Source: a virus (Duplodnaviria; Heunggongvirae; Uroviricota; Caudoviricetes). Taken from it: a DNA stretch of 56,022 nucleotides. Below are positions 1 to 56,022 of the stretch, one piece after another. The notes beneath the pieces were generated by a model. That model searched no databases. It saw nothing but the letters and a program-made list of their open reading frames with translations, and was not told where the DNA came from. Within the stretch, counting starts at the first letter, position 1; every line of letters begins with the position of its first letter. The position numbers and the translations under genes were made by a program. The stretch lies in the IMG/VR virus record IMGVR_UViG_2534681672_000003, positions 1-56,022 of that record. The stretch is one strand, 5' to 3'.

Positions 1-657
1 ATGAAAAAAAACACAGATGATGGGGCTAAAATTTACACACCACTTACCCTAAAGCTTTATGACTGGTGGGTTTTGGGAGTATCAAATCGGCTTGCATGGG
101 GATGTCCTACAAAGGAGCACCTTCTTCCACACTTTCTGGAACATTTAGGTAACAACCATCTGGATATTGGTGTTGGAACTGGGTTTTACCTTACTCACGT
201 ACCTGAGAGTAGTCTGATATCTTTAATGGATTTGAACGAAGCTAGCCTGAACGCGGCATCTACAAGGGCTGGGGAATCAAAAATTAAACATAAAATTAGC
301 CATGATGTTTTTAAACCTTATCCCGCAGCGTTACATGGTCAATTTGATTCCATTTCCATGTTTTACCTTCTTCACTGCCTGCCTGGAAATATATCTACAA
401 AAAGCTGTGTAATACGCAATGCGGCGCAGGCCTTAACTGACGATGGAACTCTATACGGAGCCACAATTCTTGGCGATGGAGTTGTGCACAATAGCTTCGG
501 TCAAAAACTGATGTGCATTTACAATCAGAAAGGCATCTTTTCAAACACAAAAGATTCCGAAGAAGGCTTAACACATATACTCTCAGAGCATTTCGAGAAT
601 GTTAAAACCAAGGTTCAAGGTACTGTAGTAATGTTTTCCGCTTCAGGGAAAAAATAG
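1..657 (+). CDS. class I SAM-dependent methyltransferase (flank or moron gene)
   Basis: ORF begins at the window edge with ATG; SAM-binding-like motif LDIGVGTGF; lies beyond the tail-fibre genes. Confidence 0.5.
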   Translation: MKKNTDDGAKIYTPLTLKLYDWWVLGVSNRLAWGCPTKEHLLPHFLEHLGNNHLDIGVGTGFYLTHVPESSLISLMDLNEASLNAASTRAGESKIKHKISHDVFKPYPAALHGQFDSISMFYLLHCLPGNISTKSCVIRNAAQALTDDGTLYGATILGDGVVHNSFGQKLMCIYNQKGIFSNTKDSEEGLTHILSEHFENVKTKVQGTVVMFSASGKK

Positions 658-850
658 CATCCAACCGCAGCACGTTCTTGCTTAAGACGTGCTGCGGCAT
701 AATCCCAATGATTACTCCCTGACAGGGTTCGTAGGCCACTCAATATCAGGTGCAGTTGATGTATCAACACGGTTCAGCAACACCCGATACTTCTTCCAGG
801 CTTCCAGCAACGAGGTTTCTTCCTCCGTTGCATATACAGCTCACCTTTTT

Positions 851-1150
851 TCACCCACGATTAACCAACAGCCAGACCAGCAGACACGCCACCACCGGCA
901 CAGCAAAATCCATCAGACTTGCTACATCCCATGCACGTGGGTCAAAACCGCCCCACCACGGCATATTCATACGCTTGCCATGCCCGAACATTTCAATCCA
1001 GCGATATTCTGCCTGGGTATGTTCACGCGCAATGAAGAACGTACAACCGGCTATCGCCCCGTAAGCCCAGTTCCCGGTAAAAAGACCAATCAGTAGCTGC
1101 GCAGCCACAGCACAAAGCGCATGAAGGAAAGGTGTTATATCCATTTTCAT
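851..1150 (-). CDS. small hydrophobic membrane protein, unknown function
   Basis: ORF track (trimmed to ATG after an AGGA-like RBS); two hydrophobic stretches; no family recognised. Confidence 0.3.
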   Translation of the reverse strand: MKMDITPFLHALCAVAAQLLIGLFTGNWAYGAIAGCTFFIAREHTQAEYRWIEMFGHGKRMNMPWWGGFDPRAWDVASLMDFAVPVVACLLVWLLVNRG

Positions 1151-1186
1151 CCTACCCAATAAAACGGGGCGCTCGGCCCCTTAATA

Positions 1187-2227
1187 TTATTTAGACGCAA
1201 GCGCCGCATCAATTGCAGATAATCTTTGTCTTAATTCTGCGTTTTCTTCTTCCAGTGCTGTTATTCTGTCGTCTGACTCTCTGGCTACCTGAACAAGCAA
1301 GCCAGTAACACCAGAATAATCTACTGTGTAATAACGTTCACCTTCTTCACCTTCCGATCCGCTCGCACCGTCCTGATATTTCATTGCGGAACCTACAACT
1401 TCTGGGATTGCTTCCAGAGCTTCCTGTGCAATGACACCAGCATAGGGCATACCGTTTTCTTTAAGCGTGTATGTATAGCCGTTCATTTTACGGATGCGGT
1501 CGGTTGCATTATCGATCACCTGAATGTTGTCTTTCAGATCCCGGTCGGAATGCTGGTTAAATGCGGTGGCATGACATGCACCATTAACGCTTAACATATA
1601 GGTGTTATCGGTATTTTTCTGCGCATAGAACATATAAGCGCCACCATCAACACCGACTTCATAAACAACAGGACGGCTGGAGTTGCCCCACAATTGAGCA
1701 GTAACACCAGCATAAGCGGTTCCCTGTGTGTTTAATGTCATGGTTGACCCATGATTGGCATATTTGATCTGTAATGTGTCGGTGTAATCAAATTTAATAA
1801 GCGCGTTACTTCCACGCTTGCTGTATGACATAAGGCAGTTACCCATTTTGAGGTATCCGCTGTCACCGGGAAAAATCATCGTACCGCCATAAAGGTTGGT
1901 AAAGTCCCAGCAAATGTTTGTCCCGTTATCGTTCAGGTTAAGGCGCGCCATTGCGTTACCTGGACTGTCTATCCATTTTTTGAGGTATAGTTCGCAATAC
2001 GCATCCTCAACACCTGCCGTCCTGTGAGTTGAGCGGAGTTTTCTCCCAAATATAGCTCCGCTAGTTGGCAATACCTGCTGATACCATGAAACAGACCAGT
2101 CACCAACGATTTCATCTTTGCTGTCTACATATAATTTTGTTGCGTAGCTTCCTTGATCGTTTTTTAATTTGCTAACGTCGGATTTTAGCGTTTTGATGTC
2201 ATCAGGAATTACTGTCGATGTAGCCAT
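1187..2227 (-). CDS. tail fibre or tailspike protein with C-terminal intramolecular-chaperone (peptidase S74-like) domain
   Basis: C-terminal SDRDLKDNI...AGVIAQEALE motif followed by coiled-coil ITALEEENAELRQRL; GAGGAAG RBS; downstream of stf. Confidence 0.6.
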   Translation of the reverse strand: MATSTVIPDDIKTLKSDVSKLKNDQGSYATKLYVDSKDEIVGDWSVSWYQQVLPTSGAIFGRKLRSTHRTAGVEDAYCELYLKKWIDSPGNAMARLNLNDNGTNICWDFTNLYGGTMIFPGDSGYLKMGNCLMSYSKRGSNALIKFDYTDTLQIKYANHGSTMTLNTQGTAYAGVTAQLWGNSSRPVVYEVGVDGGAYMFYAQKNTDNTYMLSVNGACHATAFNQHSDRDLKDNIQVIDNATDRIRKMNGYTYTLKENGMPYAGVIAQEALEAIPEVVGSAMKYQDGASGSEGEEGERYYTVDYSGVTGLLVQVARESDDRITALEEENAELRQRLSAIDAALASK

Positions 2228-2236
2228 TTTTCTTCC

Positions 2237-2518
2237 TCACATCCAGCCACGAAGTTGATGCTCAACAGCAACCACGTATTCATCGAATATTGACGATATT
2301 TGCGAATCATTAATGATGCGCACGTTTACAAAATATCCGTCTTCCTTAACACATACCGGTTCGCCATCTTCAGTCAGTTCTCCAGTTTCTTTGTACACAT
2401 TACCTATCACGTCAATAAGAATATCATCCTGCATCGACTCGTCATCATAATAGCCAATGCTCTCCATAAAGGCCGAAAAGTCGGCCCTGTCTGCAAATTT
2501 GAGTGTTAAATCTTTCAT
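2237..2518 (-). CDS. hypothetical phage protein (tail-fibre region)
   Basis: 93-aa ORF with strong RBS, start overlapping the stf stop; no family recognised. Confidence 0.4.
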   Translation of the reverse strand: MKDLTLKFADRADFSAFMESIGYYDDESMQDDILIDVIGNVYKETGELTEDGEPVCVKEDGYFVNVRIINDSQISSIFDEYVVAVEHQLRGWM

Positions 2519-4914
2519 TTAATACTCTCCCCCATTTGCGCATCAGTTAATTCTTTATGCCAGAGACGAAGATTTCTCAAATGGCCGAATAGATGACGAG
2601 TTCCCGATGTGGCTTGACCTCCAATTCGAATAAAGGTCCGTGTTTTTACGCCCGTCCACTCCGTTTTCATAGTTTTAGTAGCCTCACCGTTAGAAACTAC
2701 TCGTTTAGTACCATCAGAATAAATATTAAAACCACCAATGAATTTTCGAACATCAGTTCGACCAGCAAACACACTAGAAACGTAAGTACTTGTCGACGCT
2801 TTATAAGTTTGTATATAAAGCTGACCGTAACATTTCTCAGTTGTGTTAAAAGCGTATGTAATTGACTCAATAGGTGGCACACCAGAAAAATCAAAAATAC
2901 GCGGTGCTACATTAGGAGGAATATCGCCCCAATTTCTATTGACCTCGACAAGACACGTAAGCGGTCTATTATAGATATTATTTTCAGTTGGGATCGTCAC
3001 CATATCACTGGAGCGGGTTGCGGGTGCAGTTGTCGTAATAACAAAAGATGAAGCACATCCGCCGTTTTCAAATTGTGGTGTTGCAAGGTAAATATAATCT
3101 CCCGCTTCAGTTATACCACCTTTTTTCGGCGCATACTGAATCATTGCGCCAATTAAGGCTTCACCTTCAACAGCTTCTATAGTTGCCTCATAGAAAATCC
3201 ACCCTGTAACCGGATCTTTAGTTGCAGTAGCTGCTATTCTATTGGCTGCTCCGCCAGTTTTTTCTATTATCAGAGTTCCGAAAGTTAAATAAGCATCTCC
3301 TAAAAATGTATAAACCGACCCATCGTATTTTTCAAAACGCAAACGACAACGAAGACCATCAGGAGCTTTAACCCTGCATGAAACAGTGCAATACTTATTA
3401 TCGCCACTAACATCAATCCCCCGGGATGCACTGCATGTATGCAGACTAAGTGCAGATGATTGTCCTGTCATATTATCTTTTGTTCGCATTTTGGCATATG
3501 AAAAACCAAATTCATCAACACCATTATTAGTTTTATCGATATTGCTGGTACTCGTCCATTCAGCGGGAGTATTGGATTTAACAAAATAGTTAGTGCGCTG
3601 TCCTTCAATCAATAAACCTTCTTTTTCAAATCGTGGCTCATCAATTTTAGCAACACTAAATACGCCTGATTTATTGATATATGTGGCAGTTGATGCGCGT
3701 TTAAACTTAACAACCTTGTCGCCAGGCATCGTTATTTCATCATCACCAATAACAATTTTTTTATATGACGGCGAAAAGCCCGTAATCATATCCAGTGAAT
3801 CGTTAAACGGTATCCACACATCAGGCAGTGGCTGTAAGACATATTTATACGGCTCTGCTGCCTGACTTGCATACTCTCTGGCTGCGTCTTCACTTGCTTT
3901 AGCTGCTGTCTGGCTTGCTGCCGATGCTTTCGCCGAGTTCGCCGCTGCAGTCTCGCTTGTCTTTGCATTGGTTTCACTGGTTTTTGCCGCTTTTTGACTG
4001 TTGGCTGATGCAGTGGCAGAAGCAGCCGCCGCGCTTGCAGAACCAGCTGCCGCGCTCTCGCTTTGGGCTGCTGCAACCTGGCTGTTTTTCGCCGCAGTTT
4101 CGCTGGCTTTGGCATTCGTTTCGCTGGTCTTCGCTGCCGTCTGGCTGGACTTTGCGTTAGTTTCACTCGTCTTCGCAGCTTTCTGGCTGTTAGCCGCAGC
4201 AGTTGCTGATCCAGCTGCTGAAGTCGCAGAACCGGCTGCCGCGCTCTCGCTTTGGGCTGCTGCAACCTGGCTGTTTTTTGCCGCAGTTTCACTGGCTTTG
4301 GCATTCGTTTCGCTGGTTTTCGCTGCCGTCTGGCTGGACTTTGCGTTGGTTTCGCTCGTCTTTGCGGCTGTCTCGCTATTTTTCGCGTTGGTTTCTGATT
4401 TTTTGGCTGCTGTCGCGGAGTTTGCCGATGCAGTCTTTGAGGTCGCTGCCGCCTGTGCACTATTAGCTGCATTCGTTTCTGAGGTTTTCGCCGCGTTCTT
4501 TGATGATGCCGCTGCAGTTTCGGATTTCTTTGCCGCCGCTGCGCTCTGAGAGGCGGCTTCGGCGTTGCGTGCCACTTCTTCCACCATTGCCTCAAAACGA
4601 CGCAATGCCTCCGGCATGACATCATCTTCCGTCATGGCACCGAGAAAATCATTCAGCGTACCTGGTCTGGAGCCTTCATAGACGGTAATGGTCCCGGCAT
4701 GTGAAGGCGGAAAACCTTCAACCAGCAGGGTGACGCTGTACTGGCCATACTCAACATCCATGCTGTAACGTCCGGCTTCATCCGGATTTTCAGAAGCCAC
4801 CGTGTTCACCAGTACCGTGGTGCTGTTACGCTTTGCCTTCAGTTGAATAGTGCAGTTCTGTATTGGTTTTCCCGCACCATCTTTCAGCACACCTGAGATT
4901 TTTACTGCTGCCAT
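2515..4914 (-). CDS. stf: side tail fibre protein Stf (lambda-like N-terminus, repeat-rich shaft, distinct C-terminal domain)
   Basis: N-terminus MAAVKISGVLKDGAGKPIQNCTIQLKA matches lambda Stf from memory; start trimmed to ATG at 4914. Confidence 0.85.
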   Translation of the reverse strand: MAAVKISGVLKDGAGKPIQNCTIQLKAKRNSTTVLVNTVASENPDEAGRYSMDVEYGQYSVTLLVEGFPPSHAGTITVYEGSRPGTLNDFLGAMTEDDVMPEALRRFEAMVEEVARNAEAASQSAAAAKKSETAAASSKNAAKTSETNAANSAQAAATSKTASANSATAAKKSETNAKNSETAAKTSETNAKSSQTAAKTSETNAKASETAAKNSQVAAAQSESAAAGSATSAAGSATAAANSQKAAKTSETNAKSSQTAAKTSETNAKASETAAKNSQVAAAQSESAAAGSASAAAASATASANSQKAAKTSETNAKTSETAAANSAKASAASQTAAKASEDAAREYASQAAEPYKYVLQPLPDVWIPFNDSLDMITGFSPSYKKIVIGDDEITMPGDKVVKFKRASTATYINKSGVFSVAKIDEPRFEKEGLLIEGQRTNYFVKSNTPAEWTSTSNIDKTNNGVDEFGFSYAKMRTKDNMTGQSSALSLHTCSASRGIDVSGDNKYCTVSCRVKAPDGLRCRLRFEKYDGSVYTFLGDAYLTFGTLIIEKTGGAANRIAATATKDPVTGWIFYEATIEAVEGEALIGAMIQYAPKKGGITEAGDYIYLATPQFENGGCASSFVITTTAPATRSSDMVTIPTENNIYNRPLTCLVEVNRNWGDIPPNVAPRIFDFSGVPPIESITYAFNTTEKCYGQLYIQTYKASTSTYVSSVFAGRTDVRKFIGGFNIYSDGTKRVVSNGEATKTMKTEWTGVKTRTFIRIGGQATSGTRHLFGHLRNLRLWHKELTDAQMGESIK
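4038..4415. repeat. in-frame 189-bp tandem duplication inside stf, itself built of 42-bp (14-aa TSETNAKxSQTAAK-like) sub-repeats
   Basis: Near-identical blocks start at about 4038 and 4227 (offset 189 bp). Confidence 0.75.
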
Positions 4915-4924
4915 ATCCACTCCA

Positions 4925-4951
4925 CAAAAAAGCCCGCCTGAACCGGCGGGC
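4925..4951 (-). terminator. rho-independent terminator after lom
   Basis: GCCCGCC-loop-GGCGGGC hairpin followed by a T-run on the minus strand. Confidence 0.6.
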
Positions 4952-4978
4952 TGTCATAACACTGTGTTACCTGGCTAA

Positions 4979-5578
4979 TCAGAACTTATAACCGACACCC
5001 ACGATGAAACCGTCAGTGCGCCAGTCGCCACTGCCGGAGCCTTCATAAGCAATATCAATGGCCACGGATTCGGTCGGGTTAAACTGCACGCCAGCTCCCC
5101 ACGCCAGAGACGTGTTGCTGTGGCGATCGTCATCACTTCCGGTCAGCACATCGTGCGTTTTCCCCTTGTTGTCAGTTACGCGGAGATAATCCCCGGAGAA
5201 GGTCGACACACGGCTGTAAGCCATACCCGCCATCGCATAAGCACTGAACCATTCATTCACGCGTACAGATGGCCCCGCCATCATGCTGAACCAGCGGTTA
5301 CGCACGGAATCTTCATGCCAGCGGGTATCGCTGTAATGCGTTTTTTGCTCATCTTTGGCATTGGCATAACTGAATGACGTCACCAGCCCCAGCGTGTCCG
5401 TAAATTCATAACGGTATTTCACGTTAATGCCCTTCAGGTCATCACTGCCTGGCATATCAGTATGGGTCTGAAGATACCCGGCGCTTAGTGTGGACTGATG
5501 CTCTGCTGCGCTCGCTGGCGTACCAGCGGCAACCAGCCAGACTACTGCGGACAGAATAACAGCACATAATTTACGCAT
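4979..5578 (-). CDS. lom: outer-membrane protein Lom (Ail/Lom family)
   Basis: Signal peptide plus beta-barrel protein matching lambda Lom from memory; position between J and stf. Confidence 0.9.
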   Translation of the reverse strand: MRKLCAVILSAVVWLVAAGTPASAAEHQSTLSAGYLQTHTDMPGSDDLKGINVKYRYEFTDTLGLVTSFSYANAKDEQKTHYSDTRWHEDSVRNRWFSMMAGPSVRVNEWFSAYAMAGMAYSRVSTFSGDYLRVTDNKGKTHDVLTGSDDDRHSNTSLAWGAGVQFNPTESVAIDIAYEGSGSGDWRTDGFIVGVGYKF

Positions 5579-5602
5579 AATTACCTCTCGCTTTTCTGCA
5601 AT

Positions 5603-5626
5603 AAAAAAGGCACCATTTCTGGTGCC
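5603..5626 (-). terminator. rho-independent terminator after J
   Basis: GGCACCA-TTTC-TGGTGCC hairpin with adjacent T-run on the minus strand. Confidence 0.5.
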
Positions 5627-5645
5627 CGTATCTGGGTTATAAAAT

Positions 5646-8600
5646 TCAGCTAATCGTGATGCCTGCAGTGGCTTTCTTCATCACAACAACCAGCAAATCG
5701 CTGATACTTGCTGTGGGATACCAGCCATTTACCAGCCATGCTGACACCGAAAACTCCAGTGTCATGTGACCGTGACCGGCAGGCATATCAATAACGCCAC
5801 TGTAAATCAGCGTATTATCCAGCGCGGTACGGTTATAAATTTCAGCACCGTTTTTCCGCACTATCAGACGGCATGAGGAGTAAATATCAGTATGCTCTCT
5901 CTCATGCTTAGCGCCACTGAATGCCACCGCCGGAATAACAATTTGCCGGTCAAACGGCTGATCGTCATAAACCCTGACGGTAATGGTCCCTGATGGCCAC
6001 CGCTCCGGTGCCCGGGAGTCACGGGGGAAAGCTTTGCCCACTGTTTTAACGAGATCGCCTTCAATCTGGTTCGCGGACAGTTTTCCCAGAACCCGGCAGT
6101 TCTCGTTAATCGTGACGTTGTTGAGCGTCCCGGAGTTCGCATTCACGTTACCGCTGATATCGGCATTTTTCGCCGTCAGCCGCCCGTCCGGTGTCAGGGA
6201 AAATGCCGGAGGATTACCGCCGCTGGTAATGGTGGGAGCCGTCAGATATTTCAGGAACACTTCGTTCATGAATATCTGATTGCCCTGCGCCACAAACATC
6301 GGCGTTTCATTCCCGTTTGCCGGGTCAATAAATGCGATACGGTTAGCGGCAACCAGGAACTGGCTCAGTTTGCCTTCCTCCGTGTCCTCCATGCTGAGGC
6401 CAATACCCGCGACATAATGTTTGCCGTCTTTGGTCTGCTCAATTTTGACAGCCCACATGGCATTCCACTTATCGTTGGCGTCCTTCCACTCTTTCGAAAA
6501 CTCCTCCAGTCTGCTGGCGTTATCCTCCGTCAGCTCGACTTTTTCCAGCAGCTCCTTGCCGAGATGGGATTCGGTTATCTTGCCTTTGAAAAAATCCAGG
6601 TAACCTTCCGCATCATCGCTCACCCGACCGACAGCCTCCACGAATGTCGATTTGCCGACGGTGTTCACACTGCGAACGTAAAAATAATAATCATGGCCCG
6701 GTTTGATATTGATACTGGCGGCTATCCAGTACAGCGCCGTGCCAAGATAACGCGCGCTGGTTTCAACCTGCCTGATATCCGCAATCCGATTTTCCGAGAA
6801 CCAGAACTCAAACTGTACCGTCGGATCATAAACCGCAAGATGCGGCGTGGCGGTTATCTGAAAATAGCCCGGCGTCAGCTCAATCCGCGATGGCGCTGCC
6901 GGTGCGGCAATCCGGAACGATACCGACGCCGGATCGCCCTGCTGCCCCCACGCATTTACCGCCCGGACTGTCAGACTGTAATTTCCCAGAGCCAGCTGCC
7001 TGAAGCGGTATGTGGTTTCCGTCGTCCGGGCCGTGCTGACCAGCCGCTCACTGCCGTCATCCGCTGCCACGGTCAGGCGAAGCATAAAGCTCACGCCCTT
7101 CACCACCTTCGGCGTATCCCAGCGCGCCAGCACCTGGTATTCCCCGCTGTCTGCGGTGACTTCGGCGGTCAGGTGCTGCACCGCTGGCGGCGTGACACCA
7201 TTCACCGTGCCGCTCTGGTCGCCGTCAAAGTGCGCCCCGTTATCCACGATGGCTTCTTTTTCCGGTACATGCTGCACGGCAGTGATGGCATACGTGCCGT
7301 CATCGTTCTCACGGATACTCACACAGCGGAACAGGCGCTGGCGCAGCGTCGGCAGCTTCAGCCCCCACACGCTGTATTCGGCAACGCCGTCAGGAACCCG
7401 ACTCACTTTCACCTTCACGCCGTCGGTGACGGACTGAACCTCCACGCTGACCGGACTCCCCTGCCCGTCAACCAGGCTTATCAGCGTGGTACCGGAGGAT
7501 GGCAGCGTGATTTCACGGTCGAGCGTCAGCGTCCGGGTCTGGCTGTTCACCGCCAGCACGCGCCCGCCAATGCTGATCCCCGCATAGTCATCATCGCAGA
7601 TTTCAATAACATCACCCGGTACATGGCGAAGCCCTTCTGCGCCGACGCTGAAATCCACGGTCTGCGTTTCCAGCAGTTCTGTTTTAATCAGCCACAGCCC
7701 GGCGCGGTGTGCCTGCCCCCGGCTGGTACAGCCAAAGGCATCCATCTTCGTGACGTTACGACCGTAACGGGCAATGGCCTGCGTGTCCTCCACAAGCTCT
7801 GTCGCCGTCTCCCAGCCGTTATCCGGGTCAATCCAGTTCACCTCAACGGCATTATGACGGTCCTTCAGGGCGCTGAAGCTGTAGCGGAACGGCGCGCCAT
7901 CATCCGGCATCACCACATTACTGCGGTTATAGGTCCACACCTTATCCGATGGCCGGTCCTGCACGAACGTCAGCGTCTGCCCGTTCCATACCGGCATACA
8001 GCGCATCGCCGAGCAGAAATCACTGAGCACATCCCACGCCTTGCGCTGCGTGGTCAGCCAGGCATTACAGGTGATGCGCGGCTCCGTGCCACCAAAGCCA
8101 TCCGGCACCGACTGGTCGCAATTCTGGCCGATGACATACAGCGCCCATTTGTCCACATCCGCCGCACCGAGACGCTTCCCCATGCCGTAGCGCGGATGGG
8201 TCAGCATATCCCACAGACACCAGGCCATGTTGTTGCTGTATGCCGGTTTAAACGTCCCGTCCCAGATACCGCTGTATTGCCGCGTCTGCGGGTTATAGTT
8301 CGATGGCACCTGCAGAATACGCCCGCGCAGATGATAATTACGGCTCACCTGCTGGCTGCCGAACTGCTCCGAGTCCACCTGCACGCCGACCAGTGCCGTG
8401 TTCGGGTAGCACTGTTTCACATCGATGATTTCGGTGTATGACGACCAGAGCGTTTTGTTCTGCAGCTGGTCTGTGGTGCTGTCCGGCGTCATCCTGCGCA
8501 TCCGGATATTAAACGGGCGCGGCGGCAGGTTATCCACCACCACTGAGGCCAGATACTGCGAGGTGGTTTTACCCTTAATGGTGATGTCTTTTTCCGTCAC

Positions 8601-9041
8601 CCAGCCACCGTTACGTTGTATCTGAACCAGCAGGCGGACTTCCGATGGATTCCTGTCCCCCTTTGAGGTGGTTTCCACCAGTGCCTGCACACCGAAGGTA
8701 AAGCGCAGACGGTCGATGTTTGCCGACGTGATGGTGCGGGTGATCGGCGTGTCATATTTCACTTCCGTACCCAGCACCGTCTCGGAACCGGAGGATTCAA
8801 ATCCCTCCGGCGGAGTCTGCTCCTGCTCACCGGCCCGGAACACCACCGTGACGCCGGATATATTGGTATTCCCCTCACTGTCCAGCACCGGCGTACTGTT
8901 CAGCAGCACGCTTTTTAATCCATCCACCGGACCTTCAACCGGCCCTTCGCTGATGGCATCGATCACACTCAGCAGCTGCGTGGACTTCAGGTTGTCCTTC
9001 GCTTCGCGCGGGGTATGCCCCTTACTGCTGCCTTTACCCAT
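5646..9041 (-). CDS. J: tail tip/host-specificity protein J
   Basis: 1131 aa, collinear with lambda J as recalled. Confidence 0.95.
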
Positions 9042-9101
9042 TCGTCATGCTCCATAAACGATAAAACCGCCCGGAGGCGGTTTCACATAAAACGTTTTTC
9101 A

Positions 9102-9743
9102 TCAGCGACCAATCACCACAACCTGACCACCATCACCTTCATCTGCTGTGCTGATCTCCTGAGATACCACACGTGATCCCACGCGCATTTCACCGTACAG
9201 AACGGGCAGAACATTGCCCTGGGCAACCATATTATCCAGTGAAGAAAAATAGGTGTTCTGTTTGCCGTTATCCGTTGTCTGTGTGCGGGGGGTTTTGGGT
9301 TTAGGGGCCAGCATCTGTGCAACACCGCCAAGCGTCATACTGGCACCGAGAGAAAACAGCAGATTACTCGCCATAATTCCTACCCCCGGCATCCATATAG
9401 CAACCGCCATAACAGCCGCCCCCAGCACAGCCTGAAACACACCGCCACTTTTGGCTCCTGCCAGACGCGGCACGATATGGATCACAGCACCATTTGCCAG
9501 CGGTTCATTAAGACGGGCTGATAATTCCGTTTCACCTGTATCACGCCCGGCAATCCGTACCTGATACCAGCCGTCGCTCAGTTTCTGACGAAACGCCGGG
9601 AGCTGTGTGGCCAGCGCCCGGATGGCTTCAGCCCCCGTTTTCACACGAAGGTCGATGCGGCGACCAAATCGTTGTAAATCCCCGTAAAGGCAGATGCGCG
9701 CCATGCCCGGTGACGCCAGAGGGAGTGTGTGCGTCGCTGCCAT
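9102..9743 (-). CDS. I: tail assembly protein I
   Basis: Matches lambda I N-terminus MAATHTLPLASPGMARICLYGDLQRFGRRIDLRVKTG. Confidence 0.9.
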   Translation of the reverse strand: MAATHTLPLASPGMARICLYGDLQRFGRRIDLRVKTGAEAIRALATQLPAFRQKLSDGWYQVRIAGRDTGETELSARLNEPLANGAVIHIVPRLAGAKSGGVFQAVLGAAVMAVAIWMPGVGIMASNLLFSLGASMTLGGVAQMLAPKPKTPRTQTTDNGKQNTYFSSLDNMVAQGNVLPVLYGEMRVGSRVVSQEISTADEGDGGQVVVIGR

Positions 9744-10384
9744 TTGTCGGTATACCTCTCTCGTTTGCTCAGTTGTTCAGGAATATGGTGCAGCAGCTCG
9801 CCATCACCACAGTAAATGGCGGCATGATTCGGCACCGATGAACCAAAACAGCACAGCAGCACATCGCCCGGTTGTGCTGATGACAACGGCACCTGATACA
9901 GCCCTGTGGCCTCCAGATTATCCAGATAGAGATTCTGACCGTGACGCCACCAGTCATCCTCGCGATGAAAATCCGGCATCTCAATCCCCGCCAGATGATA
10001 AGCATCCCGGAACAGCGTGTAACAGTCCGTCACCCCGTGCTCAAAGCGCCGCCCGGTGAGATGCGGCACACAGCGGAACTTATGAATCGCCCCCCGGCAG
10101 ACCAGCAACCACGGCAAATCACTCTGCACCTGCAGCCGCCGGTCAGCCTCACTCAGCCAGGGCAGACCACCGGGGTGGCTGTGGACCAGCGCCACAATCT
10201 CACCCTGCATTTCTGCCTGCAGCCAGTCCTCCGGAGCCATCCGGAAATAATCCTCCGGCTCACCGGAGATATTCACGCAGGGGAAATATCTTTCCCCCTC
10301 CGGCGTGCTTACCACGAAGCCGCACGACTCCGCTGGCGCACATCGCCGGGCGTGCGCCAGAATCGCTGATTCTGTCTCTGTCAT
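9641..10384 (-). CDS. K: tail assembly protein K (NlpC/P60 and MPN-like)
   Basis: MTETESAILAHARRCAPAESCGF matches lambda K; ORF trimmed to the ATG at 10384. Confidence 0.9.
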   Translation of the reverse strand: MTETESAILAHARRCAPAESCGFVVSTPEGERYFPCVNISGEPEDYFRMAPEDWLQAEMQGEIVALVHSHPGGLPWLSEADRRLQVQSDLPWLLVCRGAIHKFRCVPHLTGRRFEHGVTDCYTLFRDAYHLAGIEMPDFHREDDWWRHGQNLYLDNLEATGLYQVPLSSAQPGDVLLCCFGSSVPNHAAIYCGDGELLHHIPEQLSKRERYTDKWQRRTHSLWRHRAWRASAFTGIYNDLVAASTFV

Positions 10385-10388
10385 GGGA

Positions 10389-11087
10389 TTACTGCGAAAG
10401 TTTGTTAATGGAAAGGAAGCCGCCAAAGTTGCCGACGTTATTGCGGAACTTACAACCGCTCAGGCATTTGCTGCATTTATCCTTCGTGATATCGGACGTT
10501 GGCTGGTCATATTCATCCGCGACCGCCGGACCGTGATAACCGCACTCATCGCCGCGATAGGTCCAGGTGCAGGTGTTGGCCAGCATGATACGTCCTGGAA
10601 AAACAGCGCCGTCCGTTTCCGTCGGCGTGGACAGTACAAAAGAGGCACTCACCGCGCTCAGTTCGCTGCACTGCTCAATACGCCAGCGGCTGATCACCTC
10701 CTGCTCCGGATCGGCGTCTCTGTTTCCGTTGACGAAGTTCACCGCATCCAGAAAACGGGCATAAACCTTACGCCTGACCACCGTTCCGCCGACCAGACTC
10801 TGCAGATCTTCCGCCATCCCGGTGACCATGCCATACAGGTTAGAAAGCGTCAGCGTGGGGCGCGTACTGGTGCCTTTGCCATTCAGTTCGAAACCACTCC
10901 CCTGAATGGGATACGCCTGATACTGTCGCCCCTGCCAGGTGACCGGCTCACCTTTTTCGTTCTGCTCATTACAGAAAAAATAACGTTCTCCACCAACCTC
11001 TGTCAGATCGATTTCCCAGAGCACCACGCTGGCAGACTGCTCCGCACGGGTGCATTCATTCAGTGTTTCCTGTCGGATATCCTGCAT
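10389..11087 (-). CDS. L: tail tip protein L
   Basis: 232 aa, lambda L-like; correct gene order. Confidence 0.92.
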   Translation of the reverse strand: MQDIRQETLNECTRAEQSASVVLWEIDLTEVGGERYFFCNEQNEKGEPVTWQGRQYQAYPIQGSGFELNGKGTSTRPTLTLSNLYGMVTGMAEDLQSLVGGTVVRRKVYARFLDAVNFVNGNRDADPEQEVISRWRIEQCSELSAVSASFVLSTPTETDGAVFPGRIMLANTCTWTYRGDECGYHGPAVADEYDQPTSDITKDKCSKCLSGCKFRNNVGNFGGFLSINKLSQ

Positions 11088-11416
11088 CAGTTCACCACCT
11101 GTTCAAACTCTGCGCTGAACTCAACACGCAACATACTGACCCGCGACGACCATTTTGCGCAGGTCACCTTTATCTGCCGGTAGCCATAAGGCGGCGTCCA
11201 CAGAAAGGCCTTCCAGCCTCCGTGCTCAGCCAGAAACGACTCCAGCGCCGCGGCCTCCCAACGGGGAACAGAAAGCGTCACGCTGTACGTTTTCAGGTCA
11301 GTGTTCAGCCCGGCAGGCGCTCGCTGGGAATAGCCATCACCAAAGCGCACCTTTCTTACGGAAGGGGCCGAAGCCACATCCATACCGGGTTTCACTTTCC
11401 AGCGGAAGGTTTTCAT
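11087..11416 (-). CDS. M: tail tip protein M
   Basis: 109 aa, lambda M-like. Confidence 0.92.
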   Translation of the reverse strand: MKTFRWKVKPGMDVASAPSVRKVRFGDGYSQRAPAGLNTDLKTYSVTLSVPRWEAAALESFLAEHGGWKAFLWTPPYGYRQIKVTCAKWSSRVSMLRVEFSAEFEQVVN

Positions 11417-13974
11417 CGTCCACCTCCGGAGAACAGACCACCATCGCGCATCTGCCCGGTCACAACATCCATTGCCGCCTTACGGGCTACGTCATAAACA
11501 GCCTTCAGCGCCTGTGGCCCTATCTGACCGTTCGTGCCGTCGTTGTTAATCACCACATGGTTATTCTGCTCAAACTTCCCGGACGCCTGCGACCGGCTGT
11601 CCGCCATGCTGCCCGGTGTACCGACATAACCACCGGTGGCATAGCCGCGCATCAGCCGGTAGAGATTCCCCACGCCAATCCGGCTGGTTGCCTCCTTCGT
11701 GAAGACAAATTCACCGCGGTGAACAATCCCCGCAGGCTCATATTTGCCGCCGGTTCCCGTAAATCCCCCGGTCGCAAAATGGAATTTCGCCGCAGCTGCC
11801 TGAATGGCTGTACCGCCTGACGCTGATGCGTCACCACCGACAGCACCGCCAATGACACTGCCCACACTCCCGACGATCCCCACCATTGCCTGCTTAAGCA
11901 GAATTTCTGTCATCATGGACAGCACGGAACGGGTGAAGCTGCGCCAGTTCTGCTCACTGCCGGTCAGCATCGCCGCCATATTCTGTGCAATGCCATCAAA
12001 GGTCTGCGTGGCTGCACTTTTTACCTGCGACATACTGTCTGTGGCACTCTCTTTCCACTCGCTCCAGCCGGACTTCAGGCCAGCCATCCAGCTCCCACGA
12101 AGCAGGTCTTCAGCCGCCCAGGTCTTTTTCTGCTCTGACATGACGTTATTTAGCGCCAGCGGATTATCGCCATACTGCTCCTTCAGACGCTGTTCCGTGG
12201 CGTCCCGCGCTGCCTGCCGGTCAGTAAGCCCCCGGTTTTTCGCCTCAATGGCTGCCCGTTTTGCCCGTTGTTGCTGTGCGAACTTATCCGCCTGCTGCGC
12301 CAGCGCGTTCAGGTGCTCCTGATACGTGACCTTATCGCCAAGTACAGCCAGCTGGCGTTTGTACTCCAGCGTCTCATCTTTATGCGCCAGCAGGGATTTC
12401 TCCTGTGCGGATAGCTGGCGACGTTGTGCCGCCTCCTCCAGTACCGCGAACTGATTTTCCGCCTTCCACAAATCCCGGCGCTGCTGGCTGATTTTCTCAT
12501 TTGCTCCGGCATGCTTCTCCAGCGTCCGGAGTTCAGCCTGAAGCGTCAGCAGGGCAGCATGAGCACTGTCTTCCTGACGATCGCCCGCAGACACCTTCAC
12601 GCCGGACTGTTTCGGCTTTTTCAGCGTCGCTTCATAGTCCTTTTTCGCCGCCGCCATCAGCGTGTTGTAATCTGCCTGCAGAATTTTCCCGTCCTTCAGT
12701 GCCTTGTTCAGTTCTTCCTGACGGGCGGTATATTTCTCCAGCGGCGTCTGCAGCCGTTCGTAAGCCTTCTGCGCCTCTTCGGTATATTTCAGCCGTGACG
12801 CTTCGGTATCGCTCTGCTGCTGCGCATTTTTGTCCTGTTGACTCTGCTGTTCAGCCTTCTTTCTCGCGGCTTCAAGCGCAAGACGGGCCTTTTCACGATC
12901 ATCCCAGTAACGCGCCCGCGCTTCATCGTTAACAAAATAATCATCCTTGCGCAGACTCCAGATGTCGTCCGCTTTCTTAAACGCAGCCTCTGCCTTAATC
13001 AGCATCTCCTGCGCGGTATCAGGACGACCAATATCCAGCACCGCATCCCACATGGATTTGAATGCCCGCGCTGTCCTGTCTGCCCAGGTCTCCAGCGTAC
13101 CCATGTTCTCTTTCAGGCGGCGGGTCTGGTCATCAAACCCTTTCGTCGCGGCCTCGTTCGCCGCCTGCAATGCCCCGGCTTCATCGCCGGAACGCTGCAA
13201 CTGAGCAACATACGCAATCTGCTCCGCCGTCACGTTATGGAACTGGCGTGCCATCGTTGTCAGCCCTGACGTCGGGTCTGTGGTCAGCTTCCCGAAGGCT
13301 TCAGCGACCTTGTCCACCTCCACGCCGGATGCAGAGGAGAAACGCGCCACACTCTGGCTGATGGATGCAATCTGAGCCTCACCGCTTACTCCCGCCTTAA
13401 CCAGTGCGCTGAGTGACTCGCTGGTCTGGTTAAACGTCAGCCCTGCCGCCTGCCCGGCTCTGGACAGGACCAGCATGCGATCTGCCGTCAGACCTGACTG
13501 ATGACCGGAAAGGACCAGCGTTTTGTTGAAATCGGACAGGGTTGAGTTGCCCTGATACCAGGCATACGCCAGCGCACCGGTCGCCACCGCCAGCGAGGTG
13601 GCCCCGACCATCGGCAGGGTGATCGCACCGGCAAGCCCCCTGAACATGGGGATCATCCCGCCGAAGGAGTCCTTAACCTGCCCCCCCTGTTGCAGCAGGA
13701 TCAGCCACGGACTTTGCCCGCCTGCAAGCTGCGTGGCCACGTCGGTGAACTGTGCAGGAAGCATACGCATGGCGGCTTTATACTGTCCGACGGAAATCCC
13801 CGCTTTCTGTGCAGCCAGCGCCTGCCGGTTCATTGACTGTTCAACGACTGCCGCTGTTTTTTTCGCATCACTTTCCGTACCGGAAAAATGACGCCTGACT
13901 CTGGCCATCTGCTCGTCAAATCTGGCCGCATCCAGACTCAAATCAACGACCAGATCGCCTACCGGTTCAGCCAT
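11413..13974 (-). CDS. H: tape measure protein H
   Basis: 853 aa, lambda H length and sequence as recalled. Confidence 0.95.
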   Translation of the reverse strand: MAEPVGDLVVDLSLDAARFDEQMARVRRHFSGTESDAKKTAAVVEQSMNRQALAAQKAGISVGQYKAAMRMLPAQFTDVATQLAGGQSPWLILLQQGGQVKDSFGGMIPMFRGLAGAITLPMVGATSLAVATGALAYAWYQGNSTLSDFNKTLVLSGHQSGLTADRMLVLSRAGQAAGLTFNQTSESLSALVKAGVSGEAQIASISQSVARFSSASGVEVDKVAEAFGKLTTDPTSGLTTMARQFHNVTAEQIAYVAQLQRSGDEAGALQAANEAATKGFDDQTRRLKENMGTLETWADRTARAFKSMWDAVLDIGRPDTAQEMLIKAEAAFKKADDIWSLRKDDYFVNDEARARYWDDREKARLALEAARKKAEQQSQQDKNAQQQSDTEASRLKYTEEAQKAYERLQTPLEKYTARQEELNKALKDGKILQADYNTLMAAAKKDYEATLKKPKQSGVKVSAGDRQEDSAHAALLTLQAELRTLEKHAGANEKISQQRRDLWKAENQFAVLEEAAQRRQLSAQEKSLLAHKDETLEYKRQLAVLGDKVTYQEHLNALAQQADKFAQQQRAKRAAIEAKNRGLTDRQAARDATEQRLKEQYGDNPLALNNVMSEQKKTWAAEDLLRGSWMAGLKSGWSEWKESATDSMSQVKSAATQTFDGIAQNMAAMLTGSEQNWRSFTRSVLSMMTEILLKQAMVGIVGSVGSVIGGAVGGDASASGGTAIQAAAAKFHFATGGFTGTGGKYEPAGIVHRGEFVFTKEATSRIGVGNLYRLMRGYATGGYVGTPGSMADSRSQASGKFEQNNHVVINNDGTNGQIGPQALKAVYDVARKAAMDVVTGQMRDGGLFSGGGR

Positions 13975-14401
13975 ACCGGACTCCTCCTGCGATCCCTTCT
14001 GATACTGTCATCAGCATTACGTCATCCTCCGTCATGTCCGCCACATCCGGGGAAGCGGGGATAACTTCATTCCCGTCCGGGCCAAAGCGGACACCTCCGG
14101 CAAGCCCTGCCGCTTTCTGCATCAGCACATCATCTTCAGGCTCTTCGTCAGCCTCGCGCCGGTTCAGCAGACTGAAATCCAGCGGATGCATATCCGGATC
14201 GCTGAAAAACAGGCTGAGTACGGTGTACGTCAGCCCGGAAAAGTGCATATCCAGCAGAACATCATGAAAATAATGGGTACTGTAAAAGCGGTGCCAGTCG
14301 GCATACTCCGTGGATGACATCCCGGCAAGCATGGCACGCCAGTCGGGTCGCCCCATCTCGCGCGCCAGTTTCAGGGCAAAACTCAGCTCACCGTCGAACA
14401 C
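13967..14401 (-). CDS. T: T segment of the G-T tail assembly chaperone (made by -1 frameshift from G)
   Basis: ORF in the -1 frame overlapping the G 3' end; lambda T-like. Confidence 0.85.
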   Translation of the reverse strand: MFDGELSFALKLAREMGRPDWRAMLAGMSSTEYADWHRFYSTHYFHDVLLDMHFSGLTYTVLSLFFSDPDMHPLDFSLLNRREADEEPEDDVLMQKAAGLAGGVRFGPDGNEVIPASPDVADMTEDDVMLMTVSEGIAGGVRYG

Positions 14402-14805
14402 TTTCCCGCAGAAACAGGCTCTGCAGGCCCGGCGTCATCTGCCTGTTCAGGAGCATCATTCACCACAAACTCATACATACCGGACAGCCGGTACACCACG
14501 TTTTCAGCATGAGAAATTGCCTCCGTGGGCCAGGTGGTAAGCACTTCCTGCTCAATCTGTTTAACGGCTTCATTCATGGAAGGCAGCTTTGTCTTCTGCG
14601 GATGGTTATGCCACAGGGACATCGCCACCACAAAAGCGCCGGTTCTGATGGCGTCTTCCACAGTAAACTTCCGGTTGCTGTCTGACTCCGCCTGTTCTGC
14701 CTGTCGTTTCATCAGGGCGAGATGCTCAATACGCTGCAGGGCTGACAGTTCAGAAAGCGTGACGGTCACACCGTTATGTTCAAATGATTCGGTTTTCAGG
14801 AACAT
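14383..14805 (-). CDS. G: tail assembly chaperone G
   Basis: 140 aa, lambda G-like. Confidence 0.92.
   Translation of the reverse strand: MFLKTESFEHNGVTVTLSELSALQRIEHLALMKRQAEQAESDSNRKFTVEDAIRTGAFVVAMSLWHNHPQKTKLPSMNEAVKQIEQEVLTTWPTEAISHAENVVYRLSGMYEFVVNDAPEQADDAGPAEPVSAGKCSTVS
14401..14407 (-). promoter_or_regulatory. programmed -1 ribosomal frameshift slippery heptamer GGGAAAG (G to G-T)
   Basis: Plus strand reads CTTTCCC, 6 codons before the G stop, where the T frame opens. Confidence 0.85.
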
Positions 14806-14820
14806 CGCTGACTCTCCGGA

Positions 14821-15561
14821 TTAACTGGCGGTAACGTTGATTTCTGCAACCGCAGCAAGTTCACCATTACCGGATACGACCGGAATGTTGACCTTGCCTG
14901 CAGCAACACCTTTCACGGTGATGGTCATACCACTGACCGACACGGTGGCTTTTGTTTTATCCGCAGACACCGCACGGAAGCTCTTGTCGGTTGCGCCTTC
15001 CGGCTGGAATGCCACGGTCAGCGTGGTGCTCTGCCCTTTCACCACCGAGGTGCTGGCAGGCGTCACGGTCATGCCGGTTGCCGCTGTGACCGTGCTGCGA
15101 TCTTCTGCCATCGACGGGCGTCCCACATTGGTGACCTTCACCGTGCGGGTGATCACTTCCTTCGCCGTCACCGCTTTACCGATACTGCTGACCCAGCCAC
15201 GGAACACATCGACCGTGCCGTTCGGGAAGCGGATTTTATAGGCACGGGTATCACCTTCATTAAACCACGCCAGCAGCGCCTGCTGCCCCTGCTCTCCGGG
15301 CATCCACGCCAGCGTGAAGCTGGTATCTCCGGCTGATTTCTGCCCCTGCCCGGTCGCAGTCCAGTCCGCATCTTCATCATCGAGATAGCTGTCGTCATAG
15401 GACTCAGCGGTCAGTTCGCCGGGCGTCAGGTCTTTAACTTTTGCCAGACGCGACCAGTCCACGTCTGAAAGCGGGTTCGCATAAGGGTCACCGTTCCCCT
15501 TATAAACCCACAGTGTGGTCCCGGCACCTTTCACCGGCATTGTAGGATTTGGTACAGGCAT
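14821..15561 (-). CDS. V: major tail protein V
   Basis: [22 protein letters not shown]... matches lambda V; ORF trimmed to the internal ATG. Confidence 0.95.
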
Positions 15562-15568
15562 AGCGTCC

Positions 15569-15964
15569 TCACATTTCATAGGTAATGACATAAGTCAGAT
15601 CGGCTGAACTCCACAGGCCCGCATCATCGTCGCGCCGGTAGTCATAGCCGCTGGCCACCATACTGGTGATCAAATCTGACAGTGCCGGGATATCGCTCAT
15701 CACCGGATAAATCCGGGACTCCATCCACGCATCCAGCTCTGAATCCGGCACCTGAGCAGGCAGGAAAACTTCGATATGCAGCTCCGCCTGCCAGGTATCG
15801 CTGTCCAGCTCTTCGCCCGTGTATTCAGCGCCGGTGAGATAAACGGCAACTGCCGGAAAATCCGCCTCATCAAAAACAGCGGGGCGACCATCAAAAAACG
15901 TCGCCCCGGTGTCATGCTTCTCCAGTGCATCCAGTACGGCTGCACGGAGTTCAGTATGTTTCAT
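15569..15964 (-). CDS. U: tail terminator protein U
   Basis: 131 aa, lambda U-like. Confidence 0.93.
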
Positions 15965-16539
15965 CGCTTTATTACCATCCTCAGTTGATGCTGCAGCGCA
16001 TAGCCCAGCTCTTTCGGAAGACGTTCACGCCGTATCCGCTCAATATTTTGTTTAAACGCCGTGGTCAGCGGCACCGCCATCGGGATTTTCACCACATCAA
16101 TGGGGTAACGGTTTTTCCCGGCCACACGCTGCATGACATGCCACCGGCCATTTTTCAGTTGCTGAATAAACGCGCCGGGAATACGACGGTTACCCACCAC
16201 AAGCACGCTGCCGCCACCTTTCAGGGATGAACGCTGCCCCTTTTTACGACGCCTGCGGCGCGAAAGGACAACCCGCGCGTTACCCAGCCTGATTACGGGC
16301 AAATCCCCCCGGTTAACCTTGATTCTGGCCTGCGGATTTTTGACCGTGGCCCTTTTCAGCCTGGCCCTTTCCTTTACCAGTTTCCGGCGTACCTTTGTCT
16401 CACGGGCAACCTGTGACGCCGACTGCGATATCGCGGATGAAGCAACGCGGTTAATGGCCATTGCGGCGGCACCAGGCACCGCCGTTCTGCTGATACGGCT
16501 GAGGTTTTCAATGGCCTGCTCAAGACCTTTTATGGCCAT
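15961..16539 (-). CDS. Z: tail completion protein Z
   Basis: 192 aa, lambda Z-like. Confidence 0.93.
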   Translation of the reverse strand: MAIKGLEQAIENLSRISRTAVPGAAAMAINRVASSAISQSASQVARETKVRRKLVKERARLKRATVKNPQARIKVNRGDLPVIRLGNARVVLSRRRRRKKGQRSSLKGGGSVLVVGNRRIPGAFIQQLKNGRWHVMQRVAGKNRYPIDVVKIPMAVPLTTAFKQNIERIRRERLPKELGYALQHQLRMVIKR

Positions 16540-16550
16540 ACATCCCCCCT

Positions 16551-16904
16551 TCAGCGGCGACGGTTAACGGCAGGCGGTACGCCCCGCCCAAGCCAGAGAT
16601 GACAGCTTCCACCATCATCCGGCGAAACCCGGTCTATCCAGAAGTTTTCCTCACCGATGGTCAGCGTGTCTCCACGCCGCAGCTGCCGCACATCATCAGT
16701 CCGGACAAACAGGGACGGGCTGGAGCCTTCAACGCGCACGCCCTGTCCGGCATAGCTGATATTTTCAGGGTCATCAAAAACACCACGTATTACTGCGCCG
16801 GACTGCTCACCGGATGTCATGGTGGCTGACGTTCCCATGTACCCGCGTATCGTTTCATCGGCGCGAACAATGGCAGCATCGAACAGGTTATCGAAATCAG
16901 CCAC
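16551..16904 (-). CDS. FII: head-tail connector protein FII
   Basis: 117 aa, lambda FII-like. Confidence 0.93.
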   Translation of the reverse strand: MADFDNLFDAAIVRADETIRGYMGTSATMTSGEQSGAVIRGVFDDPENISYAGQGVRVEGSSPSLFVRTDDVRQLRRGDTLTIGEENFWIDRVSPDDGGSCHLWLGRGVPPAVNRRR

Positions 16905-16915
16905 AGCGCCTCCCG

Positions 16916-17311
16916 TTATTGCATTCTGGCCAGGCCGCGCTCTGTCATTTCGGCTGCCACACCGGCAGAGACACGAAACGCCGTTCCCGGCAGCACAAAT
17001 GCCACAGGTTCATCCCGCGTGGCGTGAAGTGCATCAGTATGCAGCGTCACCAGTGCCACGACCGTGACCAGAGCAGCCGTATCAGTCACGGTATCCGGCT
17101 GCGCTGATACCACCTCATTTTCATGTCCGGTCAGCGCATTTTCCGGGTTGACAGATGTGTCCTGACCGGCAGCGTCATCCGTGTCATCAAGCTCCTCTTC
17201 CAGCTCTGCCACACGGAGTGCCAGTTCTTCTTTCGTCCCCGTCAGGCTGACATCACGGTTCAGTTGCTCACCCAGCGAGCGGAGACGGGCAATCAGCTCA
17301 TCTTTCGTCAT
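16916..17311 (-). CDS. FI: DNA packaging protein FI
   Basis: MTKDELIARLRSLGEQLNRD... matches lambda FI; trimmed to the ATG at 17311. Confidence 0.9.
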   Translation of the reverse strand: MTKDELIARLRSLGEQLNRDVSLTGTKEELALRVAELEEELDDTDDAAGQDTSVNPENALTGHENEVVSAQPDTVTDTAALVTVVALVTLHTDALHATRDEPVAFVLPGTAFRVSAGVAAEMTERGLARMQ

Positions 17312-17352
17312 GGACTCCTCCACAGAGAAACAATGGCCCCGAAGGGCCATGA

Positions 17353-18141
17353 TTACGCCAGTTGTACGGACACGAACTCATCAGGGTCAGCCAGCAGCAT
17401 CAGCGGTGCTGACTGAATCATGGTGAACTCACGCGCCGGATCGCCGGTGGTCACCCAGTTTTTCGGGTAGCGGGCAGAGGCGTTAATGCCTTCGCGCTGT
17501 GCGTCCGCATCCTGAATGCAGCCATAGGTGCGCAGACCGCGTGCCTGAGTGTTCCCCAGCACCATCGTGTTGTCCGGCAGGAAGTTCTTTTTGACGCCGT
17601 TTTCCACGTACTGTCCGGAATACACGACGATGGCCACATCGCCATACATTCCCTTATAGGACACCGCTTTGCCCAGGTCTTTTACCGCTGTCTCCAGCTC
17701 GGAATGAGAGCCGCGACGGGTATCCAGCTTCTCCCTGACGGCTTTGAAAGAACGGAACAGCGCCCAGCCTTTCGGATCAAACACGATGATATTCACCACA
17801 CCGCTGGCGTTCAGCGCGTAGGCTTCGATATCGTCTGTCGGGTCATACGTGGACTTGTCACGCTTGCTCCACTCCGTGCCGCCGGACTGCGTGATGTTAT
17901 TCGCCTCACTGCGGCCCATATCCACCTCAACCGGATCGAAGGCTTCACCGGTCATGGTGTATTTGCCCTTAAGCACGGCAGAAACTGCCTGCATCTCTTC
18001 GACCTGAGCAATGGCCAGCTCTTCGTCACGCATGTTCTGCATGATGATGCGACGGCGGCGGTAAGTCGGGTCCGCCAGATTCTGCGGATCTTCATCCGGC
18101 AGGCGACGCAGGGTCATCTGCGGATTCACCTCATGCTTCGG
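17353..18141 (-). pseudogene. E: major capsid protein E, 3' fragment (codons from ...PKHEVNPQMTLRRLPDED to the stop)
   Basis: Lambda E C-terminal two-thirds; upstream reading frame hits a stop immediately past 18141, where unrelated AT-rich sequence begins. Confidence 0.9.
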
Positions 18142-18143
18142 CT
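18134..18143. repeat. left copy of 10-bp direct repeat TGCTTCGGCT (att core or target duplication)
   Basis: Identical 10-mer at 29567-29576; both copies lie in E codons K-P-K. Confidence 0.75.
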
Positions 18144-18220
18144 ACATGAGTCAAATATGAAAGGATGTGAATGATTTGATTACGTTTTAGCTATAGAATT
18201 GAAATGGAAAATCCTTGAAT

Positions 18221-18240
18221 GCAATACAACGTGCAATACA
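18221..18240. promoter_or_regulatory. candidate integrase arm-type site GCAATACAA-CGT-GCAATACA (left arm)
   Basis: Same motif in the same orientation at 29419-29438 near the other junction. Confidence 0.5.
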
Positions 18241-18277
18241 TGGATGAAAACCATCACTCATTTAACAAGAGGAATCT

Positions 18278-19183
18278 ATGCGCTCACCCAACAGAATGCA
18301 TGAACGCTCAACATTTTATAAGTATATGTCGTTGAATACCGCGAAGATTGTTCTTGATTCATGCAGCCTTAGATGGAGTTCTCCGGTCCTATTTAATGAC
18401 CCTTTTGATGTTCCAAGAGAAGTTATGCCTGGTATTAACGAAATTAATATTGGCAAAGCTTTAGCCCGCAAGTTAATAGCGGAGTTGATTACCCCCAGAG
18501 AAGACATACAAAATTTAAACCCTAGAATTAGAACAATGCTAAGTGATTTCCAAAAGTCATTTCCTTTAGGCATACCCGCAGGATTAATTGAAAGATTTCA
18601 AGAAATGGTAAACATTCCACCAGTTGGGATTGGCGCTCCTGCGGCAATACAAGAAATGAAAGATGTCTGGCGAGGAATGCTTAATAACAGAAGGATTTTG
18701 TGTTTATCTGAGAGCCCTATAATCACTCCTATGTGGAATCACTATGCCGATAAATATAAAGGTATAGTTATCGAATTTGATTGTGTAGACTTTCTGGATA
18801 GCGCTTGGTTAATAGCCAAACCTATGAAATACACAGATGAAATGCCTCTAACTCACACTGCTGAAGGGATGGCCGAGTTGCTTTTCATGCCAGACAATAA
18901 GTCAATTGAATATATCAATAATGAGATAATATTCATAAAAACAGAAGAATGGGCATATGAAAGAGAGTGGAGAATTTCAACCTACGCTAGGCCAAATAGC
19001 ACTGGTCAATATAGCGACTTAAAATTTCACCCTTTTGAGTTAAAATCTGTAATACTTGGTCCTCTTTTTGATGCCAGCGAGTTCGATGAAGTCGCATCAC
19101 TAGTTAAGATGTATCCAAGAGCGAAATTATTTAAAAGTTCATTTGGGAACGACAGAAAAATATCCATAGTACCACTACCTTAA
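18278..19183 (+). CDS. DUF2971 family protein (AT-rich cargo; candidate anti-phage function)
   Basis: N-terminal YKYMSLNTAKIVLDSCSLRWSSPVLFNDPFD matches the DUF2971 signature as recalled; AAGAGG RBS; low GC. Confidence 0.65.
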   Translation: MRSPNRMHERSTFYKYMSLNTAKIVLDSCSLRWSSPVLFNDPFDVPREVMPGINEINIGKALARKLIAELITPREDIQNLNPRIRTMLSDFQKSFPLGIPAGLIERFQEMVNIPPVGIGAPAAIQEMKDVWRGMLNNRRILCLSESPIITPMWNHYADKYKGIVIEFDCVDFLDSAWLIAKPMKYTDEMPLTHTAEGMAELLFMPDNKSIEYINNEIIFIKTEEWAYEREWRISTYARPNSTGQYSDLKFHPFELKSVILGPLFDASEFDEVASLVKMYPRAKLFKSSFGNDRKISIVPLP

Positions 19184-19223
19184 AAGGTCAAATGCTTTTG
19201 ACAAATAAAATCTATCGCCAGTT

Positions 19224-19240
19224 TTACTGGCGACTTTTAA
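19224..19240. terminator. bidirectional hairpin GCCAGT-TTT-ACTGGC between convergent genes
   Basis: Inverted repeat between the DUF2971 stop and the nu1-like stop. Confidence 0.45.
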
Positions 19241-19289
19241 GCAACAAAGAACCACCTAAGCACTCTTCCTACCTATGGTTTCATTTGTT

Positions 19290-19841
19290 TTAACTTCGCT
19301 GATTATCCTTGATATACCTTTCAGCCATATCTGGAATGTTATCTGAGATCTGGTAAGCTCGAATAAATGCTTTACTGACCTCCATCTTAATGAAGTCCTG
19401 ATACCGTTTTCCCATGCCAGGAAACTGTCGACAGATCGCAAGTGGAAGACTATCAATGATTGCTCCAACTTCCCCAGTTAATTTCGACAAGGCATAAGTC
19501 GCAAATGCAGTGTCAATTACCTCACCTGTTTCGCTGGCATTCTTCAGTTCCTGTGCGTCGGCCTGCGCACGCGTAAGTCGATGGCGTTCATACTCAATAG
19601 TCCCTGGCAGGAGATCTGCCTCGCTGGCCTGCCGCAGTTCTTCAACCTCCCGGCGCAGCTTTTCGTTCTCAATTTCAGCATCCCTTTCGGCATACCATTT
19701 TATGACGGCGGCAGAGTCATAAAGCACCTCATTACCCTTGCCACCGCCTCGCAGAACGGGCATTCCCTGCTCCTGCTAGTTCTGAATGGTACGGATACTC
19801 GCACCGAAAATGTCAGCCAGCTGCTTTTTGTTGGCTTCCAT
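19290..19841 (-). pseudogene. nu1-like small terminase subunit paralogue with in-frame TAG at codon 22 (possible restart at Met27)
   Basis: First two-thirds nearly identical at DNA level to helper nu1 (35283-35828) except TGG to TAG at 19776-19778; C-terminal third diverged. Confidence 0.7.
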
Positions 19842-19859
19842 TGTTCATTCCACGGACAA

Positions 19860-20060
19860 AACCAGAGAAAGGAAACGACAGAGGCCAAAAAGCCTGTTTT
19901 TAGCACCTGTCGTTTCCTTTCTTTTTAGGGGGTGTTTTTAATAAAAACATTAAGTTACGGCGAAGAAGAACGGAAACGCCTTAAACAGGAAAATTTTCAC
20001 AAATAGCGAAAAACTGCGCGCCTGACGCCCCGTAGCCTGTCAGATCGCCGGAAAGGACCC
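19860..20060. other. element cos site (cosB-like R-site sequences plus variant cosN at about 20019-20030)
   Basis: Aligns to helper cos at 35838-36030; flanks conserved, 12-nt overhang positions differ. Confidence 0.65.
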
Positions 20061-20086
20061 GCCAGCCAGAGCGGGCCCTAATTTCA

Positions 20087-20470
20087 TCAACCAATCAGCT
20101 TATAGCGACCATCCCGTGCATTGCGGCGTACACGCTCAATCTTGAGGCATAGCGCCGCATCTGGCTTTTTTGGGACAGGTACGCGGCAATATTCAGAAGC
20201 GCGAGGAATATTATTTATCCAGTCGATCACTTCACTTAAATACCAGGCCTTACGCCCTTCCGTAACCTGCACACGCTCCGGGAACTCTCCACTAGCCTCA
20301 AGGTTTAGCAGTGTACGACGACTCAGGGTTGTAATTTCCATCACCTGATTCATATCAACAAGGCGCTCGCTTAAACACATTTTGTCAGCGATAGCTTTTA
20401 ATTCCTCTACAGCTGGATTCGGGTACATCATTTCGGCAATTGGCTTAAGGTCATTGTAATCATTCTGCAT
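20087..20470 (-). CDS. AlpA/Xis-type HTH DNA-binding protein
   Basis: Motif TTLSRRTLLNLEASGEFPERVQVTEGRKAWYLSEVIDWI; AGGGGG RBS; last gene of the capsid operon, ending about 57 bp from cosN. Confidence 0.6.
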   Translation of the reverse strand: MQNDYNDLKPIAEMMYPNPAVEELKAIADKMCLSERLVDMNQVMEITTLSRRTLLNLEASGEFPERVQVTEGRKAWYLSEVIDWINNIPRASEYCRVPVPKKPDAALCLKIERVRRNARDGRYKLIG

Positions 20471-20481
20471 TGTATCCCCCT

Positions 20482-20823
20482 TTACACACGAGCCAGCGGC
20501 TGAACAGAAATACCTGAGCCAACAAACGCTGCAACCTTTACTGACAGTTCTTTAACAGACTCAGGCCAGTTCAGAGCATCAACATTTAAGACACCTGTCT
20601 TATAGACCTGAGCCTGTGTTTTTTTCGCGGTGTCGATTTGTACAGCGGAAACATAAACCGCTTTACCTACGCTCGAACCATCCCATACCACCAGTGCACC
20701 TGTTGCATCTTCCTGCATCAGTGGCGTAAATGCAGGAATTACCCCTTTATTAGCTGAAAATATCCCCAGCGTAGTCACCAGTGCTTCAGTGCCAGCCATG
20801 AGTTCAGTGTAATGAGTAGCCAT
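20482..20823 (-). CDS. head decoration protein, lambda D-like
   Basis: Alignable by eye to helper D (TPLM, WDG, YK-G, WPE, AF-G-IS shared); AGGGGGAG RBS. Confidence 0.7.
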   Translation of the reverse strand: MATHYTELMAGTEALVTTLGIFSANKGVIPAFTPLMQEDATGALVVWDGSSVGKAVYVSAVQIDTAKKTQAQVYKTGVLNVDALNWPESVKELSVKVAAFVGSGISVQPLARV

Positions 20824-20832
20824 TGCTCCCCC

Positions 20833-21873
20833 TTAGCCAATGCGAACGGTAACAAAACGATTGATGCGGGCCGGTATTGGCTGTGGTGCTGAATGTGTCT
20901 GCACATATTCAATAGCCGGATCACCAGGCACAATATAGTTTTTCGGTGCAAGTTCGGCTTTAGTCAGCCCCATTCGGATTAGCTCCGGATCCTGAATACC
21001 GCCATAGGCGACAATCCCCTGAAGAGCCGTATTGCCAAGCACCATCAAATCAGGATCAAGGAAATGTTTTTCTGTTCCGTCCTCGTCGGTATAACGCCCG
21101 CTGTAAACAACAATCGCAACATCGCCCATATACCCTTTAAAACTCACCGAATCACCAAGGTCTTTAAGGGCCGTTTCCAGTTCGGAATTAGAACCACGAC
21201 GGGTATCCAAAGCCTCTTTTATCGCTCTGAATGAACGGTATTTCTTCCATACATTACCACCCATAATGATGATATTAGTGACGCCCTCACTAAATTCTGC
21301 GTAGCTCTCAATATCATCATTTGGATCAAAAGTTTCTTTATCCTTACCTGACCACTCAGTACCGCCAGACTGAGTGATGATATTTTGTGGTTTTATATTC
21401 CAGTCCAGCTCATAACGTTCAATACCATCGCCCTCAATGATATTTTTCCCCGTTGTGATAGCCTGAACAGCAAGCCATTCAATACGTGCACGAATAGCTT
21501 TAGCCTGATTTACAATCGCCTGTTTAACTTTAATATTACGCGCCCCAAAAGCATTGTATTGCTCAGGTGACACACCAGCAGGGCGCACAGCTAACTTATT
21601 TGGATCAATGCTGCTTTTCGGCTTCATATAACCTGGACGAATTGTTTTTGATTCGTATCCCTCATCTCGTGAAACTTTACTGCCCACCATAGGAGAGCAA
21701 AACGCCGCGATCGGGATATTTGGATCGTCGATCGTATCAAGAATAATGTCTCTCGATTCAAACATTACCGAGCGAGTGAAAAACAAACTGGTAAACAACG
21801 CATTTAATTTTTTTTGTACATCTACAGCATTAACCACCTGTACAAGCTGAGTAGGCGAATATAAATCAACCAT
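20833..21873 (-). CDS. major capsid protein, lambda E-like (HK97 fold)
   Basis: 346 aa, alignable over the full length to helper E (ITQSGGTEWS, ALDTRRGSNSELETA, DVAIVVYSG shared); start trimmed to the ATG after AAGAGG. Confidence 0.8.
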   Translation of the reverse strand: MVDLYSPTQLVQVVNAVDVQKKLNALFTSLFFTRSVMFESRDIILDTIDDPNIPIAAFCSPMVGSKVSRDEGYESKTIRPGYMKPKSSIDPNKLAVRPAGVSPEQYNAFGARNIKVKQAIVNQAKAIRARIEWLAVQAITTGKNIIEGDGIERYELDWNIKPQNIITQSGGTEWSGKDKETFDPNDDIESYAEFSEGVTNIIIMGGNVWKKYRSFRAIKEALDTRRGSNSELETALKDLGDSVSFKGYMGDVAIVVYSGRYTDEDGTEKHFLDPDLMVLGNTALQGIVAYGGIQDPELIRMGLTKAELAPKNYIVPGDPAIEYVQTHSAPQPIPARINRFVTVRIG

Positions 21874-22074
21874 ACGCATCCTCTTTGCATTCATTAAAAA
21901 TAATTGTGGATATATGCTATCACCGATATTTGTCATGCGAACACATGCAACCGAGTGCAATGTTGTATAAAGTTTTGGGGTGACAACTTCAGTGCGGACA
22001 ATTAGTGTTAATATCTTCACTCCCTTTGGTCGGGATTTATGTAGCATGCAGGAAAATTTATTTTTTCCGGCCTT

Positions 22075-22792
22075 TTTGTGCACAGAAAACCCCCAGCTAG
22101 GCTGGGGGTTCCGGAAAGCTTTCAGCTTTGAGCCAGTTATTAAAACCCCTTTTGATTTGTTAAAACACTTTGCGGTCTGGCAACTGCAAGTGTCAAACAA
22201 GAAATCAAAAGGGGGTCCCAATGGGGAACGAAAAGAGCTTAGCGCACACCCGATGGAACTGTAAATATCACATAGTTTTTGCGCCAAAATACCGAAGACA
22301 GGTGTTCTACAGAGAGAAGCGTAGAGCAATAGGCAGTATTTTGAGAAAGCTGTGTGAGTGGAAAAGCGTACGGATTCTGGAAGCTGAATGCTGTGCAGAT
22401 CATATCCATATGCTTGTGGAGATCCCGCCCAAAATGAGCGTATCCGGGTTTATGGGATATCTGAAAGGGAAAAGCAGTCTGATGCTTTACGAGCAGTTTG
22501 GTGATTTGAAATTCAAATACAGGAACAGGGAGTTCTGGTGCAGAGGGTACTACGTCGATACAGTGGGTAAGAACACGGCGAAGATACAGGATTACATAAA
22601 GCACCAGCTTGAAGAGGATAAAATGGGAGAGCAGTTATCGATTCCCTATCCGGGCAGCCCGTTTACGGGCCGTAAGTAACGAAGTTGGATGCAAATGTCA
22701 GATCGTGTGCGCCTGTTAGGGCGCGGCTGGTAAGAGAGCCTTATAGGCGCATTTGAAAAACCTCCGGCTATGCCGGAGGATATTTATTTTAT
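22075..22792 (+). mobile_element. IS200 insertion sequence
   Basis: IS200-type TnpA flanked by terminal hairpins (about 22087-22110 and 22771-22789); boundaries approximate. Confidence 0.8.
22221..22679 (+). CDS. tnpA: IS200 transposase TnpA (Y1/HUH)
   Basis: MGNEKSLAHTRWNCKYHIVFAPKYRRQVFY... matches IS200 TnpA as recalled; trimmed to the ATG at 22221. Confidence 0.92.
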   Translation: MGNEKSLAHTRWNCKYHIVFAPKYRRQVFYREKRRAIGSILRKLCEWKSVRILEAECCADHIHMLVEIPPKMSVSGFMGYLKGKSSLMLYEQFGDLKFKYRNREFWCRGYYVDTVGKNTAKIQDYIKHQLEEDKMGEQLSIPYPGSPFTGRK

Positions 22793-22801
22793 TGGCAATA
22801 T

Positions 22802-23251
22802 TTAAAACGGGATATCATCTCCCCATTGCTCATTATCTCCCACTGGTGGCTGGCTTCCTTGCTGATCTGCCTGTTGTTTTGCTCTGTTCAGTGCGTCAGT
22901 AGCCTGCCCCTGTTGGCCTTTATTGCCGCCCGGTCGCACCGATCGCGCACTGATTACGCTGTCTGCGATAACCTGCCAGCCCTGCCGCGTTTCGCCGTTC
23001 TGTCCAGTCCACTGGCTCATCTGCATGTTACCCGCCACGCTCAGGAGTTCGCCTTTGTGATGCTTTGCCAGCGCGTCGGCTTGTCTGCCAAACGCCAGGA
23101 CAGATAACCACATCGTCGCCTGACCGTCATCCGACTGACTGCAGGGCAGTGATACCGCCATACGCGCCAACGTCATGGGGGTGCCCTTGCTGGTCTGTTT
23201 TGTCTGCGGGTCGTCCACCGACCGCCCGTAAACTGATATTTGCGCCGTCAT
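22802..23251 (-). CDS. SSB-like protein with C-terminal DDIPF tip
   Basis: Ends ...NEQWGDDIPF (SSB acidic-tip motif); glycine/glutamine-rich linker; AT-skewed neighbourhood. Confidence 0.5.
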   Translation of the reverse strand: MTAQISVYGRSVDDPQTKQTSKGTPMTLARMAVSLPCSQSDDGQATMWLSVLAFGRQADALAKHHKGELLSVAGNMQMSQWTGQNGETRQGWQVIADSVISARSVRPGGNKGQQGQATDALNRAKQQADQQGSQPPVGDNEQWGDDIPF

Positions 23252-23493
23252 GCGGCCTGCTCTCCGGACTTAATATTGATTGTTGTCACTTCCTCCGCTT
23301 CAGCAATCTCCCGTTCGGTCAGAGTGGCAAAGTTTGCAGCCGCCGTTGTCATGAATGCGCTAATCAGTTCGGGATGTGCTTTCGCGTATCCTTCCCCGGC
23401 GTTGCGGTCGATGATTTTTATCGACACCCTTAACCAGTGTTCCGTCAAATCAAGGGCGTGCGATTGTGATTTTTTTGTGTGCTTCGCTGTCAT
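23248..23493 (-). CDS. hypothetical protein
   Basis: 81-aa ORF, stop overlapping the SSB-like start. Confidence 0.35.
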   Translation of the reverse strand: MTAKHTKKSQSHALDLTEHWLRVSIKIIDRNAGEGYAKAHPELISAFMTTAAANFATLTEREIAEAEEVTTINIKSGEQAA

Positions 23494-23538
23494 AGGCTTT
23501 ATCTCACAGCAGTAAATTAAAATTTTTGCGTTTTAACC

Positions 23539-23770
23539 CTTCACCTGTTCACCTTTTGATATTTTCTCTTTTAATTCATAATGTTAATGGGTGAACAGTT
23601 TCACAAAAACTATTCACCAACTGTTCACCACTGTTCACCCTTGAAGCTCAATAAACAATCAAAAAGGTGAACAGTGAATAGTTTGGTGAACAGTTCATAA
23701 ATAACTGTTCACCCTATAATATACTGATATAAAAGATATTTATGACAGGGTGAACAGTGGTGAACAGTTA
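23539..23770. repeat. replication-origin iterons, about 9 copies of TGTTCACC / GGTGAACAG in both orientations
   Basis: Octamer recalled as the P4 alpha binding site at ori/crr; lies directly downstream of the primase-helicase gene. Confidence 0.7.
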
Positions 23771-23780
23771 TTCCATAAGT

Positions 23781-25601
23781 TTAATTTTTGCTATCGTCAT
23801 TAGTGACCGATACACATGATGGCATCCAGTCTTCTGATTCCTCCGTCAGGGTCACGTTTGAACGCAAACCGTGCTTCGTTTTCCGTTTCATATACTCCCT
23901 GCCATATTCCGCCATTGCCCCCGGCATATCTTTACCGAAGCGCGTCAGTGTTACAGGTTTACCAAACCCATGTGCCCTCATATAAGCCAGATAGGCATGA
24001 TAGAGATACCTGCGTGGGCTGAATGGCACAATTTCAGCATTACCCACTAACAGGCCATCACACATTACCGATGCCATGAGATAACCGCAGAAGTCCACCA
24101 GCGAATCCCCCTCTCGCTTTATCGCCAGTGCTTCTTCAGATTTCTGCTGCTCATATAACAGGCGTCTGGCTTCGTCCTGATCAGCAAACCTTGTAAGCAG
24201 ATGACGAATCACTACCGCCAGCTCACCTTCTATTTTTTCCGCCAGCATCGAATCGCGTTCGTTCTCCGGTACAACTTCCGAAAAATTGAATATCACCCGA
24301 CGACGTGAGATCCCCCCGCTGCGGTCACTGAATGACATGGCGTTATTGTTAACCGCCAGCACTACTGCCGGAATACGCGTTGAATAGGGGGCTTTGTGTT
24401 TCGGGTCAATTGCCACCTTGTCACCGCCTGTAATGGCCTTAATCCCTGCCCCATCACCAGCGTAGCGGGTCATATCCGGCATGATAATCAGCGAAAAGCC
24501 AACCACTAACGCACGTTCCCTTGCATCTTCCAGCGCCTTCATGCTTGCTGATACTGTATTAGCCTTACCCGCCAGCATGGTGCAAATCTCCGCCATCACA
24601 CTTTTACCACTTCCCCCCGGCCCTGTTACCTCAATGAATAACTGCCAGTCGTACCGGTTCGCCAGCACCATGAATAATGCCGCCAGTACGCGATCTGCCT
24701 TGCGGTCATTCTCAGCCACCGAACGGCGCAACCACTTCCAGAAATTCGGCGCATGTGTTGCCAGCGTTTCCCCCTCTGCTGGTGGGCTGAAAGGTAATTC
24801 ACTGGCAATTAACAACCAGTCGTTTTTGTTATGCTCCCGAAAGTTACCAGTTCTGGTATCAAATACCCCGTTACTGAATCCAATCAGGTTACGGGCTGTA
24901 TTCCCCATTACAGGCAAACTTAACTTCATGGTATCTACCGCCGATTTAATAGCGTTCTGCGAATAGCTGATCTCCGCATCAATGAAAATCTGCGCCATAG
25001 CACGCTGTAACTCTTTATCCTGAACCGGCTCCCATACAACGCCGTTGTAATGATGAACGGTGTCAGAGTCGGCATTGATTGCCAGTTCGCCGCCGTAATG
25101 TGCAAGGAGAACTTCACCGCGCTGGCTGGCCCCCATCTGATTCAACGCCAAAGATGAAGCACGCTCGTCATTTTTGCGCTCAGCCTTCTTCACTGGCAGT
25201 TCAATCACCAGACTTTCCCCATGCTCCGCTTCAGCTTTTAGGCCGACAAGGCGCGGAGTCCAGTCTTCAGGCTCTCGATCAACAAAGCTACGGTAACAAC
25301 GTGCTTCCTTTACGCCTGCAATAGCAAGTAATGTCGCAACCTTCGTCAGACTTTTCTCTGCAATCTTTCCGGCACGATAAACACGCACATAATGACGGCC
25401 TTCATCGATAATTTGCATATCATCCAGGTTTTCCAGTTGTTCCGTACCCAGAATGACTGGTGGTGTATCATCTGCTGCAATATGCTTACCTGCCCATTCA
25501 TTCCATTCTTTTGCATGGCTCCAGGCATCACTGCCAGCAAAAATGATGACTTCCGTCATTTTGTCGCGCGGTTGGTATTTTAAGTTCGGAGCACGTTTCA
25601 T
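23781..25601 (-). CDS. replication initiation primase-helicase (P4 alpha-like, P-loop NTPase)
   Basis: Walker A VTGPGGSGKS; 606 aa; GGAGG RBS; adjacent to the iteron origin. Confidence 0.65.
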   Translation of the reverse strand: MKRAPNLKYQPRDKMTEVIIFAGSDAWSHAKEWNEWAGKHIAADDTPPVILGTEQLENLDDMQIIDEGRHYVRVYRAGKIAEKSLTKVATLLAIAGVKEARCYRSFVDREPEDWTPRLVGLKAEAEHGESLVIELPVKKAERKNDERASSLALNQMGASQRGEVLLAHYGGELAINADSDTVHHYNGVVWEPVQDKELQRAMAQIFIDAEISYSQNAIKSAVDTMKLSLPVMGNTARNLIGFSNGVFDTRTGNFREHNKNDWLLIASELPFSPPAEGETLATHAPNFWKWLRRSVAENDRKADRVLAALFMVLANRYDWQLFIEVTGPGGSGKSVMAEICTMLAGKANTVSASMKALEDARERALVVGFSLIIMPDMTRYAGDGAGIKAITGGDKVAIDPKHKAPYSTRIPAVVLAVNNNAMSFSDRSGGISRRRVIFNFSEVVPENERDSMLAEKIEGELAVVIRHLLTRFADQDEARRLLYEQQKSEEALAIKREGDSLVDFCGYLMASVMCDGLLVGNAEIVPFSPRRYLYHAYLAYMRAHGFGKPVTLTRFGKDMPGAMAEYGREYMKRKTKHGLRSNVTLTEESEDWMPSCVSVTNDDSKN

Positions 25602-25885
25602 TTGTTACCTCCGGCAACTAACATTGCCCGAATTTTACGGATATAGCCTGCGGCACGCCTCTGATTATCTGTCTTGCAATTTTTTACCAGAATGAAATCT
25701 CTTTCGAACTGCTGACGCGGCATAACACATTCAAAATCATAACCATCACGCAAATAAGAGACACGACGATCATCAACCGAAATAATCTTTACCCGATAGC
25801 CATAGCTGTCTTTGAAAATATCCCCAAGGCTGATTTTTGAATGAGTTTGACCGCTGGCAATAAAGCCAGAAAATTTATTTTTCAT
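25598..25885 (-). CDS. hypothetical protein (replication operon)
   Basis: 95-aa ORF with ATGA overlap onto the primase start. Confidence 0.4.
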   Translation of the reverse strand: MKNKFSGFIASGQTHSKISLGDIFKDSYGYRVKIISVDDRRVSYLRDGYDFECVMPRQQFERDFILVKNCKTDNQRRAAGYIRKIRAMLVAGGNK

Positions 25886-25888
25886 TTT

Positions 25889-26113
25889 TTATTCTCCGGT
25901 ATAGCTCTGGTCGTGTATTTTTATAGCTTCATCCAGCTCTTTGATGACAGGATCAAGTAACGTAATTAACGCTCCAGCTAAATTAGCATCCCGTTCATCG
26001 TGTTCCGCATTTGTTGTCCCATCAAGCCAGGTTGATAAGATTTCTCGCATATTTTTGCCACAAACGAGCGCGTTTTCAGCATGTGTCAGCACTTTAAAAT
26101 AAAGATCATTCAT
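25889..26113 (-). CDS. hypothetical protein
   Basis: 74-aa ORF in the same operon. Confidence 0.35.
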   Translation of the reverse strand: MNDLYFKVLTHAENALVCGKNMREILSTWLDGTTNAEHDERDANLAGALITLLDPVIKELDEAIKIHDQSYTGE

Positions 26114-26471
26114 GGCACACCTCCTGACGAATACGGGCGGCGAATATCATCACGTAGCCAGTTGGGAATTGCTGGCGGGCTTCCTGTTCGCTGGCGGCCT
26201 CGATGTGTATTACGCGTGGTTGTGCGGTGCTCAGGGCGATAAAACGCCAGATGAAATTGTTTTCGCATTTCTGAATAAACAGCGTGTTTTCTTCACGCCC
26301 TTTCCAGAAAGCCGCAGTATAGCCCATCTCCTTAACCATCTTGCGGGCATCAACCAGCGTGTCAGCGGCAACATGTACCGTAGTTGCTCCATCTGCCATG
26401 CGGTCGTGGTGTAGTGCCAGAAAGGTGTATATAAATTTAGGGTGAGTTTGGGTATGCTGTGTTCCAGCCAT
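26106..26471 (-). CDS. hypothetical protein, first gene of the leftward operon
   Basis: 121 aa from the ATG after a GAGG RBS; the longer ORF-track version runs antisense through the neighbouring gene and was trimmed. Confidence 0.45.
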   Translation of the reverse strand: MAGTQHTQTHPKFIYTFLALHHDRMADGATTVHVAADTLVDARKMVKEMGYTAAFWKGREENTLFIQKCENNFIWRFIALSTAQPRVIHIEAASEQEARQQFPTGYVMIFAARIRQEVCHE

Positions 26472-26554
26472 AATCGTTACCTCGTTTAACGGTTTGGTTA
26501 GAAGCCCGGTTAGTGTTCGCGCACTGCCGGGTTTCGTCGTTTTTATGAATCGAT

Positions 26555-26670
26555 CATTGTGAGATACATAGCGACCATGATGTGAGATATACATTATAAT
26601 GTGGTGATATACATTGCAAGTGTTTTTATATCTCACTTTTGTGTATAGTGATATACACATAACAAATTGG
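26555..26670. promoter_or_regulatory. divergent promoter/operator region with repeated GTGAGATA(T)ACAT and GTGATATACA motifs
   Basis: At least five direct and inverted copies between the divergent operons. Confidence 0.6.
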
Positions 26671-26679
26671 TGATTAACT

Positions 26680-26982
26680 ATGTCTGTATACAAAAATGCA
26701 AAATCGCAAATGACAACGATCAGGGTTCCCCACGATGTTATGGAGGGCATGGAATCCGTAAAACTGGACGGCGAAAGCAACGCCGGATTCATAGTAACCG
26801 CCATGCGCGGTGAGATCGCCCGCCGCCAGGCAGAAGGAAGCGGAGAAAATCCCCTCGTGTCTTCACTGGATGCCTTAGCTAAGGTCGAACAAATCGGCAT
26901 CAAGGCAGCGGAGGAAATCGGGCAACTCGTAGCCGTCGCTCGTGAAGAACTCCAGCGGCGTAAAGCCAAAGAATCTGAATAA
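26680..26982 (+). CDS. putative ribbon-helix-helix (CopG/Arc-like) regulator
   Basis: TTIRVPHDVMEGMESVKL...NAGFIVTAMRGEI fits a strand-helix-helix pattern; sits beside the operator repeats. Confidence 0.4.
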   Translation: MSVYKNAKSQMTTIRVPHDVMEGMESVKLDGESNAGFIVTAMRGEIARRQAEGSGENPLVSSLDALAKVEQIGIKAAEEIGQLVAVAREELQRRKAKESE

Positions 26983-27332
26983 TTACTATCAGCGCCGTGA
27001 TGTGAGTAACTACGGCGCATTGCTATGTAAATACTGGCAATAAACAGAAAAGGTAGTTCTACTCCGAATAATTTTATCTGACACTACTCCTGAACTAACA
27101 TGCGCTTATCTTACAGGATATAAATATAGATCCATAAAATCACGATTAAATAAAGCCGCTCCAAACATAAACCACACCCAACGCTTAACAAGATAGCAAC
27201 AAACAGATAAATAACTTGCAGAAATATTTATCGCAAGGATTATCATTATTAATTACAAATCACTTTACCAAGTCATTCCCCTCTCTTATCATAAAGAGAA
27301 AGTAATAAATAAGTTAAGGGAGTTAGAATACT

Positions 27333-27869
27333 ATGAATCTAAAAAAAATAGCCACAAACATAAAAAACAAGATAATAGAAACATTCAATAAACTTATATT
27401 AGAGGCATCTAAAACCCCCACACAAGATGAAATTAAAATACTTGAGAGAAGAAGTAAAAAGTTTAATTACTCCTTTTTCTCATACGCAGTCACAGGAGCC
27501 ATAATGGTTTTTTGCTCTCAACCATTAATAAAATACGCAAACCCAATGCTTATTTTATTGAGTGGTCTGTTACTGTCTATCATCATTATCCTTCTCAGAA
27601 TGATTTATATTTCACAAGCGAATGCATCATGGACAACCAAAAAACGTTCACATGTACTAGTTCATTTTCTTTCTGCATGTTTCATAGCGTCAACATTGAC
27701 GTTGTTATATCAGGCTTACGATAATAACATCACACACAAATTGTACTGTAAAAATATACAACAACTTATTGAAAAAAGGATAGAAACAGAAAAAAATATC
27801 AGCATATTCAGTGGGATGCAATGCACCCCGGCATATGATTACTCTTTATTTGGATTTAATCTCTTATAA
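27333..27869 (+). CDS. AT-rich membrane protein (cargo, unknown function)
   Basis: 178 aa, hydrophobic segments, very low GC, preceded by about 300 bp of AT-rich DNA. Confidence 0.5.
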   Translation: MNLKKIATNIKNKIIETFNKLILEASKTPTQDEIKILERRSKKFNYSFFSYAVTGAIMVFCSQPLIKYANPMLILLSGLLLSIIIILLRMIYISQANASWTTKKRSHVLVHFLSACFIASTLTLLYQAYDNNITHKLYCKNIQQLIEKRIETEKNISIFSGMQCTPAYDYSLFGFNLL

Positions 27870-27938
27870 AGAATGTTATTACTGATTTGAGTGCAAATTC
27901 TCAAATCAGTAATTCATAATATTTTATTCTGAGATAAT

Positions 27939-28166
27939 TTAAACTACCCACTCACCTCGAATCCATGCCTGCACTTCTGAAAGACGATATGCAACAGCAG
28001 TGGAGCCAATCTTGATCCGCTTAGGAAATTTCCCTTCCTTCTCCAGCTTCCAGCGTGTGCTGTTCGCAAGAGTGGTTAGCTCCCGACATTCTTTCTCACG
28101 GATCATACGATCGATGTTAGGAATGTACTCCAAACCCTTTTTATCAACAATCGCCATTTTTTTCAT
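27939..28166 (-). CDS. alpA: AlpA-family transcriptional regulator/excisionase
   Basis: 75 aa with AlpA-type HTH (LTTLANSTRWKLEKEGKFPKRIKIG); directly downstream of int. Confidence 0.75.
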   Translation of the reverse strand: MKKMAIVDKKGLEYIPNIDRMIREKECRELTTLANSTRWKLEKEGKFPKRIKIGSTAVAYRLSEVQAWIRGEWVV

Positions 28167-28167
28167 G

Positions 28168-29403
28168 TTAACCAGCCTTTTGTTTGAGGATTATCACTTT
28201 TGAATCAGCACCTGCGATGCTATTGAGATATGTAGTCCAGAGTTCCAGAGCATCCAGTTTTTTAGCCATAAACTTACTCCGGTTGTAAACACCTGCCACG
28301 CCAGGTAGCGCATGGCCTAACAGTTGTTCTACTACATAAAATTCAACACCGAGATCACTTAGATGAGTAGATAGCGTTCTTCTAAGGTCGTGTAGTGACC
28401 ATTGTTTTTCATGGCCCAAACGTTTACCGATTTTCCCCCCAATCTTGCTTACGCTTTCTCTAATTCGCAGACTTCCCAGCACATAACCAGTATGTTTTGT
28501 CTCTTCGTGAACATCCGTTACCCACTGTCGTAGAATTTCAGGTACTGGTCTGACGATTTCAACACCAGTTTTTGAGTGATCTTTTGGTACCGTCCAAACC
28601 CAACTTTCGAGATCCCATTCGCTCCATTCAGATAATCGGGCTTCACTCATTCGACATCCAAATACTGTACAAAGCACAAACATTTTTCGCGTGTATTCAG
28701 ACATTAGTTTTAAATCAGGCTCGACAAAAATTGCCTTCCAGAGCTGGCCCAGTTCGGCTTCATCCAGAACCCGATCCCGCTTACCTGCAATCTGCCCCAC
28801 ATCACTCATGCGCAAATCCTTTAAAGCATCACATGTCGCGTACTGGCGTACCCGACAAAAACGAAGAGCTAATTTAGTGTCAGAAAAAACATACGCCGCC
28901 ATAACTGGTGCATTACGTTTAATTCGGTCAAAACAGTCCAGCCATTCATATAGGTGAGTGTCATTTACAGGCAAATGACCGATATAGGGAAAGATATGCT
29001 TTCGAAATCTGCCAAGCGTTACAGCATGAGTTTTACGACGCACCTTACAGTAATTTTCATACCAGTAATTTAGTGCATCCTCCACTGTGACCGGCTTTAA
29101 GCGTTCTTCAGCCTGAATCTTAATCTGGATACGCGGATCACGTTTGTCAGCCAACCAACCACGGCACTCGTCGCGCTTTTCCCTTGCCTGTTTGAGTGAC
29201 ATATCAGGATATTTACCCAACGTTAGCCAGACCGGAGCAGCCCGGCCACCTGCTAACCTGTAGAAGAAAACAAAGCTCACAGCCCCCTTGGTACTCACAC
29301 GAATAGAAAGCCCCTTTCCATCAGCAATGGTGATCTGCTTTTCTCTGGGTTTCCCCAGATATCCTTTAAGCGCTTTGTCGCTCAGTTTGTTCTCGCCAGC
29401 CAT
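28168..29403 (-). CDS. int: tyrosine integrase, P4/CP4-57 family with N-terminal arm-binding domain
   Basis: N-terminus LSDKALKGYLGKPREKQITIADGKGLSIRVSTKG; C-terminal HDLRRT...LLGH...Y catalytic motifs; trimmed to the ATG at 29403. Confidence 0.85.
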   Translation of the reverse strand: MAGENKLSDKALKGYLGKPREKQITIADGKGLSIRVSTKGAVSFVFFYRLAGGRAAPVWLTLGKYPDMSLKQAREKRDECRGWLADKRDPRIQIKIQAEERLKPVTVEDALNYWYENYCKVRRKTHAVTLGRFRKHIFPYIGHLPVNDTHLYEWLDCFDRIKRNAPVMAAYVFSDTKLALRFCRVRQYATCDALKDLRMSDVGQIAGKRDRVLDEAELGQLWKAIFVEPDLKLMSEYTRKMFVLCTVFGCRMSEARLSEWSEWDLESWVWTVPKDHSKTGVEIVRPVPEILRQWVTDVHEETKHTGYVLGSLRIRESVSKIGGKIGKRLGHEKQWSLHDLRRTLSTHLSDLGVEFYVVEQLLGHALPGVAGVYNRSKFMAKKLDALELWTTYLNSIAGADSKVIILKQKAG

Positions 29404-29418
29404 TTTTAGCCCCAAAAA

Positions 29419-29438
29419 GCAATACAAGCTGCAATACA
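29419..29438. promoter_or_regulatory. candidate integrase arm-type site GCAATACAA-GCT-GCAATACA (right arm)
   Basis: Matches the left-arm motif at 18221-18240. Confidence 0.5.
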
Positions 29439-29566
29439 GAGATGATTGCAACACACAGATAACGAGGAAAATTCAGTGAAAGCGCCAGATAAACTTATTC
29501 TTTATTATCAAAAGATTAAGTGTAAAAACCAGCAACTACACGAAAGCCTCAGAAAGCCATGCTAAG

Positions 29567-29576
29567 TGCTTCGGCT
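29567..29576. repeat. right copy of 10-bp direct repeat TGCTTCGGCT
   Basis: Identical to 18134-18143. Confidence 0.75.
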
Positions 29577-29811
29577 TGACATATCCCGGCGTAAATTCAG
29601 AGGTGGAGCCGCCACGGGAACGGATAACCTCACCGGAAACAATCGGCGAAACGTACAGCGCCATGTTTACAAGTCCCGGAATTTGTGAGAGATAGACTTT
29701 CTCCGTAGTGAAGGGATAGCTCTCACGGAAAAAGAGACGCAGAAACAGCGGATCAAACTTAAATTTCTGCTCATTTGCCGCCAGCAGCTGGGCGGTTGTG
29801 TACATCGACAT
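29567..29811 (-). pseudogene. E: major capsid protein E, 5' fragment (MSMYTTAQLL...GYVKPKH)
   Basis: Lambda E N-terminus; frame leaves E sequence right after KPKH at the junction. Confidence 0.9.
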
Positions 29812-29866
29812 AAAAAAATCCCGTAAAAAAAGCCGCACAGGCGGCCTTTAGTGATGAAGGGTCAGG

Positions 29867-30199
29867 TTAAACGATGCTGATTGCCGTTCCGGCAAACGCG
29901 GTCCGTTTTTTCGTCTCGTCGCTGGCAGCCTCCGGCCAGAGCACATCCTCATAACGGAACGTGCCGGACTTGTAGAACGTCAGTGTGGTGCTGGTCTGGT
30001 CAGCAGCAACCGCCAGAATGCCAACGGCAGCACCGTCGGTGGTGCCATCCCAAGCAACCAGCTTACGGGTGGAGGTGTCCAGCATCAGCGGGGTCATTGC
30101 AGGCGCTTTCGCACTCAATCCGCCGGGCGCGGTTGCGGTATGAGCCGGGTCACTGTTGCCCAGCGGCTGGTAATGGGTAAAGGTTTCTTTGCTCGTCAT
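29867..30199 (-). CDS. D: head decoration protein D
   Basis: [12 protein letters not shown]... matches lambda D. Confidence 0.95.
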
Positions 30200-30208
30200 A
30201 AACATCCC

Positions 30209-31581
30209 TTACACTGGTGTGTTCAGCAAATCGTTAACGGCATCAGATGCCGGGTTACCTGCCGCCAGCGGTGTCGGTGCCCCCTGCATCAGACGATCCA
30301 GCGCAGTGTCACTGCGCGCCTGTGCACTCTGTGGTGCTGCGGCCAGAATGCGGCGGGCCGTTTCCACGGTCATACCGGGGGTTTCTGCCAGCACGCGGGC
30401 CTGTTCTTCGCGTCCGTGAGCCTCCTCACAATTGAGGATCCCCATAATGCGGCTGTTTTCTGCCGCAACCGCTGCGGTGATCTGTGCGTTCACGTCCGGC
30501 TGCGCCGCGCTGGCGTTCTCGCCCTCTGTCGCTGACACCACGTCAGTAACGTCAGCCTGCAAAGCAGTGGCTGAAACAGTTGTTGATTGAGTCTCTTTGG
30601 TCATTCGCCCTCCTGAGAGACGGGATTTACGTGCATCCAGTGCCTCACGCATAACGGTGATCGCATCGGTGCTGTTGACAAGTTCATCAGCCAGTCCGGC
30701 ATCAATGGCCTCCTGACCGCTGTACACTGCAGCCTCGGTATCCAGCACAGCCTGCACGGACAGGCCGGTATATGCCGACACCTTCTGCGCAAACATCCGG
30801 CGGGTTGCATCCATCCGGGACTGCAGTGTCTCCCGGACGTCATCCGGAAGATGGCTGTAGGGGTTGCCATCCACCTTATGGCTGCCGCTGTAAATCAGCG
30901 TGATTTCCACGCCCTGTTTCTCCAGCGCAGCACCGTTTGCCATCCACCTTATGGCTGCCGCTGTAAATCAGCGTGATTTCCACGCCCTGTTTCTCCAGCG
31001 CAGCACCGTAATTACTGTGAGCCATCATGACGCCGATGGAGCCTGTCCGGGCGGTCTGCGTGACCAGACGCCGGGAGGCGGCACTGGCAAGCAACTGACC
31101 TGCACTGCAGTTCATGTCGTTGGCAAGCGTCCATACCGGTTTTATGTCACGCACACGGGCGATGATGTCAGCGCAGTCAAATGCCCCCGCCACCATCCCG
31201 CCGGGCGTGTCCATATCGAGCAGAATGCCGTCCACCATCGGATCGCTGGCAGCCTGTTGCAGACGGGCGATAATGCCGTTGTAACCGGTCATCCCCGAGT
31301 ACGGCTGCAGCGCCCGCGTCCGGCTGACCAGCGTGCCGGACACCGGCAGCACGGCGATGCCGTTCATGACCTGATAACTGCGGGCCTGTCGTGGTCCGTC
31401 ATCATCACCGGATAATGCCAGCGTCGCGAGTGCCTCCTGGGCAGTCAGGCTGTCGCCGGACACCGCATCCGTCAGGCGGCTGATCCCAAGCTGGCCTGCA
31501 AGCGCACAAAAGAAAACCCGCGCATAGGCGGGTTCAAGCATCAGCGGCTCATTAAAGGCCATACTGGCAATATGCGGGAGA

Positions 31582-31602
<21 letters not shown>
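30209..31602 (-). pseudogene. C: head protease/scaffold gene C (with nested Nu3), frameshifted by a 73-bp tandem duplication
   Basis: Lambda C sequence is split over two ORF-track frames (30876-31715 and 30209-30943) with AALEKQGVEITLIYSGSHKVDG encoded twice; GTG start after a GGAGGAG RBS. Confidence 0.85.
30864..31009. repeat. perfect 73-bp tandem duplication (2 copies) inside gene C
   Basis: 30864-30936 is repeated at 30937-31009; 73 is not a multiple of 3. Confidence 0.85.
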
Positions 31603-35282
<3,680 letters not shown>

Positions 35283-35308
<26 letters not shown>

Positions 35309-35828
35309 TCAGCAACCCCGGTATCAGTTCATCCAGCGCGGCTGCTTTGTTCATGGCTTTGATGATATCCCGTTTCAGGAAATCAACATGTCGGTTTTCC
35401 AGTTCCGGAAAACGCCGCTGCACCGACAGGGGGATCCCGTCGAGAATACTGGCAATTTCACCTGCGATCCGCGACAACACGAAAGTACAGAATGCGGTTT
35501 CCACCACTTCAGCGGAGTCTCTGGCATTCTTCAGTTCCTGTGCGTCGGCCTGCGCACGCGTAAGTCGATGGCGTTCGTACTCAATAGTCCCTGGCTGGAG
35601 ATCTGCCTCGCTGGACTGCCGCAGTTCTTCAACCTCCCGGCGCAGCTTTTCGTTCTCAATTTCAGCATCCCTTTCGGCATACCATTTTATAACGGCGGCA
35701 GAGTCATAAAGCACCTCATTACCCTTGCCACCGCCTCGCAGAACGGGCATTCCCTGTTCCTGCCAGTTCTGAATGGTACGGATACTCGCACCGAAAATGT
35801 CAGCCAGCTGCTTTTTGTTGACTTCCAT
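35283..35828 (-). CDS. nu1: terminase small subunit Nu1
   Basis: 181 aa, MEVNKKQLADIFGASIRTIQNWQEQGMPVLRGG... matches lambda Nu1. Confidence 0.96.
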
Positions 35829-35837
35829 TGTTCATTC

Positions 35838-36030
35838 CACGGCCAAAAACAGAGAAAGGAAACGACAAAGGCCCAAAAGTTCGTTTTCAGCACCTGTCGT
35901 TTCCTTTCTTTTCAGGGGGTATTTTAAATAAAAACATTAAGTTACGACGAAGAAGAACGGAAACGCCTTAAACCGGAAAATTTTCATAAATAGCGAAAAC
36001 CCGCGAGGTCGCCGCCCCGTAACCTGTCGG
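35838..36030. other. prophage cos site (cosB R sites plus cosN; 12-nt cohesive end at 36006-36017)
   Basis: Plus strand AGGTCGCCGCCC is the reverse complement of lambda GGGCGGCGACCT; flanks match the lambda genome ends as recalled. Confidence 0.9.
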
Positions 36031-36496
36031 ATCGCCGGAAAGGACCCGTTGGCCGTTCTGGTCTACTTCGTAATGGGATTTAATAGCTGAACGACAAAAG
36101 TCTTGCGACCACAGTCACACAGACCTGAATACACGTCCTGTTTCTTCCACCCCCGCACAGGACTGGCGAGCATGAGGGACACCCCCGCGAACCATAAACG
36201 CGGTAAAAACCCGGTGTGCATCGTTTTTGATTATTCCCGCACACTCACGCAGAAGGAATTCCCCGTCGGGCTACGGTCATGGTTAATGCGGGAATACGGC
36301 GACGATACAGCGCAGCTAAAAGGGTAATGGACAGATAGAGCGGTTTATTTCATTCCACAGGATTCTGAGTGCCCCCCCCCTCCTCCAATAGGCTGAGCAT
36401 CCACCTATATAGTTTTAATTTTCATCAATCCATTTAACTATCGTTTAATTGTTGTCACATAGGATTCTGCCGTTTTTAACAATGCAGGATAATAAG

Positions 36497-36790
36497 ATGA
36501 AAAAAATGTTGTTTTCTGCCGCTCTGGCAATGCTTATTACAGGATGTGCTCAACAGACGTTTACTGTTGGAAACAAACCGACAGCAGTAACACCAAAGGA
36601 AACCATCACCCATCATTTCTTCGTTTCGGGAATTGGACAGGAGAAAACTGTTGATGCAGCCAAAATTTGTGGCGGCGCAGAAAATGTTGTTAAAACAGAA
36701 ACCCAGCAAACATTCGTAAATGGATTTCTCGGTTTTATTACTTTAGGCATTTATACTCCGCTGGAAGCGCGTGTGTATTGCTCACAATAA
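36497..36790 (+). CDS. bor: Bor lipoprotein (serum-resistance moron)
   Basis: MKKMLFSAALAMLITGCAQQTFTV... matches lambda Bor; lipobox LITGC. Confidence 0.92.
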   Translation: MKKMLFSAALAMLITGCAQQTFTVGNKPTAVTPKETITHHFFVSGIGQEKTVDAAKICGGAENVVKTETQQTFVNGFLGFITLGIYTPLEARVYCSQ

Positions 36791-36821
36791 TTGCATGAGT
36801 TGCCCATCGATATGGGCAGCT

Positions 36822-37283
36822 CTATCTGCACTGCTCATTAATATACTTCTGGGTTCCTTCCAGTTGTTTTTGCATAGTGATCAGCCTCTCTCTGAGGGTG
36901 AAATAATCCCGTTCAGCGGTGTCTGCCAGTCGGGGGGAGGCTGCATTATCCACGCCGGAGGCGGTGGTGGCTTCACGCACTGACTGACAGACTGCTTTGA
37001 TGTGCAACCGACGACGACCAGCGGCAACATCATCACGCAGAGCATCATTTTCAGCTTTCGCATTAGCTAACTCCTTCGTGTATTTTTCATCCAGTGCAGC
37101 AACATCACGCTGGCGCATCTGCATGTCAGTAATTGCCGCGTTCGCCAGCTTCAGTTCTCTGGCATTTTTGTCGCGCTGGGCTTTGTAGGTAATGGCGTTA
37201 TCACGGTAATGATTAACAGCCCATGACAGGCAGACGATGATGCAGATAACCAGAGCGGAGATAATCGCGGTTACTCTGTTCAT
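36822..37283 (-). CDS. Rz: i-spanin Rz
   Basis: 153 aa from the ATG at 37283, lambda Rz-like. Confidence 0.92.
36881..37063 (-). CDS. Rz1: o-spanin Rz1 (embedded in Rz, +1 frame)
   Basis: 60 aa with lipobox VVGCTS and proline-rich tract, identical in character to lambda Rz1. Confidence 0.9.
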
Positions 37284-37777
37284 TGCTGACCCCACAAACA
37301 GATTTCACGCTCAATCTCACGACGAGTCATGAGACCTTTCCATTGCTTACCGCCAGCATATGTCCAGCGACGTAGCTGATCACATGCGCCTTTGATATCG
37401 CCCTGGTTTATTTTGCGAAGAAGCGTCGATGTTCTGAAATTGCCAGCGCCCACGTTGTAAACGAACGAGTAAAGAGCGCCGCGCGTTGTTTCCGGTATAT
37501 CAACTTTTATGTACGGGTTAATTTGTCTGGCGACCGTGGCAAGGTCTTTATTCAGGAGGGCTTTGCATTCTGCTTTGGTATACGTTTTACCGAGCATGAT
37601 GTCTTTTCCTGTATGCCCGTGACATACAGTCCATACACCAACAATATCTTTGTATGGTATGTAGCTGACACCCTCCAGACCATCGTTACCACTTGAGCCA
37701 GTGATTAACACTGATGCTATAGCAATTGCTCCGCCACCAATAGCAGCAGCAACGGCTTTTCGTAATGATGGAGGCAT
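37280..37777 (-). CDS. R: SAR endolysin (phage 21 R-type lysozyme)
   Basis: N-terminal signal-anchor-release segment [20 protein letters not shown] and lysozyme core, matching R21 as recalled, not lambda transglycosylase R. Confidence 0.88.
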
Positions 37778-37992
37778 TATTCACCTCTCGCAGCCTTGCG
37801 CTTATCTTCTTTAATCTTGAAATAAAGGTTTGTCAGGTACGTCAGCAAGCCAAATACCAAGCTACCCAGCACACCTATTGCTGCCCACTGTGAGGGCGTG
37901 ACTTTATCGAGCAGCTGTAAAAACCAGTAGCCAGCACTGCCTGCGGAGGTGCCGTAGGCAATGCCCGTTGTTAACTTATCCATGGATTTCAT
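37777..37992 (-). CDS. S: pinholin S (phage 21 S21-type, dual-start MKSM)
   Basis: 71 aa with two TM segments; MKSMDK dual-start motif as in S2171/S2168. Confidence 0.88.
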
Positions 37993-38180
37993 AGCCTCAC
38001 CTCCGCAAATAACGGATGGTGTACACGGTTCGGAACGAAGAGGAAAGGTATAGAAGTTACATTAGCGTAAGGCTTGAACATCTATTCAAAAAGAAAAACG
38101 CCAGCGATTATTCTGGCGTAGCTGAAAGCATCATACAATTATTAAATACGAAAATTACAAAATCATTAAAACGCATCACG

Positions 38181-38921
38181 TTACATCATGTCTTTTTCTA
38201 AAAAAAGTCTTGATGAATATTGATGGGGAGGAACACCAAAATATCTTCTGAAAACACTTACAAAATATGACGTGTTTTCATAACCGCATATCTCAGCAAC
38301 TTTTCCAACAGAATATAAATTGTAGCTTAATAACCTTTCCGCCATCACCATTCGCTCTTCAAGAATTAACTTACTAAATGATAAGCCTTCGTGCTTTAAT
38401 TTTCTTTTTAACAGACTTTCACTCAGATACAGTCTTGAAGATATATCACAAAGTCTCCATGCTGCAGATATATCCGTGTGAATAATAGCCTTAACTTTAC
38501 TTCCTAAACTATTAAGACATCCAAATAAAAAACTTTGCACTATTTTCTCTGAAGATAAGATAGCAAGACATGCAAGTGATATTTGATTTCTAACAAAATC
38601 CACAGTTCTGCCATCACAATTCAAGCATGCAATCAAGTTCTTTAACAATGAAAAATCTTCACATTCCACCATCAAGTATGCCGGATAAAACCTTCTTACA
38701 GAAAAAGGTGAGAGTGTGTTGCTTTTAAAGAAATCATTAACTGTTTTCTCTTCAACATCTACGATCATTACATGATCTATATTTGATGAAAAAAAATCTT
38801 TTAAATTGTAATCAATGAGAACAGCACTTCCTTTTTTAAACAAAATATCTTCTTTACCAATTCGGACATCAAACGAGTTCAACACCAAAATGATAGAACA
38901 TATGTATGGCATATTATCCAC
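38181..38921 (-). CDS. AraC-family transcriptional regulator (AT-rich moron between Q and S)
   Basis: C-terminal AraC HTH (VGKVAEICGYENTSYFVSVFRRYFGVPPHQY); low GC. Confidence 0.8.
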   Translation of the reverse strand: MDNMPYICSIILVLNSFDVRIGKEDILFKKGSAVLIDYNLKDFFSSNIDHVMIVDVEEKTVNDFFKSNTLSPFSVRRFYPAYLMVECEDFSLLKNLIACLNCDGRTVDFVRNQISLACLAILSSEKIVQSFLFGCLNSLGSKVKAIIHTDISAAWRLCDISSRLYLSESLLKRKLKHEGLSFSKLILEERMVMAERLLSYNLYSVGKVAEICGYENTSYFVSVFRRYFGVPPHQYSSRLFLEKDMM

Positions 38922-39263
38922 CTGATATCATTGGGGTTACACCAGGTAAGTATAGGTGGAAAATCAATATTCGCCAGTTCAACAATAAGGAAAATCTCAT
39001 TGCATCACAAGTATAAAATTATGTATTTAACTCACAAAGACAAATTATTAAACCAATCTGTTATATTATATATAGCTGCGTGGAATCATAATATTATATA
39101 TTTTGACTGGCATGTTTACCAACTTTAAGTTGCATCTCAATGGTTTCTTCAGCGTAAACAGAGTTTTTATACAAACTGACACTCTGGGTATCATAGTGTA
39201 GTTTTTACGATTGTAAATATCTTGCATGCAGGAACTCATCCTTTTGGATGATATCGCATACAA

Positions 39264-40223
39264 TTAATTTACCATCAGTCTTAGAGCCAGTTCGTCCGGA
39301 TAGGGAGCGAAGTAATTCTGTGTAAGCAAGTAATCATTAGGATACTCACCCAGATAATGCTTCAGCAGAGTCAACGGCGCAAGAAGAGGTAATGTGCCAG
39401 AACGATAGTTAAGTATAACCTCGCTCAACTCTTTACGCTGGCGTGTACTTAAGTAGTTACTAAAATACCCCTGTATATGCATCAGCACATTCGTGTGATT
39501 TTTACGTGATGCAGGTTTTCTGAGAATCGCCATCAGCTTATCACGATACACCTCAAAGTATGATTCAAGGTCCGCCCACTCGTGTATTGCAGCCACAAAT
39601 GGTCCCATATCTTTATAGCCTGCCTGACTATGCGCCAACAACTGAAGCTTATAACGACTATGAAAAGCTAATAACTCTCTTCTTGATAATTTCTCCTTGT
39701 AAAGGTGATTGAGCTCATGCAAAGCAAAAACTCTTTCAACAAAATTCTCACGAAGCACTGGATCATGTAATCGCCCATCCTCTTCAACCGGTAGCCAGGA
39801 AAACTTTTCCATCAAAGTGCTCGTAAATAGTCCCACTCCATCTTTACGACCTCGATTACCATTTTCATCATAGACACGCACGCGCTCCATGCCACAGCTG
39901 GGAGATTTAGCACAAACCACAAACCCCGATACATCCTTTAATTTGTCCATATAAGAACGACTAAACTCTGTCATTCTCTCTGTCACATCCTCATTCTGGT
40001 CGTGGCTGAAACACATCCGTATATTTCCTTGCGTCGAGCGCACAAGACGTAGAGCAGGACGCGGAACTGGCAGCCCTATAGCCATTTCCGGACATACTGG
40101 TCTGAATGTTACCCATTCCACTAATTTGTCCATTAAAAAGTCAGCTCTTTTGTGACCACCATCAAAACGAACAGCAGAGCCGGCCAAACAACCGCTGATT
40201 CCAATCACAGGTTTTTTTATCAT
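39264..40223 (-). CDS. DUF523/DUF1722-type protein (moron)
   Basis: N-terminal VIGISGCLAGSAVRFDGGHK resembles the DUF523 signature as recalled. Confidence 0.5.
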   Translation of the reverse strand: MIKKPVIGISGCLAGSAVRFDGGHKRADFLMDKLVEWVTFRPVCPEMAIGLPVPRPALRLVRSTQGNIRMCFSHDQNEDVTERMTEFSRSYMDKLKDVSGFVVCAKSPSCGMERVRVYDENGNRGRKDGVGLFTSTLMEKFSWLPVEEDGRLHDPVLRENFVERVFALHELNHLYKEKLSRRELLAFHSRYKLQLLAHSQAGYKDMGPFVAAIHEWADLESYFEVYRDKLMAILRKPASRKNHTNVLMHIQGYFSNYLSTRQRKELSEVILNYRSGTLPLLAPLTLLKHYLGEYPNDYLLTQNYFAPYPDELALRLMVN

Positions 40224-40415
40224 ATTCTCCCCCTTGACTAATTCATTAACACATAAACTGTGTAGTGCACGGAATAAATTGCCTTTCTGGCGTCATCACT
40301 GACAATTTTTCTGTTATAGACTATTCCTAATATAGTATGAAAGTTCTTTAAGTGATCGGTCGTAATCATCTATCTTTCATACTTACTCTCAACTATCAAA
40401 AGTACAGGATTTATT

Positions 40416-40940
40416 ATGAAGTTATGGCCTGTGTTGACTGGCATTGCACTCTCTTTCACTCTTATAGCATGTAAGGCCCCGACACCACCTAAAGGTGTGC
40501 AGCCGATTACAAATTTTGACGCCAACCGCTACCTCGGAAAATGGTATGAAATAGCTCGCCTCGAGAACCGGTTCGAACGTGGTCTGGAACAGGTCAGCGC
40601 TACCTATGGAAAACGGAACGACGGAGGGATTCGTGTACTTAACCGTGGATACGATCCAACGAAAAATAAATGGAGCGAGAGCGAAGGTAAAGCATACTTT
40701 ACTGGAGATACTAAAACTGCAGCGTTGAAGGTTTCGTTTTTTGGCCCCTTCTATGGTGGCTATAATGTAATCAAACTGGATGATGAGTATAAGTATGCTC
40801 TTGTCAGTGGTCCGAACAGAGAATACCTATGGATTCTGGCAAGGACCCCAACTATTCCAGATAAAGTAAAAGCAGACTATGTGCGAACCGCTCAAAAGTT
40901 GGGATTCAATGTCAATGAATTATTATGGGTTAAACAATAA
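40416..40940 (+). CDS. blc: outer-membrane lipocalin Blc-like lipoprotein
   Basis: Lipobox LIAC and lipocalin motif NFDANRYLGKWYEIARL. Confidence 0.85.
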   Translation: MKLWPVLTGIALSFTLIACKAPTPPKGVQPITNFDANRYLGKWYEIARLENRFERGLEQVSATYGKRNDGGIRVLNRGYDPTKNKWSESEGKAYFTGDTKTAALKVSFFGPFYGGYNVIKLDDEYKYALVSGPNREYLWILARTPTIPDKVKADYVRTAQKLGFNVNELLWVKQ

Positions 40941-41095
40941 AATCCCTACCCGAAATAATACTTATTAGAAAAAAACCAGCCTTTGGGGAGGCTGGCTAAA
41001 TCAGGAAACAAGCTGTTATATGATAATAACTACGTTGCGATTCCAACATTTAAAATGTTAGACTAATGAGAATCAGACAGCAACTTTTCCTTTAA

Positions 41096-41488
41096 TTATT
41101 TCGAACAATCAGCATCCATCTCCAATCGGAGATCCAACACCATCAGCATACCCTCCACTACGCCCTCAGCTTTCTGGAGCATCCTGCCAACCCAACAATC
41201 AGATCGCCCATGCTTACGTGCAAGCGCCATAAAAGTCATGCCGCCGACATAATAGTCCACCAATAAATCATGCAAATCGCTGTTGTTCTTTTTCAGACGG
41301 GCCATGCACCCGCAAATGATCATCGCGTCATCGTCACAACATTGCGGGCGAGATTTTACTTTTGAAGGAATTAATCCCTTAAAACCGGCGGCAATGGACG
41401 ACCAGGTCACATCTTCATGATTATTAGCCGCCCACGCTCCCCAACGCTCAAGAACCATCTGAATATCACGCATCAACTTACTCCACAA
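41096..41488 (-). CDS. late-gene antiterminator Q (DLP12 QuuD-like)
   Basis: [26 protein letters not shown]... matches QuuD as recalled. Confidence 0.85.
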
Positions 41489-41558
41489 AACTCAGACCAG
41501 AACGCCAATTACAAGCAAAAATCAACAAAACAGTATTAGTTGATTGTTATCTCTGACT

Positions 41559-41699
41559 TCATACTCCTGCTCCTGTCAGTGTTTTGGCGTAATTCTTCAG
41601 TATTCGGTAATCGGTCAAAACAGAGCCGGGGAAACGATATAAGCGCAGACGCCCCCAGCGGTGGCGAAGAAGTTCTGCCATATTAAACTCAAACATCAT
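41559..41699 (-). CDS. ylcG: YlcG-like small protein
   Basis: 46-aa [28 protein letters not shown]... found by hand below the ORF-track cutoff; start overlaps the rusA stop. Confidence 0.7.
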
Positions 41700-42058
41700 T
41701 CATTCCCCATTTCGGTGATGGTCAGTTCCAGCCTCCCACCTTTGGTAACAGGCATCTTCACAACGCGGTAATCAACGACCTGAGCATCATCCAGCCAGAA
41801 ACCTGCTTTAGTGAGTGCGTCAAAAGCGGCTTTTTGCAGATTATCCAGGTCACGGCTACGGCAATCCGGCATGTGGCACTCAATGCGGATTTTCACAGGC
41901 ATAGCCAGGCCGATATCCAGCATTGCGTTTTTAATGATTCGGGCGACGTTATCGCGGTATGCCTGCCCCTCTGCACTGACGTGCGTGCGCCCGCGATTAT
42001 GGCGGTAATAGCGATTATTGCTCGGAGGCCAGGGTAATGTGATACTGTAGGTATTCAC
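41696..42058 (-). CDS. rusA: Holliday-junction resolvase RusA
   Basis: 120 aa, RusA-like. Confidence 0.9.
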
Positions 42059-42345
42059 GCCTTAATAACCCCCTCTTTCAGCCAGATAACCTGTGTTCTC
42101 GCCATACCTTCCAGCGCGCATTCTTTTGCATATGCAGCATCGACAAAATGTGTGCGGCGGTCGATTTCGTCGTGGCAGGCAGAACATGCAATGGTGGCAA
42201 TCAGGTCTGGCGGTTTGATACCGGTACCGCACAATCCAGCCAGCCGGATATGTGCCAGTACAGACGTTTCAGAATTGCCATTACATACGCCAGGGATTCT
42301 TACCTGGCATTCCCGACCACGCGCTGCTTTTCTCAAATCAGCCAT
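42055..42345 (-). CDS. ybcO: YbcO-like (DUF1364) putative nuclease
   Basis: [23 protein letters not shown]... cysteine-rich; trimmed to the internal ATG. Confidence 0.8.
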
Positions 42346-42508
42346 GACTCCTCCTTGCTGCCAGTCGCAACCATTTTTTATCAACCAAGCTGGCGGTATA
42401 TCCGAGCAGTGTTGGTATTTCGGATGGCTTCAGCTCAGGTTTACGCTTACGACGATTTGGTACTCTGTAGATGTGTCCGTTCATGACACGAATAAGCGGT
42501 GTAGCCAT
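42338..42508 (-). CDS. ninE: NinE-like protein
   Basis: 56-aa [30 protein letters not shown]... found by hand; ATGs overlap neighbouring stops on both sides. Confidence 0.65.
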   Translation of the reverse strand: MATPLIRVMNGHIYRVPNRRKRKPELKPSEIPTLLGYTASLVDKKWLRLAARRSHG

Positions 42509-42963
42509 TACGCCTCCTGCTTGTCGCGGAGCAGCTGGAACTCGCAGCTCTGCGGAATAGTCAGGTGGCAGCCAATATTCACCGCCCAGGCTTCAACCTT
42601 ACACAGGAAGACATACATCTCTCCGGTATCAAGATCGGAGGTATGGCGTAACGACTGGATAGTGGTGATATCACCGGTTACGACATCAACCAGGTCTTTG
42701 GTTTCATAACCGAGATATGTGTGTTTGAGAGCATCTTTTACCCAAGCTGGAGTGGCGAACGTTTTACCCTTGCTGATGAGGTATTCACTGATTTCGCTGT
42801 ACCACATGTGGCTGAGTGCATTCTGGGAAAGACTGCGTCTCTCGCGCCACGGTTTAAGCACCATGCGAAAGCATTTGCCGTCCTCCAGATAAGGCTGGAT
42901 CTGCCGACCGATAGCGGTGAAGTTACCGCGATGCAATTTGATACCATCTTGTGGGAGGTTCAC
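42508..42963 (-). CDS. ybcN: YbcN-like protein (NinB position)
   Basis: 151 aa matching DLP12 YbcN as recalled. Confidence 0.85.
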
Positions 42964-43155
42964 GCTTCACCTCCGCAGAGATCAAACGCTGGATGCAAAA
43001 TATCGCAGGTGCATTTCTGCATCTGAGAATGGAGAAGAGAGGTTGGATTGTATGTGCGCATAAACGTCCCCGTTTAGCGCAGAAGTCACCGGAGGAGTTC
43101 AAACTCCGGTGACTTAATTATGGCAAGTTGATTGTTGAAAATCAATTTAGTGGAT

Positions 43156-43938
43156 TTAGGCGCAATACAAAGGATCATTAGCAGCTCTAATACCGCCCTG
43201 AATCGCAAGCCCTGTATGGCAATTTGACATTGAGCATGATTGCCATCTGTGCAAGCGACCTCCATTAATCGAAACTTCCAGCAGATCTTTATCTCCTTTC
43301 ATCCTGACCCCTTCATACAACATATCAAGACGCTCAACAATCAATCCTGTTGGAGGTTCCATTTTTAGAACGAGGGCAAACTCTCCTGGCCCACGTCGTA
43401 TTGTTATACGCGGGCCGGTACACTCCACATCCCAATTGTCTGATTTAGCTTTCCATTCATTTTCATCTATCAGTAAAGTCTCCTTACCAATAGAATTACA
43501 GAAAATTCCTGATAAAAGCATCGGTCCATGTGGTATGGGTGAAGGTTTCACAGAAAGAATGGGTTGTTCATTGACTACAATCAAATTTTGACAGTTATGA
43601 AACGTCACTCCTGCAAATTTTACTGTTATAGGCTCATTATGAAAATCAAACATTTCATTTGCAAAACCAGCCTGTAAGCACTTGGGATTTCTGTCAGCTA
43701 TTTCCACTGTCTGTGCTGAAAGTCTACCACGAGCTCTTTTTTGATTGCATTGGGAGCAAAGAAGTGTCATTCCATTCGGATCATGTACTTTGGCATCAAC
43801 GAAGTCAGGTTTAAAATGCTCATAATCATAAAATCCAAATCCACAAATTACACAGCCAAAGCCGCACCTTTGCCTTATCTGACGTTTTATTGTCTCAGGT
43901 ATTCTTCTTGAGAGCCCGTGTTTATTAATATTGTCCAT
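43156..43938 (-). CDS. HNH-nuclease-domain protein with uncharacterised C-terminal domain (AT-rich moron)
   Basis: N-terminal CGFGCVICG...YDYEHF...LLCSQCNQ HNH/zinc-finger motif; low GC; nin-region island. Confidence 0.6.
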   Translation of the reverse strand: MDNINKHGLSRRIPETIKRQIRQRCGFGCVICGFGFYDYEHFKPDFVDAKVHDPNGMTLLCSQCNQKRARGRLSAQTVEIADRNPKCLQAGFANEMFDFHNEPITVKFAGVTFHNCQNLIVVNEQPILSVKPSPIPHGPMLLSGIFCNSIGKETLLIDENEWKAKSDNWDVECTGPRITIRRGPGEFALVLKMEPPTGLIVERLDMLYEGVRMKGDKDLLEVSINGGRLHRWQSCSMSNCHTGLAIQGGIRAANDPLYCA

Positions 43939-44112
43939 ATGGTTAGTACGCTATAAGTTTGTTTCTATAATTTTACCACAATAGATAAGTTTGTATCAGA
44001 AATCGCTATATGGAGTGAGCGGAATATTTATATTATTCATGCAATTGCTCTCCCGTACGCAGCCCGCACTTCCGTCATCGCAGAATGACGGAAGCCTTAC
44101 TAACTAGCGCCT

Positions 44113-44436
44113 TTATTGAAACAGATTCTGAGGTAAATGCGGCAATACTCGACTCCACTTATCATCCTGCCACGGCTGAAGTTTTACATGTGCCGTTTCT
44201 CGGACGAGGATTGCTCGCGCTCTGTTGAGTATCTGGGGATATTCTTGCTCGATGGAAGTGAAGTGACCAGCTTCACCATGCTCCGCATCCTGAAGAAGAT
44301 GAGTAACGTTCTGGTAGGCAATTAACATCACATTCCCTGCTCGCCATAACCAGGCGAGTGTGCAAAGTTCGTTATCAGTGAATTGTTTTGTGATTGGGGA
44401 TTGTTGAACTGCTAGAACGAGAACGCCAGCATCCAT
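44113..44436 (-). CDS. hypothetical protein
   Basis: 107-aa ORF next to the HNH gene; no family recognised. Confidence 0.35.
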   Translation of the reverse strand: MDAGVLVLAVQQSPITKQFTDNELCTLAWLWRAGNVMLIAYQNVTHLLQDAEHGEAGHFTSIEQEYPQILNRARAILVRETAHVKLQPWQDDKWSRVLPHLPQNLFQ

Positions 44437-44547
44437 TGGCAGTCCCTATAGTAAAATCATAGCTCAGGACGCTTCGTTCAGGATAGATAATTTTATTGTA
44501 CTTACCTAACTTTCTTACTATAGCACGGTTGAAAAAGTGATTATTAC

Positions 44548-46074
44548 TCAAAAATAAACCTCACCATCAACCATATATTTGAGAGTACTTATCGCCTGCT
44601 GGGCGGATATTGTTTTCATTAAAGGATAGTGTTTAAAAACAATGCCATTCATAAAATAGATATCACAGGTTTTATTATCTGTATTGATTATGATTTTTTC
44701 GAATGTTTTATAGGCAAGTGTACGACATAGCTCTCGCCCATTTTTACTGGTTAAGTCAATAGCATGAAAATCACCAAGTGAGCTCACCGCTTTACTCTTC
44801 AAAGTTTTTAATGATACAGAAGCCCTTCGTAATTCCTTATCTAATACTCTGATTTTTTCTGCTATAGCGGTAACTTCAGGCGCAACAGATAATGCAGCAA
44901 TTAAATTATTAATTTTCATCTGAAGCTCAATAATTTTTAACTCTAAAGTTTCATTAGCATCTTTCTTGTTTTCAACTGGTTGAATTTTGCTACAATTAAA
45001 AAGCAATTCATTAATGATATTATAATCAACCAAATCTCTTTTTATTGATGGCCTGTCACATCGATGTAATCTTCTCATCGGACAAACATAATAGCCATGC
45101 AAACTTCCAGATACCGCATGAACAATCATGGTATTACCACAAGCCTCACACTTCATAACTGTTCGAAGTAGATTTATTAGCATAGGATTCTTGCTACTAT
45201 TGCTAATACCAAAAGGTGCCAACCGAATTTCCTGTACAGCGTAAAACAAATCATCTGATATGACTCTGGGATAATAGCCAGCGATTTCACTTATCCCTTT
45301 CCCTCTTGCACGATATGAAGGTACGCATATACCTATCAGAGCTTTATTCGCTAATAATTTTTCAATTACAGAAGGTCCCCATGCACTTTCTTTTCCTGAG
45401 AAATTCTTTACAGCATGATCATTTAAATACTTGGCTATTGCATTCAATGAGCGCCTTTCCATCCTGAGTTTAAAAATTAGCTCAATAGTTTTCACCCTGT
45501 CGGGGTCTGGAACAAAAGCCGTTCTTTTGTCATCCAATGAGAGCCATCTCGGACAAGACGCCGTCATAATCGTACCTGATTCCAGTGCATCCTGCCGTTT
45601 TTTCTTCCATGATAATTTAACCCGACTTGACTTTATCTCGCTTTCTTCATTTGCCCTTTGTGCTATAAGTATGGCTTTTATTAATGAATATGGCTCATTC
45701 AAAGAGTCAATATTATAGACTGTATTGTCGCAAAGAGTTATAACATCAATACCGTGATTCAAAATCAATTTCAGACGTTCAATCGCTTCACCGACTTTTT
45801 CTCTTGAAAGTCTGTCCAGACTTTCAACTAACAATGTAGTTCCTGGCAATATATAACCATGCTCTATAGCATCTAAAAATTCCGAAAAAGCTCCTGATTG
45901 TGCATGCTTTCCTTTGAATGCACTTAATCCTAAATCTTCATATGTTATGGTATCAAGATAATAATCACTATTTACCTTTAACCATTCAGCAATAAGTCTT
46001 CTCTGTCGGTTTAATGAGTCACCAGACATCTGACCTGGTGATGAAAATCGCATATATGCTATGGCTTTTTTCAT
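44548..46074 (-). CDS. large serine recombinase (DLP12 YbcK-like)
   Basis: N-terminal resolvase domain AIAYMRFSSPGQ...SLNRQ, recombinase domain, and zinc ribbon CEACGN...YYVCP. Confidence 0.85.
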   Translation of the reverse strand: MKKAIAYMRFSSPGQMSGDSLNRQRRLIAEWLKVNSDYYLDTITYEDLGLSAFKGKHAQSGAFSEFLDAIEHGYILPGTTLLVESLDRLSREKVGEAIERLKLILNHGIDVITLCDNTVYNIDSLNEPYSLIKAILIAQRANEESEIKSSRVKLSWKKKRQDALESGTIMTASCPRWLSLDDKRTAFVPDPDRVKTIELIFKLRMERRSLNAIAKYLNDHAVKNFSGKESAWGPSVIEKLLANKALIGICVPSYRARGKGISEIAGYYPRVISDDLFYAVQEIRLAPFGISNSSKNPMLINLLRTVMKCEACGNTMIVHAVSGSLHGYYVCPMRRLHRCDRPSIKRDLVDYNIINELLFNCSKIQPVENKKDANETLELKIIELQMKINNLIAALSVAPEVTAIAEKIRVLDKELRRASVSLKTLKSKAVSSLGDFHAIDLTSKNGRELCRTLAYKTFEKIIINTDNKTCDIYFMNGIVFKHYPLMKTISAQQAISTLKYMVDGEVYF

Positions 46075-46328
46075 GGTGACACCTGCTAACGTATGCTTTT
46101 ATAAACCTTAGTGGTGGGATATAATTTTTGTTTAATTTTTATTTAAAAAGACAATTAAGGTCACATTATCTTGAATATACAACAATAATCGTATTGCAAT
46201 TTTCTTACGCCATAATCTTGAAAGCACAAAAGAATACATAAAAAATAAAGACATTAACAAAAAGCATAAAACGAGGCTCATATAAATATAAGAGCCTCCA
46301 TATTTTAGTCGTTTAGAAACAAATTATT

Positions 46329-46661
46329 TTAATGTGGTGTGCTTCGTGACAATAAATTAATAACCAACACACCGGCACAAATCAACATCATGCCTATAAT
46401 GGCTGGCAGGTCCAGCCGTTGGCCGAAAAGTCCCCATGACAGTAAGCTAATCAGGACAATACCGACTCCTGACCAGATAGCATAAGCAATCCCTGTAGGA
46501 ATATAAGCCAGCGTCTGAGCTAATAACCAGAATGATGCACAATAACAAATAATTGTACCAACAGATGGCCATAACCGTGTAAAACCTTCTGAAAACTTCA
46601 TTAAGGTTGTACCAATGACCTCTGCAAGTATTGCACCACCAAGATAAATATAAGGGTTCAT
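46329..46661 (-). CDS. emrE: small multidrug resistance efflux protein EmrE
   Basis: MNPYIYLGGAILAEVIGTTLMKFSEGF... matches EmrE; trimmed to the internal ATG. Confidence 0.92.
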   Translation of the reverse strand: MNPYIYLGGAILAEVIGTTLMKFSEGFTRLWPSVGTIICYCASFWLLAQTLAYIPTGIAYAIWSGVGIVLISLLSWGLFGQRLDLPAIIGMMLICAGVLVINLLSRSTPH

Positions 46662-46728
46662 AGCATATTCTTTCCTGTTCAAACTGGAGAGAATTGTACT
46701 ACAGTTTGAACTCAACTCACCTGTTTCA

Positions 46729-47031
46729 TCATTGTGTACCCATTGATGTTCTTTTATATACCCTCAATACCCGTTTCATCGCGGCACTCTGGCGACACTC
46801 CTTAAAAATCAGATTCGTGCTCACCTTTCCTTCCCGTTCTTCTCTGGTAGCGAACCGGTAATACACCGTTCGCCAGACCTTACCATCAACGACCAGGATT
46901 CCTGCCCGCGCCATTTTAGCCGCAGCCTGATTTATGCTGGTTACGGTTGCGCCTGTTACCGCGGCAACGTCCTGCGCACAGAAGTTCTTATGAGTCCCCA
47001 GGTAATGAATAATTGCCTCTTTGCCCGTCAT
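46729..47031 (-). CDS. ren: Ren (Rex exclusion escape)
   Basis: MTGKEAIIHYLGTH... matches lambda Ren. Confidence 0.9.
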   Translation of the reverse strand: MTGKEAIIHYLGTHKNFCAQDVAAVTGATVTSINQAAAKMARAGILVVDGKVWRTVYYRFATREEREGKVSTNLIFKECRQSAAMKRVLRVYKRTSMGTQ

Positions 47032-47729
47032 ACACTTGCTCCTTTAAGCCCAAACTTAGCTTTGATTTCTGCGATCTTCGCCAGAGCCTGTGCACGATTT
47101 AGAGGTCTACCGCCCATGACAGGAAGTTGTTTTACTGGTTCAGGTATAGCCTCACCACGGTTAATTCGCGCTGTCATACAGGTCAGTTCATCGGCAGCCT
47201 TGCGCCGTAATTCCGCGTCAGTCAGCGCATTGGCTCGCATGTTCTGGTACAGGTTGGTAACCAGCCAGTAGTGCGCGTTCGATTTCCATGGATAAGACTC
47301 TGCGTCCGGATACAGGCCACGCTTCCGGCAATACTCGTAAACCATATCAACCAGCTCGCTGGCGTTTGGCAGCCCGGCGGTAATGGATGCTTCTTCCCGG
47401 CACCAGGCGACAAACTGCCCGGGTGATGGCAGGAATGGTCGATTCTGCCGACGGGCTACGCGCATTCCTGCGTTAACCTGTTCCATTGTGGTGATCCCGT
47501 TTTCCCGGAAAGCCAGCACCCACTGGCGGCGGATTTCGTTCAGTTCGTTCTGGTCCCGGTTAGCCAGGCTCGCCGGGAAAGTTGCTAGTAACTGGCTGAA
47601 CACACCATTGATGATCTGCGCTACCTGTTGTACCTGCGGCTTTTCGTCGTACTGTTCCGGCATGTTGTTGGCGATCCGACGCATCTGCTCACGGTCAAAG
47701 TTAACCATCTGTGCGGCGATGTTTTTCAT
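47028..47729 (-). CDS. P: replication protein P (DnaB loader)
   Basis: 233 aa, lambda P-like. Confidence 0.95.
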   Translation of the reverse strand: MKNIAAQMVNFDREQMRRIANNMPEQYDEKPQVQQVAQIINGVFSQLLATFPASLANRDQNELNEIRRQWVLAFRENGITTMEQVNAGMRVARRQNRPFLPSPGQFVAWCREEASITAGLPNASELVDMVYEYCRKRGLYPDAESYPWKSNAHYWLVTNLYQNMRANALTDAELRRKAADELTCMTARINRGEAIPEPVKQLPVMGGRPLNRAQALAKIAEIKAKFGLKGASV

Positions 47730-48655
47730 AGCTCCACCCCGTAAATCCAGTCAGTGTTCGTCAGGTCGAGTTTTGGTTTGCTGGCTATCACGCCTGCCTG
47801 TTGCTTGTTACGGTTGATTTCGAGTTGGGTCCACTTATCGCGGAGTTTGGCCGGGCTCAGCACGTTACCGGACCAGAAGTTGTCCTGGCATGCCCAGCGG
47901 AACAGCACGCACATGTCGCGGTGGTTACGTCCGTCACGTTCACGCATCAGGCGGATATCGTTAGCCCACCCAGCAAAATTCGGTTTTCTGGCTGATGGTG
48001 CGATAGTCTTCACCATGTCAAACATCCACTCTGCGGCGGTCAGGTCTTCTGCTGTCCCCCACTTGCTGCCGCTCTGAATTGCAGCATCCGGTTTCACCAC
48101 AGGAAGATCGTTTTCTGGCTGGTCAGAGGATTCGCCAGAATTCTCGGACGAAAAAGGTTTTATATTGTCTTTTGTTAGTTTGTCTTTTGTGTTTACCTGA
48201 TTCGGGTAAACGCCTTTACCTGATTTGGGTAAACTTTTCTTACCTGATTCAGGTAAATTTACCTCTTTCAGGTAAACTTTATTTTTCTTACCTGATTCGG
48301 GTAATGTTGACCATTCACTGACCACATTATTAATGCCGATATTCCGCCCGCTCTGAATAAGAATCCCACGCTTTACCAGAACGCTTTTTGCAGCAGAACA
48401 CTTGTGCGGCAATATCCCGGTCAATTCGGAAAGTTGCTCGTTGCTCACCCAATCCAGTCTTTTATTAAAGCCATATGTTTTGCGCATGACAGCCAGAAAG
48501 ACCAGAAGCTGGTGCTGTGTTAATCCGGTCAGCATCACAGCTTCCAGCAACTCATTTGCAATGCGCGTATAACCATCATCGAGATCTGCCACGCGCGGCT
48601 CCTTTTGTGCCGCATCCGGCACTGGAAAATTGAATATCTCAGCAGTGTTTGCCAT
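47726..48655 (-). CDS. O: replication initiator O (lambda-type fold with its own N-terminal iteron-binding specificity)
   Basis: Homology to lambda O begins at MANTAEIFNF after a GGGAGG RBS; the ORF track offers a longer version from 48745. Confidence 0.8.
   Translation of the reverse strand: MANTAEIFNFPVPDAAQKEPRVADLDDGYTRIANELLEAVMLTGLTQHQLLVFLAVMRKTYGFNKRLDWVSNEQLSELTGILPHKCSAAKSVLVKRGILIQSGRNIGINNVVSEWSTLPESGKKNKVYLKEVNLPESGKKSLPKSGKGVYPNQVNTKDKLTKDNIKPFSSENSGESSDQPENDLPVVKPDAAIQSGSKWGTAEDLTAAEWMFDMVKTIAPSARKPNFAGWANDIRLMRERDGRNHRDMCVLFRWACQDNFWSGNVLSPAKLRDKWTQLEINRNKQQAGVIASKPKLDLTNTDWIYGVEL
48192..48305. repeat. ori iterons inside O: 5 copies of about 19 bp TTACCTGAttCgGGTAAAC (each an inverted repeat), with AT-rich tract at 48140-48190
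   Basis: Regular spacing; architecture parallels lambda ori within O. Confidence 0.75.
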
Positions 48656-48741
48656 AATTCCTCCCGCAATGAGTGTGTTACGATTTGCACCTGAAAGTCG
48701 GTTCTGTTCCAGCAGACCGGCTTTCGCCATTTCTGAACCTG

Positions 48742-49281
48742 TCATATCGCCCCCAGCATGGTAGTAACCATCGCCATCAATGGACCAGCCAGATCTGGGT
48801 CCACACGAAACATCGACACAATACCTTCACTAATTTCCTTCAGTTTCTGGTGGCGTGGTGCGTTGAGAATGACAGCCTGTTTTGCCTCACTGAGTTCCTT
48901 TTCCATTTCAGCCAACCTAGCCATGAAGCTATCCTGCTCAACCAGGTAACCGCGATATTCCAGCGGTAGTACCGCCAGAATTGCCGGGGTCAGTTCACGC
49001 ACGTTATTTCGGTATTTTTCAGAATCGAATTTGTTATCGAGGAAGCGGAACAGCTTCTGGCGTGCACGGCTGACATCATCAGGGAAATCGATGGTGCCGC
49101 CGCCCTGCTCCCGATACTCATTCACAATGAGTGTGGCAACGACATCCTGATTATCTACAGCCGACCAGGCGCGGACGGCATCACGGATTTTTTCGTGGCC
49201 TGGCACCTGTTTTGTTTGAGAACGATTTATCACCGCAGTCGGGCTAAATCCGCTAGTCTGTTGGTATGTAAGTGGTTGCAT
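48742..49281 (-). CDS. regulatory protein in the cII position (family uncertain)
   Basis: 179-aa ORF between the cro-like gene and O; no confident family assignment. Confidence 0.4.
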   Translation of the reverse strand: MQPLTYQQTSGFSPTAVINRSQTKQVPGHEKIRDAVRAWSAVDNQDVVATLIVNEYREQGGGTIDFPDDVSRARQKLFRFLDNKFDSEKYRNNVRELTPAILAVLPLEYRGYLVEQDSFMARLAEMEKELSEAKQAVILNAPRHQKLKEISEGIVSMFRVDPDLAGPLMAMVTTMLGAI

Positions 49282-49350
49282 AATTGACTCCTTTAGTTTG
49301 AATTGACTGTTAAGTTGATTGCTTATTGTTAAAGAGCGTGAAATGGAAAT

Positions 49351-49581
49351 TTAAGCTGCGTTCTTTTCGGTGTGTGGAAACAACTTCGGAAGATCCGGGC
49401 GAATCTGGTATGCCTTCACTACTCCACCAGTAGCCGTAACAATGCTGCCGACATGTTCAGGGGATACCTTTGCTTTGTTGTGAAGCCACTTATAGACGGC
49501 CTGCTGTGAAACTTCGCAAGCAGCGCCCAGTTTCTTTTGTGAACCAACGATATTGATCGCTGTTTTGATAGCTGGGTTCAT
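49351..49581 (-). CDS. Cro-like HTH repressor
   Basis: 76 aa with HTH KKLGAACEVSQQAVYKWL; GGAGG RBS; divergent from the repressor gene. Confidence 0.75.
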   Translation of the reverse strand: MNPAIKTAINIVGSQKKLGAACEVSQQAVYKWLHNKAKVSPEHVGSIVTATGGVVKAYQIRPDLPKLFPHTEKNAA

Positions 49582-49685
49582 AACAACCTCCGTGGTTAAT
49601 TTGAATCAAGATTAAAACTATGGTTGTTTTTAGTCAACAACCATTTTCGTTTGATGGAATAAAACCTTGGTTGTACATTTGGACT
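49582..49685. promoter_or_regulatory. immunity operator/promoter region with ATGGTTG...CAACCAT inverted repeats
   Basis: Palindromic half-sites repeated between the divergent cro-like and cI-like starts. Confidence 0.6.
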
Positions 49686-50375
49686 ATGAAAACAACACTC
49701 TCAGAAAGACTTAAAGAAGCCAGATTAGCGCGAGGCCTTACACAAAAGGCGCTTGGGGATTTGGTCGGGGTTAGCCAGGCTGCTATTCAGAAAATCGAAA
49801 CAGGGAAAGCTAATCAAACAACTAAAATCGTGGAGATCGCGAACGCTTTGGGTGTGCGCGCAGAATGGTTATCTTCTGGCGTTGGAAATATGTCAGACAG
49901 TACAGTGCAACCAATACAATCAACTGTCAGCCATTCCAAATACTTCAAGATTGACGTTCTTGATATAGAAGTCAGTGCTGGGCCGGGAGTCATCAACCGT
50001 GAGTTTGTAGAAGTTCTACGCTCGGTTGAGTACTCGTTTGACGATGCTCGTCACATGTTCGATGGTAGGAAGGCGGAAAATATCCGCATCATTAACGTGC
50101 GTGGTGACAGCATGTCAGGAACGATCGAACCAGGTGATCTGCTGTTCGTTGATATCACAGTTAAATCTTTCGACGGTGATGGTATCTATGCGTTTCTGTA
50201 CGACGACACAGCCCATGTAAAGCGCCTGCAAATGATGAAGGATAAGCTGCTGGTCATCTCTGATAACAAAAGCTACTCACCGTGGGACCCGATCGAGAAA
50301 GACGAGATGAACCGGGTGTTCATCTTCGGTAAGGTTATTGGGAGCATGCCGCAGACATATAGGAAGCATGGGTAG
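49686..50375 (+). CDS. CI-type repressor (HTH plus LexA-like S24 autopeptidase domain)
   Basis: HTH LTQKALGDLVGVSQAAIQKIE; C-terminal GDSM serine and KR lysine motifs; trimmed to the ATG at 49686. Confidence 0.88.
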   Translation: MKTTLSERLKEARLARGLTQKALGDLVGVSQAAIQKIETGKANQTTKIVEIANALGVRAEWLSSGVGNMSDSTVQPIQSTVSHSKYFKIDVLDIEVSAGPGVINREFVEVLRSVEYSFDDARHMFDGRKAENIRIINVRGDSMSGTIEPGDLLFVDITVKSFDGDGIYAFLYDDTAHVKRLQMMKDKLLVISDNKSYSPWDPIEKDEMNRVFIFGKVIGSMPQTYRKHG

Positions 50376-50496
50376 TACCAATTAAAAATTATCAACTGGG
50401 CATTGTGCTCATTCAGTAAAGAACTAATTCCTATCTTTGCTCTAGGTAGTAATATTAAGCCACCGCAATAATATCTTTACCTAACGGCGTAAGAAT

Positions 50497-50521
50497 CCCG
50501 GTCACCGTGCCGGGTTTTCTT
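50497..50521 (+). terminator. rho-independent terminator after the repressor gene
   Basis: CCCGG-loop-CCGGG hairpin followed by TTTTCTTTT. Confidence 0.6.
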
Positions 50522-50886
50522 TTGCCCTCCCCTCATCACACACACCGTTAAAAAAACCACCATAACCTCGCTTCAGTTATCGCTATGCGATTCAAGTCAC
50601 AAAATAAATCCATCCTAAATACAACCAGTTATATCTAAAACAGCCAATAAAACAACTTTTGTTGTTGACGATAAAACAACTATAGTTTTAAATAAGTTCA
50701 TCGCAACAACACAACGATACGGCAACTACCTGATTCACCGTTGCGATGACCGCTTAGATCCGCAGTTTGAATTTCAGCAGGCTTCGGGGAGTGCGAGGGG
50801 TGAAACGGACGCGTGAACGTCGGTGTGACCAGCTGAAATTAACTCAACATTTCATACCTTAGTCGCTTCAACGAGGCGGCTTAGTT

Positions 50887-51177
50887 ATGACAACCGGCGG
50901 CCATCCACCGCCTGAATACGCGCAGAAGTCTCTATATGTTCAGCAGCCCAGCTTACGGGCAGGAGTTTTTATGGTTCATCAACATTATGGAACGCAGACC
51001 GTTAATCGAGGTGCGGTCATGCCAGGAATGCTGGTCAAACACAAAGATGGTACCTGGACTGCATCAGCTAATTTACGCGGACGGCTTTATCTGCATCGCG
51101 GCATCGAGCGCACTTATACCCGTGATTTGCTCGTGGAAGTTTTTCTCGACGGACGCGGTAACGGCCTGAATCACTAA
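50887..51177 (+). CDS. hypothetical protein (early-left operon)
   Basis: 96-aa ORF; not N-, cIII- or Kil-like by eye. Confidence 0.3.
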
Positions 51178-51252
51178 TCCCCTTTCCTGTTTTCCTAATC
51201 AGCCTGGCATTTCGCGGGCGATATTTTCACAGCCATTTTCAGGAGGTCAGCC

Positions 51253-51549
51253 ATGAACGCTTATTACATTCAGGATCGTCTTGAGGCTCAGAGCTGGGCG
51301 CGTCACTACCAGCAGATCGCCCGTGAAGAGAAAGAGGCAGAACTGGCAGACGACATGGAAAAAGGCCTGCCCCAGCACCTGTTTGAATCGCTATGCATCG
51401 ATCATTTGCAACGCCACGGGGCCAGCAAAAAAGCCATTACCCGTGCGTTTGATGACGATGTTGAGTTTCAGGAGCGCATGGCAGAACACATCCAGTACAT
51501 GGTTGAAACCATTGCTCACCACCAGGTTGATATTGATTCAGAGGTATAA
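51253..51549 (+). CDS. gam: Gam (RecBCD inhibitor, short GamS form)
   Basis: [21 protein letters not shown]... matches lambda GamS. Confidence 0.93.
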
Positions 51550-51554
51550 AACGG

Positions 51555-52340
51555 ATGAGTACAGCACTCGCAACGCTGGCAGGGAAGCTGGCTGAACGTG
51601 TCGGCATGGATTCTGTCGACCCACAGGAACTGATCACCACTCTTCGCCAGACGGCATTTAAAGGTGATGCCAGCGATGCGCAGTTCATCGCATTGTTGAT
51701 CGTCGCCAACCAGTACGGCCTTAATCCGTGGACGAAAGAAATTTACGCCTTCCCTGATAAGCAGAACGGCATCGTTCCGGTGGTGGGCGTTGATGGCTGG
51801 TCCCGCATCATCAATGAAAACCAGCAGTTTGATGGCATGGACTTTGAGCAGAACAATGAATCCTGTACATGCCGGATTTACCGCAAGGACCGTAATCATC
51901 CGATCTGCGTTACCGAATGGATGGATGAATGCCGCCGCGAACCATTCAAAACTCGCGAAGGCAGAGAAATCACGGGGCCGTGGCAGTCGCATCCCAAACG
52001 GATGTTACGGCATAAAGCCATGATTCAGTGTGCCCGTCTGGCCTTCGGATTTGCTGGTATCTATGACAAGGATGAAGCCGAGCGCATTGTCGAAAATACT
52101 GCATACACTGCAGAACGTCAGCCAGAACGCGACATCACTCCGGTTAACGATGAAACCATGCAGGAGATTAACACTCTGCTGATCGCCCTGGATAAAACAT
52201 GGGATGACGACTTATTGCCGCTCTGTTCCCAGATATTTCGCCGCGACATTCGCGCATCGTCAGAACTGACACAGGCCGAAGCAGTGAAAGCTCTTGGATT
52301 CCTGAAACAGAAAGCCACTGAGCAGAAGGTGGCAGCATGA
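51555..52340 (+). CDS. bet: Bet (Red-beta single-strand annealing protein)
   Basis: 261 aa, lambda Bet-like. Confidence 0.96.
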
Positions 52341-53017
52341 CACCGGACATTATCCTGCAGCGTACCGGGATCGACGTGAGAGCTGTCGAACAGGGGGATG
52401 ATGCATGGCACAAATTACGGCTCGGCGTCATCACCGCTTCAGAAGTTCACAACGTGATAGCAAAGCCCCGCTCAGGAAAGAAGTGGCCTGACATGAAAAT
52501 GTCCTACTTCCACACCCTGCTGGCTGAGGTTTGCACCGGTGTGGCTCCGGAAGTTAATGCTAAGGCGCTGGCCTGGGGAAAACAGTACGAGAACGACGCC
52601 AGAACCCTGTTTGAATTCACTTCCGGCGTGAATGTTACTGAATCCCCGATCATCTATCGCGACGAAAGTATGCGCACCGCCTGCTCTCCCGATGGTTTAT
52701 GCAGTGACGGCAACGGCCTTGAACTGAAATGCCCGTTTACCTCCCGGGATTTCATGAAGTTCCGGCTCGGTGGTTTCGAGGCCATAAAATCGGCTTACAT
52801 GGCCCAGGTGCAGTACAGCATGTGGGTGACGCGAAAAGATGCCTGGTACTTTGCCAACTATGACCCGCGTATGAAGCGTGAAGGCCTGCATTATGTCGTG
52901 ATTGAGCGGAATGAAAAGTACATGGCGAATTTTGACGAGATGGTGCCGGAGTTCATCGAAAAAATGGACGTGGCACTGGCTGAAATTGGTTTTGTATTTG
53001 GGGAGCAATGGCGATGA
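52337..53017 (+). CDS. exo: lambda exonuclease Exo (Red-alpha)
   Basis: 226 aa, lambda Exo-like. Confidence 0.96.
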
Positions 53018-53175
53018 AGCATCCTCACGATAATATCCGGGTAGGCGCGATCACTTTCATCTACTCCGTTACAAAGCGAGGCTGGGTATTTCCCGGCCTT
53101 TCTGTTATCAGAAATCCACTGAAAGCACAGCGGCTGGCTGAGGCGATAAATAATAAACGGGGGCTGTATGACTGA
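53014..53175 (+). CDS. small hypothetical protein
   Basis: 53-aa ORF read by hand; overlaps the exo stop and the methyltransferase start. Confidence 0.3.
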
Positions 53176-53725
53176 TTTCACCGGAAGCAATACTCCTGCC
53201 GAACATCGCGACAGCTGGCGCACACCACCAGAGATTTTTGCTGCGCTTAATGCAGAGTTCGTTTTTCAACTTGATGCTGCCGCCAGCGAAAAAAACCGAC
53301 TATGTCGGCTTTTTATCTCACAGGAGCAGAACACATTAACCACTTCATGGCCTGAAGCAATGGGATATGCCTCTGGTTATGTCTGGTTGAATCCACCATA
53401 CAGCAATATTTCCCCTTTTGTGAAAAAGGCAGCCACTGAAAACAAATTCAGTAGTGTGGGATGTGTAATGTTATTGCCTGCTGACACATCTGTCGGATGG
53501 TTTCATGAAGCGATACAAACCGCCAGTGAGGTCAGATTCATCACGGCAGGACGACTGGCATTTATTAACCCACTCACTGAGAAACCCGTCAGTGGAAATA
53601 ATAAAGGCTCGATGCTCATTATCTGGCACCCATACCCCCGTACACACTGCCACTTTACGACCGTTGATCGTGGAGAGTTGATGGCGTTCGGCTCAAGGAT
53701 TCTTGCCCGTCGGGAGGCTGCATGA
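53168..53725 (+). CDS. phage N6-adenine DNA methyltransferase (Dam-like, orphan)
   Basis: NPPY motif in WLNPPYSNI; no adjacent restriction enzyme gene. Confidence 0.8.
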   Translation: MTDFTGSNTPAEHRDSWRTPPEIFAALNAEFVFQLDAAASEKNRLCRLFISQEQNTLTTSWPEAMGYASGYVWLNPPYSNISPFVKKAATENKFSSVGCVMLLPADTSVGWFHEAIQTASEVRFITAGRLAFINPLTEKPVSGNNKGSMLIIWHPYPRTHCHFTTVDRGELMAFGSRILARREAA

Positions 53726-53805
53726 CAACCACGGAATGCATTTTTCTGGCAGCGGGCTTCATATTCTGTGTGCTTATGCTTGCCGACATGGGACTTGTTC
53801 AATGA
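53722..53805 (+). CDS. 27-aa hydrophobic micropeptide (MTTTECIFLAAGFIFCVLMLADMGLVQ)
   Basis: Read by hand; ATGA overlaps at both ends couple it to its neighbours. Confidence 0.3.
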   Translation: MTTTECIFLAAGFIFCVLMLADMGLVQ

Positions 53806-54017
53806 CACCTCAGCAGGAAAACGCCCTTCGCAGCATTGCCCGTCAGGCTAATTCTGAAATCAAAAAAGCCAGACAGCAGTTTCCGGATAAAAACGTCGAT
53901 GACATTTGCCGTAGCGTACTTAAGAAGCACCGCGAAACGGTAACGCTGATGGGATTCACACCGACTCATTTAAGCCTGGCGATCGGCATGTTAAACGGCG
54001 TCTTTAAGGAACGGTGA
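53802..54017 (+). CDS. hypothetical protein
   Basis: 71 aa from MTPQQENALRSIARQ...; start coupled to the micropeptide stop. Confidence 0.4.
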   Translation: MTPQQENALRSIARQANSEIKKARQQFPDKNVDDICRSVLKKHRETVTLMGFTPTHLSLAIGMLNGVFKER

Positions 54018-54115
54018 ACATGAAAAGCAAAATCATCAGGGAGCTACAGGCTCCTTTTTTATTGTTCGCATTCATCCTCAAGCGTATTAACCAACAATTC
54101 AGGGATTAATGGAAG

Positions 54116-54334
54116 ATGGCAGACATCATTGATTCAGCATCAGAAATCGAAGAATTACAGCGCAATACAGCAATAAAAATGCGTCGTCAGAACTACCAGA
54201 CTGTATCCGCAACTCATTGTTGTGAGTGTGGCGATCCGATAGATGAGCGAAGACGCCTGGCTGTTCAGGGTTGTCGGACTTGTGCAAGTTGCCAGGAGGA
54301 GATCGAACTTAAGAACAAACAATGGGGACTGTGA
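54116..54334 (+). CDS. TraR/DksA-family C4 zinc-finger protein
   Basis: CCECGDPIDERRR...CRTCASCQ four-cysteine motif. Confidence 0.75.
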   Translation: MADIIDSASEIEELQRNTAIKMRRQNYQTVSATHCCECGDPIDERRRLAVQGCRTCASCQEEIELKNKQWGL

Positions 54335-54381
54335 TGGCCTCAAAGCAGCAAATTTCAACATCGTCCAACTGAGGTGTAAAA

Positions 54382-54660
54382 ATGTTCAGAATCATTTTTC
54401 CTAACACCTGGTACGTCGACCACCACGGCACTCCCTGCAAAATCCTGCGTTCTACCCACAACAAAGTTCACTACATCCGAAAAGGCAGAACATGTATCGC
54501 CAGCATGTTCCGCTTTAATCATGACTTTGAACCTGTGAATAAAGCTGATGCAGATCGGATAGCAGAAGAGCTCGAAACGGCAGAACACATTAAGAAGTTA
54601 CGTGACATGCGTTCAAAAAGCAGAGGTAACCATGGAATCATACAGCCTCACACTCGATGA
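54382..54660 (+). CDS. hypothetical protein
   Basis: 92-aa ORF upstream of xis. Confidence 0.35.
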   Translation: MFRIIFPNTWYVDHHGTPCKILRSTHNKVHYIRKGRTCIASMFRFNHDFEPVNKADADRIAEELETAEHIKKLRDMRSKSRGNHGIIQPHTR

Positions 54661-55003
54661 GGCCTGTCAGTTTCTTAAGATATCCAGACCAACCGCCACC
54701 AACTGGATACGAACAGGCCGCCTACAGGCAACACGTAAAGATCCAACCAAGCCAAAATCTCCTTACCTCACAACACGGCAAGCCTGCATTGCGGCGCTTC
54801 AGTCTCCGCTGCATACTGTCCAGGTGAGCGCGGGTGATGGCATAACAGAGGAAAGAAAATGTCACTCTTCCGCAGAAATGAAATATGGTATGCCTCGTAT
54901 TCGCTCCCGGGCGGGAAACGAATTAAGGAATCTCTTGGCACAAAGGACAAGCGGCAAGCTCAGGAGTTGCACGACAAGCGAAAAGCAGAACTCTGGCGAG
55001 TAG
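54632..55003 (+). CDS. xis: excisionase (AlpA/Xis-type HTH)
   Basis: [29 protein letters not shown]; GAGG RBS; overlaps the int start. Confidence 0.7.
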
Positions 55004-56022
55004 AAAAGCTAGGGGATTTACCTGATGTCACTTTTGAAGAGGCCTGCCTAAGATGGCTTGAGGAAAAAGCTGATAAAAAATCTCTCGATTCAGATAAAAG
55101 CCGGATTGAGTTCTGGCTTGAACATTTTGAGGGTATAAGGCTTAAAGATATCTCGGAGGCAAAGATTTACTCTGCTGTAAGCAGAATGCATAACAGAAAG
55201 ACGAAAGAAATATGGAAACAGAAAGTTCAGGCCGCCATCAGGAAAGGTAAAGAACCGCCTGTTTATGAACCAAAGCCAGTATCAACTCAGACAAAGGCAA
55301 AGCATCTTGCCATGATAAAGGCCATTCTCCGTGCTGCAGAACGCGACTGGAAGTGGCTGGAAAAAGCGCCTGTCATCAAGATACCAGCGGTCAGAAACAA
55401 GCGAGTCAGATGGCTGGAAAAGGAGGAAGCAAAACGCCTTATTGATGAGTGCCCCGAACCACTGAAATCTGTCGTCAAGTTTGCGCTGGCAACTGGTCTG
55501 AGAAAGTCGAACATCATAAATCTGGAATGGCAACAAATCGACATGCAGCGACGAGTTGCCTGGGTGAATCCAGAAGAGAGCAAATCAAACCGCGCCATTG
55601 GTGTGGCGCTGAACGATACCGCCTGTAAAGTGTTGCGTGATCAAATAGGCAAGCATCACAAATGGGTGTTTGTACATACCAAGGCGGCTAAGCGAGCAGA
55701 TGGAACATCAACGCCTGCGGTCAGGAAGATGCGCATCGACAGCAAGACATCATGGCTATCAGCTTGTCGTCGTGCAGGAATTGAAGATTTCCGTTTCCAT
55801 GACCTCAGACACACCTGGGCAAGCTGGCTGATTCAGTCAGGCGTCCCATTATCAGTGCTTCAGGAAATGGGCGGATGGGAGTCCATAGAAATGGTTCGTA
55901 GGTATGCTCACCTTGCGCCTAATCATTTGACAGAGCATGCGAGGAAAATAGACGACATTTTTGGTGATAATGTCCCAAATATGTCCCACTCTGGAATTAT
56001 GGAGGATATAAAGAAGGCGTAA
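54859..56022 (+). CDS. int: tyrosine integrase, P22-type
   Basis: 387 aa, MSLFRR...[11 protein letters not shown]...VRRYAHL matches P22 Int as recalled; stop codon is the last codon of the window. Confidence 0.9.

Follow-up and report, generated by a model that had tools for sequence, protein, structure and literature searches.

A side-tail-fibre operon of an Escherichia coli lambda-like prophage that probably encodes a two-part fibre with an exchangeable tip

Results

The DNA analysed here, referred to as the window, is the 56,022-nucleotide stretch of IMG/VR record IMGVR_UViG_2534681672_000003. The region of interest, the side-tail-fibre operon, belongs to a lambda-like prophage that occupies the argU/DLP12 site of E. 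coli. The operon comprises three genes which, like every feature described within them, lie on the minus strand: stf, for the proximal side-tail-fibre protein (2515..4914; 799 aa from an ATG, or 801 aa from an upstream GTG at 4920); a gene for a 93-aa acidic protein (2237..2518; pI 4.05; phrog_1361); and a gene for a 346-aa distal fibre protein (1187..2227; phrog_4563 tail fiber, over its full length). A terminator-like hairpin, GGGGCCGAGCGCCCC then GTTTTATT, at 1166..1180 on the same strand closes the operon, and all three reading frames are intact. Stf matches phrog_1419 over its full length, and its counterpart in a 100% identical RefSeq record is annotated “prophage tail fiber N-terminal domain-containing protein.” The gene order is that of a lambda-like tail operon, with J at 5646-9041, Lom at 4979-5578 and Stf at 2515-4914; lom is flanked by hairpins similar to the terminal one, at 4931-4952 and 5608-5627. 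The original prediction treated the 346-aa gene as the fibre gene next to stf and overlooked the 93-aa gene that lies between them. The stf stop codon and the ATG of the 93-aa reading frame overlap (ATGA) and, judged by this overlap, the 93-aa gene is translationally coupled to stf.

Downstream of the operon, both the window and the identical RefSeq record contain a 97-aa open reading frame, a tfa remnant and ybcY. A complete Tfa gene is absent downstream of the fibre genes, and none lies directly downstream of Stf; the tfa pseudogene remnant, at about 712-831, retains ∼40 codons. The earlier statement that no separate Tfa gene follows the 346-aa gene is thus borne out. At least 80% of the region is present in about 91 complete E. 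coli genomes.

The N-terminal virion-anchor domain of Stf (4519..4908) was identified with PF08400 phage_tail_N (E 5.5e-67), and a 94-residue chain named “Tail fiber protein” in PDB entries 9e7m/9mgh aligns with residues 5-97 (E 8.4e-49). The anchor is followed by a shaft (aa 113-356; 3847..4578) of ∼35 uninterrupted Ala/Ser-rich heptads of the form x-A-A/K-x-S-x-x. The shaft is probably a trimeric coiled coil: its heptad layout points this way, and Stf aa 159-349 weakly match residues 40-228 of DT57C LtfA (E 0.024), a region described in the DT57C cryo-EM paper as a three-helix coiled coil.

Within the shaft, the tandem duplication first noticed from the sequence alone was recovered by Tandem Repeats Finder (3943-4377; period 189, 2.3 copies, 85% matches, score 632). 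Copy 1 (4180..4368) and copy 2 (3991..4179) are each 189 bp, encoding 63 aa or 9 heptads, and are 87.3% identical in DNA and identical at 59/63 aa. The repeat length of 189 bp amounts to 63 codons, which keeps the duplication in frame. The 42-bp unit originally proposed for it does appear as a nested period (4088-4189), as does a period of 21, but the basic unit is 21 bp (7 aa, one heptad), and 42 bp corresponds to two heptads. Since the copies are only 87% identical in DNA, the duplication must be old. Of the 24 mismatches between them, 19 are third-position changes and 16 do not alter the encoded residue, a bias that indicates purifying selection on the repeat sequence.

Shaft length varies among relatives, as had been anticipated. 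Among the best 120 clusters, Stf is 798-802 aa in 97 and 735-737 aa in 17, and those of the shorter forms that were aligned are short by exactly 63 aa. Most of 80 IMG/VR prophage loci have a shaft of 255 aa and the others one of 248, 241 or 192 aa, so that the differences are whole heptads (7, 14 or 63 residues). At least 80% of the repeat-bearing region is held by about 1000 of 5426 complete E. coli genomes; the matches listed that cover 98-100% of it are ungapped, that is, of the two-copy form. Across 24 diagnostic sites, one prophage locus with a single copy (L008) follows copy 1 for the first 6 and copy 2 for 17 of the remaining 18. This allele is a copy1/copy2 chimera, the pattern expected from unequal crossover. 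Of the two routes to copy-number change named in the original prediction, slippage is made unlikely by the 87% identity of the copies, and unequal homologous recombination fits better.

These observations bear on whether the fibre genes are decaying relics of a defective prophage, of no current function. The major capsid gene of this prophage is split by an 11.4-kb inserted element, so the prophage copy may not currently make virions; in strain 1517k, a near-identical prophage carries IS elements in the integrase and regulatory region; and the tfa remnant lies close by. Decay of the fibre genes themselves is nevertheless quite unlikely. Their frames are intact, the third-position and residue-neutral bias between the repeat copies argues for selection, about 91 complete genomes hold most of the region, and a near-identical distal fibre and 93-aa protein occur in the isolated phages Tritos, 2G7b, HannyBb and PhiR63_1. 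In these phages the 93-aa protein is 97-98% identical and the N-terminal 226 aa of the 346-aa protein 99% identical to those of the window; Tritos Stf is 74% identical.

Beyond the shaft, Stf aa 357-799 (2518..3846) form a C-terminal module, the proposed socket for the distal fibre, that is common to many coliphage lateral tail fibres. This module of roughly 440 aa was found by tblastn in 218 phage records, 206 of them with at least 80% coverage, and the N-terminal anchors ahead of it vary (PF08400, none, or P2-type PF12571+PF03406). Conservation is highest at Stf aa 355-434 and 775-794. Between these ends lies a lectin-like beta-sandwich (about aa 449-619; 3058..3570). Here, NCBIfam NF048003 GTA_spike_fiber matches aa 435-635 (E 2.8e-15), the AlphaFold model is a confident beta-sandwich (pLDDT 80-95), and Foldseek returned the Pa193/E217 phage tail fibre with probability 1.00, together with CBM4, CBM40, laminin-G and the botulinum toxin binding domain. 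From the model and these matches, the domain is possibly an extra receptor-binding domain. The monomer AlphaFold models are only moderate, with mean pLDDT of 68.5 and 62.2.

No relatives of the 93-aa protein were found in Pfam, NCBIfam or PDB. Homologues occur in 186 phage records, always adjoining the Stf C-terminal module, and the Bas32 and Bas34 counterparts are annotated “tail fiber protein.” We propose that the 93-aa protein may be a fibre partner, either adaptor or chaperone. In rV5-like phages a homologue sits beside the module without a motif-bearing distal fibre; the protein may thus be a chaperone or cap for the module and not a connector.

The conservation profile of the 346-aa protein falls into three parts: a conserved peptide at the N terminus, a middle that varies, and an S74 domain. 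The peptide (aa 1-20, MATSTVIPDDIKTLKSDVSK; 2168..2227) is a putative docking element, and a helix is predicted at aa 9-27 in the AlphaFold model. Homologues that retain only 15-30% identity in the middle are still 67% identical in this peptide. Of the 120 listed homologues (P0121-P0240), 31 carry the motif, comprising all standalone ones above ∼70% identity and most of the more distant standalone ones; two others, P0162 and P0164, have close variants outside the strict pattern. It also occurs in 70 of 72 complete downstream reading frames at the 80 prophage loci, where 71 of these frames exceed 100 aa, and in the distal fibres of lambdoid phages, JenP2, Bas34, Bas32 and KarlBarth. The middle (aa 36-226; 1550..2122) is a putative receptor-binding region in which variability peaks at aa 41-100 and the model places beta strands at aa 58-214 (pLDDT 75-92). 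Residues 110-221 resemble P2 gpH / P1 fibre C-terminal regions (31-36% identity). A search of PDB folds with the distal-fibre model gave no significant match, and a domain search of the protein revealed neither PF08400 nor any other recognised virion anchor.

The C-terminal part (aa 227-346; 1190..1549) is an S74 intramolecular chaperone domain, as the original reading of the sequence had held. In the match to PF13884 Peptidase_S74, aa 227-278 cover positions 1-57 of the 58-position profile (52.8 bits, above the cutoff of 22; E 4.8e-14), and a C-terminal helix is predicted at aa 304-344. Near-invariant residues include Ser227, Asp228, Arg229, Leu231 and Lys232, each at least 90% conserved among 49 homologues. 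The cleavage-site motif Ser227-Asp-Arg-Asp-Leu-Lys232 aligns with SDRRIK of S16 gp37, at the C terminus of PDB 6f45. In endoNF the catalytic pair is reportedly Ser911/Lys916, with the lysine five residues past the serine, and the 346-aa protein has the same arrangement of cleavage-site serine and lysine found in S74 fibre proteins. Autocleavage is accordingly predicted from these residues to occur at Ser227 (codon 1547-1549); it would yield a 226-aa mature fibre of about 25 kDa and a released part of about 13 kDa. Given a built-in, self-removing chaperone of this type, a separate Tfa would be unnecessary.

The three genes recur as a set in lambdoid, Nonagvirus, Dhillonvirus and T5-like phages: a fibre with the ∼440-aa C-terminal module, a ∼90-aa acidic protein and a fibre with an S74 domain. 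The order is the same in Tritos, PhiR49_1, JenP2, SelmaRatti (Bas34), IrisVonRoten (Bas32) and KarlBarth and was confirmed in the 80 IMG/VR loci. Behind near-identical 93-aa genes, the distal gene encodes 346 aa (38 loci), 234 aa (22 loci) or a protein of other length, and both main distal alleles occur with both length classes of the Stf C-terminal region. Distal alleles are therefore swapped.

A programmed switch of the kind known from Mu, P1 and e14, by DNA inversion or another rearrangement, was also considered. Tritos has a PinR-type recombinase gene just downstream of its cassette, and the stf repeats could in principle recombine. In the annotated neighbourhood of the window and the identical RefSeq record, however, no invertase gene lies beside the cassette; no long inverted repeats bracket the fibre segments, the only candidates being an 18-nt pair within the 346-aa gene and a weak palindrome; and the three genes share a single strand and a single operon closed by a terminator. 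A Gin/Cin/Pin-type switch at this locus is therefore highly improbable.

Discussion

The composition of the operon is best explained if its three genes build one two-part fibre, consisting of proximal Stf and an exchangeable 346-aa tip, a reading to which we assign a probability of about 0.7. Such a composite design has already been described in other coliphages, and this operon is an ordinary example. The 346-aa protein is most likely the tip of the Stf fibre because it belongs to the same cassette and because modelling of the homologous Bas32 proteins gave a proximal and a distal fibre. From synteny, the conserved peptide and the published prediction for the Bas32 homologue, we infer that the distal fibre docks on Stf.

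The original prediction took the two fibre proteins to be distinct distal fibres and deduced a dual or switched host range. Two independently attached fibres with alternative specificities are conceivable, in that phages with two independent receptor-binding proteins exist and both proteins here have a plausible receptor-binding region, lectin-like in Stf and variable and beta-rich in the 346-aa protein. Yet the 346-aa protein has no recognised anchor, its only conserved N-terminal feature being the ∼20-aa peptide. That peptide is shared by phages with differing tails (lambda-like, T5-like, Nonagvirus and Dhillonvirus), always downstream of the same Stf module and ∼90-aa gene, and the Bas32 counterparts are modelled as a single fibre. 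Independent attachment is thus unlikely and, with no switch found, the deduction of separate or alternating distal fibres is not supported.

In the composite fibre, the lambda-type N-terminal domain of Stf would fix the structure to the tail tip. Past this anchor would extend the shaft of ∼35 heptads with its old 9-heptad duplication, followed by the lectin-bearing module of ∼440 aa. The N-terminal peptide and short helix of the 346-aa protein would dock on the C-terminal module, perhaps with the 93-aa protein in between. Binding to the receptor, most likely a surface glycan, would fall to the variable beta-rich middle. The S74 domain would assist trimer folding and then remove itself at Ser227. 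Host range would shift mainly by exchange of the distal gene. Unequal recombination between the repeat copies, which have diverged, would change the length of the shaft in steps of whole heptads. Dual binding is possible on one composite fibre, through the Stf lectin-like domain and the distal tip.

A more general reading can be offered only tentatively: the ∼90-aa acidic protein may combine with the conserved ends of the Stf module into a universal socket, for which the distal M-x-T-x-T-x-I-P-x-D-I-x-x-L-K peptide is the plug. If this somewhat doubtful proposal is true, a single attachment system would serve P2-like prophages as well as lambdoid, T5-like, Queuovirinae and Dhillonvirus phages. 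A distal receptor-binding protein could then pass from one phage to another, otherwise unrelated one with no fresh adaptation to the new tail, and the 93-aa protein would represent a fibre connector of a new type.

Lambda Stf resembles the proximal protein in its homologous N-terminal anchor, its Ala/Ser-rich repeat shaft and its position after J and lom. The distal end of lambda Stf is T4 gp37-like and depends on a separate Tfa chaperone. Here, by contrast, the end consists of a lectin-containing module and, as a second protein, a distal fibre that has its S74 chaperone built in, and tfa persists only as a pseudogene remnant.

The endosialidase-type chaperone domains of K1F endoNF, T5 pb1 and S16 gp37 share PF13884 and the Ser/Lys spacing with the 346-aa protein. 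In this case, however, the passenger is a short 226-aa fibre tip, not a sialidase or long fibre.

In the Tequintavirus Bas32 (IrisVonRoten, BASEL collection), gp22-gp23-gp24 follow the same three-gene order. Bas32 gp22 is 45% identical to Stf over 767 aa, spanning shaft and C-terminal module, and gp23 is 39% identical to the 93-aa protein over 92 aa (E 3.6e-26). Between gp24 and the 346-aa protein, similarity is confined to the N-terminal 17 aa (10/17, 59% identical) and the chaperone domain (30% identical, E 2.4e-6). Bas32 gp22 bears a galectin-like domain (PMC11990801), and Stf likewise contains a lectin/galectin-like beta-sandwich. In the published model, an AlphaFold-Multimer prediction, the chaperone-domain fibre gp24 is attached to proximal gp22 (doi 10.1101/2024.09.12.612763 = PMC11990801). 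The two systems differ in their virion anchor (a PF08400 lambda Stf N-domain here and a T5-type N-terminus with LtfC collar in Bas32), in the length of the distal fibre (346 and 574 aa, respectively), in having one variable region here as opposed to a T-shaped double receptor-binding arrangement, and in the temperate lambdoid or virulent T5-like nature of the phage.

Phages DT57C and DT571/2 have L-shaped branched tail fibres, LtfA/LtfB, that recognise O-antigen, and experiments show that DT57C LtfB is attached to the virion by LtfA through its N-terminal ∼45 aa (PMC4728585, PMC10713586). Beyond the shaft repeats, there is no significant sequence similarity between these and the fibres of the operon. 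LtfA, like Stf, is a proximal protein with a coiled-coil shaft (three-helix in DT57C, inferred for Stf), and LtfB, like the 346-aa protein, combines the lack of a virion anchor with an autocleaving S74 domain, cleavage being predicted here. S74 domains are present on both proteins in DT57C, whereas Stf has none. Finally, LtfB branches along LtfA, whereas the distal protein of this prophage is probably attached at or near the Stf C-terminal module.

Organization of the probable fibre operon

The window begins in ybcY (a methyltransferase gene, 1-657, plus strand) beside ompT and then enters a lambda-like prophage at the argU/DLP12 site; over its first 12.9 kb it is 99.99% identical to Escherichia coli strain 1517k. 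On the minus strand lie J (5646-9041), lom (4979-5578), stf (2515-4914), a 93-aa ORF (2237-2518) and a 346-aa ORF (1187-2227). The ATG of the 93-aa gene overlaps the stf stop codon (ATGA), a gap of 9 nt separates the stop codon of the 93-aa gene from the start of the 346-aa gene, and a terminator-like hairpin (1166-1180) is located directly 3' of the latter. Strong terminator-like hairpins (4931-4952 and 5608-5627, minus strand) flank lom. Given these hairpins, the overlap and the short gap, stf, the 93-aa gene and the 346-aa gene look like a single three-gene operon.

The hairpins on both sides of lom fit a separately expressed accessory gene positioned between J and stf, as in lambda. Just past the terminator that ends the fibre operon sits a 97-aa ORF (851-1144, minus strand; phrog_1443, unknown function) encoding three hydrophobic stretches. 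Its position is kept in phage Tritos, PhiR49_1 and other lambdoid prophages and is not kept in the virulent phages that have the fibre cassette; the gene may be an accessory one, expressed independently and encoding a membrane protein. A tfa pseudogene remnant of ~40 codons (about 712-831, within a region of about 602-831, minus strand) and ybcY at the prophage end match the tfaX/ybcY remnants of the K-12 DLP12 region, and the present cassette seems to have replaced an older, Tfa-dependent fibre end.

Other features of the prophage

Compared with the prophage of strain 1517k, which is otherwise nearly identical, the window has an extra 11.4 kb (18144-29566). This insertion is flanked by a 10-bp direct repeat and lies inside the lambda-E-type major capsid gene, with flanks at 17353-18143 and 29567 to about 29802. 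It encodes a Nu1 small terminase (19290-19763), its own E-type capsid protein of 498 aa (20833-22329), a D5-type primase-helicase (23781-25601) and a tyrosine integrase (28168-29454), together with SSB, AlpA, a D-like decoration protein and a DUF2971 protein. The insert has the appearance of a capsid-forming PICI-type phage satellite, integrated into the capsid gene of a possible helper prophage and splitting it. Several complete genomes share this arrangement, the match there spanning three "major capsid protein" annotations. Strain 1517k (NZ_CP054388.1) has IS3-family and IS1203 insertions in a regulator gene and the integrase gene; both are absent from the window (sites at about 38350 and about 55080), so its integrase gene is not IS-interrupted. 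The prophage also has iss/bor and emrE, as does DLP12.

The Stf shaft varies in length by whole heptads

Tandem Repeats Finder reported a repeat at 3943-4377 with a period of 189 bp (2.3 copies, 85% matches, score 632), within which periods of 42 and 21 bp are nested. The in-frame 189-bp duplication of the original prediction was thereby borne out, with two full copies at 4180-4368 and 3991-4179. The 42-bp period is present, but the proposal that the repeat is built from 42-bp units did not hold: residues 113-356 of Stf comprise ~35 uninterrupted heptads with Ala and Ser at fixed positions, and the heptad is the true repeat unit of the shaft. The two copies are identical at 59 of 63 residues, whereas their DNA identity is only 87.3%. 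Among the 24 bases that differ, 19 are third codon positions and 16 fall in codons that keep the residue. Given that the residues were kept while the DNA diverged, the duplication is old and maintained by selection on the protein, and is not a fresh product of slippage.

The heptad stretch weakly matches residues 40-228 of LtfA from the two-protein tail fibre of the T5-like phage DT57C, a region that forms a three-helix coiled coil by cryo-EM (PMC4728585, PMC10713586). By analogy, the Stf shaft would be a trimeric coiled coil, to which the 63-aa duplication would add nine heptads, or roughly 9 nm, with the register unchanged.

Copy number does vary across related prophages, as had been anticipated. 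The best 120 Stf clusters included 97 of 798-802 aa and 17 of 735-737 aa, and those of the latter that were aligned are short by exactly one 63-aa copy; one 755-aa cluster was 44 residues shorter than the Stf of the window in alignment, a deletion that may or may not keep the heptad register. None of the 120 had the ~862 aa expected with three copies. A prophage sample of 80 IMG/VR loci, in which the 93-aa gene is at least 94% identical to that of the window, contained a complete Stf in 64 cases and a shaft measurable from RRFE to LQPLPDVW in 53. The shaft was mostly 255 aa and otherwise 192, 248 or 241 aa, such that in these loci the differences (63, 7 and 14 residues) were whole heptads in every case; a three-copy shaft of 318 aa was found in none of the 53. 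The repeat-bearing region was matched over at least 80% of its length in about 1000 of 5426 complete E. coli genomes, and the matches listed at 98-100% coverage were ungapped, corresponding to the two-copy length.

Slippage and recombination had both been offered as the cause of such variation. At 24 sites the two copies can be told apart. The one-copy allele of a related locus agrees with copy 1 at the first six of these and with copy 2 at 17 of the other 18, a pattern that would be expected from a single unequal crossover. With only 87% identity between the copies, and with a clean chimera as the one-copy allele, replication slippage is unlikely.

The 346-aa fibre protein carries an S74 domain

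A domain search confirmed the predicted S74 chaperone domain in the 346-aa protein, which matched PF13884 (E 4.8e-14) with profile position 1 at Ser227. The known S74 catalytic pair consists of Ser and Lys five residues apart, a spacing matched by Ser227 and Lys232, both of which are nearly invariant among 49 homologues. The S74 region aligns with the C-terminus of S16 gp37, the only PDB entry reached by phmmer with the chaperone domain alone (E 0.003); endoNF and T5 pb1 were not reached. Autocleavage, if it occurs as predicted, would release a 13-kDa chaperone fragment from a 226-aa fibre of about 25 kDa.

The 346-aa protein itself lacks an anchor domain. Residues 1-20 remain 67% identical in distant standalone homologues, while identity in the middle drops to 15-30%. 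A Foldseek search of the PDB with the monomer model gave no match at E <= 0.001, the best hits being OspA-like single-layer sheets; T4 gp34 and the R2 pyocin fibre came up only weakly. This result is uninformative, probably owing to the use of a monomer model for an intertwined trimer.

The Stf C-terminal module and the 93-aa protein

Two things overlooked in the original prediction, the 93-aa gene and the character of the Stf C-terminus, changed the picture of the fibre. The last ~440 residues of Stf constitute a module present in 218 phage records, including lambdoid, Dhillonvirus, Nonagvirus/Seuratvirus, T5-like and rV5-like phages, behind differing N-terminal anchors that include P2-type ones. 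The module centre (about aa 449-619) matches the NCBIfam "head spike fiber domain". Structure predictions were of monomers only and of moderate quality; in these, the centre was confidently modelled as a beta-sandwich that resembles carbohydrate-binding modules, laminin-G domains and Pseudomonas phage fibre domains.

Homologues of the 93-aa protein occur in 186 phage records, beside the module every time; profile searches of Pfam, NCBIfam and PDB revealed no relative. In rV5-like phages the homologue adjoins the module but is without the conserved C-terminal tail of the 93-aa protein, and there is no motif-bearing distal fibre. This pattern fits two roles: the protein may be a chaperone that acts on the module, or it may be a connector that takes up the distal fibre by its tail.

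A probable composite fibre with an exchangeable tip

The range of O-antigen-covered E. coli strains open to a temperate phage is set by its side tail fibres. Among 5426 complete E. coli genomes, at least about 90 have essentially the whole cassette. The gene after the 93-aa homologue encodes a fibre starting M-x-T-x-T-x-I-P-x-D-I-x-x-L-K in Tritos, PhiR49_1, JenP2, SelmaRatti, IrisVonRoten and KarlBarth. In the first five an unrelated middle and then an S74 end follow this motif; in KarlBarth the distal gene is split (gp30/gp31) and lacks the S74 domain.

The best reading is that Stf and the 346-aa protein would form one composite fibre, an attachment that we infer because the 346-aa protein lacks an anchor and its N-terminal peptide travels with the Stf module, not with tail type. 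Stf would be the proximal part and the 346-aa trimer an exchangeable distal tip that folds by means of its own chaperone domain. The same observations argue against two independent distal fibres, as originally proposed. What survives of the accompanying dual host range is the possibility of two binding modules, a lectin-like domain and the tip, on one fibre.

Switching of host range by an invertase acting on inverted repeats was rejected, since the window has no invertase gene next to the cassette and no inverted repeats bracketing the fibre segments. Tritos has a PinR-type site-specific recombinase gene (2847-3437 in its own sequence) directly downstream of the same cassette; no invertible segment is evident, and a gene of this kind is absent from the window. 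Where the 93-aa genes are near-identical, the distal gene that follows encodes 346 aa (38 loci), 234 aa (22 loci) or, in a few, other lengths, and each of the two main alleles is found with either Stf C-terminal length class. Exchange of the tip is thus the probable means by which host range changes.

If a fixed proximal part does carry an exchangeable, self-folding tip, the distal allele (346 or 234 aa) should predict host range better than stf, and exchange of a single 1-kb gene, which needs no separate chaperone, could suffice to retarget lambda-based delivery particles. The whole-heptad rule would likewise offer a simple natural experiment on fibre length and adsorption.

No published description of these fibres turned up in a literature search on the ECOR-derived PhiR phages. 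In the BASEL phage IrisVonRoten (Bas32), gp22 is 45% identical to the Stf of the window over 767 aa and gp23 is 39% identical to the 93-aa protein. There, gp24, a fibre with an intramolecular chaperone, was modelled as attached to the proximal fibre gp22, which ends in a galectin-like domain regarded as a possible additional receptor-binding domain (PMC11990801). In DT57C, the first fibre protein carries the second via the N-terminus of the latter, as supported by genetics and cryo-EM (PMC4728585, PMC10713586). The cassette represents, in a lambdoid phage, a type of fibre of which other coliphages have already provided examples; current concepts are unchanged, and the design of the BASEL phages is extended to common E. 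coli prophages.

What the first reader, a model, noticed from the sequence alone, without database searches (positions are those of the whole stretch)
18134..29576. An 11.4-kb integrase-bearing element is inserted inside the prophage major capsid gene E
The lambda E reading frame runs 29811 down to 29567 (MSMYTT...GYVKPKH), then resumes at 18141 down to 17353 (PKHEVNPQ... to the stop). The 11.4 kb in between is foreign: a P4-family integrase and AlpA at the right edge, a replication module, cargo genes. Both junctions carry the same 10-mer TGCTTCGGCT (18134-18143 and 29567-29576), which lies in E codons K-P-K. Just inside each junction is the same GCAATACAA-N3-GCAATACA motif in the same orientation, as expected for integrase arm-type sites. 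Satellites normally target conserved host loci such as tRNA genes; targeting a conserved capsid-gene motif of a helper-type phage would be unusual.
Basis: partly seen in the sequence, partly recalled or inferred. Interest (0 to 1): 0.9.

Follow-up and report, generated by a model that had tools for sequence, protein, structure and literature searches.

The report
Known satellite embedded in prophage capsid gene

Summary
The lambda-type E gene (minus strand) is split at 18134-18143 and 29567-29576. Rejoining the halves at the shared 10-mer TGCTTCGGCT gives an intact 341-aa E. The 11,433 bp between them are a low-GC satellite carrying an integrase, AlpA, a primase, SSB, its own E-like capsid and D-like decoration genes, a cos site and a defence-type cargo gene.

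It is not new. Tommasini, Mageeney and Williams (2023, PMC10111431) described this family as helper-embedded PICIs. Their type element, Eco567.11capE of E. coli NRG857c, has the same site (E:Phage_cap_E:80), a 10-bp identity block and the doubled TGTATTGC motif about 81 and 132 bp from the attP centre. They showed its excision after mitomycin C. The window's integrase is 409/411 residues identical to that of NRG857c.

In 5,426 complete E. coli genomes, 176 carry this integrase gene and 173 have the same integrase-to-E junction. The empty site is intact in 3,101 genomes and in phage lambda.

This copy looks degraded. It has an IS200 insertion and a nonsense codon in its Nu1-like gene, and a 73-bp duplication frameshifts helper gene C.

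One detail was not found in the papers read: the satellite keeps lambda-type cosQ and cosB but has a different cosN (5 of 12 cohesive-end bases).

The parts
17353..18143 (-). 3' part of helper major capsid gene E (codons about 79-341), ending in the attL core
   Evidence: RefSeq annotates the identical stretch in SCU-102 as 'major capsid protein, missing N-terminus'.
18134..18143 (.). attL core TGCTTCGGCT (10-bp identity block, E codons K-P-K)
   Evidence: attL core equals attR core in all 10 loci where both ends are visible.
18221..18240 (+). Doubled motif GCAATACAAcgtGCAATACA, the reverse complement of the published tgTGTATTGCantgTGTATTGCa; putative integrase arm-type site, 82.5 bp from the core centre
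   Evidence: The paper gives 81 +/- 2 bp.
18278..19183 (+). Cargo gene: DUF2971 protein (RefSeq start at 18425), matching the PADLOC candidate defence family PDC-S31
   Evidence: Pfam DUF2971 E = 1e-9. PADLOC PDC-S31 E = 2.5e-32. Replaced by a TIR protein in IAI39 and by DUF262 + HEPN in NRG857C.
19290..19841 (-). Nu1-like small terminase pseudogene. The first ~100 codons are nearly identical to the helper's Nu1, the C-terminal part is divergent, and codon 22 is TGG->TAG.
   Evidence: Pfam Phage_Nu1 E = 1e-63. Alignment and stop codon. The codon is intact (TGG) in L007 and L033. RefSeq: 'internal stop'.
19866..20060 (-). Satellite cos: cosQ-like 20044-20060, variant cosN GGGCGTCAGGCG 20019-20030, and exact lambda-type R3 19961-19978, R2 19906-19921, R1 19866-19881
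   Evidence: The surrounding 531 bp (19531-20061) are 94% identical to helper 35518-36048.
20087..20470 (-). 127-aa AlpA-like helix-turn-helix protein next to cos; function unknown
   Evidence: Pfam Phage_AlpA E = 8e-9. PDB 8c3t AlpA E = 2e-9, and no Rpp-like hit.
20482..20823 (-). Satellite head-decoration protein homologue (lambda D family); 38% identical to helper D
   Evidence: Pfam HDPD E = 4.5e-15. blastp against helper D.
20833..21873 (-). Satellite major capsid protein homologue (lambda E family, 346 aa); 42% identical to helper E. At the homologous site it shares only AGCCGAA of the core.
   Evidence: Pfam Phage_cap_E E = 1e-41. blastp and DNA at the site.
22078..22786 (+). IS200C insertion (tnpA 22221-22679; STnc490 leader RNA 22088-22211) between SSB and the satellite capsid gene
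   Evidence: Pfam Y1_Tnp. Rfam STnc490, 144.6 bits. Absent from NRG857C and IAI39.
22802..23493 (-). SSB (22802-23251) and an 81-aa hypothetical protein (23248-23493); part of the replication zone
   Evidence: Pfam SSB. RefSeq annotation.
23781..25885 (-). D5_N / DUF5906 / Pox_D5 primase-helicase (23781-25601) and DUF4222 protein (25598-25885); part of the replication zone
25889..27869 (.). Variable early zone: 74-aa hypothetical (25889-26113, -), Icd-like (26106-26471, -), YlcI/YnfO (26680-26982, +), 178-aa hydrophobic protein (27333-27869, +). No Bro-N domain and no C4/isrK RNA detected.
   Evidence: RefSeq names. Pfam. Rfam.
27939..28166 (-). AlpA (excisionase/regulator)
   Evidence: Pfam Phage_AlpA E = 3e-15.
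28168..29403 (-). Tyrosine integrase with P4-type arm-binding domain; 409/411 residues identical to the 11capE integrase of NRG857C
   Evidence: One search counted 410 identical of 412 aligned positions, one of which is the stop codon.
29419..29438 (+). Second doubled motif GCAATACAAgctGCAATACA, 133.5 bp from the core centre
   Evidence: The paper gives 132 +/- 2 bp.
29567..29811 (-). attR core TGCTTCGGCT (29567-29576) and the 5' part of helper E (codons 1-81)
36006..36047 (-). Helper cos for comparison: canonical lambda cosN GGGCGGCGACCT (36006-36017) and cosQ-like (36031-36047), 16 kb from the satellite cos and in the same orientation

Best explanation
The insert is a helper-embedded phage-inducible chromosomal island (HE-PICI) of the E:Phage_cap_E:80 site group. 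It is a close relative of Eco567.11capE and lies in a lambda-like prophage at the argU/DLP12 site of an E. coli genome nearly identical to strain SCU-102.

**Mechanism**
- The satellite's P4-type tyrosine integrase recombines an attP with a 10-bp core in E codons K79-P80-K81. The attP has the core flanked by two co-oriented doubled TGTATTGC repeats, about 82 and 133 bp away. This splits E and duplicates the core. The structure is shown here.
- All key satellite genes are co-oriented with the helper late operon.
- On SOS induction the whole composite excises and replicates. Integrase and AlpA then excise the satellite precisely, which restores E. This was shown for 11capE in the paper and is inferred for this copy.
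- The satellite is presumably packaged from its own cos site by the helper's terminase into lambda-type heads with helper tails. This step is inferred; no virions have ever been recovered.
- The satellite brings its own E-like and D-like proteins and, at its left end, a swappable defence-type cargo gene.

**State of this copy.** The att sites, integrase and AlpA are intact. However, an IS200 sits upstream of the satellite capsid gene, the Nu1-like gene has a stop codon, and helper gene C is frameshifted. The pair probably cannot complete a cycle without another lambdoid helper.
For: - **Structure:**
- **Gene content:** Pfam, PADLOC and RefSeq annotation.
- **Relation to the type element:** the integrase is 409/411 residues identical to that of NRG857C, and the architecture matches NRG857C 11capE gene for gene.
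- **Motif spacing:** 82.5 and 133.5 bp here, against the published 81 +/- 2 and 132 +/- 2 bp.
- **Recurrence:** the integrase gene is in 176 of 5,426 genomes, and the integrase-to-E junction is in 173.
- **Empty site:** intact in 3,101 genomes and in lambda.
- **Core:** attL core equals attR core in 10/10 loci, across two synonymous alleles.
- **Published experiments:** excision and the attB/attP junctions were confirmed by qPCR and deep sequencing.
- **cos:** the satellite cos shares 531 bp at 94% identity with the helper cos region.
Against: - Nothing contradicts the classification.
- Mobility of this particular copy is doubtful. IS200 is inserted at 22078-22786, the satellite Nu1-like gene has a TAG at codon 22, and a 73-bp duplication frameshifts helper C.
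- Packaging has never been demonstrated for any member of the family.
- The satellite cosN differs from the helper's at 5 of 12 positions. Cleavage by the helper terminase is therefore an assumption.
- No excised circle was found in the IMG/VR loci.
Confidence: 0.93

Rival explanations
1. Stranded relic. The element is an HE-PICI by descent, but this helper-satellite pair is a decaying, immobile fossil. Interruption of E is then simply one more lesion in a defective prophage.
For: - Helper C (protease/scaffold gene) is frameshifted by a 73-bp tandem duplication at 30864-31009.
- An IS200 lies in the satellite late zone.
- The satellite Nu1-like gene has a nonsense codon.
- The paper notes that many HE-PICI helpers look truncated, and it recovered no virions.
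Against: - Integrase, AlpA, primase, both cores and both doubled motifs are intact.
- The otherwise identical SCU-102 prophage has an intact C. The lesion is therefore very recent, or an assembly error.
- Everything else in the helper, from int to the tail fibres, is annotated as complete in SCU-102.
Confidence: 0.35
2. Capsid-replacement cassette. The insert is a stable mosaic part of one phage and supplies alternative E and D proteins, so the 55-kb composite behaves as a single virus rather than as helper plus satellite.
For: - The insert carries full-length E and D homologues, co-oriented with the late operon.
- The paper raises a 'backup copy' idea.
Against: - The insert has its own integrase, AlpA, primase, SSB and cos.
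- The same late module occurs in ordinary chromosomal PICIs at tRNA-Pro and cspD.
- 11capE excises separately after induction.
- The composite is about 11.4 kb longer than the helper, and the paper notes this exceeds lambda's insert tolerance of about 10% of its genome.
- Satellite E is only 42% identical to helper E.
Confidence: 0.03
3. Assembly artefact, or a chance repeat flanking a non-specific insertion.
For: None beyond the a-priori possibility.
Against: - The identical junction is present in 173 independent complete genomes.
- The reading frame is restored precisely.
- The motifs lie at the published spacing.
Confidence: 0.01

Closest known systems
HE-PICI Eco567.11capE of E. coli NRG857c, site group E:Phage_cap_E:80 (Tommasini, Mageeney & Williams 2023, PMC10111431)
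   Same: - Same integrase (409/411 residues).
- Same target codons in E and a 10-bp identity block.
- Same doubled motif and spacing.
- Same gene order: int, AlpA, Icd-like, DUF4222, primase, SSB, E-like, D-like, HTH, cos.
   Different: - **Core allele:** TGCTTCGGCT here against TGCTTGGGTT there; the difference is synonymous.
- **Helper site:** the helper sits at argU/DLP12 here, not at icd.
- **Left-end cargo:** DUF2971 plus a longer Nu1-like pseudogene here, DUF262 + HEPN there.
- **IS200:** this copy has an extra IS200.
Gram-negative cos PICIs such as EcCICFT073 (Fillol-Salom et al. 2018, 2019; PMC6739421)
   Same: Similar size, int-alpA-primase organisation, lambdoid helpers, a cos site near the end of the island and a capsid-gene homologue. 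The same E-D-HTH block is present in chromosomal PICIs L042 and L043.
   Different: - Those islands integrate in chromosomal genes, not in the helper.
- EcCICFT073 keeps the phage cosQ and cosN but has a different cosB, read by Rpp-TerS.
- This element does the reverse: phage-type cosB, different cosN, and no Rpp-like protein detected.
Satellite P4
   Same: P4-type integrase arm-binding domain, AlpA-family regulator, D5-type primase-helicase, about 11 kb, and a cargo hotspot.
   Different: - No Sid, Psu, Delta or Epsilon homologues were found, and no CI/seqA RNA.
- The helper is lambdoid, not P2-like.
- It integrates in the helper itself.
- It carries capsid and decoration homologues rather than an external scaffold.
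Capsid-forming PICIs (cfPICI; bioRxiv 10.1101/2022.09.08.507074)
   Same: The satellite encodes its own major capsid protein.
   Different: By their abstract, cfPICIs encode all the proteins needed to make their capsids and package their DNA, and take only tails from the helper. From my own knowledge of that family, this means a portal, protease, head-tail connectors and terminase. This element has only capsid and decoration homologues, plus a TerS remnant.

Membership tests
HE-PICI, site group E:Phage_cap_E:80 | Integrated inside a late gene (E) of a prophage, with int, alpA and primase co-oriented with that gene | tested here: met
   E is split at 18143/29567. All three genes and E lie on the minus strand. 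The prophage is complete from intD to the tail fibres in SCU-102.
HE-PICI, site group E:Phage_cap_E:80 | Primary tyrosine integrase belonging to the 11capE clade | tested here: met
   409/411 residues identical to the NRG857C 11capE integrase. No tree was built; at this identity one is not needed.
HE-PICI, site group E:Phage_cap_E:80 | 10-bp attL/attR identity block at about codon 80 of the Phage_cap_E profile, with no replacement sequence for the target gene | tested here: met
   The core lies at E residues 79-81. E residues 5-339 align to profile positions 1-328. The exact profile column was not extracted.
HE-PICI, site group E:Phage_cap_E:80 | Two co-oriented copies of the doubled TGTATTGC motif, 81 +/- 2 and 132 +/- 2 bp from the attP centre | tested here: met
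   82.5 and 133.5 bp from the core centre to the nearer motif edge. The motif occurs nowhere else in the window.
HE-PICI, site group E:Phage_cap_E:80 | Four ordered zones: Integration, Bro, Replication, Late | tested here: inconclusive
   The Integration, Replication and Late zones are clear. The zone between alpA and the primase has no detectable Bro-N domain and no C4/isrK RNA. The same is true of the type element's annotation.
HE-PICI, site group E:Phage_cap_E:80 | Excision after helper induction, restoring the late gene | not testable with these tools
   Shown experimentally for 11capE. For this copy only the intact int, alpA and att sites can be shown.
P4-like satellites (SatelliteFinder definition, recalled from memory) | Presence of psu, sid, delta and epsilon alongside int, alpA and alpha | tested here: not met
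   No Pfam hit to these families in any ORF of the element. Only int, AlpA and a D5-type primase are shared.
Capsid-forming PICI | Full set of head and packaging genes (capsid, protease, portal, connectors, TerS, TerL; gene list recalled from memory) | tested here: not met
   Only E-like and D-like genes and a Nu1-like pseudogene are present.
Rpp-type cos PICI (EcCICFT073-like packaging) | An Rpp protein plus a PICI-specific cosB, with phage-type cosN | tested here: not met
   cosB R3, R2 and R1 are the lambda type and cosN is the part that differs. The HTH protein next to cos matches AlpA, not Rpp, among PDB sequences. The other small ORFs were not compared with Rpp.

The most novel reading that the evidence does not exclude
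The satellite lineage has a private cosN. Its cos keeps the helper's cosQ and the Nu1-binding sites R3, R2 and R1, but the 12-base cohesive end is GGGCGTCAGGCG instead of lambda's GGGCGGCGACCT.

This is the mirror image of the EcCICFT073/Rpp strategy, which keeps the phage cosN and changes cosB.

If the variant is cut by the helper terminase, satellite DNA would have ends that cannot anneal with helper ends. That would keep helper-cos and satellite-cos pairings in the unexcised composite from producing viable hybrid chromosomes. The two cos sites there are co-oriented and 16 kb apart. If the helper terminase cannot cut the variant, the family needs a different, unidentified packaging partner.

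Either way this would be an undescribed way for a cos satellite to separate its packaging from its helper's.
Probability: 0.3. Interest if true: 0.45.

Novelty: already known. Interest (0 to 1): 0.22.

Why it matters
A satellite that lives inside its helper's capsid gene couples its own excision to the helper's ability to build heads, and it rides the helper's replication and late transcription. That is a striking arrangement, but it was reported, surveyed (491 elements at 14 late-gene sites) and partly tested in 2023.

This window adds one more instance, in a helper at a different chromosomal site and with a different cargo gene.

What remains open for the whole family:
- whether and how these elements are packaged;
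- what their own capsid and decoration proteins do;
- whether their divergent cosN is cut by lambda-type terminase.

Tried and rejected
- **Evidence of free satellite circles.** I looked in 36 IMG/VR loci. There was no attP junction and no terminal repeat. The ~11-kb contigs are prophage-type calls bounded by E fragments.
- **Rpp-type packaging.** The 127-aa HTH protein next to cos matches only AlpA among solved structures.
- **P4-type immunity RNAs (C4/isrK).** None found at E <= 0.1. The only strong Rfam hit is the IS200 leader STnc490.
- **A phage source for the divergent 3' half of the satellite Nu1-like gene.** No megablast match among 50,697 phage records. Only the lambda-like 5' half and cos match.
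- **The 73-bp duplication in other genomes.** The search was uninformative, because the tool merges the two half-matches onto a single 73-bp copy.
- **Rejected readings.** Assembly artefact, P4-like satellite and cfPICI (defining genes absent), and a single mosaic phage (the insert has its own integration, replication and cos modules).

Full report
**Observation**

- On the minus strand, a lambda-type E reading frame runs from 29811 to the 10-mer at 29576-29567 and resumes at 18143-18134, continuing to the stop at 17353.
- TGCTTCGGCT occurs only at those two places in the window.
- Joining the two halves at one copy of the 10-mer gives a 341-aa ORF without a stop. It matches Pfam Phage_cap_E over its whole length.
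- The motif GCAATACAA-N3-GCAATACA is found only at 18221-18240 and 29419-29438, both on the + strand.
- G+C falls from about 0.58 in the prophage to 0.32-0.51 within the insert.

**What the insert encodes**

Listed from the right edge on the minus strand, unless marked (+):

| Coordinates | Feature |
|---|---|
| 28168-29403 | Tyrosine integrase with a P4-type arm-binding domain |
| 27939-28166 | AlpA |
| 25889-27869 | Small variable zone: a hydrophobic protein (+), YlcI/YnfO (+), an Icd-like protein, a 74-aa protein |
| 25598-25885 | DUF4222 protein |
| 23781-25601 | D5-type primase-helicase |
| 23248-23493 | 81-aa protein |
| 22802-23251 | SSB |
| 22078-22786 | IS200C insertion (+) |
| 20833-21873 | Full-length lambda-E-family capsid gene, 42% identical to helper E |
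| 20482-20823 | Lambda-D-family decoration gene |
| 20087-20470 | 127-aa AlpA-like HTH protein |
| 19866-20060 | cos site |
| 19290-19841 | Nu1-like small-terminase gene with TGG->TAG at codon 22 |
| 18278-19183 | DUF2971 protein (+), matching the PADLOC candidate defence family PDC-S31 |

**Source of the window**

The window is almost identical to the composite prophage of E. coli SCU-102 (NZ_CP051753). It differs by 6 substitutions and one 73-bp duplication over 56 kb. That prophage lies between tRNA-Arg/intD and ompT, which is the DLP12 site. It is annotated as complete from the integrase through the tail fibres.

**Already published**

A full-text search led directly to Tommasini, Mageeney and Williams 2023 (PMC10111431). 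They describe:
- Eco567.11capE in E. coli NRG857c, an 11-kb island integrated within a lambda-like E gene that carries its own capsid gene;
- a 10-bp identity block at a site they name E:Phage_cap_E:80;
[quoted passage not shown] They measured this by qPCR and deep sequencing. They could not recover virions.

**Membership tests**
- The window's integrase is 409/411 residues identical to that of NRG857C (one search counted 410 of 412 aligned positions, one being the stop).
- The gene order matches the NRG857C element gene for gene.
- The motif copies lie 82.5 and 133.5 bp from the core centre.
- Integrase, AlpA, primase and E are all on the same strand.
- The only feature I could not confirm is a recognisable Bro-N protein or C4/isrK RNA in the second zone.
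- The defining genes of P4-like satellites and of capsid-forming PICIs are absent.

**Population evidence from 5,426 complete E. coli genomes**
- The integrase gene is present in 176 genomes.
- A 330-bp probe spanning the integrase-side end and the E 5' fragment is covered in full in 173. Site choice is therefore essentially invariant.
- IAI39 is one exception. There an IS3 element and a deletion have removed the right junction, but the left junction is still in E.
- The reconstructed empty site is continuous in 3,101 genomes and in phage lambda.
- The core has synonymous alleles: TGCTTCGGCT, TGCTTGGGTT and TGCTTGGGCT.
- In all 10 loci where both ends are visible, attL and attR carry the same allele. 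This fits the usual requirement of tyrosine recombinases for identity in the overlap region.

**Variable cargo at the left end**

| Strain | Left-end cargo |
|---|---|
| This window / SCU-102 | DUF2971 (PDC-S31) |
| IAI39 | TIR-domain protein |
| NRG857C | DUF262 + HEPN |

This looks like the defence-gene hotspots known from other satellites. That comparison rests on my general knowledge of the field, not on a test made here.

**Late module and cos**

The E-D-HTH-cos block is more widespread than the integrase: 395-414 genomes against 176. It also occurs in ordinary chromosomal PICIs at tRNA-Pro and at cspD/clpS, where it is accompanied by a full-length small terminase.

Comparing the cos regions shows a pattern I did not find stated in either paper.
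- In the window, 531 bp (19531-20061) are 94% identical to the helper's cos-Nu1 region.
- cosQ and the Nu1-binding sites R3, R2 and R1 are preserved.
- The 12-base cosN is GGGCGTCAGGCG, whereas the helper has lambda's GGGCGGCGACCT.
- The same variant is present in the NRG857C and IAI39 satellites, while the NRG857C helper has the lambda sequence.
- It is present in 36 IMG/VR loci, always beside the satellite HTH-D-E block and never beside a terminase gene pair. Those loci were found by exact match to the variant, so its invariance among them is not independent evidence.
- The chromosomal PICI relatives show the opposite pattern: canonical cosN and an unrelated cosB. This resembles EcCICFT073, where Rpp redirects TerS to a PICI-specific cosB.
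- Whether lambda-type terminase nicks the variant cosN is unknown.

**State of this copy**
- Integrase, AlpA, primase, both cores and both motif copies are intact.
- The late zone is interrupted by IS200, which is absent from NRG857C and IAI39.
- The Nu1-like gene carries a nonsense codon. The codon is intact in loci L007 and L033.
- In the helper, a 73-bp tandem duplication (30864-30936 / 30937-31009) frameshifts gene C after about residue 222. Removing one copy restores the 439-aa ORF, as in SCU-102.
- If the duplication is real, the resident helper cannot mature heads, and the satellite would depend on an incoming lambdoid phage.

**Verdict**

The finding is already known: it is a further copy of a published, experimentally examined satellite family. 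The residual novelty is limited to the satellite-specific cosN and to details of cargo and decay.

Noticed in passing
window 30864-31009: Perfect 73-bp tandem duplication inside helper gene C (S49 protease/scaffold). It frameshifts the gene after about residue 222. It is absent from the otherwise identical SCU-102 prophage, and removing one copy restores a 439-aa ORF.
   Followed up: partly
window 20019-20030 versus 36006-36017: The satellite cosN (GGGCGTCAGGCG) differs from the helper's lambda-type cosN (GGGCGGCGACCT) at 5 of 12 bases, while cosQ and the R3, R2 and R1 sites are conserved. The variant is conserved in NRG857C, IAI39 and 36 IMG/VR satellite loci.
   Followed up: partly
window 22078-22786: IS200C copy (tnpA plus the STnc490 leader RNA) inserted between the satellite's SSB gene and its capsid gene. 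It is absent from the NRG857C and IAI39 elements.
   Followed up: yes
window 19290-19841; L007, L033: The satellite Nu1-like gene is a chimera. Its first ~100 codons and cos are about 94-99% identical to the helper's, while its C-terminal, terminase-A-binding part is divergent and has no megablast match in the phage collection. Codon 22 is TAG here and in L011 but TGG (intact) in L007 and L033.
   Followed up: partly
window 18144-19200; L002 4491-5633; L003 1061-2777: The left end of the satellite is a swappable cargo slot: DUF2971/PDC-S31 here, a TIR-domain protein in IAI39, and DUF262 + HEPN in NRG857C.
   Followed up: partly
L042 (tRNA-Pro, strain GTEN_23) and L043 (cspD/clpS, strain 2015C-3163): Ordinary chromosomal PICIs carry the same capsid-decoration-HTH block (87-93% DNA identity). 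They have a full-length small terminase, canonical cosN and an unrelated cosB, which shows modular exchange between helper-embedded and chromosomal PICIs.
   Followed up: partly
window 18134-18143 / 29567-29576 and 10 related loci: The att core has synonymous alleles: TGCTTCGGCT, TGCTTGGGTT and TGCTTGGGCT. attL and attR always carry the same allele within a locus (10 of 10).
   Followed up: partly

Follow-up and report, generated by a model that had tools for sequence, protein, structure and literature searches.

A satellite with a lambda-type cos, embedded in the capsid gene of its lambda-like helper, and its plausible packaging as a multimer

The window considered here (the whole stretch of DNA analysed, 56,022 nucleotides) carries a lambda-like helper prophage at the argU/DLP12 site, the major capsid gene of which is split by an element of 11.4 kb. 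The locus raises the question of what this element is, and how a DNA about one quarter the length of the lambda genome may travel in phage particles. A preliminary description had proposed that an element with a cos and a lambda-type shell could be packaged as a cos-to-cos multimer.

A satellite inside helper gene E

The element is a phage-inducible chromosomal island (PICI) of the helper-embedded kind (HE-PICI), from the published E_Phage_cap_E_80 group, whose members lie at gene E codon 80-83 of lambda-like prophages. It is an already catalogued kind of phage satellite inside a lambda-like prophage capsid gene, and the group was described by Tommasini, Mageeney and Williams 2023 (PMC10111431). 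This identity rests on the match of att core, insertion site, gene order and length to the group. The junctions are as follows.

17353..18133, minus strand: helper major capsid gene E, C-terminal fragment (codon 83 onward)
18134..18143, no strand: left att core TGCTTCGGCT, a sequence match to the group's published att identity
18144..29566, minus strand: satellite body (HE-PICI, capE group), 11,423 bp
29567..29576, no strand: right att core TGCTTCGGCT, core-to-core spacing 11,433 bp
29577..29822, minus strand: helper gene E, N-terminal fragment (codons 1-82), ending ...YVKPKH at the core

The two cores form a 10-bp direct repeat that is the entry for this group in the published table, 'agccgaagca' on the gene strand (PMC10111431). 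The length of 11423 bp first given for the element (18144-29566) is exact as the span strictly between the cores, and the excisable unit, which includes one core, measures 11,433 bp. Two group members, Eco112.11 and Eco9645.11, are listed at exactly this length within a composite at a tRNA-Arg site (PMC10111431). Gene E is split between ...YVKPKH and EVNPQ, near codon 80, and in-silico deletion of 18144-29576 yields an uninterrupted 341-aa helper major capsid gene whose product is identical to lambda gpE at 337 of 341 positions (99%). The satellite genes share a strand with the helper head genes, the same orientation as in the group; the satellite body has a G+C content of 32-51%, for the most part 41-49%, compared with 57-60% for the head genes on either side. 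Within the body, the following features were located.

18278..19183, plus strand: DUF2971 cargo gene, matching the candidate defence family PDC-S31
19290..19841, minus strand: Nu1-type small terminase gene (terS), with a TAG at codon 22 (19776-19778)
20087..20470, minus strand: second AlpA-family helix-turn-helix protein, 127 aa, adjoining cos
20482..20823, minus strand: head decoration protein (gpD family)
20833..21873, minus strand: major capsid protein (gpE family)
22078..22786 (approx.), plus strand: IS200C insertion, 709 bp, between ssb and the capsid gene
22802..23251, minus strand: single-stranded DNA-binding protein (ssb)
23590..23778, no strand: iterons (GGTGAACAGT... repeats), just downstream of the primase gene
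23781..25601, minus strand: primase/helicase (D5_N, DUF5906 and Pox_D5 domains)
27939..28166, minus strand: AlpA (excisionase/activator)
28168..29403, minus strand: tyrosine integrase targeting gene E

This order follows the PICI plan of four zones (one for integration, one regulatory, one for replication that contains pri and ori, and a late zone with captured late genes), and the unit lies within the 10-20 kb size range. The iterons are the presumed replication origin, in agreement with the ori location given in PMC10111431. The int gene adjoins alpA, and the integrase belongs to the HE-PICI clade by sequence identity, sharing 99-100% identity with its counterparts in 13 loci of the group. 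Compared with the listed member Eco8515.11 of strain 95-3322, the element is 98-99% identical except for the IS200, and its int-bearing segment (22787-30600) shows 99% DNA identity to Eco8515.11 in CP027461. The full head module of a capsid-forming PICI is not present: only the capsid and decoration genes and a terS pseudogene were found, with no portal, protease/scaffold or size-determining gene among the element's genes.

The IS200C bounds were placed by comparison with the IS-free relative in strain 95-3322. The insertion contains tnpA (annotated so in the near-identical strain SCU-102), an STnc490 RNA at 22088-22211, the only Rfam match, and an end hairpin at 22761-22779. An IS200 copy and a remainder of about 10.7 kb had both been noted before; removal of the 709 bp leaves about 10,724 bp, and the published table gives 10,722 bp for the 95-3322 relative. 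The IS200, with its terminator-like hairpin, sits upstream of the capsid genes, between the late genes and upstream transcription. A promoter scan gave scores at background level.

The cos sites and terminase genes

Self-comparison of the window revealed a 558-bp satellite stretch that is 92.7% identical to the helper cos and the 5′ part of Nu1.

19866..20060, minus strand: satellite cos (cosQ 20054-20060; 12-nt cohesive-end sequence GGGCGTCAGGCG 20019-20030; cosB elements R3 19963-19978, R2 19909-19923 and R1 19866-19879)
35853..36047, minus strand: helper cos; cohesive end GGGCGGCGACCT (canonical lambda sequence) at 36006-36017
33383..35828, minus strand: helper terminase genes (Nu1 35283-35828; A 33383-35308)

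The element thus carries one complete lambda-type cos (cosQ, cosN, and R3, R2 and R1 at lambda spacing), colinear with that of its helper. The satellite cosQ, R3, R2 and R1 match those of the helper exactly and lie in the same register at an offset of 15,987 bp, so the cosB is not of the PICI-specific kind that differs from the helper's. The cohesive end differs from the helper's at 5 of its 12 positions (6, 8, 9, 10 and 12), and both flanking CG dinucleotides are kept. Positions 7-12 tolerate change in published genetics (PMC4669245); position 6 falls within the cosN half reported as sensitive to change. The satellite allele also occurs natively, as the cos of an intact lambda-like phage contig whose Nu1 and gpA are 98.3% and 99.2% identical to those of the helper. 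A search of the window for the lambda cohesive end with up to 2 mismatches returned only the helper cos, and a match at 25084 in the primase gene was rejected as a second cos, being at chance level.

The satellite terS is chimeric, with helper-like amino acids 1-102 and a divergent C-terminal, TerL-binding half; a DNA search of 50,697 phage records with the divergent 3′ half gave no matches. The allele is intact in strain 95-3322 (183 aa), and terS is absent from most group members. An Rpp protein heterodimerising with the helper TerS was sought by tblastn with RppA, which gave a best E=0.026 in the element and no hit at E<=1e-3 in 56 related loci. The cos-adjacent protein was considered as an Rpp and rejected, since a search of solved structures returned AlpA only.

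Unit length, shell and packaging

The earlier estimate that four copies, about 43 to 46 kb, would lie in the lambda range holds on recalculation. Taking the packageable range as 78-105% of lambda's 48.5 kb, four copies amount to 42.9-45.7 kb (88-94%), three copies to 66-71% and five to 110-118%, making four the sole fitting multiple. The length arithmetic itself has almost no evidential weight and discriminates between no hypotheses, because some integer multiple falls in this range for about 90% of units between 5 and 25 kb, the sole failures being lengths of 16.98-18.9 kb. The one-quarter ratio may therefore be a coincidence of gene content and common descent rather than a length selected by packaging, a reading given slightly less than an even chance. 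Across 35 published pairs of the group, the median helper-to-satellite length ratio is 4.41 rather than 4.0, and an integer multiple falls at 85-102% of the helper's own length. Sixty family members have a median of 11,077 bp (interquartile range 10.9-11.35 kb); this tight clustering, uncorrected for phylogeny and expected among close relatives, was rejected as a sign of selection. Against coincidence, 57 of the 60 lie in the four-copy band (9.46-12.73 kb) despite many different gene profiles, the sub-lineage represented here gained terS and DUF2971 without exceeding the rest in length, and a marker that changed the size of the E. coli satellite EcCICFT073 lowered its transfer (PMC6092414).

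The precedent for multimer packaging comes from this best-studied relative. In particles, EcCICFT073 yields phage-sized DNA only and no small heads (Fillol-Salom 2018, PMC6092414), and its transfer does not require the capsid and decoration genes that it carries (PMC6092414); an E. coli model PICI is packaged as concatemers of about 45 kb (PMC10111431). A multimer is on these grounds the expected mode for the present element, plausible and not new, having already been shown for EcCICFT073. The proposal of cos-to-cos packaging stands in so far as its prerequisites, a cos and a helper gpE that is 99% lambda, are in place and the precedent exists; the shell that matters, in turn, would be the helper's and not the element's. 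Helper head capacity should equal that of lambda because the restored gpE is 99% identical to lambda gpE. Packaging as a tetramer in a normal lambda head is accordingly favoured, by a modest margin over its negation.

To the identity, boundaries and cos established above, relatives add a probable packaging cycle. Induction of the helper would lead to excision by the satellite Int and AlpA, restoring gene E. The element's primase and iteron ori could then generate head-to-tail concatemers with one cos per 11.4 kb. Helper Nu1/gpA terminase would bind the lambda-type cosB of the satellite, nick cosN and proceed to fill a normal T=7 lambda head. The cos sites met before about 78% fill would be passed over and the fourth downstream cos cut, so that the DNA in a particle would be a tetramer of 45.7 kb (42.9 kb where the copies lack the IS). 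The 56 viral contigs with the satellite cohesive-end allele included no copy that was excised, circular or cos-ended, and showed neither attP junctions nor terminal overlaps; the contigs of about 11 kb in this set are integrated copies bounded by gene E fragments and are uninformative on packaging. The sole published attempt to recover capE HE-PICI particles failed.

The satellite's own shell proteins suggest a different outcome, in which they redirect assembly to a smaller shell holding one or two units. Both are intact, diverged from their helper counterparts (42% identity to helper gpE, 38% to helper gpD) and conserved at 98-100% across about 45 group loci; scaled simply by volume, a T=3 shell would hold about 13.6 kb and a T=4 shell about 21 kb, so that one or two units could fit, and PmCI172, which encodes a capsid homologue, makes small heads. 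Deletion of capsid or decoration gene in EcCICFT073 left transfer and interference unchanged, and the present element has neither a portal, protease/scaffold nor size-determining gene, unlike cf-PICIs. The former argument is an extrapolation to satellite proteins that share 55% identity with EcCICFT073 c1499 (capsid, PDB 3BQW) and 54% with c1500 (decoration). A small shell is nonetheless judged improbable. Equally remote is a fuller version in which the capsid and decoration pair would build a T=3 or T=4 shell with the helper portal and scaffold while the non-helper cohesive-end allele blocks joining of satellite to helper ends, a packaging unlike the EcCICFT073 tetramers.

A further reading concerns this particular copy, which looks impaired by the terS stop, the IS200 upstream of the capsid genes and a frameshift in helper gene C.

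30864..31009, minus strand: perfect 73-bp tandem duplication in helper gene C (prohead protease/scaffold), causing the frameshift

The frame of gene C shifts after about codon 221 of 439, and the same gene is broken by an internal stop in the helper that carries the 95-3322 relative. The satellite could thus be a decaying relic that is not packaged from the lysogen here, its length match inherited from functional ancestors. This is rather unlikely, though less so than a small shell: the genes for integrase, AlpA, primase, capsid and decoration protein are intact, as are ori and cos; terS may be unneeded, as most group members lack it; tandem duplications revert readily, and this one could be an assembly error; and a superinfecting lambda-like phage could serve as helper.

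If confirmed, tetramer packaging in the helper head would only extend the EcCICFT073 finding to helper-embedded satellites. One lambda-head injection would then deliver four satellite copies together with a candidate defence gene, and integer fractions of the helper headful would set the limit on how large satellite cargo can be. The annotation itself is of practical use: it describes helper and satellite as one complete composite, whose boundaries are exact, whose cos is mapped and whose lesions can be identified, and it could guide a first particle-level experiment on the capE satellite group.

Comparison with known satellites and cosmids

A satellite-encoded homologue of the major capsid protein is shared with cf-PICIs and with SaPIbov5 (Ccm). 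Redirection to small shells by such homologues has been shown for SaPIbov5 and proposed for PmCI172. These satellites differ in using small capsids that hold a monomer, and cf-PICIs also encode portal, protease, connectors and terminase, none of which is found here. P4, whose helper is P2, is comparable as a cos satellite of 11.6 kb that encodes a D5-type primase and an integrase. It normally travels as monomers in small T=4 heads made through Sid, whereas the present element has a lambda-like helper and no Sid-like gene; when size redirection fails, full-size P2 heads can take up P4 as dimers or trimers. Lambda cosmids offer a simpler parallel, as small replicons bearing a lambda cos: their packaging from cos to cos succeeds only when the cut sites lie about 38-51 kb apart, and they are hence packaged as multimers. 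Unlike a cosmid, the element is natural, integrating and self-replicating, and carries structural-gene homologues and a different cohesive-end sequence.

EcCICFT073, the model cos PICI of Gram-negative bacteria, is syntenic with the element in gene order, has a similar length of about 11 kb, and carries gpE-like and gpD-like genes with cos downstream; it depends on lambda or phi80 terminase and yields phage-sized particle DNA (Fillol-Salom 2018 and 2019). Its integration site is chromosomal, whereas the element here resides in a prophage. EcCICFT073 carries two cos sites, their cohesive end canonical and their cosB non-lambda, in contrast to the lambda-type cosB described above, and it needs RppA to retarget the helper TerS, a protein with no homologue here.

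The closest likeness is to HE-PICI 11capE, which shares the gene E site, the 10-bp att identity, the orientation relative to helper late genes, a length of about 11 kb and the layout of int-alpA, regulatory genes, pri-ori and capsid-decoration-cos. The original 11capE is without terS and its cosB has drifted from that of its helper. The sub-lineage represented here has instead helper-type R3, R2 and R1, a chimeric Nu1-type terS (a pseudogene in this copy) and DUF2971 cargo, to which the present copy adds its IS200.

Composition of the helper-satellite composite

The minus strand of the window encodes a complete lambda-like prophage, which differs from the argU/DLP12-site prophage of E. coli SCU-102 only by six substitutions and one 73-bp duplication. 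Its head genes are arranged in the order cos-Nu1-A-W-B-C-D-E, and gene E lies in two pieces, with codons 1-82 ending at 29577 and the remainder starting from 18133. Alignment with SCU-102 indicates that the right end of the window (55966-56022) truncates a tRNA-Arg gene adjoining the helper integrase, which explains why no tRNA was detected in the window. Essentially all of the helper-satellite composite is covered by the window. The tail-fibre region of this helper prophage contains an internal repeat (3943-4377) formed by two overlapping 246-bp segments of 85% identity, offset by 189 bp.

The insert within gene E is low in G+C and carries a satellite-type gene set, listed here from its integrase end:

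Integrase and AlpA
Small regulatory region
D5-type primase, followed by iterons
SSB
IS200, between SSB and the capsid genes
Capsid protein of the gpE family and decoration protein of the gpD family
20087-20470, another AlpA-family protein of 127 aa, flanked by the decoration gene and cos
cos site, followed by a Nu1-type terS (19290-19841)
18278-19183, opposite strand, DUF2971 gene at the far end of the satellite

The second AlpA-family protein is 95-100% conserved across nearly all related loci, with a single outlier at 78%. The DUF2971 gene is a hit to PDC-S31, a candidate defence family in PADLOC (E=2.5e-32), and is likely to be anti-phage cargo. The IS200C copy contains an STnc490 RNA and three of the six substitutions relative to SCU-102 (22367, 22448 and 22562); its end hairpin (22761-22779) is terminator-like on the satellite coding strand, upstream of the capsid genes.

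Both satellite junctions (18134-18143 and 29567-29576) carry the 10-bp direct repeat TGCTTCGGCT. In silico deletion of 18144-29576 restores an intact gpE of 341 aa, with four residues different from those of lambda gpE (PDB 7VI9). The 11,423 bp assigned to the element in the preliminary description (18144-29566) are exactly the DNA between the two repeat cores, and the excised unit measures 11,433 bp. The earlier estimate of about 10.7 kb without IS200 is likewise borne out: compared with an IS-free relative, the insertion sequence spans approximately 22078-22786 (709 bp), leaving about 10,724 bp.

This satellite is an already known element rather than a new one. Helper-embedded phage-inducible chromosomal islands (HE-PICIs) were described by Tommasini, Mageeney and Williams in 2023 (PMC10111431), who mapped 201 of them, the E_Phage_cap_E_80 group, to the same gene E site with the att identity agccgaagca; the TGCTTCGGCT core in the window is its reverse complement. 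Two entries in their table are exactly 11,433 bp long and reside within a 58-kb composite at a tRNA-Arg site, while the IS-free relative in strain 95-3322 is tabulated at 10,722 bp. The median of the 60 listed lengths for the group is 11,077 bp (interquartile range 10.9-11.35 kb).

The satellite cos site and terS

The satellite segment 19504-20061 (558 bp) is 92.7% identical to the helper cos and the 5′ part of Nu1. cosQ, R3, R2 and R1 are identical in the two elements and in the same register. The 12-nt cohesive end reads GGGCGTCAGGCG in the satellite (20019-20030) and GGGCGGCGACCT in the helper (36006-36017), with changes at positions 6, 8, 9, 10 and 12 and retention of both flanking CG dinucleotides. 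Of the 56 IMG/VR contigs that carry the GGGCGTCAGGCG allele, about 50 are satellites of the E_Phage_cap_E_80 group, and three others (L013, L047 and L057) present helper-type contexts. In L047, an intact lambda-like phage, gene E is unbroken, and Nu1 and gpA are 98.3% and 99.2% identical to those of the window's helper. According to Feiss et al. (2015, PMC4669245), cohesive-end positions 7-12 are naturally variable and changes there are tolerated, whereas cosQ and the CG on either side are conserved. From these observations we infer that the helper terminase would be able to cut the satellite cos.

EcCICFT073, the model Gram-negative cos PICI, relies on Rpp retargeting (PMC6739421). In contrast, no Rpp homologue was found in the satellite, and its cosB is of the helper type, so that it is expected to act as an ordinary lambda cos substrate. 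The satellite terS is chimeric: residues 1-102, comprising the DNA-binding and oligomerisation parts, are 97% identical to helper Nu1, whereas identity falls to only about 40% in the C-terminal TerL-binding half, for which the phage collection contains no DNA match. An intact copy of this gene might act at cosB in competition with helper Nu1.

Unit length and the lambda headful

Lambda heads accept DNA of 78-105% of 48.5 kb. At 56 kb, the composite in the window amounts to 115% of lambda and is too long to be packaged whole, in keeping with the view in the literature that excision of the satellite has to come first. It had been proposed that four tandem copies would fill one lambda head. Indeed, four copies (45.7 kb with the IS, 42.9 kb without) are the sole multiple within this range, three copies reaching 66-71% and five copies 110-118% of lambda. 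In each of 35 published satellite/helper pairs of the group, some integer multiple of the satellite comes to 85-102% of the length of its helper: four copies in 32 pairs, three copies in two, and either four or five in one. However, for approximately 90% of unit lengths from 5 to 25 kb some multiple fits 78-105%, and the median helper/satellite length ratio of these pairs is 4.41. Chance alone would therefore be expected to produce the quarter-headful match, and the length arithmetic is not evidence on its own, having no discriminating power.

Packaging mode and the EcCICFT073 precedent

EcCICFT073, an island of about 11 kb located between roxA and phoQ, has the same gene order as the satellite, and its capsid protein c1499 (PDB 3BQW) and decoration protein c1500 share 55% and 54% identity with the satellite proteins. 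In a lambda/EcCICFT073 lysogen, the packaged DNA was all phage-sized, deletion of c1499 or c1500 left transfer and interference unaffected, and a size-changing marker reduced transfer; the terminase was proposed to pass over every cos it meets before the head has filled (Fillol-Salom et al. 2018, PMC6092414). By analogy, the normal mode of this satellite type would probably be packaging of a tetramer in T=7 heads built by the helper. A smaller shell assembled from the satellite's own capsid and decoration pair would fit the conservation of that pair, the small heads made by the satellite PmCI172, and a crude volume scaling that permits one unit in a T=3 head and two in a T=4 head. The EcCICFT073 data are contrary to it, which makes such a shell improbable.

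Even if tetramers are the usual cargo, mobilisation of this particular copy from its current host may not be possible, a scenario we consider real though rather unlikely. Its terS bears a TAG at codon 22 (19776-19778), while other strains, 95-3322 among them, have an intact allele (183 aa); the terminator-like hairpin of IS200 separates the capsid genes from ssb; and in helper gene C, encoding the S49 prohead protease/scaffold, a perfect tandem duplication of 73 bp (30864-31009) causes a frameshift beyond about codon 221 of 439. The SCU-102 prophage, near-identical elsewhere, lacks this duplication, which might have arisen by recent mutation or reflect an assembly artefact. An internal stop is also present in gene C of the helper that carries the 95-3322 satellite.

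The sole reported attempt to recover HE-PICI particles was unsuccessful, and no later paper on it was found. The multimer interpretation is reasonable, and for this family both the observation and its interpretation have been published before: given the results obtained with EcCICFT073, multimer packaging is the accepted view for the nearest model of this satellite.

Follow-up and report, generated by a model that had tools for sequence, protein, structure and literature searches.

A DUF2971 gene in a variable slot of a helper-embedded phage satellite of Escherichia coli: a candidate single-protein anti-phage system

A phage satellite lodged in the capsid gene of a lambdoid prophage carries, at its very edge, a lone AT-rich gene that runs against the satellite's late operon, which raises the question of what the encoded protein does and why it is carried there. 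Here, we describe this gene, its family and its surroundings in a window of 56,022 nucleotides (the whole stretch of DNA that was analysed; IMG/VR record IMGVR_UViG_2534681672_000003), which is identical to sequence of the E. coli SCU-102 chromosome (NZ_CP051753.1). [quoted passage not shown]

The satellite and its cargo gene

The satellite occupies 18144-29566 (11.4 kb) and interrupts capsid gene E of a lambdoid prophage, which is full-length and sits at the DLP12 (argU-ompT) site (Table 1). Exact repeats of the 10-bp block TGCTTCGGCT on its two sides place the first base of the element at 18144. Joined together, the two fragments of gene E have a length of 1026 nt, equal to that of lambda gene E (341 codons plus stop). 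The minus-strand genes of the satellite encode an integrase, an HTH protein, an Icd-like protein, a primase, an SSB, a lambda-E-like capsid protein, a decoration protein, an AlpA-like HTH protein and TerS. A doubled motif, tGCAATACAacgtGCAATACAt, lies at 18220-18241 with its near edge 81.5 bp from the centre of the core, and its twin at 29418-29439 lies 132.5 bp from the centre of the other core. The doubled motif tGCAATACAnnntGCAATACA at these two distances fits the published signature of HE-PICI type 11capE, which has been reported 201 times in gene E, with an identity block of 10 bp and motif distances of 81±2 and 132±2 bp (PMC10111431). [quoted passage not shown] It shares with the published type the 11.4-kb length, the position in gene E, the 10-bp block, the doubled TGTATTGC motif at 81.5/132.5 bp and genes for int, HTH, primase, SSB, its own capsid, decoration and terS; in the copy studied here, an IS200 element has also inserted and terS is interrupted by a stop codon. 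EcCICFT073, which carries homologues of the capsid and decoration genes, is a relative of the element (PMC6092414). Given the 11capE signature and this kinship, the genomic context was already known. At least two distinct prophages, located at different sites of the chromosome, carry the DUF2971-bearing satellite.

Table 1. Coordinates of the cargo gene, its flanks and the ends of the satellite in the window
Feature	Coordinates	Strand	Comment
Capsid gene E, 3' fragment (helper prophage major capsid)	17353..18143	-	interrupted by satellite
att core, cargo end of satellite	18134..18143	.	10-bp identity block TGCTTCGGCT; exact repeat
attP arm and cargo 5' region	18144..18277	+	carries weak promoter candidate and doubled HE-PICI motif
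Shine-Dalgarno-like AAGAGGA	18267..18273	+	read from sequence
Cargo gene, DUF2971 / PDC-S31	18278..19183	+	301 aa; predicted ADP-ribosyltransferase fold; invariant K15, Y156, E228-x-E230, R232
Hairpin, cargo/terS intergenic	19214..19234	.	9 pairs
Satellite terS (small terminase, Nu1 family)	19290..19841	-	internal stop at codon 22; converges on cargo
Satellite tyrosine integrase	28168..29403	-	element end opposite cargo
att core, second copy	29567..29576	.	TGCTTCGGCT; exact repeat
Capsid gene E, 5' fragment, far side of satellite	29577..29811	-	same gene E

The 301-aa gene named in the original prediction is real and conserved, with homologues of about 300 aa that align across 98-100% of the query and a dN/dS of 0.14 against the Enterobacter copy, which indicates purifying selection. 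The RefSeq model of the protein (WP_001117802.1, 252 aa) begins at 18425, probably 49 codons late, as the length and coverage of the homologues and their conserved N-terminus favour the start at 18278. In an alignment of 50 sequences, conservation across residues 1-48 is among the highest in the protein, with H8, K15, Y16, W33-S34-S35-P36, N40-D41-P42, D44, P46 and R47 invariant; of this N-terminus, WP_001117802.1 omits the invariant K15 and the WSSP and NDP motifs.

Most of what had been said of the setting also holds. The ribosome-binding site, described as strong, is a good one, its GAGG core being separated from the ATG by 5 nt. G+C content is 37.1% in 18144-19289 (1146 bp), against 45.2% in the remaining element and 56.7% in the late region of the prophage, and the open reading frame lies 134 bp from the 10-bp core of the att junction. 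The 134-bp and 106-bp flanks of the gene contain no partner or antitoxin open reading frame, in line with its description as a single gene, and the gene does converge with the minus-strand packaging gene terS across a hairpin. The 81 nt that include this hairpin (19180-19260) have a folding energy of -19.9 kcal/mol (z -4.3); the hairpin is terminator-like on the minus strand, where a T-run follows, and just 4 T follow it on the plus strand. An Rfam search of the cargo region returned no RNA family match. No clear sigma-70 or other consensus promoter was found upstream of the gene by a simple scan and a scan by hand, the best candidate scoring 8/12 (-35 ATGATT at 18171-18176, 17-nt spacer, -10 TAGAAT at 18194-18199).

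Several features elsewhere in the satellite were recorded. The in-frame stop in terS falls at about 19776-19778 (..IRTIQN*QEQG..) and recurs in the S1bESBLb copy, which carries DUF2971 in a different prophage. The terS gene looks chimeric, its C-terminal part being common to the Enterobacter satellite and its N-terminal half differing there; the N-terminal part presumably resembles lambda Nu1. A copy of IS200C, with the SSB gene of the satellite on one side and its capsid gene on the other, lies at about 22088-22800 (tnpA 22221-22679). It contains an Rfam STnc490 RNA (22088-22211, 144.6 bits) and is missing from the satellite in S1bESBLb. Repeats of the GGTGAACAGTT type, 29-nt palindrome-like units at spacings of 95 and 74 bp, cluster at 23590-23778, downstream of primase, and are probably an iteron-type replication origin of the satellite.

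Family membership and predicted fold

The cargo protein matches Pfam DUF2971 (PF11185) with 40 bits against a cut-off of 22 (E 1e-9). The family had originally been assigned from a remembered N-terminal signature; the membership was correct and the placement was not, as the match spans residues 152-233 and the full profile (1-89), and the conserved N-terminal motif, which is real, lies outside the model. All 50 aligned homologues match DUF2971, and none of them carries a second Pfam domain at E≤10 (DarT and AbiGi included); there is thus no fused effector, a possibility that had been raised with the original assignment. All five PADLOC PDC-S31 profiles match, as a stand-alone gene (best E 2.5e-32, residues 9-289), as does PHROG 1762, a viral protein family whose function is not known (E 1e-68), and no NCBIfam model matches the protein. 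A scan of 1.84 billion cluster representatives yielded 5961 relatives at E≤1e-3, with 996 reaching 1e-10 and 123 reaching 1e-30; among the best 150 of the 5961, nearly all are single-domain proteins of about 300 aa with near full-length matches. Searches of phage genomes gave no match to the cassette by megablast and six weak partial matches only by tblastn. Plasmids yielded 510 distant DUF2971 genes by tblastn, all at less than 31% identity, and Lactococcus is absent from the best 40 of these records and from the ten genera named. The protein is predicted to be soluble, with a pI of 6.2, and has no signal peptide or transmembrane segment. No partner gene recurs across the neighbourhoods of five homologues. 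One homologue has a HEPN_AbiV gene next to it, with an integrase nearby in one of three contigs shown; another lies beside Ogr/Delta and integrase genes, and others among ordinary chromosomal or housekeeping genes.

The statement that the function of this family is uncharacterised is outdated, DUF2971 now being a predicted ADP-ribosyltransferase (ART) domain and one member having been validated for defence. Aristaios, a 316-aa protein from Lactococcus plasmid pUCCL641_199 with DUF2971 as its sole recognisable domain, gives phage resistance with an abortive-infection phenotype when cloned alone, and its structural model is ADP-ribosyltransferase-like (PMC11381338). The cargo protein is likewise about 300 aa long, encoded by a lone DUF2971 gene and predicted to have an ART fold; unlike Aristaios, it comes from an E. 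coli phage satellite rather than a Gram-positive plasmid, and the two are linked at the level of the Pfam family only. The subfamily of the cargo protein has an N-terminus of its own (MRSPNRxHxR...FYKY...LRWSSP.LFNDPFDVPRE), with Lys at the presumed motif I. PDC-S31, also a single gene, has the status of a computational candidate, and a literature search found no published experimental test of it.

An AlphaFold2 model built with 50 homologues (pLDDT 93.6, pTM 0.85) predicts an ART fold for the cargo protein. By structure comparison of the model, the closest folds include DarT toxins, and SopF, the TreX Rhs toxin, scabin, CARDS, and diphtheria-like and pertussis-like toxins are also named. Foldseek of the model against the PDB returned nothing significant, with DarT only at E 0.4-0.9, and searches of solved structures with the single sequence and with a 50-sequence profile returned nothing relevant and no DarT. 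Residues K15, D41, D44, M152, W153, Y156, G162, A180, Y185, K221, E228, E230, R232 and G261 are invariant in homologues down to 24% identity. In the model, E228-x-E230 falls at the end of a helix and the start of a strand, E230 being the first residue of the predicted beta-strand; this is the usual site of the ART ExE motif, and the two residues would form that motif as judged by position. Y156 belongs to the MW.HY helix. The first strand has the sequence FYKYMS, in which the invariant K15 places Lys, not His or Arg, at the presumed motif I, and helical inserts are modelled at about 55-137 and 195-228. A 2025 survey placed DUF2971 in the H-Y-E ART clade next to DarT; it found the motif-I His to be poorly conserved and the Tyr strictly so, and also described an ExE and a pair of large helical inserts (PMC12522546). 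The alignment of the cargo family agrees with that survey on the conserved Tyr and the ExE, and the model agrees with it on the two inserts.

The most likely target of the protein is nucleic acid, a suggestion drawn from the fact that the closest folds act on nucleic acids; the pI, which is not basic, adds no support for nucleic-acid binding. The cargo protein differs from DarT of DarTG in having no sequence-level match to the DarT family, no DarG macrodomain antitoxin nearby (its neighbours are the capsid gene fragment and terS), about 90-100 additional residues in the form of the helical inserts, and Lys in place of the motif-I His. With the RNA 2'-phosphotransferase Tpt1/KptA, the ART lobe alone aligns, at 13% identity. 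The catalytic set of Tpt1 is Arg/His and not the Y/ExE constellation.

A variable cargo slot in related satellites

The slot beside the attP arm is variable and holds defence-type genes, as a TIR or an AbiJ-like protein replaces DUF2971 in related copies of the satellite. Across 5426 E. coli genomes, the slot holds DUF2971 in 33, TIR_2+DUF3298 in 16 (MLI106K1, 22KM0354) and an AbiJ-like Abi_C protein in 41 (strains 550, RM14723). The TIR and AbiJ-like genes have the same position and the same orientation as DUF2971, and the sequences diverge by cargo type directly past the doubled motif. Most of the 33 genomes have an intact DUF2971 gene, with at least 80% of the cassette present at 99.8% identity or higher in 32 of them and a 39% fragment only in the other. 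At least 85 of the 5426 genomes have a detectable capE left junction and the cargo counts sum to 90, both being approximate counts from separate searches, so that the slot seems nearly always filled. No gene occupies the slot in relatives that have the same late module at clpS, smrA and portal gene sites.

The same cargo occupies the same slot in an HE-PICI of Enterobacter sichuanensis, with 88% protein identity. The cassette DNA of the two satellites (18278-19183 in E. coli; 8001-8906 of locus L007 in Enterobacter) is 88.9% identical, compared with 71-73% for the backbone HTH and decoration genes, which points to a recent exchange of the cassette between diverged satellites.

This arrangement resembles the defence hotspots of P2 and P4, where unrelated anti-phage genes interchange at a fixed position (Rousset et al., 2022; PMC9122126), and differs from them in belonging to another family of elements and in lying at the end of the late zone, abutting the attP arm, within the helper prophage. 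Another study reports defence systems on PICIs (PMC11364771). In a search of its text, the HE-PICI paper proved to use the word 'defense' once, in passing, and to make no mention of cargo, TIR, DUF2971 or abortive infection (PMC10111431). What we add here is a slot on the opposite strand beside the attP arm that holds DUF2971, TIR or AbiJ-like genes, which is a modest addition; it fits an established picture, in which phages and satellites carry defence hotspots, widens that picture and overturns no current ideas. Satellites buried in prophage capsid genes would, through the capE slot, also carry defence genes between strains and between genera.

Proposed function and alternatives

The original prediction had called the gene a candidate anti-phage or helper-interference factor, and the anti-phage part of this is the one strengthened by the PDC-S31 match, by the TIR and AbiJ-like genes that alternate with it and by Aristaios. 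We infer both the anti-phage activity and the biochemistry of the protein from several lines of evidence. The DUF2971 score above cut-off, the PDC-S31 match and the single-domain relatives of about 300 aa connect the protein to a defence-associated family; the confident model, the residues that stay invariant to 24% identity and the position of E230 at the opening of a strand suggest an enzyme; and the alternative genes of the slot, the Enterobacter copy, the HEPN_AbiV neighbour of one homologue and the mostly intact state of the gene all favour defence. Against this reading stand the tie to Aristaios through the Pfam domain only, the non-significant Foldseek result against the PDB, the lack of a sequence link to DarT or AbiGi, the Lys at motif I, the lack of an antitoxin to restrain a toxic ART and of a convincing promoter, the homologues that sit among ordinary chromosomal genes, and the pI.

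As an anti-phage system, the gene would be transcribed on its own, in opposition to every satellite and helper late gene, and a promoter in the attP arm would keep the protein present in the lysogen. Infection by a foreign phage would then provide some trigger that frees the enzyme activity. The closest folds and the invariant residues suggest that E228-x-E230 would be catalytic, with Y156 stacking on nicotinamide and K15 standing in place of the motif-I His. The enzyme may carry out NAD+-dependent ADP-ribosylation of nucleic acid, either of ssDNA like DarT or of RNA ends like Tpt1, a protein target being less likely. Replication of phage and cell would halt, with an abortive-infection outcome by analogy with Aristaios. 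Should the protein prove active, it would provide the first example of DUF2971 / PDC-S31 defence in E. coli, a host whose phage panels and genetics put the trigger and the ADP-ribosylation target within easy reach, and a case of natural defence by an ART that works without an antitoxin.

A more speculative extension, which we consider unlikely, gives the orientation of the slot a role in control. The protein would be a stand-alone DarT-like nucleic-acid ART with a K-Y-ExE site and no antitoxin, and helper late transcription would silence the defence gene by antisense only when the helper of the satellite itself is induced. This is proposed because all three cargo types oppose helper late transcription, which must cross the satellite to reach the tail genes; such transcription is expected to resist terminators, as Q-modified transcription does in lambda. 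The cell would in this way abort foreign phages and spare its own helper and satellite.

Other functions for the protein would have to account for the same evidence. One is that of a passenger with a non-phage function, which could be an enzyme of the stress response, an ART effector that is secreted or an ART-like protein with no catalysis. About 18% of DUF2971 proteins are predicted effectors, and the family has associations with other operons (PMC12522546). The housekeeping neighbourhoods of some homologues and the Lys that replaces the motif-I His also fit such a passenger, yet purifying selection and the invariant ExE argue for an active enzyme, and the lack of a signal peptide or transmembrane segment, the PDC-S31 and PHROG 1762 matches and a slot common to TIR and AbiJ-like genes speak against it. 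We judge a passenger role to have a small chance of being correct.

The helper-interference part of the original prediction is the weaker of its two halves, and we regard it as rather improbable. On this view, the target would be the helper lambdoid phage, whose DNA or packaging proteins might for example be modified, with output biased towards satellite particles as a result. Against it, the gene opposes the whole satellite late operon, with which it is consequently not co-regulated, and alternates with generic defence proteins (TIR and AbiJ-like); moreover, sister satellites with the same late module have the slot empty, and homologues occur outside satellites too. In its favour are the location of the gene on a PICI beside the packaging genes terS, capsid and decoration, and the interference genes known from PICIs (PMC6092414).

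Most doubtful is an addiction module, in which post-segregational killing by an ART or NADase toxin would keep the satellite or the composite prophage stable, with the satellite itself or an unannotated small RNA restraining the toxin: DarT toxins are among the closest folds and an AT-rich cassette at an element edge is typical of toxin-antitoxin cargo, but this reading is set low because no partner was found, either as an antitoxin open reading frame in the two flanks or as an RNA family match in the region, and the single-gene rule holds, with no recurring partner in the five neighbourhoods and single-domain relatives among those listed.

Two further AT-rich regions were noted away from the cargo gene. 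In the early ('Bro') zone of the satellite, a second opposite-strand pair lies on the plus strand at 26680-27869 (32% GC) and consists of a YlcI/YnfO-family open reading frame and a 178-aa open reading frame, the latter with no Pfam or PADLOC match. The position of this pair is taken in sister satellites by HicB+SWIM, HicB+DUF5677 or a TIR protein, and it may be a second variable slot. In the prophage, the region at about 37600-40400, from the Q antiterminator to the lysis genes, contains lipocalin, YbgA-family and HTH-domain genes that do not look phage-derived, and G+C content falls to 33% at 38001-39000. The position between Q and the lysis genes is a frequent moron site in lambdoid phages.

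Follow-up and report, generated by a model that had tools for sequence, protein, structure and literature searches.

Satellites that carry a helper-like cos and no terminase of their own, such as P4 with P2 and SaPIbov5 with cos phages, are packaged by the terminase of the helper, and their cohesive ends match those of the helper. In PICIs of the EcCICFT073 type, cosQ and cosN resemble those of the helper, while a foreign cosB is read by Rpp, which has 135-153 aa and lacks a TerL-binding tail (Fillol-Salom 2019, PMC6739421; Murialdo and Feiss 2022, PMC9026076). The helper-embedded PICIs include Eco567.11capE in Escherichia coli NRG857c, which was stated to lack terS and for which a 10-bp identity block was reported; excision and replication of this satellite were demonstrated, composite virions were undetected, and the sole remark on cos concerned a 258-bp sequence at the position of lambda cos that is 90% identical between satellite and helper (Tommasini, Mageeney and Williams 2023, PMC10111431). 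That study described no cohesive-end allele, no chimeric terS and no amber form of it for 11capE, and no later literature on the cos of this family was found. As to cosN itself, lambda-like phages often differ at bp 7-12, as do N15 at bp 9 and 12 and Gifsy-1 at bp 8, 9 and 11, and such variant sites are nicked efficiently by lambda TerL, whereas the flanking CG pairs and cosQ are conserved (Feiss laboratory, PMC4669245).

The locus considered here lies in a window of 56,022 nt (the whole stretch of DNA analysed, IMG/VR record IMGVR_UViG_2534681672_000003) and is the packaging module of an 11capE satellite that resides inside gene E of a lambda-like prophage (Table 1). The element, which was singled out in a preliminary description, is not new but belongs to a published family of helper-embedded PICIs in which a cos-like stretch had already been noted (PMC10111431); the neighbouring prophage is, in agreement with that description, the presumed helper. 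The intact E gene of another locus (L004) maps onto the window at 17043-18143 and 29567-30111 with an overlap of 10 bp, and the helper gene is split at 18143/29567 into two pseudogene fragments, with the identical 10-mer TGCTTCGGCT at both junctions between E and the satellite. According to the RefSeq annotation of near-identical loci (L001-L003, 98.8-99.98% identical), the minus strand of the satellite encodes in order int (a tyrosine integrase), AlpA, primase, ssb, E' and D' (its own capsid and decoration genes) and an AlpA-like HTH protein, followed by cos and nu1', and the plus strand carries a DUF2971 cargo gene, which matches the candidate defence family PADLOC PDC-S31 (E 2.5e-32). Pfam matches to AlpA and HDPD were obtained in the element, and all satellite core genes are on the strand of the helper late genes. 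Thus, the att site in gene E, the co-orientation, the integrase of the clade, AlpA, the primase, the own capsid gene and a size within the 10-20 kb that delimits the family are all found here. A TerL gene is absent from the annotation of the element loci, and the helper gene A is the sole large terminase of the composite. The satellite also carries an IS200C insertion, and in the helper gene C is frameshifted by a 73-bp duplication.

Compared with Eco567.11capE, which resides in prophage 50icd, the element shares the integrase, the 10-bp att block in gene E, the orientation, the gene order from int through AlpA, primase, ssb, E', D' and HTH to cos, and the variant cosN, but it differs in that Eco567.11capE retains only 14 nu1 codons and carries DUF262+HEPN instead of DUF2971 as cargo; the window and NRG857c are 97.3% identical over the shared 83% of the query. 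The family is widespread, with 90 cos sites in IMG/VR and at least 36 E. coli genomes that carry the whole element, while an integrase-based scan confined to one genome per species gave three loci only. The element was found in no phage record searched. No excised attP junction occurs among the loci compared, a result that carries no information, since the satellite varies at its right end.

Table 1. Features of the satellite, its packaging module and the surrounding helper prophage, in window coordinates.
Feature	Position	Strand	Remarks
Helper-embedded PICI, 11capE family	18144..29566	-	about 11.4 kb including the IS200C insertion
attR identity block TGCTTCGGCT	18134..18143	.	same 10-mer at both junctions
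attL identity block TGCTTCGGCT	29567..29576	.	same 10-mer at both junctions
Helper major capsid gene E, 3' fragment	17353..18143	-	RefSeq annotation of near-identical loci and mapping of intact E
Helper major capsid gene E, 5' fragment	29567..29811	-	RefSeq annotation of near-identical loci and mapping of intact E
DUF2971 cargo gene, variable slot downstream of cos	18278..19183	+	Pfam
nu1', chimeric small-terminase gene, 183 codons, PF07471	19290..19841	-	amber-interrupted
Satellite-lineage C-terminal domain of nu1'	19290..19532	-	position of the TerL-binding end in lambda Nu1
Helper-type part of nu1', codons 1-103	19533..19841	-	DNA-binding and dimerisation regions; 97.4% identical to helper nu1
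Possible restart ORF from Met27, 157 aa	19290..19763	-	AGGAG 6 nt upstream of ATG (19761-19774)
Amber codon 22, TGG to TAG	19776..19778	-	plus-strand CTA; helper has TGG
R1 site	19866..19881	-	exact lambda motif
R2 site, inverted orientation	19907..19922	-	exact lambda motif
I1 (IHF-site) region, R3-R2 interval	19940..19957	-	IHF binding presumed from lambda
R3-type cosB site CGTTTCCGTTCTTCTT	19963..19978	-	exact lambda motif; distance to cosN as in helper
Satellite cosN, cohesive-end positions GGGCGTCAGGCG	20019..20030	-	flanking CG pairs kept
Satellite cosQ GGGTCCT	20054..20060	-	start of helper homology
AlpA-like HTH gene, directly upstream of satellite cos	20087..20470	-	annotation and Pfam
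Helper gene A (TerL)	33383..35308	-	only large terminase in the composite
Helper nu1 (TerS)	35283..35828	-	
Helper cosN, canonical lambda GGGCGGCGACCT	36006..36017	-	

The preliminary description had reported that the segment at about 19534-20055 repeats the nu1-cos region of the helper, and the two indeed align free of gaps, 19533-20060 to 35520-36047, with an offset of 15987. The satellite cos is in the same orientation as the helper cos and downstream of it, at a distance of 15,987 bp. It shares with lambda cos the cosQ heptamer and its distance from cosN, the CG dinucleotides that flank both nick sites, the R3-I1-R2-R1 architecture and the spacing from cosN to R3; no indels separate it from the helper site, and the R sites, which had been described as conserved, are exact lambda motifs. 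The pairwise alignment that had been proposed as a check places the divergence at three points, namely at cosN, to the left of cosQ, where identity falls to 28%, and in nu1 codons 104-183 (49%). Elsewhere, element and helper are 97.4% identical over nu1 codons 1-103 (8/309 nt differ), 91.5% over cosB (13/153 differ) and 93.3% over cosQ plus spacer (2/30 differ), and 3 of the 24 bases that separate cosB from cosN differ. At the cohesive-end positions only 7/12 bases agree, and the five differences exceed what a 5% background, as found over the remainder of the block, would give (binomial p = 2e-4). The plus strand reads CGCCTGACGCCC at 20019-20030 in the element and AGGTCGCCGCCC at 36006-36017 in the helper, and the minus strand accordingly GGGCGTCAGGCG and the canonical lambda end GGGCGGCGACCT; reading both strands thus bears out the reported substitution of 5/12 positions between unchanged immediate flanks. 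Relative to the lambda end, positions 6, 8, 9, 10 and 12 are changed and bp 1-5 unchanged. One edge of the homology block coincides with cosQ and, in many satellites, the other follows directly on R1, so that exactly a complete cos is left. In drifted satellite lineages, the cosB spacers of which have 63-77% identity, R3, R2, R1 and the exact distance from cosN to R3 are still kept, and the satellite cos appears to be under functional selection because the R sites and their spacing persist despite the drift of the spacers.

In three composites the satellite end is GGGCGTCAGGCG and the helper end canonical, yet the substituted end is not peculiar to the element. An exact-match scan of IMG/VR for the GGGCGTCAGGCG allele gave 56 loci, of which about 50 are satellites, and in three lambda-like prophages (L138, L170, L180) the same 12-mer stands at an ordinary phage cos, followed by canonical Nu1 (98-99%) and gpA, which rules out that the variant end is absent from real phages. 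Across its full 641 residues, the gpA of L170 is 99.2% identical to the gpA of the window helper, and gene E of this prophage is unbroken. A third cosN allele, GGGCGGAAGGCG, is present in an N15-like plasmid prophage whose gpA is 99.1% identical to that of the window helper, and the count of 97 genomes for the variant allele is an upper bound, because the search also catches near relatives with a different 12-mer, such as this plasmid. The variant end was also considered as a universal hallmark of the satellites, which held in the biased first samples and was ruled out by an unbiased scan of IMG/VR anchored on a satellite-specific flank plus cosQ, where the 90 satellite cos sites comprised 50 variant, 34 canonical (38%) and 6 other cohesive ends. 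The embedded satellites of Kosakonia and Cedecea have the same cohesive end as their own helpers. Hence, the substituted end is neither unique to satellites nor universal in them, since 34/90 satellites are canonical and prophages share the allele. Four of its five changes lie at bp 8-12 and the fifth at bp 6, a change that occurs alone in another lambda-like cos (L070). In the natural lambda-type variants N15, Gifsy-1 and phiD326 the variation is likewise concentrated at bp 7-12, but they have two to three changes, whereas the satellite has five, including one at bp 6, and lacks TerL. Judged by this distribution, several cosN alleles that vary at positions 6-12 exist in nature, and the satellite cohesive end is one of them. 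For the substituted end as a whole, with five changes and one of them at bp 6, it is natural occurrence alone that would speak for tolerance, and this counts against the reading preferred below.

The cos sites sampled indicate that two alternative packaging modules exist in 11capE-type satellites, between which the family switches, namely an own cosB with an own TerS, or a lambda-type cosB. Satellites of the former type, many of them E. coli-type elements in IMG/VR, have a GGTGGTGGTGGTTTTGTT motif at the position of R3 and a TerS' of about 180 aa with 34% identity to Nu1; a satellite from Kosakonia, likewise inserted in gene E of a lambda-like prophage, has a Nu1-family gene of full length, divergent throughout, and a cosB unlike that of its helper. 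A search of the PDB with the divergent satellite TerS' gave no match. The choice of module is tightly associated with the cohesive end, as satellites with own cosB and own TerS' comprise 34 canonical, 8 variant and 6 other ends, whereas all 40 sampled satellites with lambda-type cosB are variant and none is canonical (Fisher p = 3e-17, relatedness ignored). A synthetic query that combined a lambda-type cosB with the canonical cosN in a satellite context found no match beyond the 5-mismatch level in 5,426 complete E. coli genomes. The satellite-specific differences cluster in the stretch from cosQ to cosN, in which helpers are nearly invariant, while nu1' and cosB of the lambda-cosB satellites are mosaic with helper alleles, as is visible in the N-terminal part; no signal of ongoing exchange between satellite and resident helper was detected in three composites.

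The gene nu1' matches Phage_Nu1 (PF07471) over residues 1-162 (E 3e-81), and residues 1-98 match lambda TerS (6HN7_B, E 5e-58). As had been described, it is near-identical to helper nu1 in its front part, with 8/309 nt differing over codons 1-103, and residues 1-102 equal those of helper Nu1, the satellite lineage starting from residue 103. The switch point falls in a RLTRAQADAQELKNA stretch that is almost unchanged in the helper, window and satellite TerS proteins. The C-terminal third had been called diverged, and the 92 C-terminal residues are indeed only 47% identical to helper Nu1; yet, this is not a helper copy that has drifted, but a separate satellite TerS lineage, as the domain has 69% amino acid identity to the TerS' of the Kosakonia satellite, at dN = 0.21 with dS saturated (dN/dS about 0.08), and what seemed diverged is therefore a conserved satellite TerS domain. 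By these comparisons, nu1' is a recombinant chimera with the C-terminus of a satellite TerS. An origin of the C-terminal third from the TerS of another known phage was rejected, as the closest match by tblastn in 50,697 phage records is lambda Nu1 at 38-39%. A protein-database search with the C-terminus gave only four matches, among them uninformative Klebsiella remnants that are truncated at the N-terminus and lie in an unrelated island without TerL. A laboratory-made chimeric TerS of lambda and phage 21 (cited in PMC9026076) has in the window a natural satellite counterpart, which is often inactivated. Among satellites of the lambda-cosB group, nu1' occurs as an intact chimera, as an amber chimera, as a 14-codon stub (NRG857c) or not at all, in which case the homology stops just after R1.

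Some features are shared with the PICIs that encode Rpp, namely a satellite cos upstream of a TerS-like gene, dependence on the helper TerL and lambda-like helpers. The arrangement is reversed, however, as those PICIs combine a foreign cosB with a helper-like cosN (PMC6739421, PMC9026076), while here cosB is helper-like (91.5% identical, with identical R sites) and cosN is altered. The protein differs as well, since nu1' has 183 codons and a C-terminal domain, in contrast to the shorter Rpp without a TerL-binding tail, and its match to RppC is marginal (E 0.05) and covers only the HTH. With P4 and SaPIbov5 the satellite has cos mimicry in common, but its ends differ from those of the resident helper.

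In the window, the Phage_Nu1 frame is interrupted by the replacement of Trp22 (TGG in the helper) with TAG, as had been reported, whereas it is intact in relatives. That this codon might be a sequencing error had been left open in the preliminary description; an error in sequencing or assembly can practically be dismissed, because the exact 61-nt stretch with TAG recurs in 17 complete E. coli genomes that were assembled independently and come from human, bird and frog hosts on several continents, because the allele stands on three haplotypes, and because RefSeq annotates an internal stop in nu1' of SCU-102, which is 99.98-100% identical to the window. The TAG is a real, moderately old allele. 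It occurs in 17/32 complete E. coli genomes with this form of nu1, and all of the non-amber copies sampled (8/8) are annotated as intact 183-aa proteins. Among 17 nu1' copies read, the amber haplotypes each have one private nonsynonymous change, and of the amber copies read, four in number (L002, L134, L149 and that of the window), none has a second inactivating mutation; the copies are at least 99% similar and hence too alike for a real test of relaxed selection. No tRNA gene, and so no amber suppressor tRNA, is present within the window. The frame that would restart at Met27 is open to the normal stop, as expected from the earlier suggestion of such a product.

Taken together, the locus probably carries a functional cos that mimics that of the helper, next to a redundant terS in decay. 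After induction and excision of the satellite, helper Nu1, with IHF, would bind the satellite cosB as it binds its own and direct helper gpA to the same pair of nick positions as in lambda, which would produce 12-nt ends, GGGCGTCAGGCG, that are self-complementary and deviate from those of the helper at 5 positions, so that satellite concatemers could be packaged between satellite cos sites. Cleavage of the satellite cos by a lambda-type terminase is suggested by analogy, as the same allele adjoins a 99%-identical gpA in prophages. In evolutionary terms, a lambda-type segment that extends from cos into the front (5') part of nu1 probably took the place of the original satellite cosB and of the 5' portion of the satellite terS, the junction being in the conserved RLTRAQADAQELKNA-coding stretch. 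The resulting chimeric TerS would be redundant because the satellite cosB mimics that of the helper, and the gene would now be in the course of being lost, in a series that leads from the intact hybrid through the amber hybrid and the 14-codon remnant to the absence of nu1. About half of the copies carry the amber codon, and nu1' is shortened or absent in most other lambda-cosB satellites. Where it is intact, nu1' may still have a role, since the frame is unbroken in about half of the hybrids and the C-terminus is strongly conserved between genera. The special mechanism implied by the preliminary description is not required, given a known family, an amber allele, a chimeric terS and cosN changes that occur naturally and lie mostly in the tolerant half of cosN (PMC4669245).

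What the complete linkage of lambda-type cosB and variant end means can be read in two ways. Ancestry plus an edge effect is favoured over selection for mismatched ends: the lambda-type cos would have been acquired either by a satellite that already had the variant cosN or, complete, from an L170-like phage, and the satellite allele would probably have been kept because cosN is only about 30 bp from the left edge of homology, where recombination with the helper rarely reaches, so that nu1' and cosB could be homogenised by later exchange with helpers while cosN was spared. It is unlikely, by comparison, that the different end is adaptive, with a private sticky end that prevents the circularisation of molecules with one helper cos and one satellite cos, or that favours nicking of the satellite. 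Mixed-cos molecules are likely to form, since both sites are co-oriented and 16 kb apart on unexcised composite concatemers, and the strict association in the unbiased sample (40/0 against 34/8/6), the failure of any E. coli genome to match the canonical-end query better than 5 mismatches and the clustering of differences where helpers hardly vary would all suit such a role. Moreover, that 40/40 sites are variant in spite of a mosaic nu1' and cosB could mean selection rather than ancestry and an edge effect. On the other hand, the sequences are related and may represent only one to three independent events, the proximity of cosN to the homology edge could alone shield it from conversion, the satellites of Kosakonia and Cedecea match the end of their helper, many E. 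coli satellites are canonical, ordinary prophages have the same allele, and no clear gain in satellite fitness can be derived from chimeric molecules. Rather speculatively, and with little likelihood, the two modules could represent two strategies of distinctness, one with a private cosB and an own full-length TerS, the other with a cosB copied from the helper and a private end that selection keeps mismatched, so that molecules cut at a cos of each kind are unable to circularise; if this were true, the cohesive-end sequence would be a compatibility code between phage and parasite.

The decay of nu1' could be questioned if the amber allele were itself functional, in that the restart at Met27 would give a 157-aa TerS without the recognition helix but with the oligomerisation region and the satellite C-terminus, which might pair with helper Nu1 or bind gpA and so modulate helper packaging in the manner of Rpp, a TerS-like satellite protein that acts through heterodimers (PMC6739421). 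The AGGAG upstream of the open frame, the frequency of the allele (17/32) in diverse hosts and countries and the lack of further inactivating mutations in the four amber copies read fit this proposal, which is nevertheless improbable: the GAG24 codon, to which the AGGAG is due, is frequent in the nu1 genes of ordinary helpers as well, an open ORF says little in copies this young, each amber haplotype has its private nonsynonymous change, interference through a shared cosB would also hit the satellite, and the Met27 product is not needed for spread, because most lambda-cosB satellites have no nu1'. It is less credible still that the element cos was merely left over, without function, from the capture of late genes and that the satellite is not packaged at all in this strain. 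PICIs are known to capture helper late genes, composite virions were undetected in NRG857c (PMC10111431), and the frameshift in gene C and the IS200C insertion would accord with a defunct locus; but what is retained is exactly a complete cos, whatever the state of nu1', the R sites and spacings are conserved in lineages with drifted spacers, and the family is too common (90 cos sites in IMG/VR, at least 36 E. coli genomes) to suggest a relic.

On the preferred reading, a functional mimic of the helper cos beside a decaying terS, the feature is best read as lying mostly within known biology, with a published class of satellite, a tolerated polymorphism of cosN and a gene in decay. Since 11capE has been published, the locus reveals no new kind of system but adds detail; new relative to the published description are the TAG as a real allele, the chimeric terS, the cohesive end as a natural allele, the two alternative packaging modules and, in the sites sampled, the invariable pairing of a lambda-type cosB with an end unlike that of the helper. 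The arrangement differs from that of other E. coli PICIs, which use the Rpp mechanism, and it raises the question whether a 5-base difference in the sticky end matters when helper and satellite cos are present in cis. For annotation, the locus is a warning that a 'terminase small subunit, internal stop' within a split capsid gene marks a satellite and not a broken phage. Above all, the window captures an intermediate, in which a chimeric small terminase is being lost between a private site with its own TerS and mimicry of the helper site.

The satellite, a helper-embedded phage-inducible chromosomal island (PICI) of the 11capE family, encodes its own major capsid (E′) and decoration (D′) proteins while at once disrupting helper gene E, and these proteins share about 41-45% identity with helper E and 38% with helper D, respectively. 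Between ssb and the gene for E′ lies an IS200C insertion, which most relatives lack (see table). The slot between the satellite cos and attR is occupied in the window by a DUF2971 gene, in the Escherichia coli strain NRG857c by DUF262+HEPN, and by other genes elsewhere. Because of this varying content and the match of the DUF2971 gene to a candidate defence family, the region is, as judged from gene content, a variable cargo or putative defence hotspot.

Features of the window and of the compared satellites (L-numbers, comparison loci)
Feature	Position	Strand	Remark
DUF2971 gene	18278-19183	+	adjoins nu1′ (satellite small-terminase gene); PADLOC hit to PDC-S31 (E 2.5e-32), a candidate defence family
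E′ and D′ genes	20482-22329	-	major capsid, decoration
IS200C element	about 22088-22880		between ssb and E′
Rfam STnc490	22088-22211		part of IS200C element
IS200C tnpA	22221-22679
Divergent TerS, L005	17502-18017
Divergent TerS, L136, L139, L151, L175, L193 and others			IMG/VR

Helper gene C (S49 protease/Nu3 scaffold) contains a perfect 73-bp tandem duplication (30864-31009), the unit of which is single-copy in the E. coli record SCU-102, elsewhere 99.98-100% identical to the window. With the gene C reading frame shifted by the duplication, the window's helper copy may be incapable of head assembly; alternatively, an artefact of sequence assembly may account for the second unit. A further repeat, of two tandem 189-bp copies (84% identical, 3943-4320), is found in an ORF of 801 codons (2515-4920), whose location after J and lom suggests a side tail-fibre gene.

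Outside the window, an N15-like plasmid prophage of 46 kb with protelomerase and CyRepA1 (NZ_LR883007.1) has lambda-type head and tail genes, a large terminase subunit (gpA) 99% identical to that of the window's helper, and, near 21155-21231, a cos with a third cohesive-end allele, GGGCGGAAGGCG. Two Klebsiella loci (L127 and L128, 10001-10399) carry N-terminally truncated, frame-shifted remnants of a satellite-type TerS C-terminal domain, within an unrelated island that encodes AlpA, AAA_25, NikA-like and TrbL proteins and lacks a terminase.

Many capE satellites have a TerS of the Nu1 family that is full-length (about 170-185 aa) and strongly diverged, its gene adjoining a private cosB with the GGTGGTGGTGGTTTTGTT motif in the R3 position. 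This pairing looks like an undescribed alternative to Rpp, the short TerS-like protein by which other E. coli PICIs redirect helper packaging.

Follow-up and report, generated by a model that had tools for sequence, protein, structure and literature searches.

What is the role of capsid genes carried by a satellite that lies within the capsid gene of its own helper? The question is raised by a lambdoid prophage in which the major capsid gene E is split by an insert encoding an E-like protein and a D-like protein. The window, i.e. the whole stretch of DNA that was analysed, has a length of 56,022 nucleotides (positions 1 to 56,022 of IMG/VR record IMGVR_UViG_2534681672_000003).

Results

The helper E gene is split by an insert flanked by a 10-bp core

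The lambdoid prophage in the window is read on the minus strand and has argU/DLP12 as its site; the window spans the composite from intD at the tRNA-Arg to the tail fibre genes. E. coli SCU-102 (NZ_CP051753.1) is almost identical to the window; across 42 kb, the two are distinguished by four SNPs and a single duplication of 73 bp. The helper E gene is present as two fragments and the helper D gene is intact (Table 1); moreover, the helper C gene is frameshifted in the window copy. Between the two E fragments, i.e. at ~18.1–29.6 kb, the GC content is 0.32–0.51 compared to 0.57–0.60 in the flanking helper head genes, delimiting an insert of 11.4 kb.

The 10-bp core AGCCGAAGCA was found exactly twice in the window, where 0.16 copies are expected by chance, and the two copies mark the two junctions of the insert. 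Joining the core copies in silico removed 11,433 bp and gave an intact helper E of 341 aa. A preliminary description of this locus had stated that the only intact capsid gene in the window is that of the element; this is correct for the integrated state but no longer applies after recombination at the core, by which helper E is restored.

Table 1. Coordinates of the features of the insert and of the adjoining helper genes in the window
Feature	Position	Strand	Basis
Helper E, C-terminal fragment	17353..18133	-	ORF calls, junction, RefSeq annotation
att core AGCCGAAGCA, second copy, integrase-distal junction; helper E frame resumes	18134..18143	-	Junction sequence read
Helper-embedded PICI of 11capE type	18144..29576	-	GC drop and identity to NRG857c 11capE
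Cargo gene, DUF2971 protein, adjoining the att junction	18278..19183	+	Pfam DUF2971 1e-09; PADLOC PDC-S31 2.5e-32
Nu1-family small-terminase gene, 183 codons, with premature stop	19290..19841	-	Pfam Phage_Nu1 1.3e-63, matched downstream of the stop
Lambda-type cos region (cosQ, cosN, cosB)	19842..20065	-	93% identity to the helper cos/Nu1 region, 558 bp
AlpA-family helix-turn-helix protein, 127 aa, third member of the module	20087..20470	-	Pfam Phage_AlpA 7.6e-09; PHROG 2790 1.1e-49
D-like predicted head decoration protein, 113 aa, satellite lineage	20482..20823	-	Pfam, BLASTP and PDB sequence matches
E-like predicted major capsid protein, 346 aa, satellite lineage, ATG at 21873	20833..21873	-	Pfam, PDB, structural model
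IS200C insertion between ssb and the E-like gene, ends approximate	22077..22785	+	Pfam Y1_Tnp 5.3e-38; alignment with NRG857c
Replication zone: SSB (22802-23251), 81-aa ORF, D5/P4-type primase-helicase (23781-25601)	22802..25601	-	Pfam and RefSeq annotation
Integration zone: tyrosine integrase (28168-29403), AlpA (27939-28166)	27939..29403	-	Pfam and RefSeq annotation
Helper E, N-terminal fragment, first 82 codons	29566..29811	-	ORF calls, junction, RefSeq annotation
att core AGCCGAAGCA, integrase-proximal junction, inside helper E	29567..29576	-	Junction sequence read directly
Helper head decoration gene D, intact	29867..30199	-	ORF calls, RefSeq annotation

According to Pfam, PHROG and RefSeq annotation, the zones of the insert follow each other in the order int-AlpA, Icd-like/DUF4222, primase-SSB, and E-D-AlpA-like-cos-terS-cargo; small regulatory ORFs on the minus strand are also present. 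Except for the DUF2971 cargo gene on the plus strand, the genes of the element are on the minus strand, as are the helper late genes. By its matches, the product of the cargo gene is a candidate anti-phage defence protein; in sister copies, the cargo position is occupied by a TIR protein or by DUF262 and HEPN proteins. As proposed in the preliminary description, the insert is a satellite that lacks portal, protease, large terminase and tail genes, none of which is present in the RefSeq annotation of the near-identical record. Similarly, portal, protease and connector were not detected in Pfam and PHROG scans of the tested element ORFs, and neither TerL nor HNH genes were detected in the insert by Pfam and RefSeq annotation. 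Finally, an Rfam scan of the element gave no P4-like immunity RNAs (C4/isrK) at the gathering threshold; the sole match, at 22088–22211, was the IS200-associated STnc490.

The insert is a copy of the published element 11capE

11capE is an island of E. coli NRG857c that was named by Tommasini, Mageeney & Williams in 2023 and served as their founding example of helper-embedded PICIs (HE-PICIs; PMC10111431). Its insertion site is a 10-bp identity block within an E gene of lambda type; it has an E-family capsid gene of its own and was reported in 201 instances at the same site (PMC10111431). For NRG857c, the same authors showed by experiment that induction is followed by excision of the satellite from the replicating composite. 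The insert in the window was 97.9% identical to the DNA of NRG857c 11capE over 81% of its length, and the encoded proteins were identical to those of 11capE at 409 of 411 (integrase) and 605 of 606 (primase) residues, or to 99.4% (capsid), 99.1% (decoration) and 100% (AlpA-like). Judged by these identities, the insert is a copy of 11capE and, thus, represents a known type of element; likewise, the match at 409 of 411 residues to the 11capE type integrase assigns the integrase to the HE-PICI clade. Moreover, at the site E:Phage_cap_E, all HE-PICI features that we checked were present, i.e. E is split, the core occurs twice, and excision in silico restores E. The order of the zones in the insert also corresponds to that of HE-PICIs, in which an integration zone is followed by a Bro zone, a replication zone and a late zone.

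The two elements share the 10-bp core and its location in an E gene of lambda type, and they agree in orientation and gene order. By contrast, the window copy has IS200C upstream of the E-like gene, carries the DUF2971 gene in place of the DUF262 and HEPN genes of NRG857c, has a full-length terS gene with a premature stop instead of a 64-aa remnant, and is located in a helper at argU/DLP12, whereas that of NRG857c is at icd. As early as 2018, homologues of the E/D pair had been described for PICIs of E. coli by Fillol-Salom et al. (PMC6092414). The novelty that the preliminary description had seen in the element and in its E/D pair is therefore superseded by these two reports.

The element has the features of Gram-negative PICIs, i.e. 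int, alpA and pri-rep, unidirectional genes, a size of 11.4 kb (within ~10–20 kb) and no lysis or tail genes. The absence of phage structural genes does not strictly hold for it because the E and D genes are present; the prototype EcCICFT073 also carries E/D structural genes (PMC6092414), and a major capsid gene was reported in 21 of 29 reference Gram-negative PICIs (PMC10111431).

With cf-PICIs, e.g. EcCIEDL933, the element shares int, alpA, a replication gene, its own major capsid protein and the lack of tail genes. However, the gene set of cf-PICIs also comprises protease, portal, head-tail connectors, HNH, TerS and TerL and gives rise to complete small heads (bioRxiv 10.1101/2022.09.08.507074), whereas the element in the window has only shell, cement and a broken small-terminase gene. 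We therefore reject cf-PICI membership: although the element has its own capsid protein, genes for portal, protease, connector, HNH and TerL are all missing from it. This agrees with the preliminary description, which had set the element apart from the HK97-type modules of cf-PICIs because its E and D genes are divergent and of the lambda type.

The E-like and D-like proteins match the gpE and gpD families

The E-like protein matched the Pfam family Phage_cap_E (PF03864) over profile positions 4–327 of 329 (E = 9.5e-42) with a score of 143.6 bits, compared to a curated cut-off of 22.9, and in an alignment with the reconstructed helper E, 145 of 337 aligned residues were identical (43%). Full-length sequence matches in the PDB were 3BQW (9.4e-122) and lambda gpE (7VI9, 1.6e-77). 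An AlphaFold model computed with 51 homologues (pLDDT 81, pTM 0.82) superposed on 3BQW with a TM score of 0.91 and on lambda gpE (7SJ5) with a TM score of 0.87. A fused scaffold domain is absent from the E-like protein, as it is from lambda gpE. The profile, the PDB matches and the model confirm the E-like protein as a full-length capsid protein of the lambda E family with a predicted gpE fold.

The D-like protein matched the Pfam family HDPD (PF02924; E = 4.5e-15, 56.3 bits compared to a cut-off of 29.1), and its identity to helper D was 40% in a global alignment and 38% by BLASTP. Its PDB sequence matches were SHP of phage 21 (1TD0, 4.7e-16) and lambda gpD (1C5E, 1e-11). At the level of sequence, the D-like protein is thereby confirmed as a decoration protein of the gpD family.

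Both genes are preceded by a Shine-Dalgarno sequence, AGAGGA in the case of the E-like gene and AGGGGGAG in the case of the D-like gene, and both reading frames on the minus strand are intact. In total, the full-length likeness of the two proteins to helper gpE and gpD, which the preliminary description had noted by eye, was borne out by profile and structure comparisons, the latter by means of the model for the E-like protein and by sequence matches to the gpD and SHP structures for the D-like protein; the same is true for the ribosome-binding sites. Thus, the pair belongs over its full length to the same Pfam families as lambda gpE and gpD (7VI9, 7SJ5, 1C5E) and phage 21 SHP (1TD0), but differs from the lambda proteins in an identity of only 43% (E) and 38–40% (D) and in being encoded in a satellite rather than in a phage head operon.

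The identity between the E-like protein and helper E was ~30% over the N-terminal ~150 residues and ~60% over residues 165–275. In the lambda capsid, the N-terminal part of gpE contains the N-arm and the E-loop, which bind gpD. That divergence in E is concentrated in this gpD-binding region would fit a co-adapted E/D pair; in the D-like protein, the part most diverged from helper D is the N terminus.

In the E-like gene, the site homologous to the att site reads AGCCGAAAAGCA and not AGCCGAAGCA, and integration of the element into its own E-like gene is, therefore, unlikely. The mismatch between the core and the element's own capsid gene was also remarked on by Tommasini et al. (PMC10111431).

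The E/D pair forms a branch seen in PICI-like elements

Among 50,697 phage records, 437 matches to the E-like protein were found, all with less than 60% identity, and the top-listed of these (lambda and its relatives) were 42.6% identical. In the protein database, identities to the E-like protein were continuous from 99% to ~52% and then dropped to 46% or less, where E proteins of the phage type begin. The genomic contexts that we examined, counted as 10, comprised the window (together with SCU-102 as one), TUM14697, NRG857c, CFT073, Kluyvera, Superficieibacter, Cedecea, Kosakonia, Edwardsiella, Lelliottia and Serratia. All were PICI-like, with int-AlpA-primase upstream and the D-like gene directly after the E-like gene. 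As judged from the records searched and the contexts examined, the E/D pair is a branch of its family found only in PICI-like elements.

In EcCICFT073, the capsid protein c1499 and the head decoration protein c1500 are 55% and 54% identical to the pair in the window, compared to 43% and 38% for the phage proteins. c1499 is the protein crystallised as PDB 3BQW, so that the structure of a homologue has been available since 2008. As in the window, the D gene of EcCICFT073 directly follows the E gene and int-alpA-pri is located upstream; by contrast, EcCICFT073 is integrated in the chromosome and not within a helper, the genes after the pair are an unrelated one of 137 aa and Rpp, where the window has the AlpA-like gene and the Nu1-type terS, and the cosB of EcCICFT073 differs from that of the phage. 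We reject a recent capture of the E/D genes from the helper: the E-like protein is only 43% identical to helper E, the top-listed phage matches reach 42.6%, and the EcCICFT073 pair is closer (55%).

The E-D-AlpA module is conserved and portable

The E-like, D-like and AlpA-like genes are closely spaced, with 9 nt from the E-like stop to the D-like start and 11 nt from the D-like stop to the AlpA-like start. A contig scan with the E-like protein gave four loci, which formed the basis for dN/dS and synteny; the AlpA-like gene was syntenic in five orthologous loci. Compared to orthologues in other genera, dN/dS was 0.02–0.07 for E, 0.06–0.11 for D and 0.09–0.17 for the AlpA-like gene; synonymous sites were almost saturated, and none of seven orthologues contained an internal stop. 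We conclude that the E/D pair, with dN/dS of 0.02–0.11, is under strong purifying selection. A reading of the pair as pseudogenes or relics is rejected by the same dN/dS values and the intact frames in all seven orthologues.

Of 5426 complete genomes of E. coli, 365 contained the E-D-AlpA trio and 173 the specific junction with helper E. The module occurs together with unrelated integrases and, in Serratia, with a DUF927 replicase, and it is also found at fis-linked chromosomal PICI sites. In Edwardsiella, it is part of a satellite embedded in the portal gene of a helper in which E and D are intact. In a PICI of Lelliottia, a C-like S49 peptidase gene adjoins the E/D pair; the presence of such a peptidase beside the pair in some relatives points to a role in head building. 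Altogether, these occurrences indicate that the module moves between PICIs that differ in integrase, replicase and integration site.

The captured capsid gene was proposed to be a backup copy, and the redundancy was called 'not essential' (PMC10111431). As the sole role of the pair, a backup for the split E gene is weakened by the presence of the pair in the portal-embedded satellite and in PICIs at fis sites: where helper E and D are intact, as in Edwardsiella, replacing a split E cannot be the whole role.

Packaging features and lesions of the window copy

The element carries a cos region of the lambda type and a small-terminase gene of the Nu1 type, neither of which was mentioned in the preliminary description. 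The 12-mer of the satellite cosN at 20019–20030 reads GGGCGTCAGGCG, while that of the helper reads GGGCGGCGACCT; five of 12 bases differ. The Nu1-type gene is helper-like in its 5' half and divergent in its 3' half, and has an in-frame TAG at codon 22 (19776–19778). The TAG allele is common to SCU-102 and MLI106K3, while 95-3322 and E203449 have intact alleles of 183 aa; moreover, the Nu1-type gene is intact in related elements of Kosakonia and Superficieibacter, in which it has a different N-terminal domain. The type copy in NRG857c has only a 64-aa terS remnant, in agreement with the published statement that 11capE lacks terS (PMC10111431).

A terminator-like hairpin is present on the minus strand at 22761–22779 in the IS200 region upstream of the E-like gene. 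IS200 with its hairpin may sever the E-like gene from upstream transcription in the window copy and, together with the stop in the small-terminase gene, may impair the system in this copy.

Discussion

With moderate confidence, we propose that the E-like and D-like genes are the shell and cement genes of a HE-PICI of the 11capE type, integrated at the core in helper E by its own tyrosine integrase, and that their products form a matched set on helper parts. Because the element is unable to make a head by itself, the pair, after late expression, would assemble on the portal, the scaffold and the protease of the helper (B, C/Nu3). Satellite concatemers would next be packaged into these heads by the helper terminase via the satellite cos, and the satellite's own Nu1-type small terminase would also be used in copies in which it is intact. 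In this way, the satellite would be independent of helper D and of helper E, which is interrupted until excision. That the D-like gene directly follows the E-like gene in all contexts examined supports that the two form a matched pair.

Several observations count against a shell role. In EcCICFT073, deletion of c1499 or c1500 neither relieved interference with lambda nor affected transfer by the resident helper, and all DNA that was packaged had the size of phage DNA (PMC6092414). The preliminary description had offered a capsid-forming satellite or a capsid-interference system as possible readings, and these deletions argue against both; c1499 and c1500 are only 55% and 54% identical to the pair in the window, so that the knockouts are an indirect test of this pair. 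In our literature searches, we found no later functional study of PICI E/D genes. Moreover, virions of the 11capE/50icd composite were not detectable in the published induction experiments (PMC10111431). Finally, the occurrence of the pair beside intact helper E and D in Edwardsiella counts against a shell role, as does the possible block of E-like transcription by IS200 in the window copy.

Three rival explanations each fit the conservation of the pair or the published data less well. The pair could be accessory, i.e. consist of captured late genes that are kept for a reason outside satellite particle making, for example linked AlpA-like regulation, a store of recombination sequences or a benefit with rare helpers; after excision, all satellite DNA would then be in heads made entirely of helper proteins. 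The lack of a transfer or interference phenotype of the c1499 and c1500 knockouts (PMC6092414) agrees with this, as do the description of the redundancy as 'not essential' and the dynamic capture and loss of late genes in the late zones of PICIs (PMC10111431). Nevertheless, we regard an accessory role as unlikely given the very low dN/dS at saturated synonymous sites across five genera and the joint retention of E and D in 10 of 10 contexts examined; moreover, the lineage appears old and distinct from every sequenced phage searched, which argues against a recent capture. The pair could also act by poisoning heads, with the two proteins co-assembling or competing with gpE and gpD of the helper or of superinfecting lambdoid phages. 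Interference with helpers is a general trait of PICIs (PMC6092414, PMC6739421), a shell protein with 43% identity that shares blocks in its C-terminal half and has diverged over its N-terminal ~150 residues would be a plausible poison subunit, and the candidate defence cargo adjoins the module. However, poisoning leaves the constant retention of a cognate D-like gene unexplained, lambda interference by EcCICFT073 persisted in either deletion (PMC6092414), and this interference is explained by Rpp (PMC6739421), making a device of this kind more unlikely still.

In the least likely of the three, the E-like protein would redirect capsid size, driving the formation of small heads with room for one genome of ~11 kb but not for the helper genome of ~45 kb, which is about four times as large as that of the satellite. 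Ccm of SaPIbov5, as cited in PMC6092414, offers a precedent: it is a satellite homologue of the major capsid protein of the helper, belongs to a cos-packaged island and makes small heads, and PmCI172 is suspected of doing likewise. By contrast, the EcCICFT073 relative of the window lineage packaged DNA of phage size only (PMC6092414), the element in the window has a cognate decoration gene in addition to the capsid gene, and it lacks a size-determining scaffold gene. Furthermore, four copies of 11.4 kb, i.e. ~46 kb, would fill a head of lambda size. We consider redirection of capsid size very unlikely.

A bolder form of the proposed shell-plus-cement role would place the element between classical PICIs and cf-PICIs, as a 'shell-only' intermediate in which the heads containing satellite DNA would be formed by the satellite proteins and not by helper gpE and gpD. 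We offer this tentatively and think it unlikely to be correct. Assembly would again take place on the same three helper components, the heads may be altered in size or stability, and the interruption of helper E would ensure that early heads are of the satellite type. The EcCICFT073 knockouts would have missed such a role because the helper used had an intact and compatible E.

The type of element, its insertion in E, its own capsid gene, the E/D pair of PICIs and the structure of one homologue were already published. Our analysis adds an E/D branch seen only in satellites, strong purifying selection on this branch, and a portable E-D-AlpA module that is also present in PICIs in which helper E is intact. 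Together, these observations pose a puzzle: a matched shell-cement pair is kept under strong selection, yet knockouts of its homologues have no phenotype in the laboratory. Despite the IS200 insertion, the nonsense terS allele and the frameshifted helper C gene, the window is a convenient natural test case. If the pair builds heads on the helper portal and scaffold, such elements would provide a missing link from satellites dependent on helper capsids to satellites that make their own, and the interruption of the helper capsid gene would be part of a strategy of capsid substitution.

Extent of the composite prophage and the state of helper gene C

The end of the window coincides exactly with the start of intD, adjoining tRNA-Arg, and the window therefore covers the entire composite prophage at the DLP12/argU site (1-56022). 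Helper cargo in this stretch includes emrE, ybcK, iss and an Ail/Lom gene.

The helper head gene C contains a 73-bp perfect tandem duplication (30864-31009), and because of this duplication the gene is broken into two overlapping ORFs (see table). If the duplication is real, the helper would be defective for prohead maturation. Alternatively, it could be an assembly artefact. The duplication is missing in the record of E. coli SCU-102 (NZ_CP051753.1), which is otherwise near-identical to the window.

Features of the helper and of satellite copies, with coordinates in the window unless another locus is named
Feature	Coordinates	Description
Helper head gene C	30876-31715 and 30209-30943	S49 peptidase with nested Nu3 scaffold; two overlapping ORFs
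GC-rich hairpin and T-run	22761-22779	Minus strand; at IS200C end, facing element transcription
IS200C insertion	~22077-22785	Between ssb and E-like gene
IS200C tnpA	22170-22679	
Rfam STnc490 match	22088-22211	Within IS200C
Second AlpA-family gene	20087-20470	127 aa; PHROG 2790; tightly linked, downstream of D-like gene
Satellite small-terminase gene	19290-19841	Nu1 family
Cargo, window	18278-19183	DUF2971 protein; PADLOC candidate defence family PDC-S31 (2.5e-32)
Cargo, TUM14697 copy	L002 6491-7633	TIR-domain protein
Cargo, NRG857c copy	L003 1061-2777	DUF262 and HEPN proteins

Small terminase, cos and cargo of the satellite

In the satellite, the cos region and the 5' half of the Nu1-family gene share ~93% identity with the helper. 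The 3' half of the gene, which holds the gpA-binding region of Nu1, is divergent. This divergent half is carried by 32 of 5426 complete E. coli genomes. In the window, W22 of the gene is replaced by TAG (19776-19778); the alleles in strains 95-3322 and E203449 are intact and encode 183 aa. The 12-base cohesive end at cosN is GGGCGTCAGGCG in the satellite (20019-20030) versus GGGCGGCGACCT in the helper (36006-36017), i.e. with five differences. The surrounding cosQ and cosB are almost identical between the two.

Between the terS/cos region and the att junction, the satellite has a cargo site whose contents vary; those of three copies are listed in the table.

The E-like/D-like pair in related satellites

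The same E-like/D-like pair is present in a related satellite of Edwardsiella tarda (L011 765-12681), even though its helper retains intact E and D genes downstream. This satellite sits in the helper portal gene, splitting the Phage_portal_2 ORFs. In Lelliottia sp., a PICI adjoining fis has a fuller head module than the satellite in the window: E-like, D-like and a gene C-like 447-aa S49 peptidase are consecutive (L013 10001-12752), and a Phage_HCP-family protein is encoded close to AlpA.

The second AlpA-family gene is kept alongside the pair in five other genera; by contrast, the model PICI EcCICFT073 lacks it.

Upstream of the pair, the NRG857c and TUM14697 copies lack IS200C in the ssb/E-like interval. 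The hairpin and T-run at the IS200C end in the window could insulate the E-like and D-like genes from upstream promoters.
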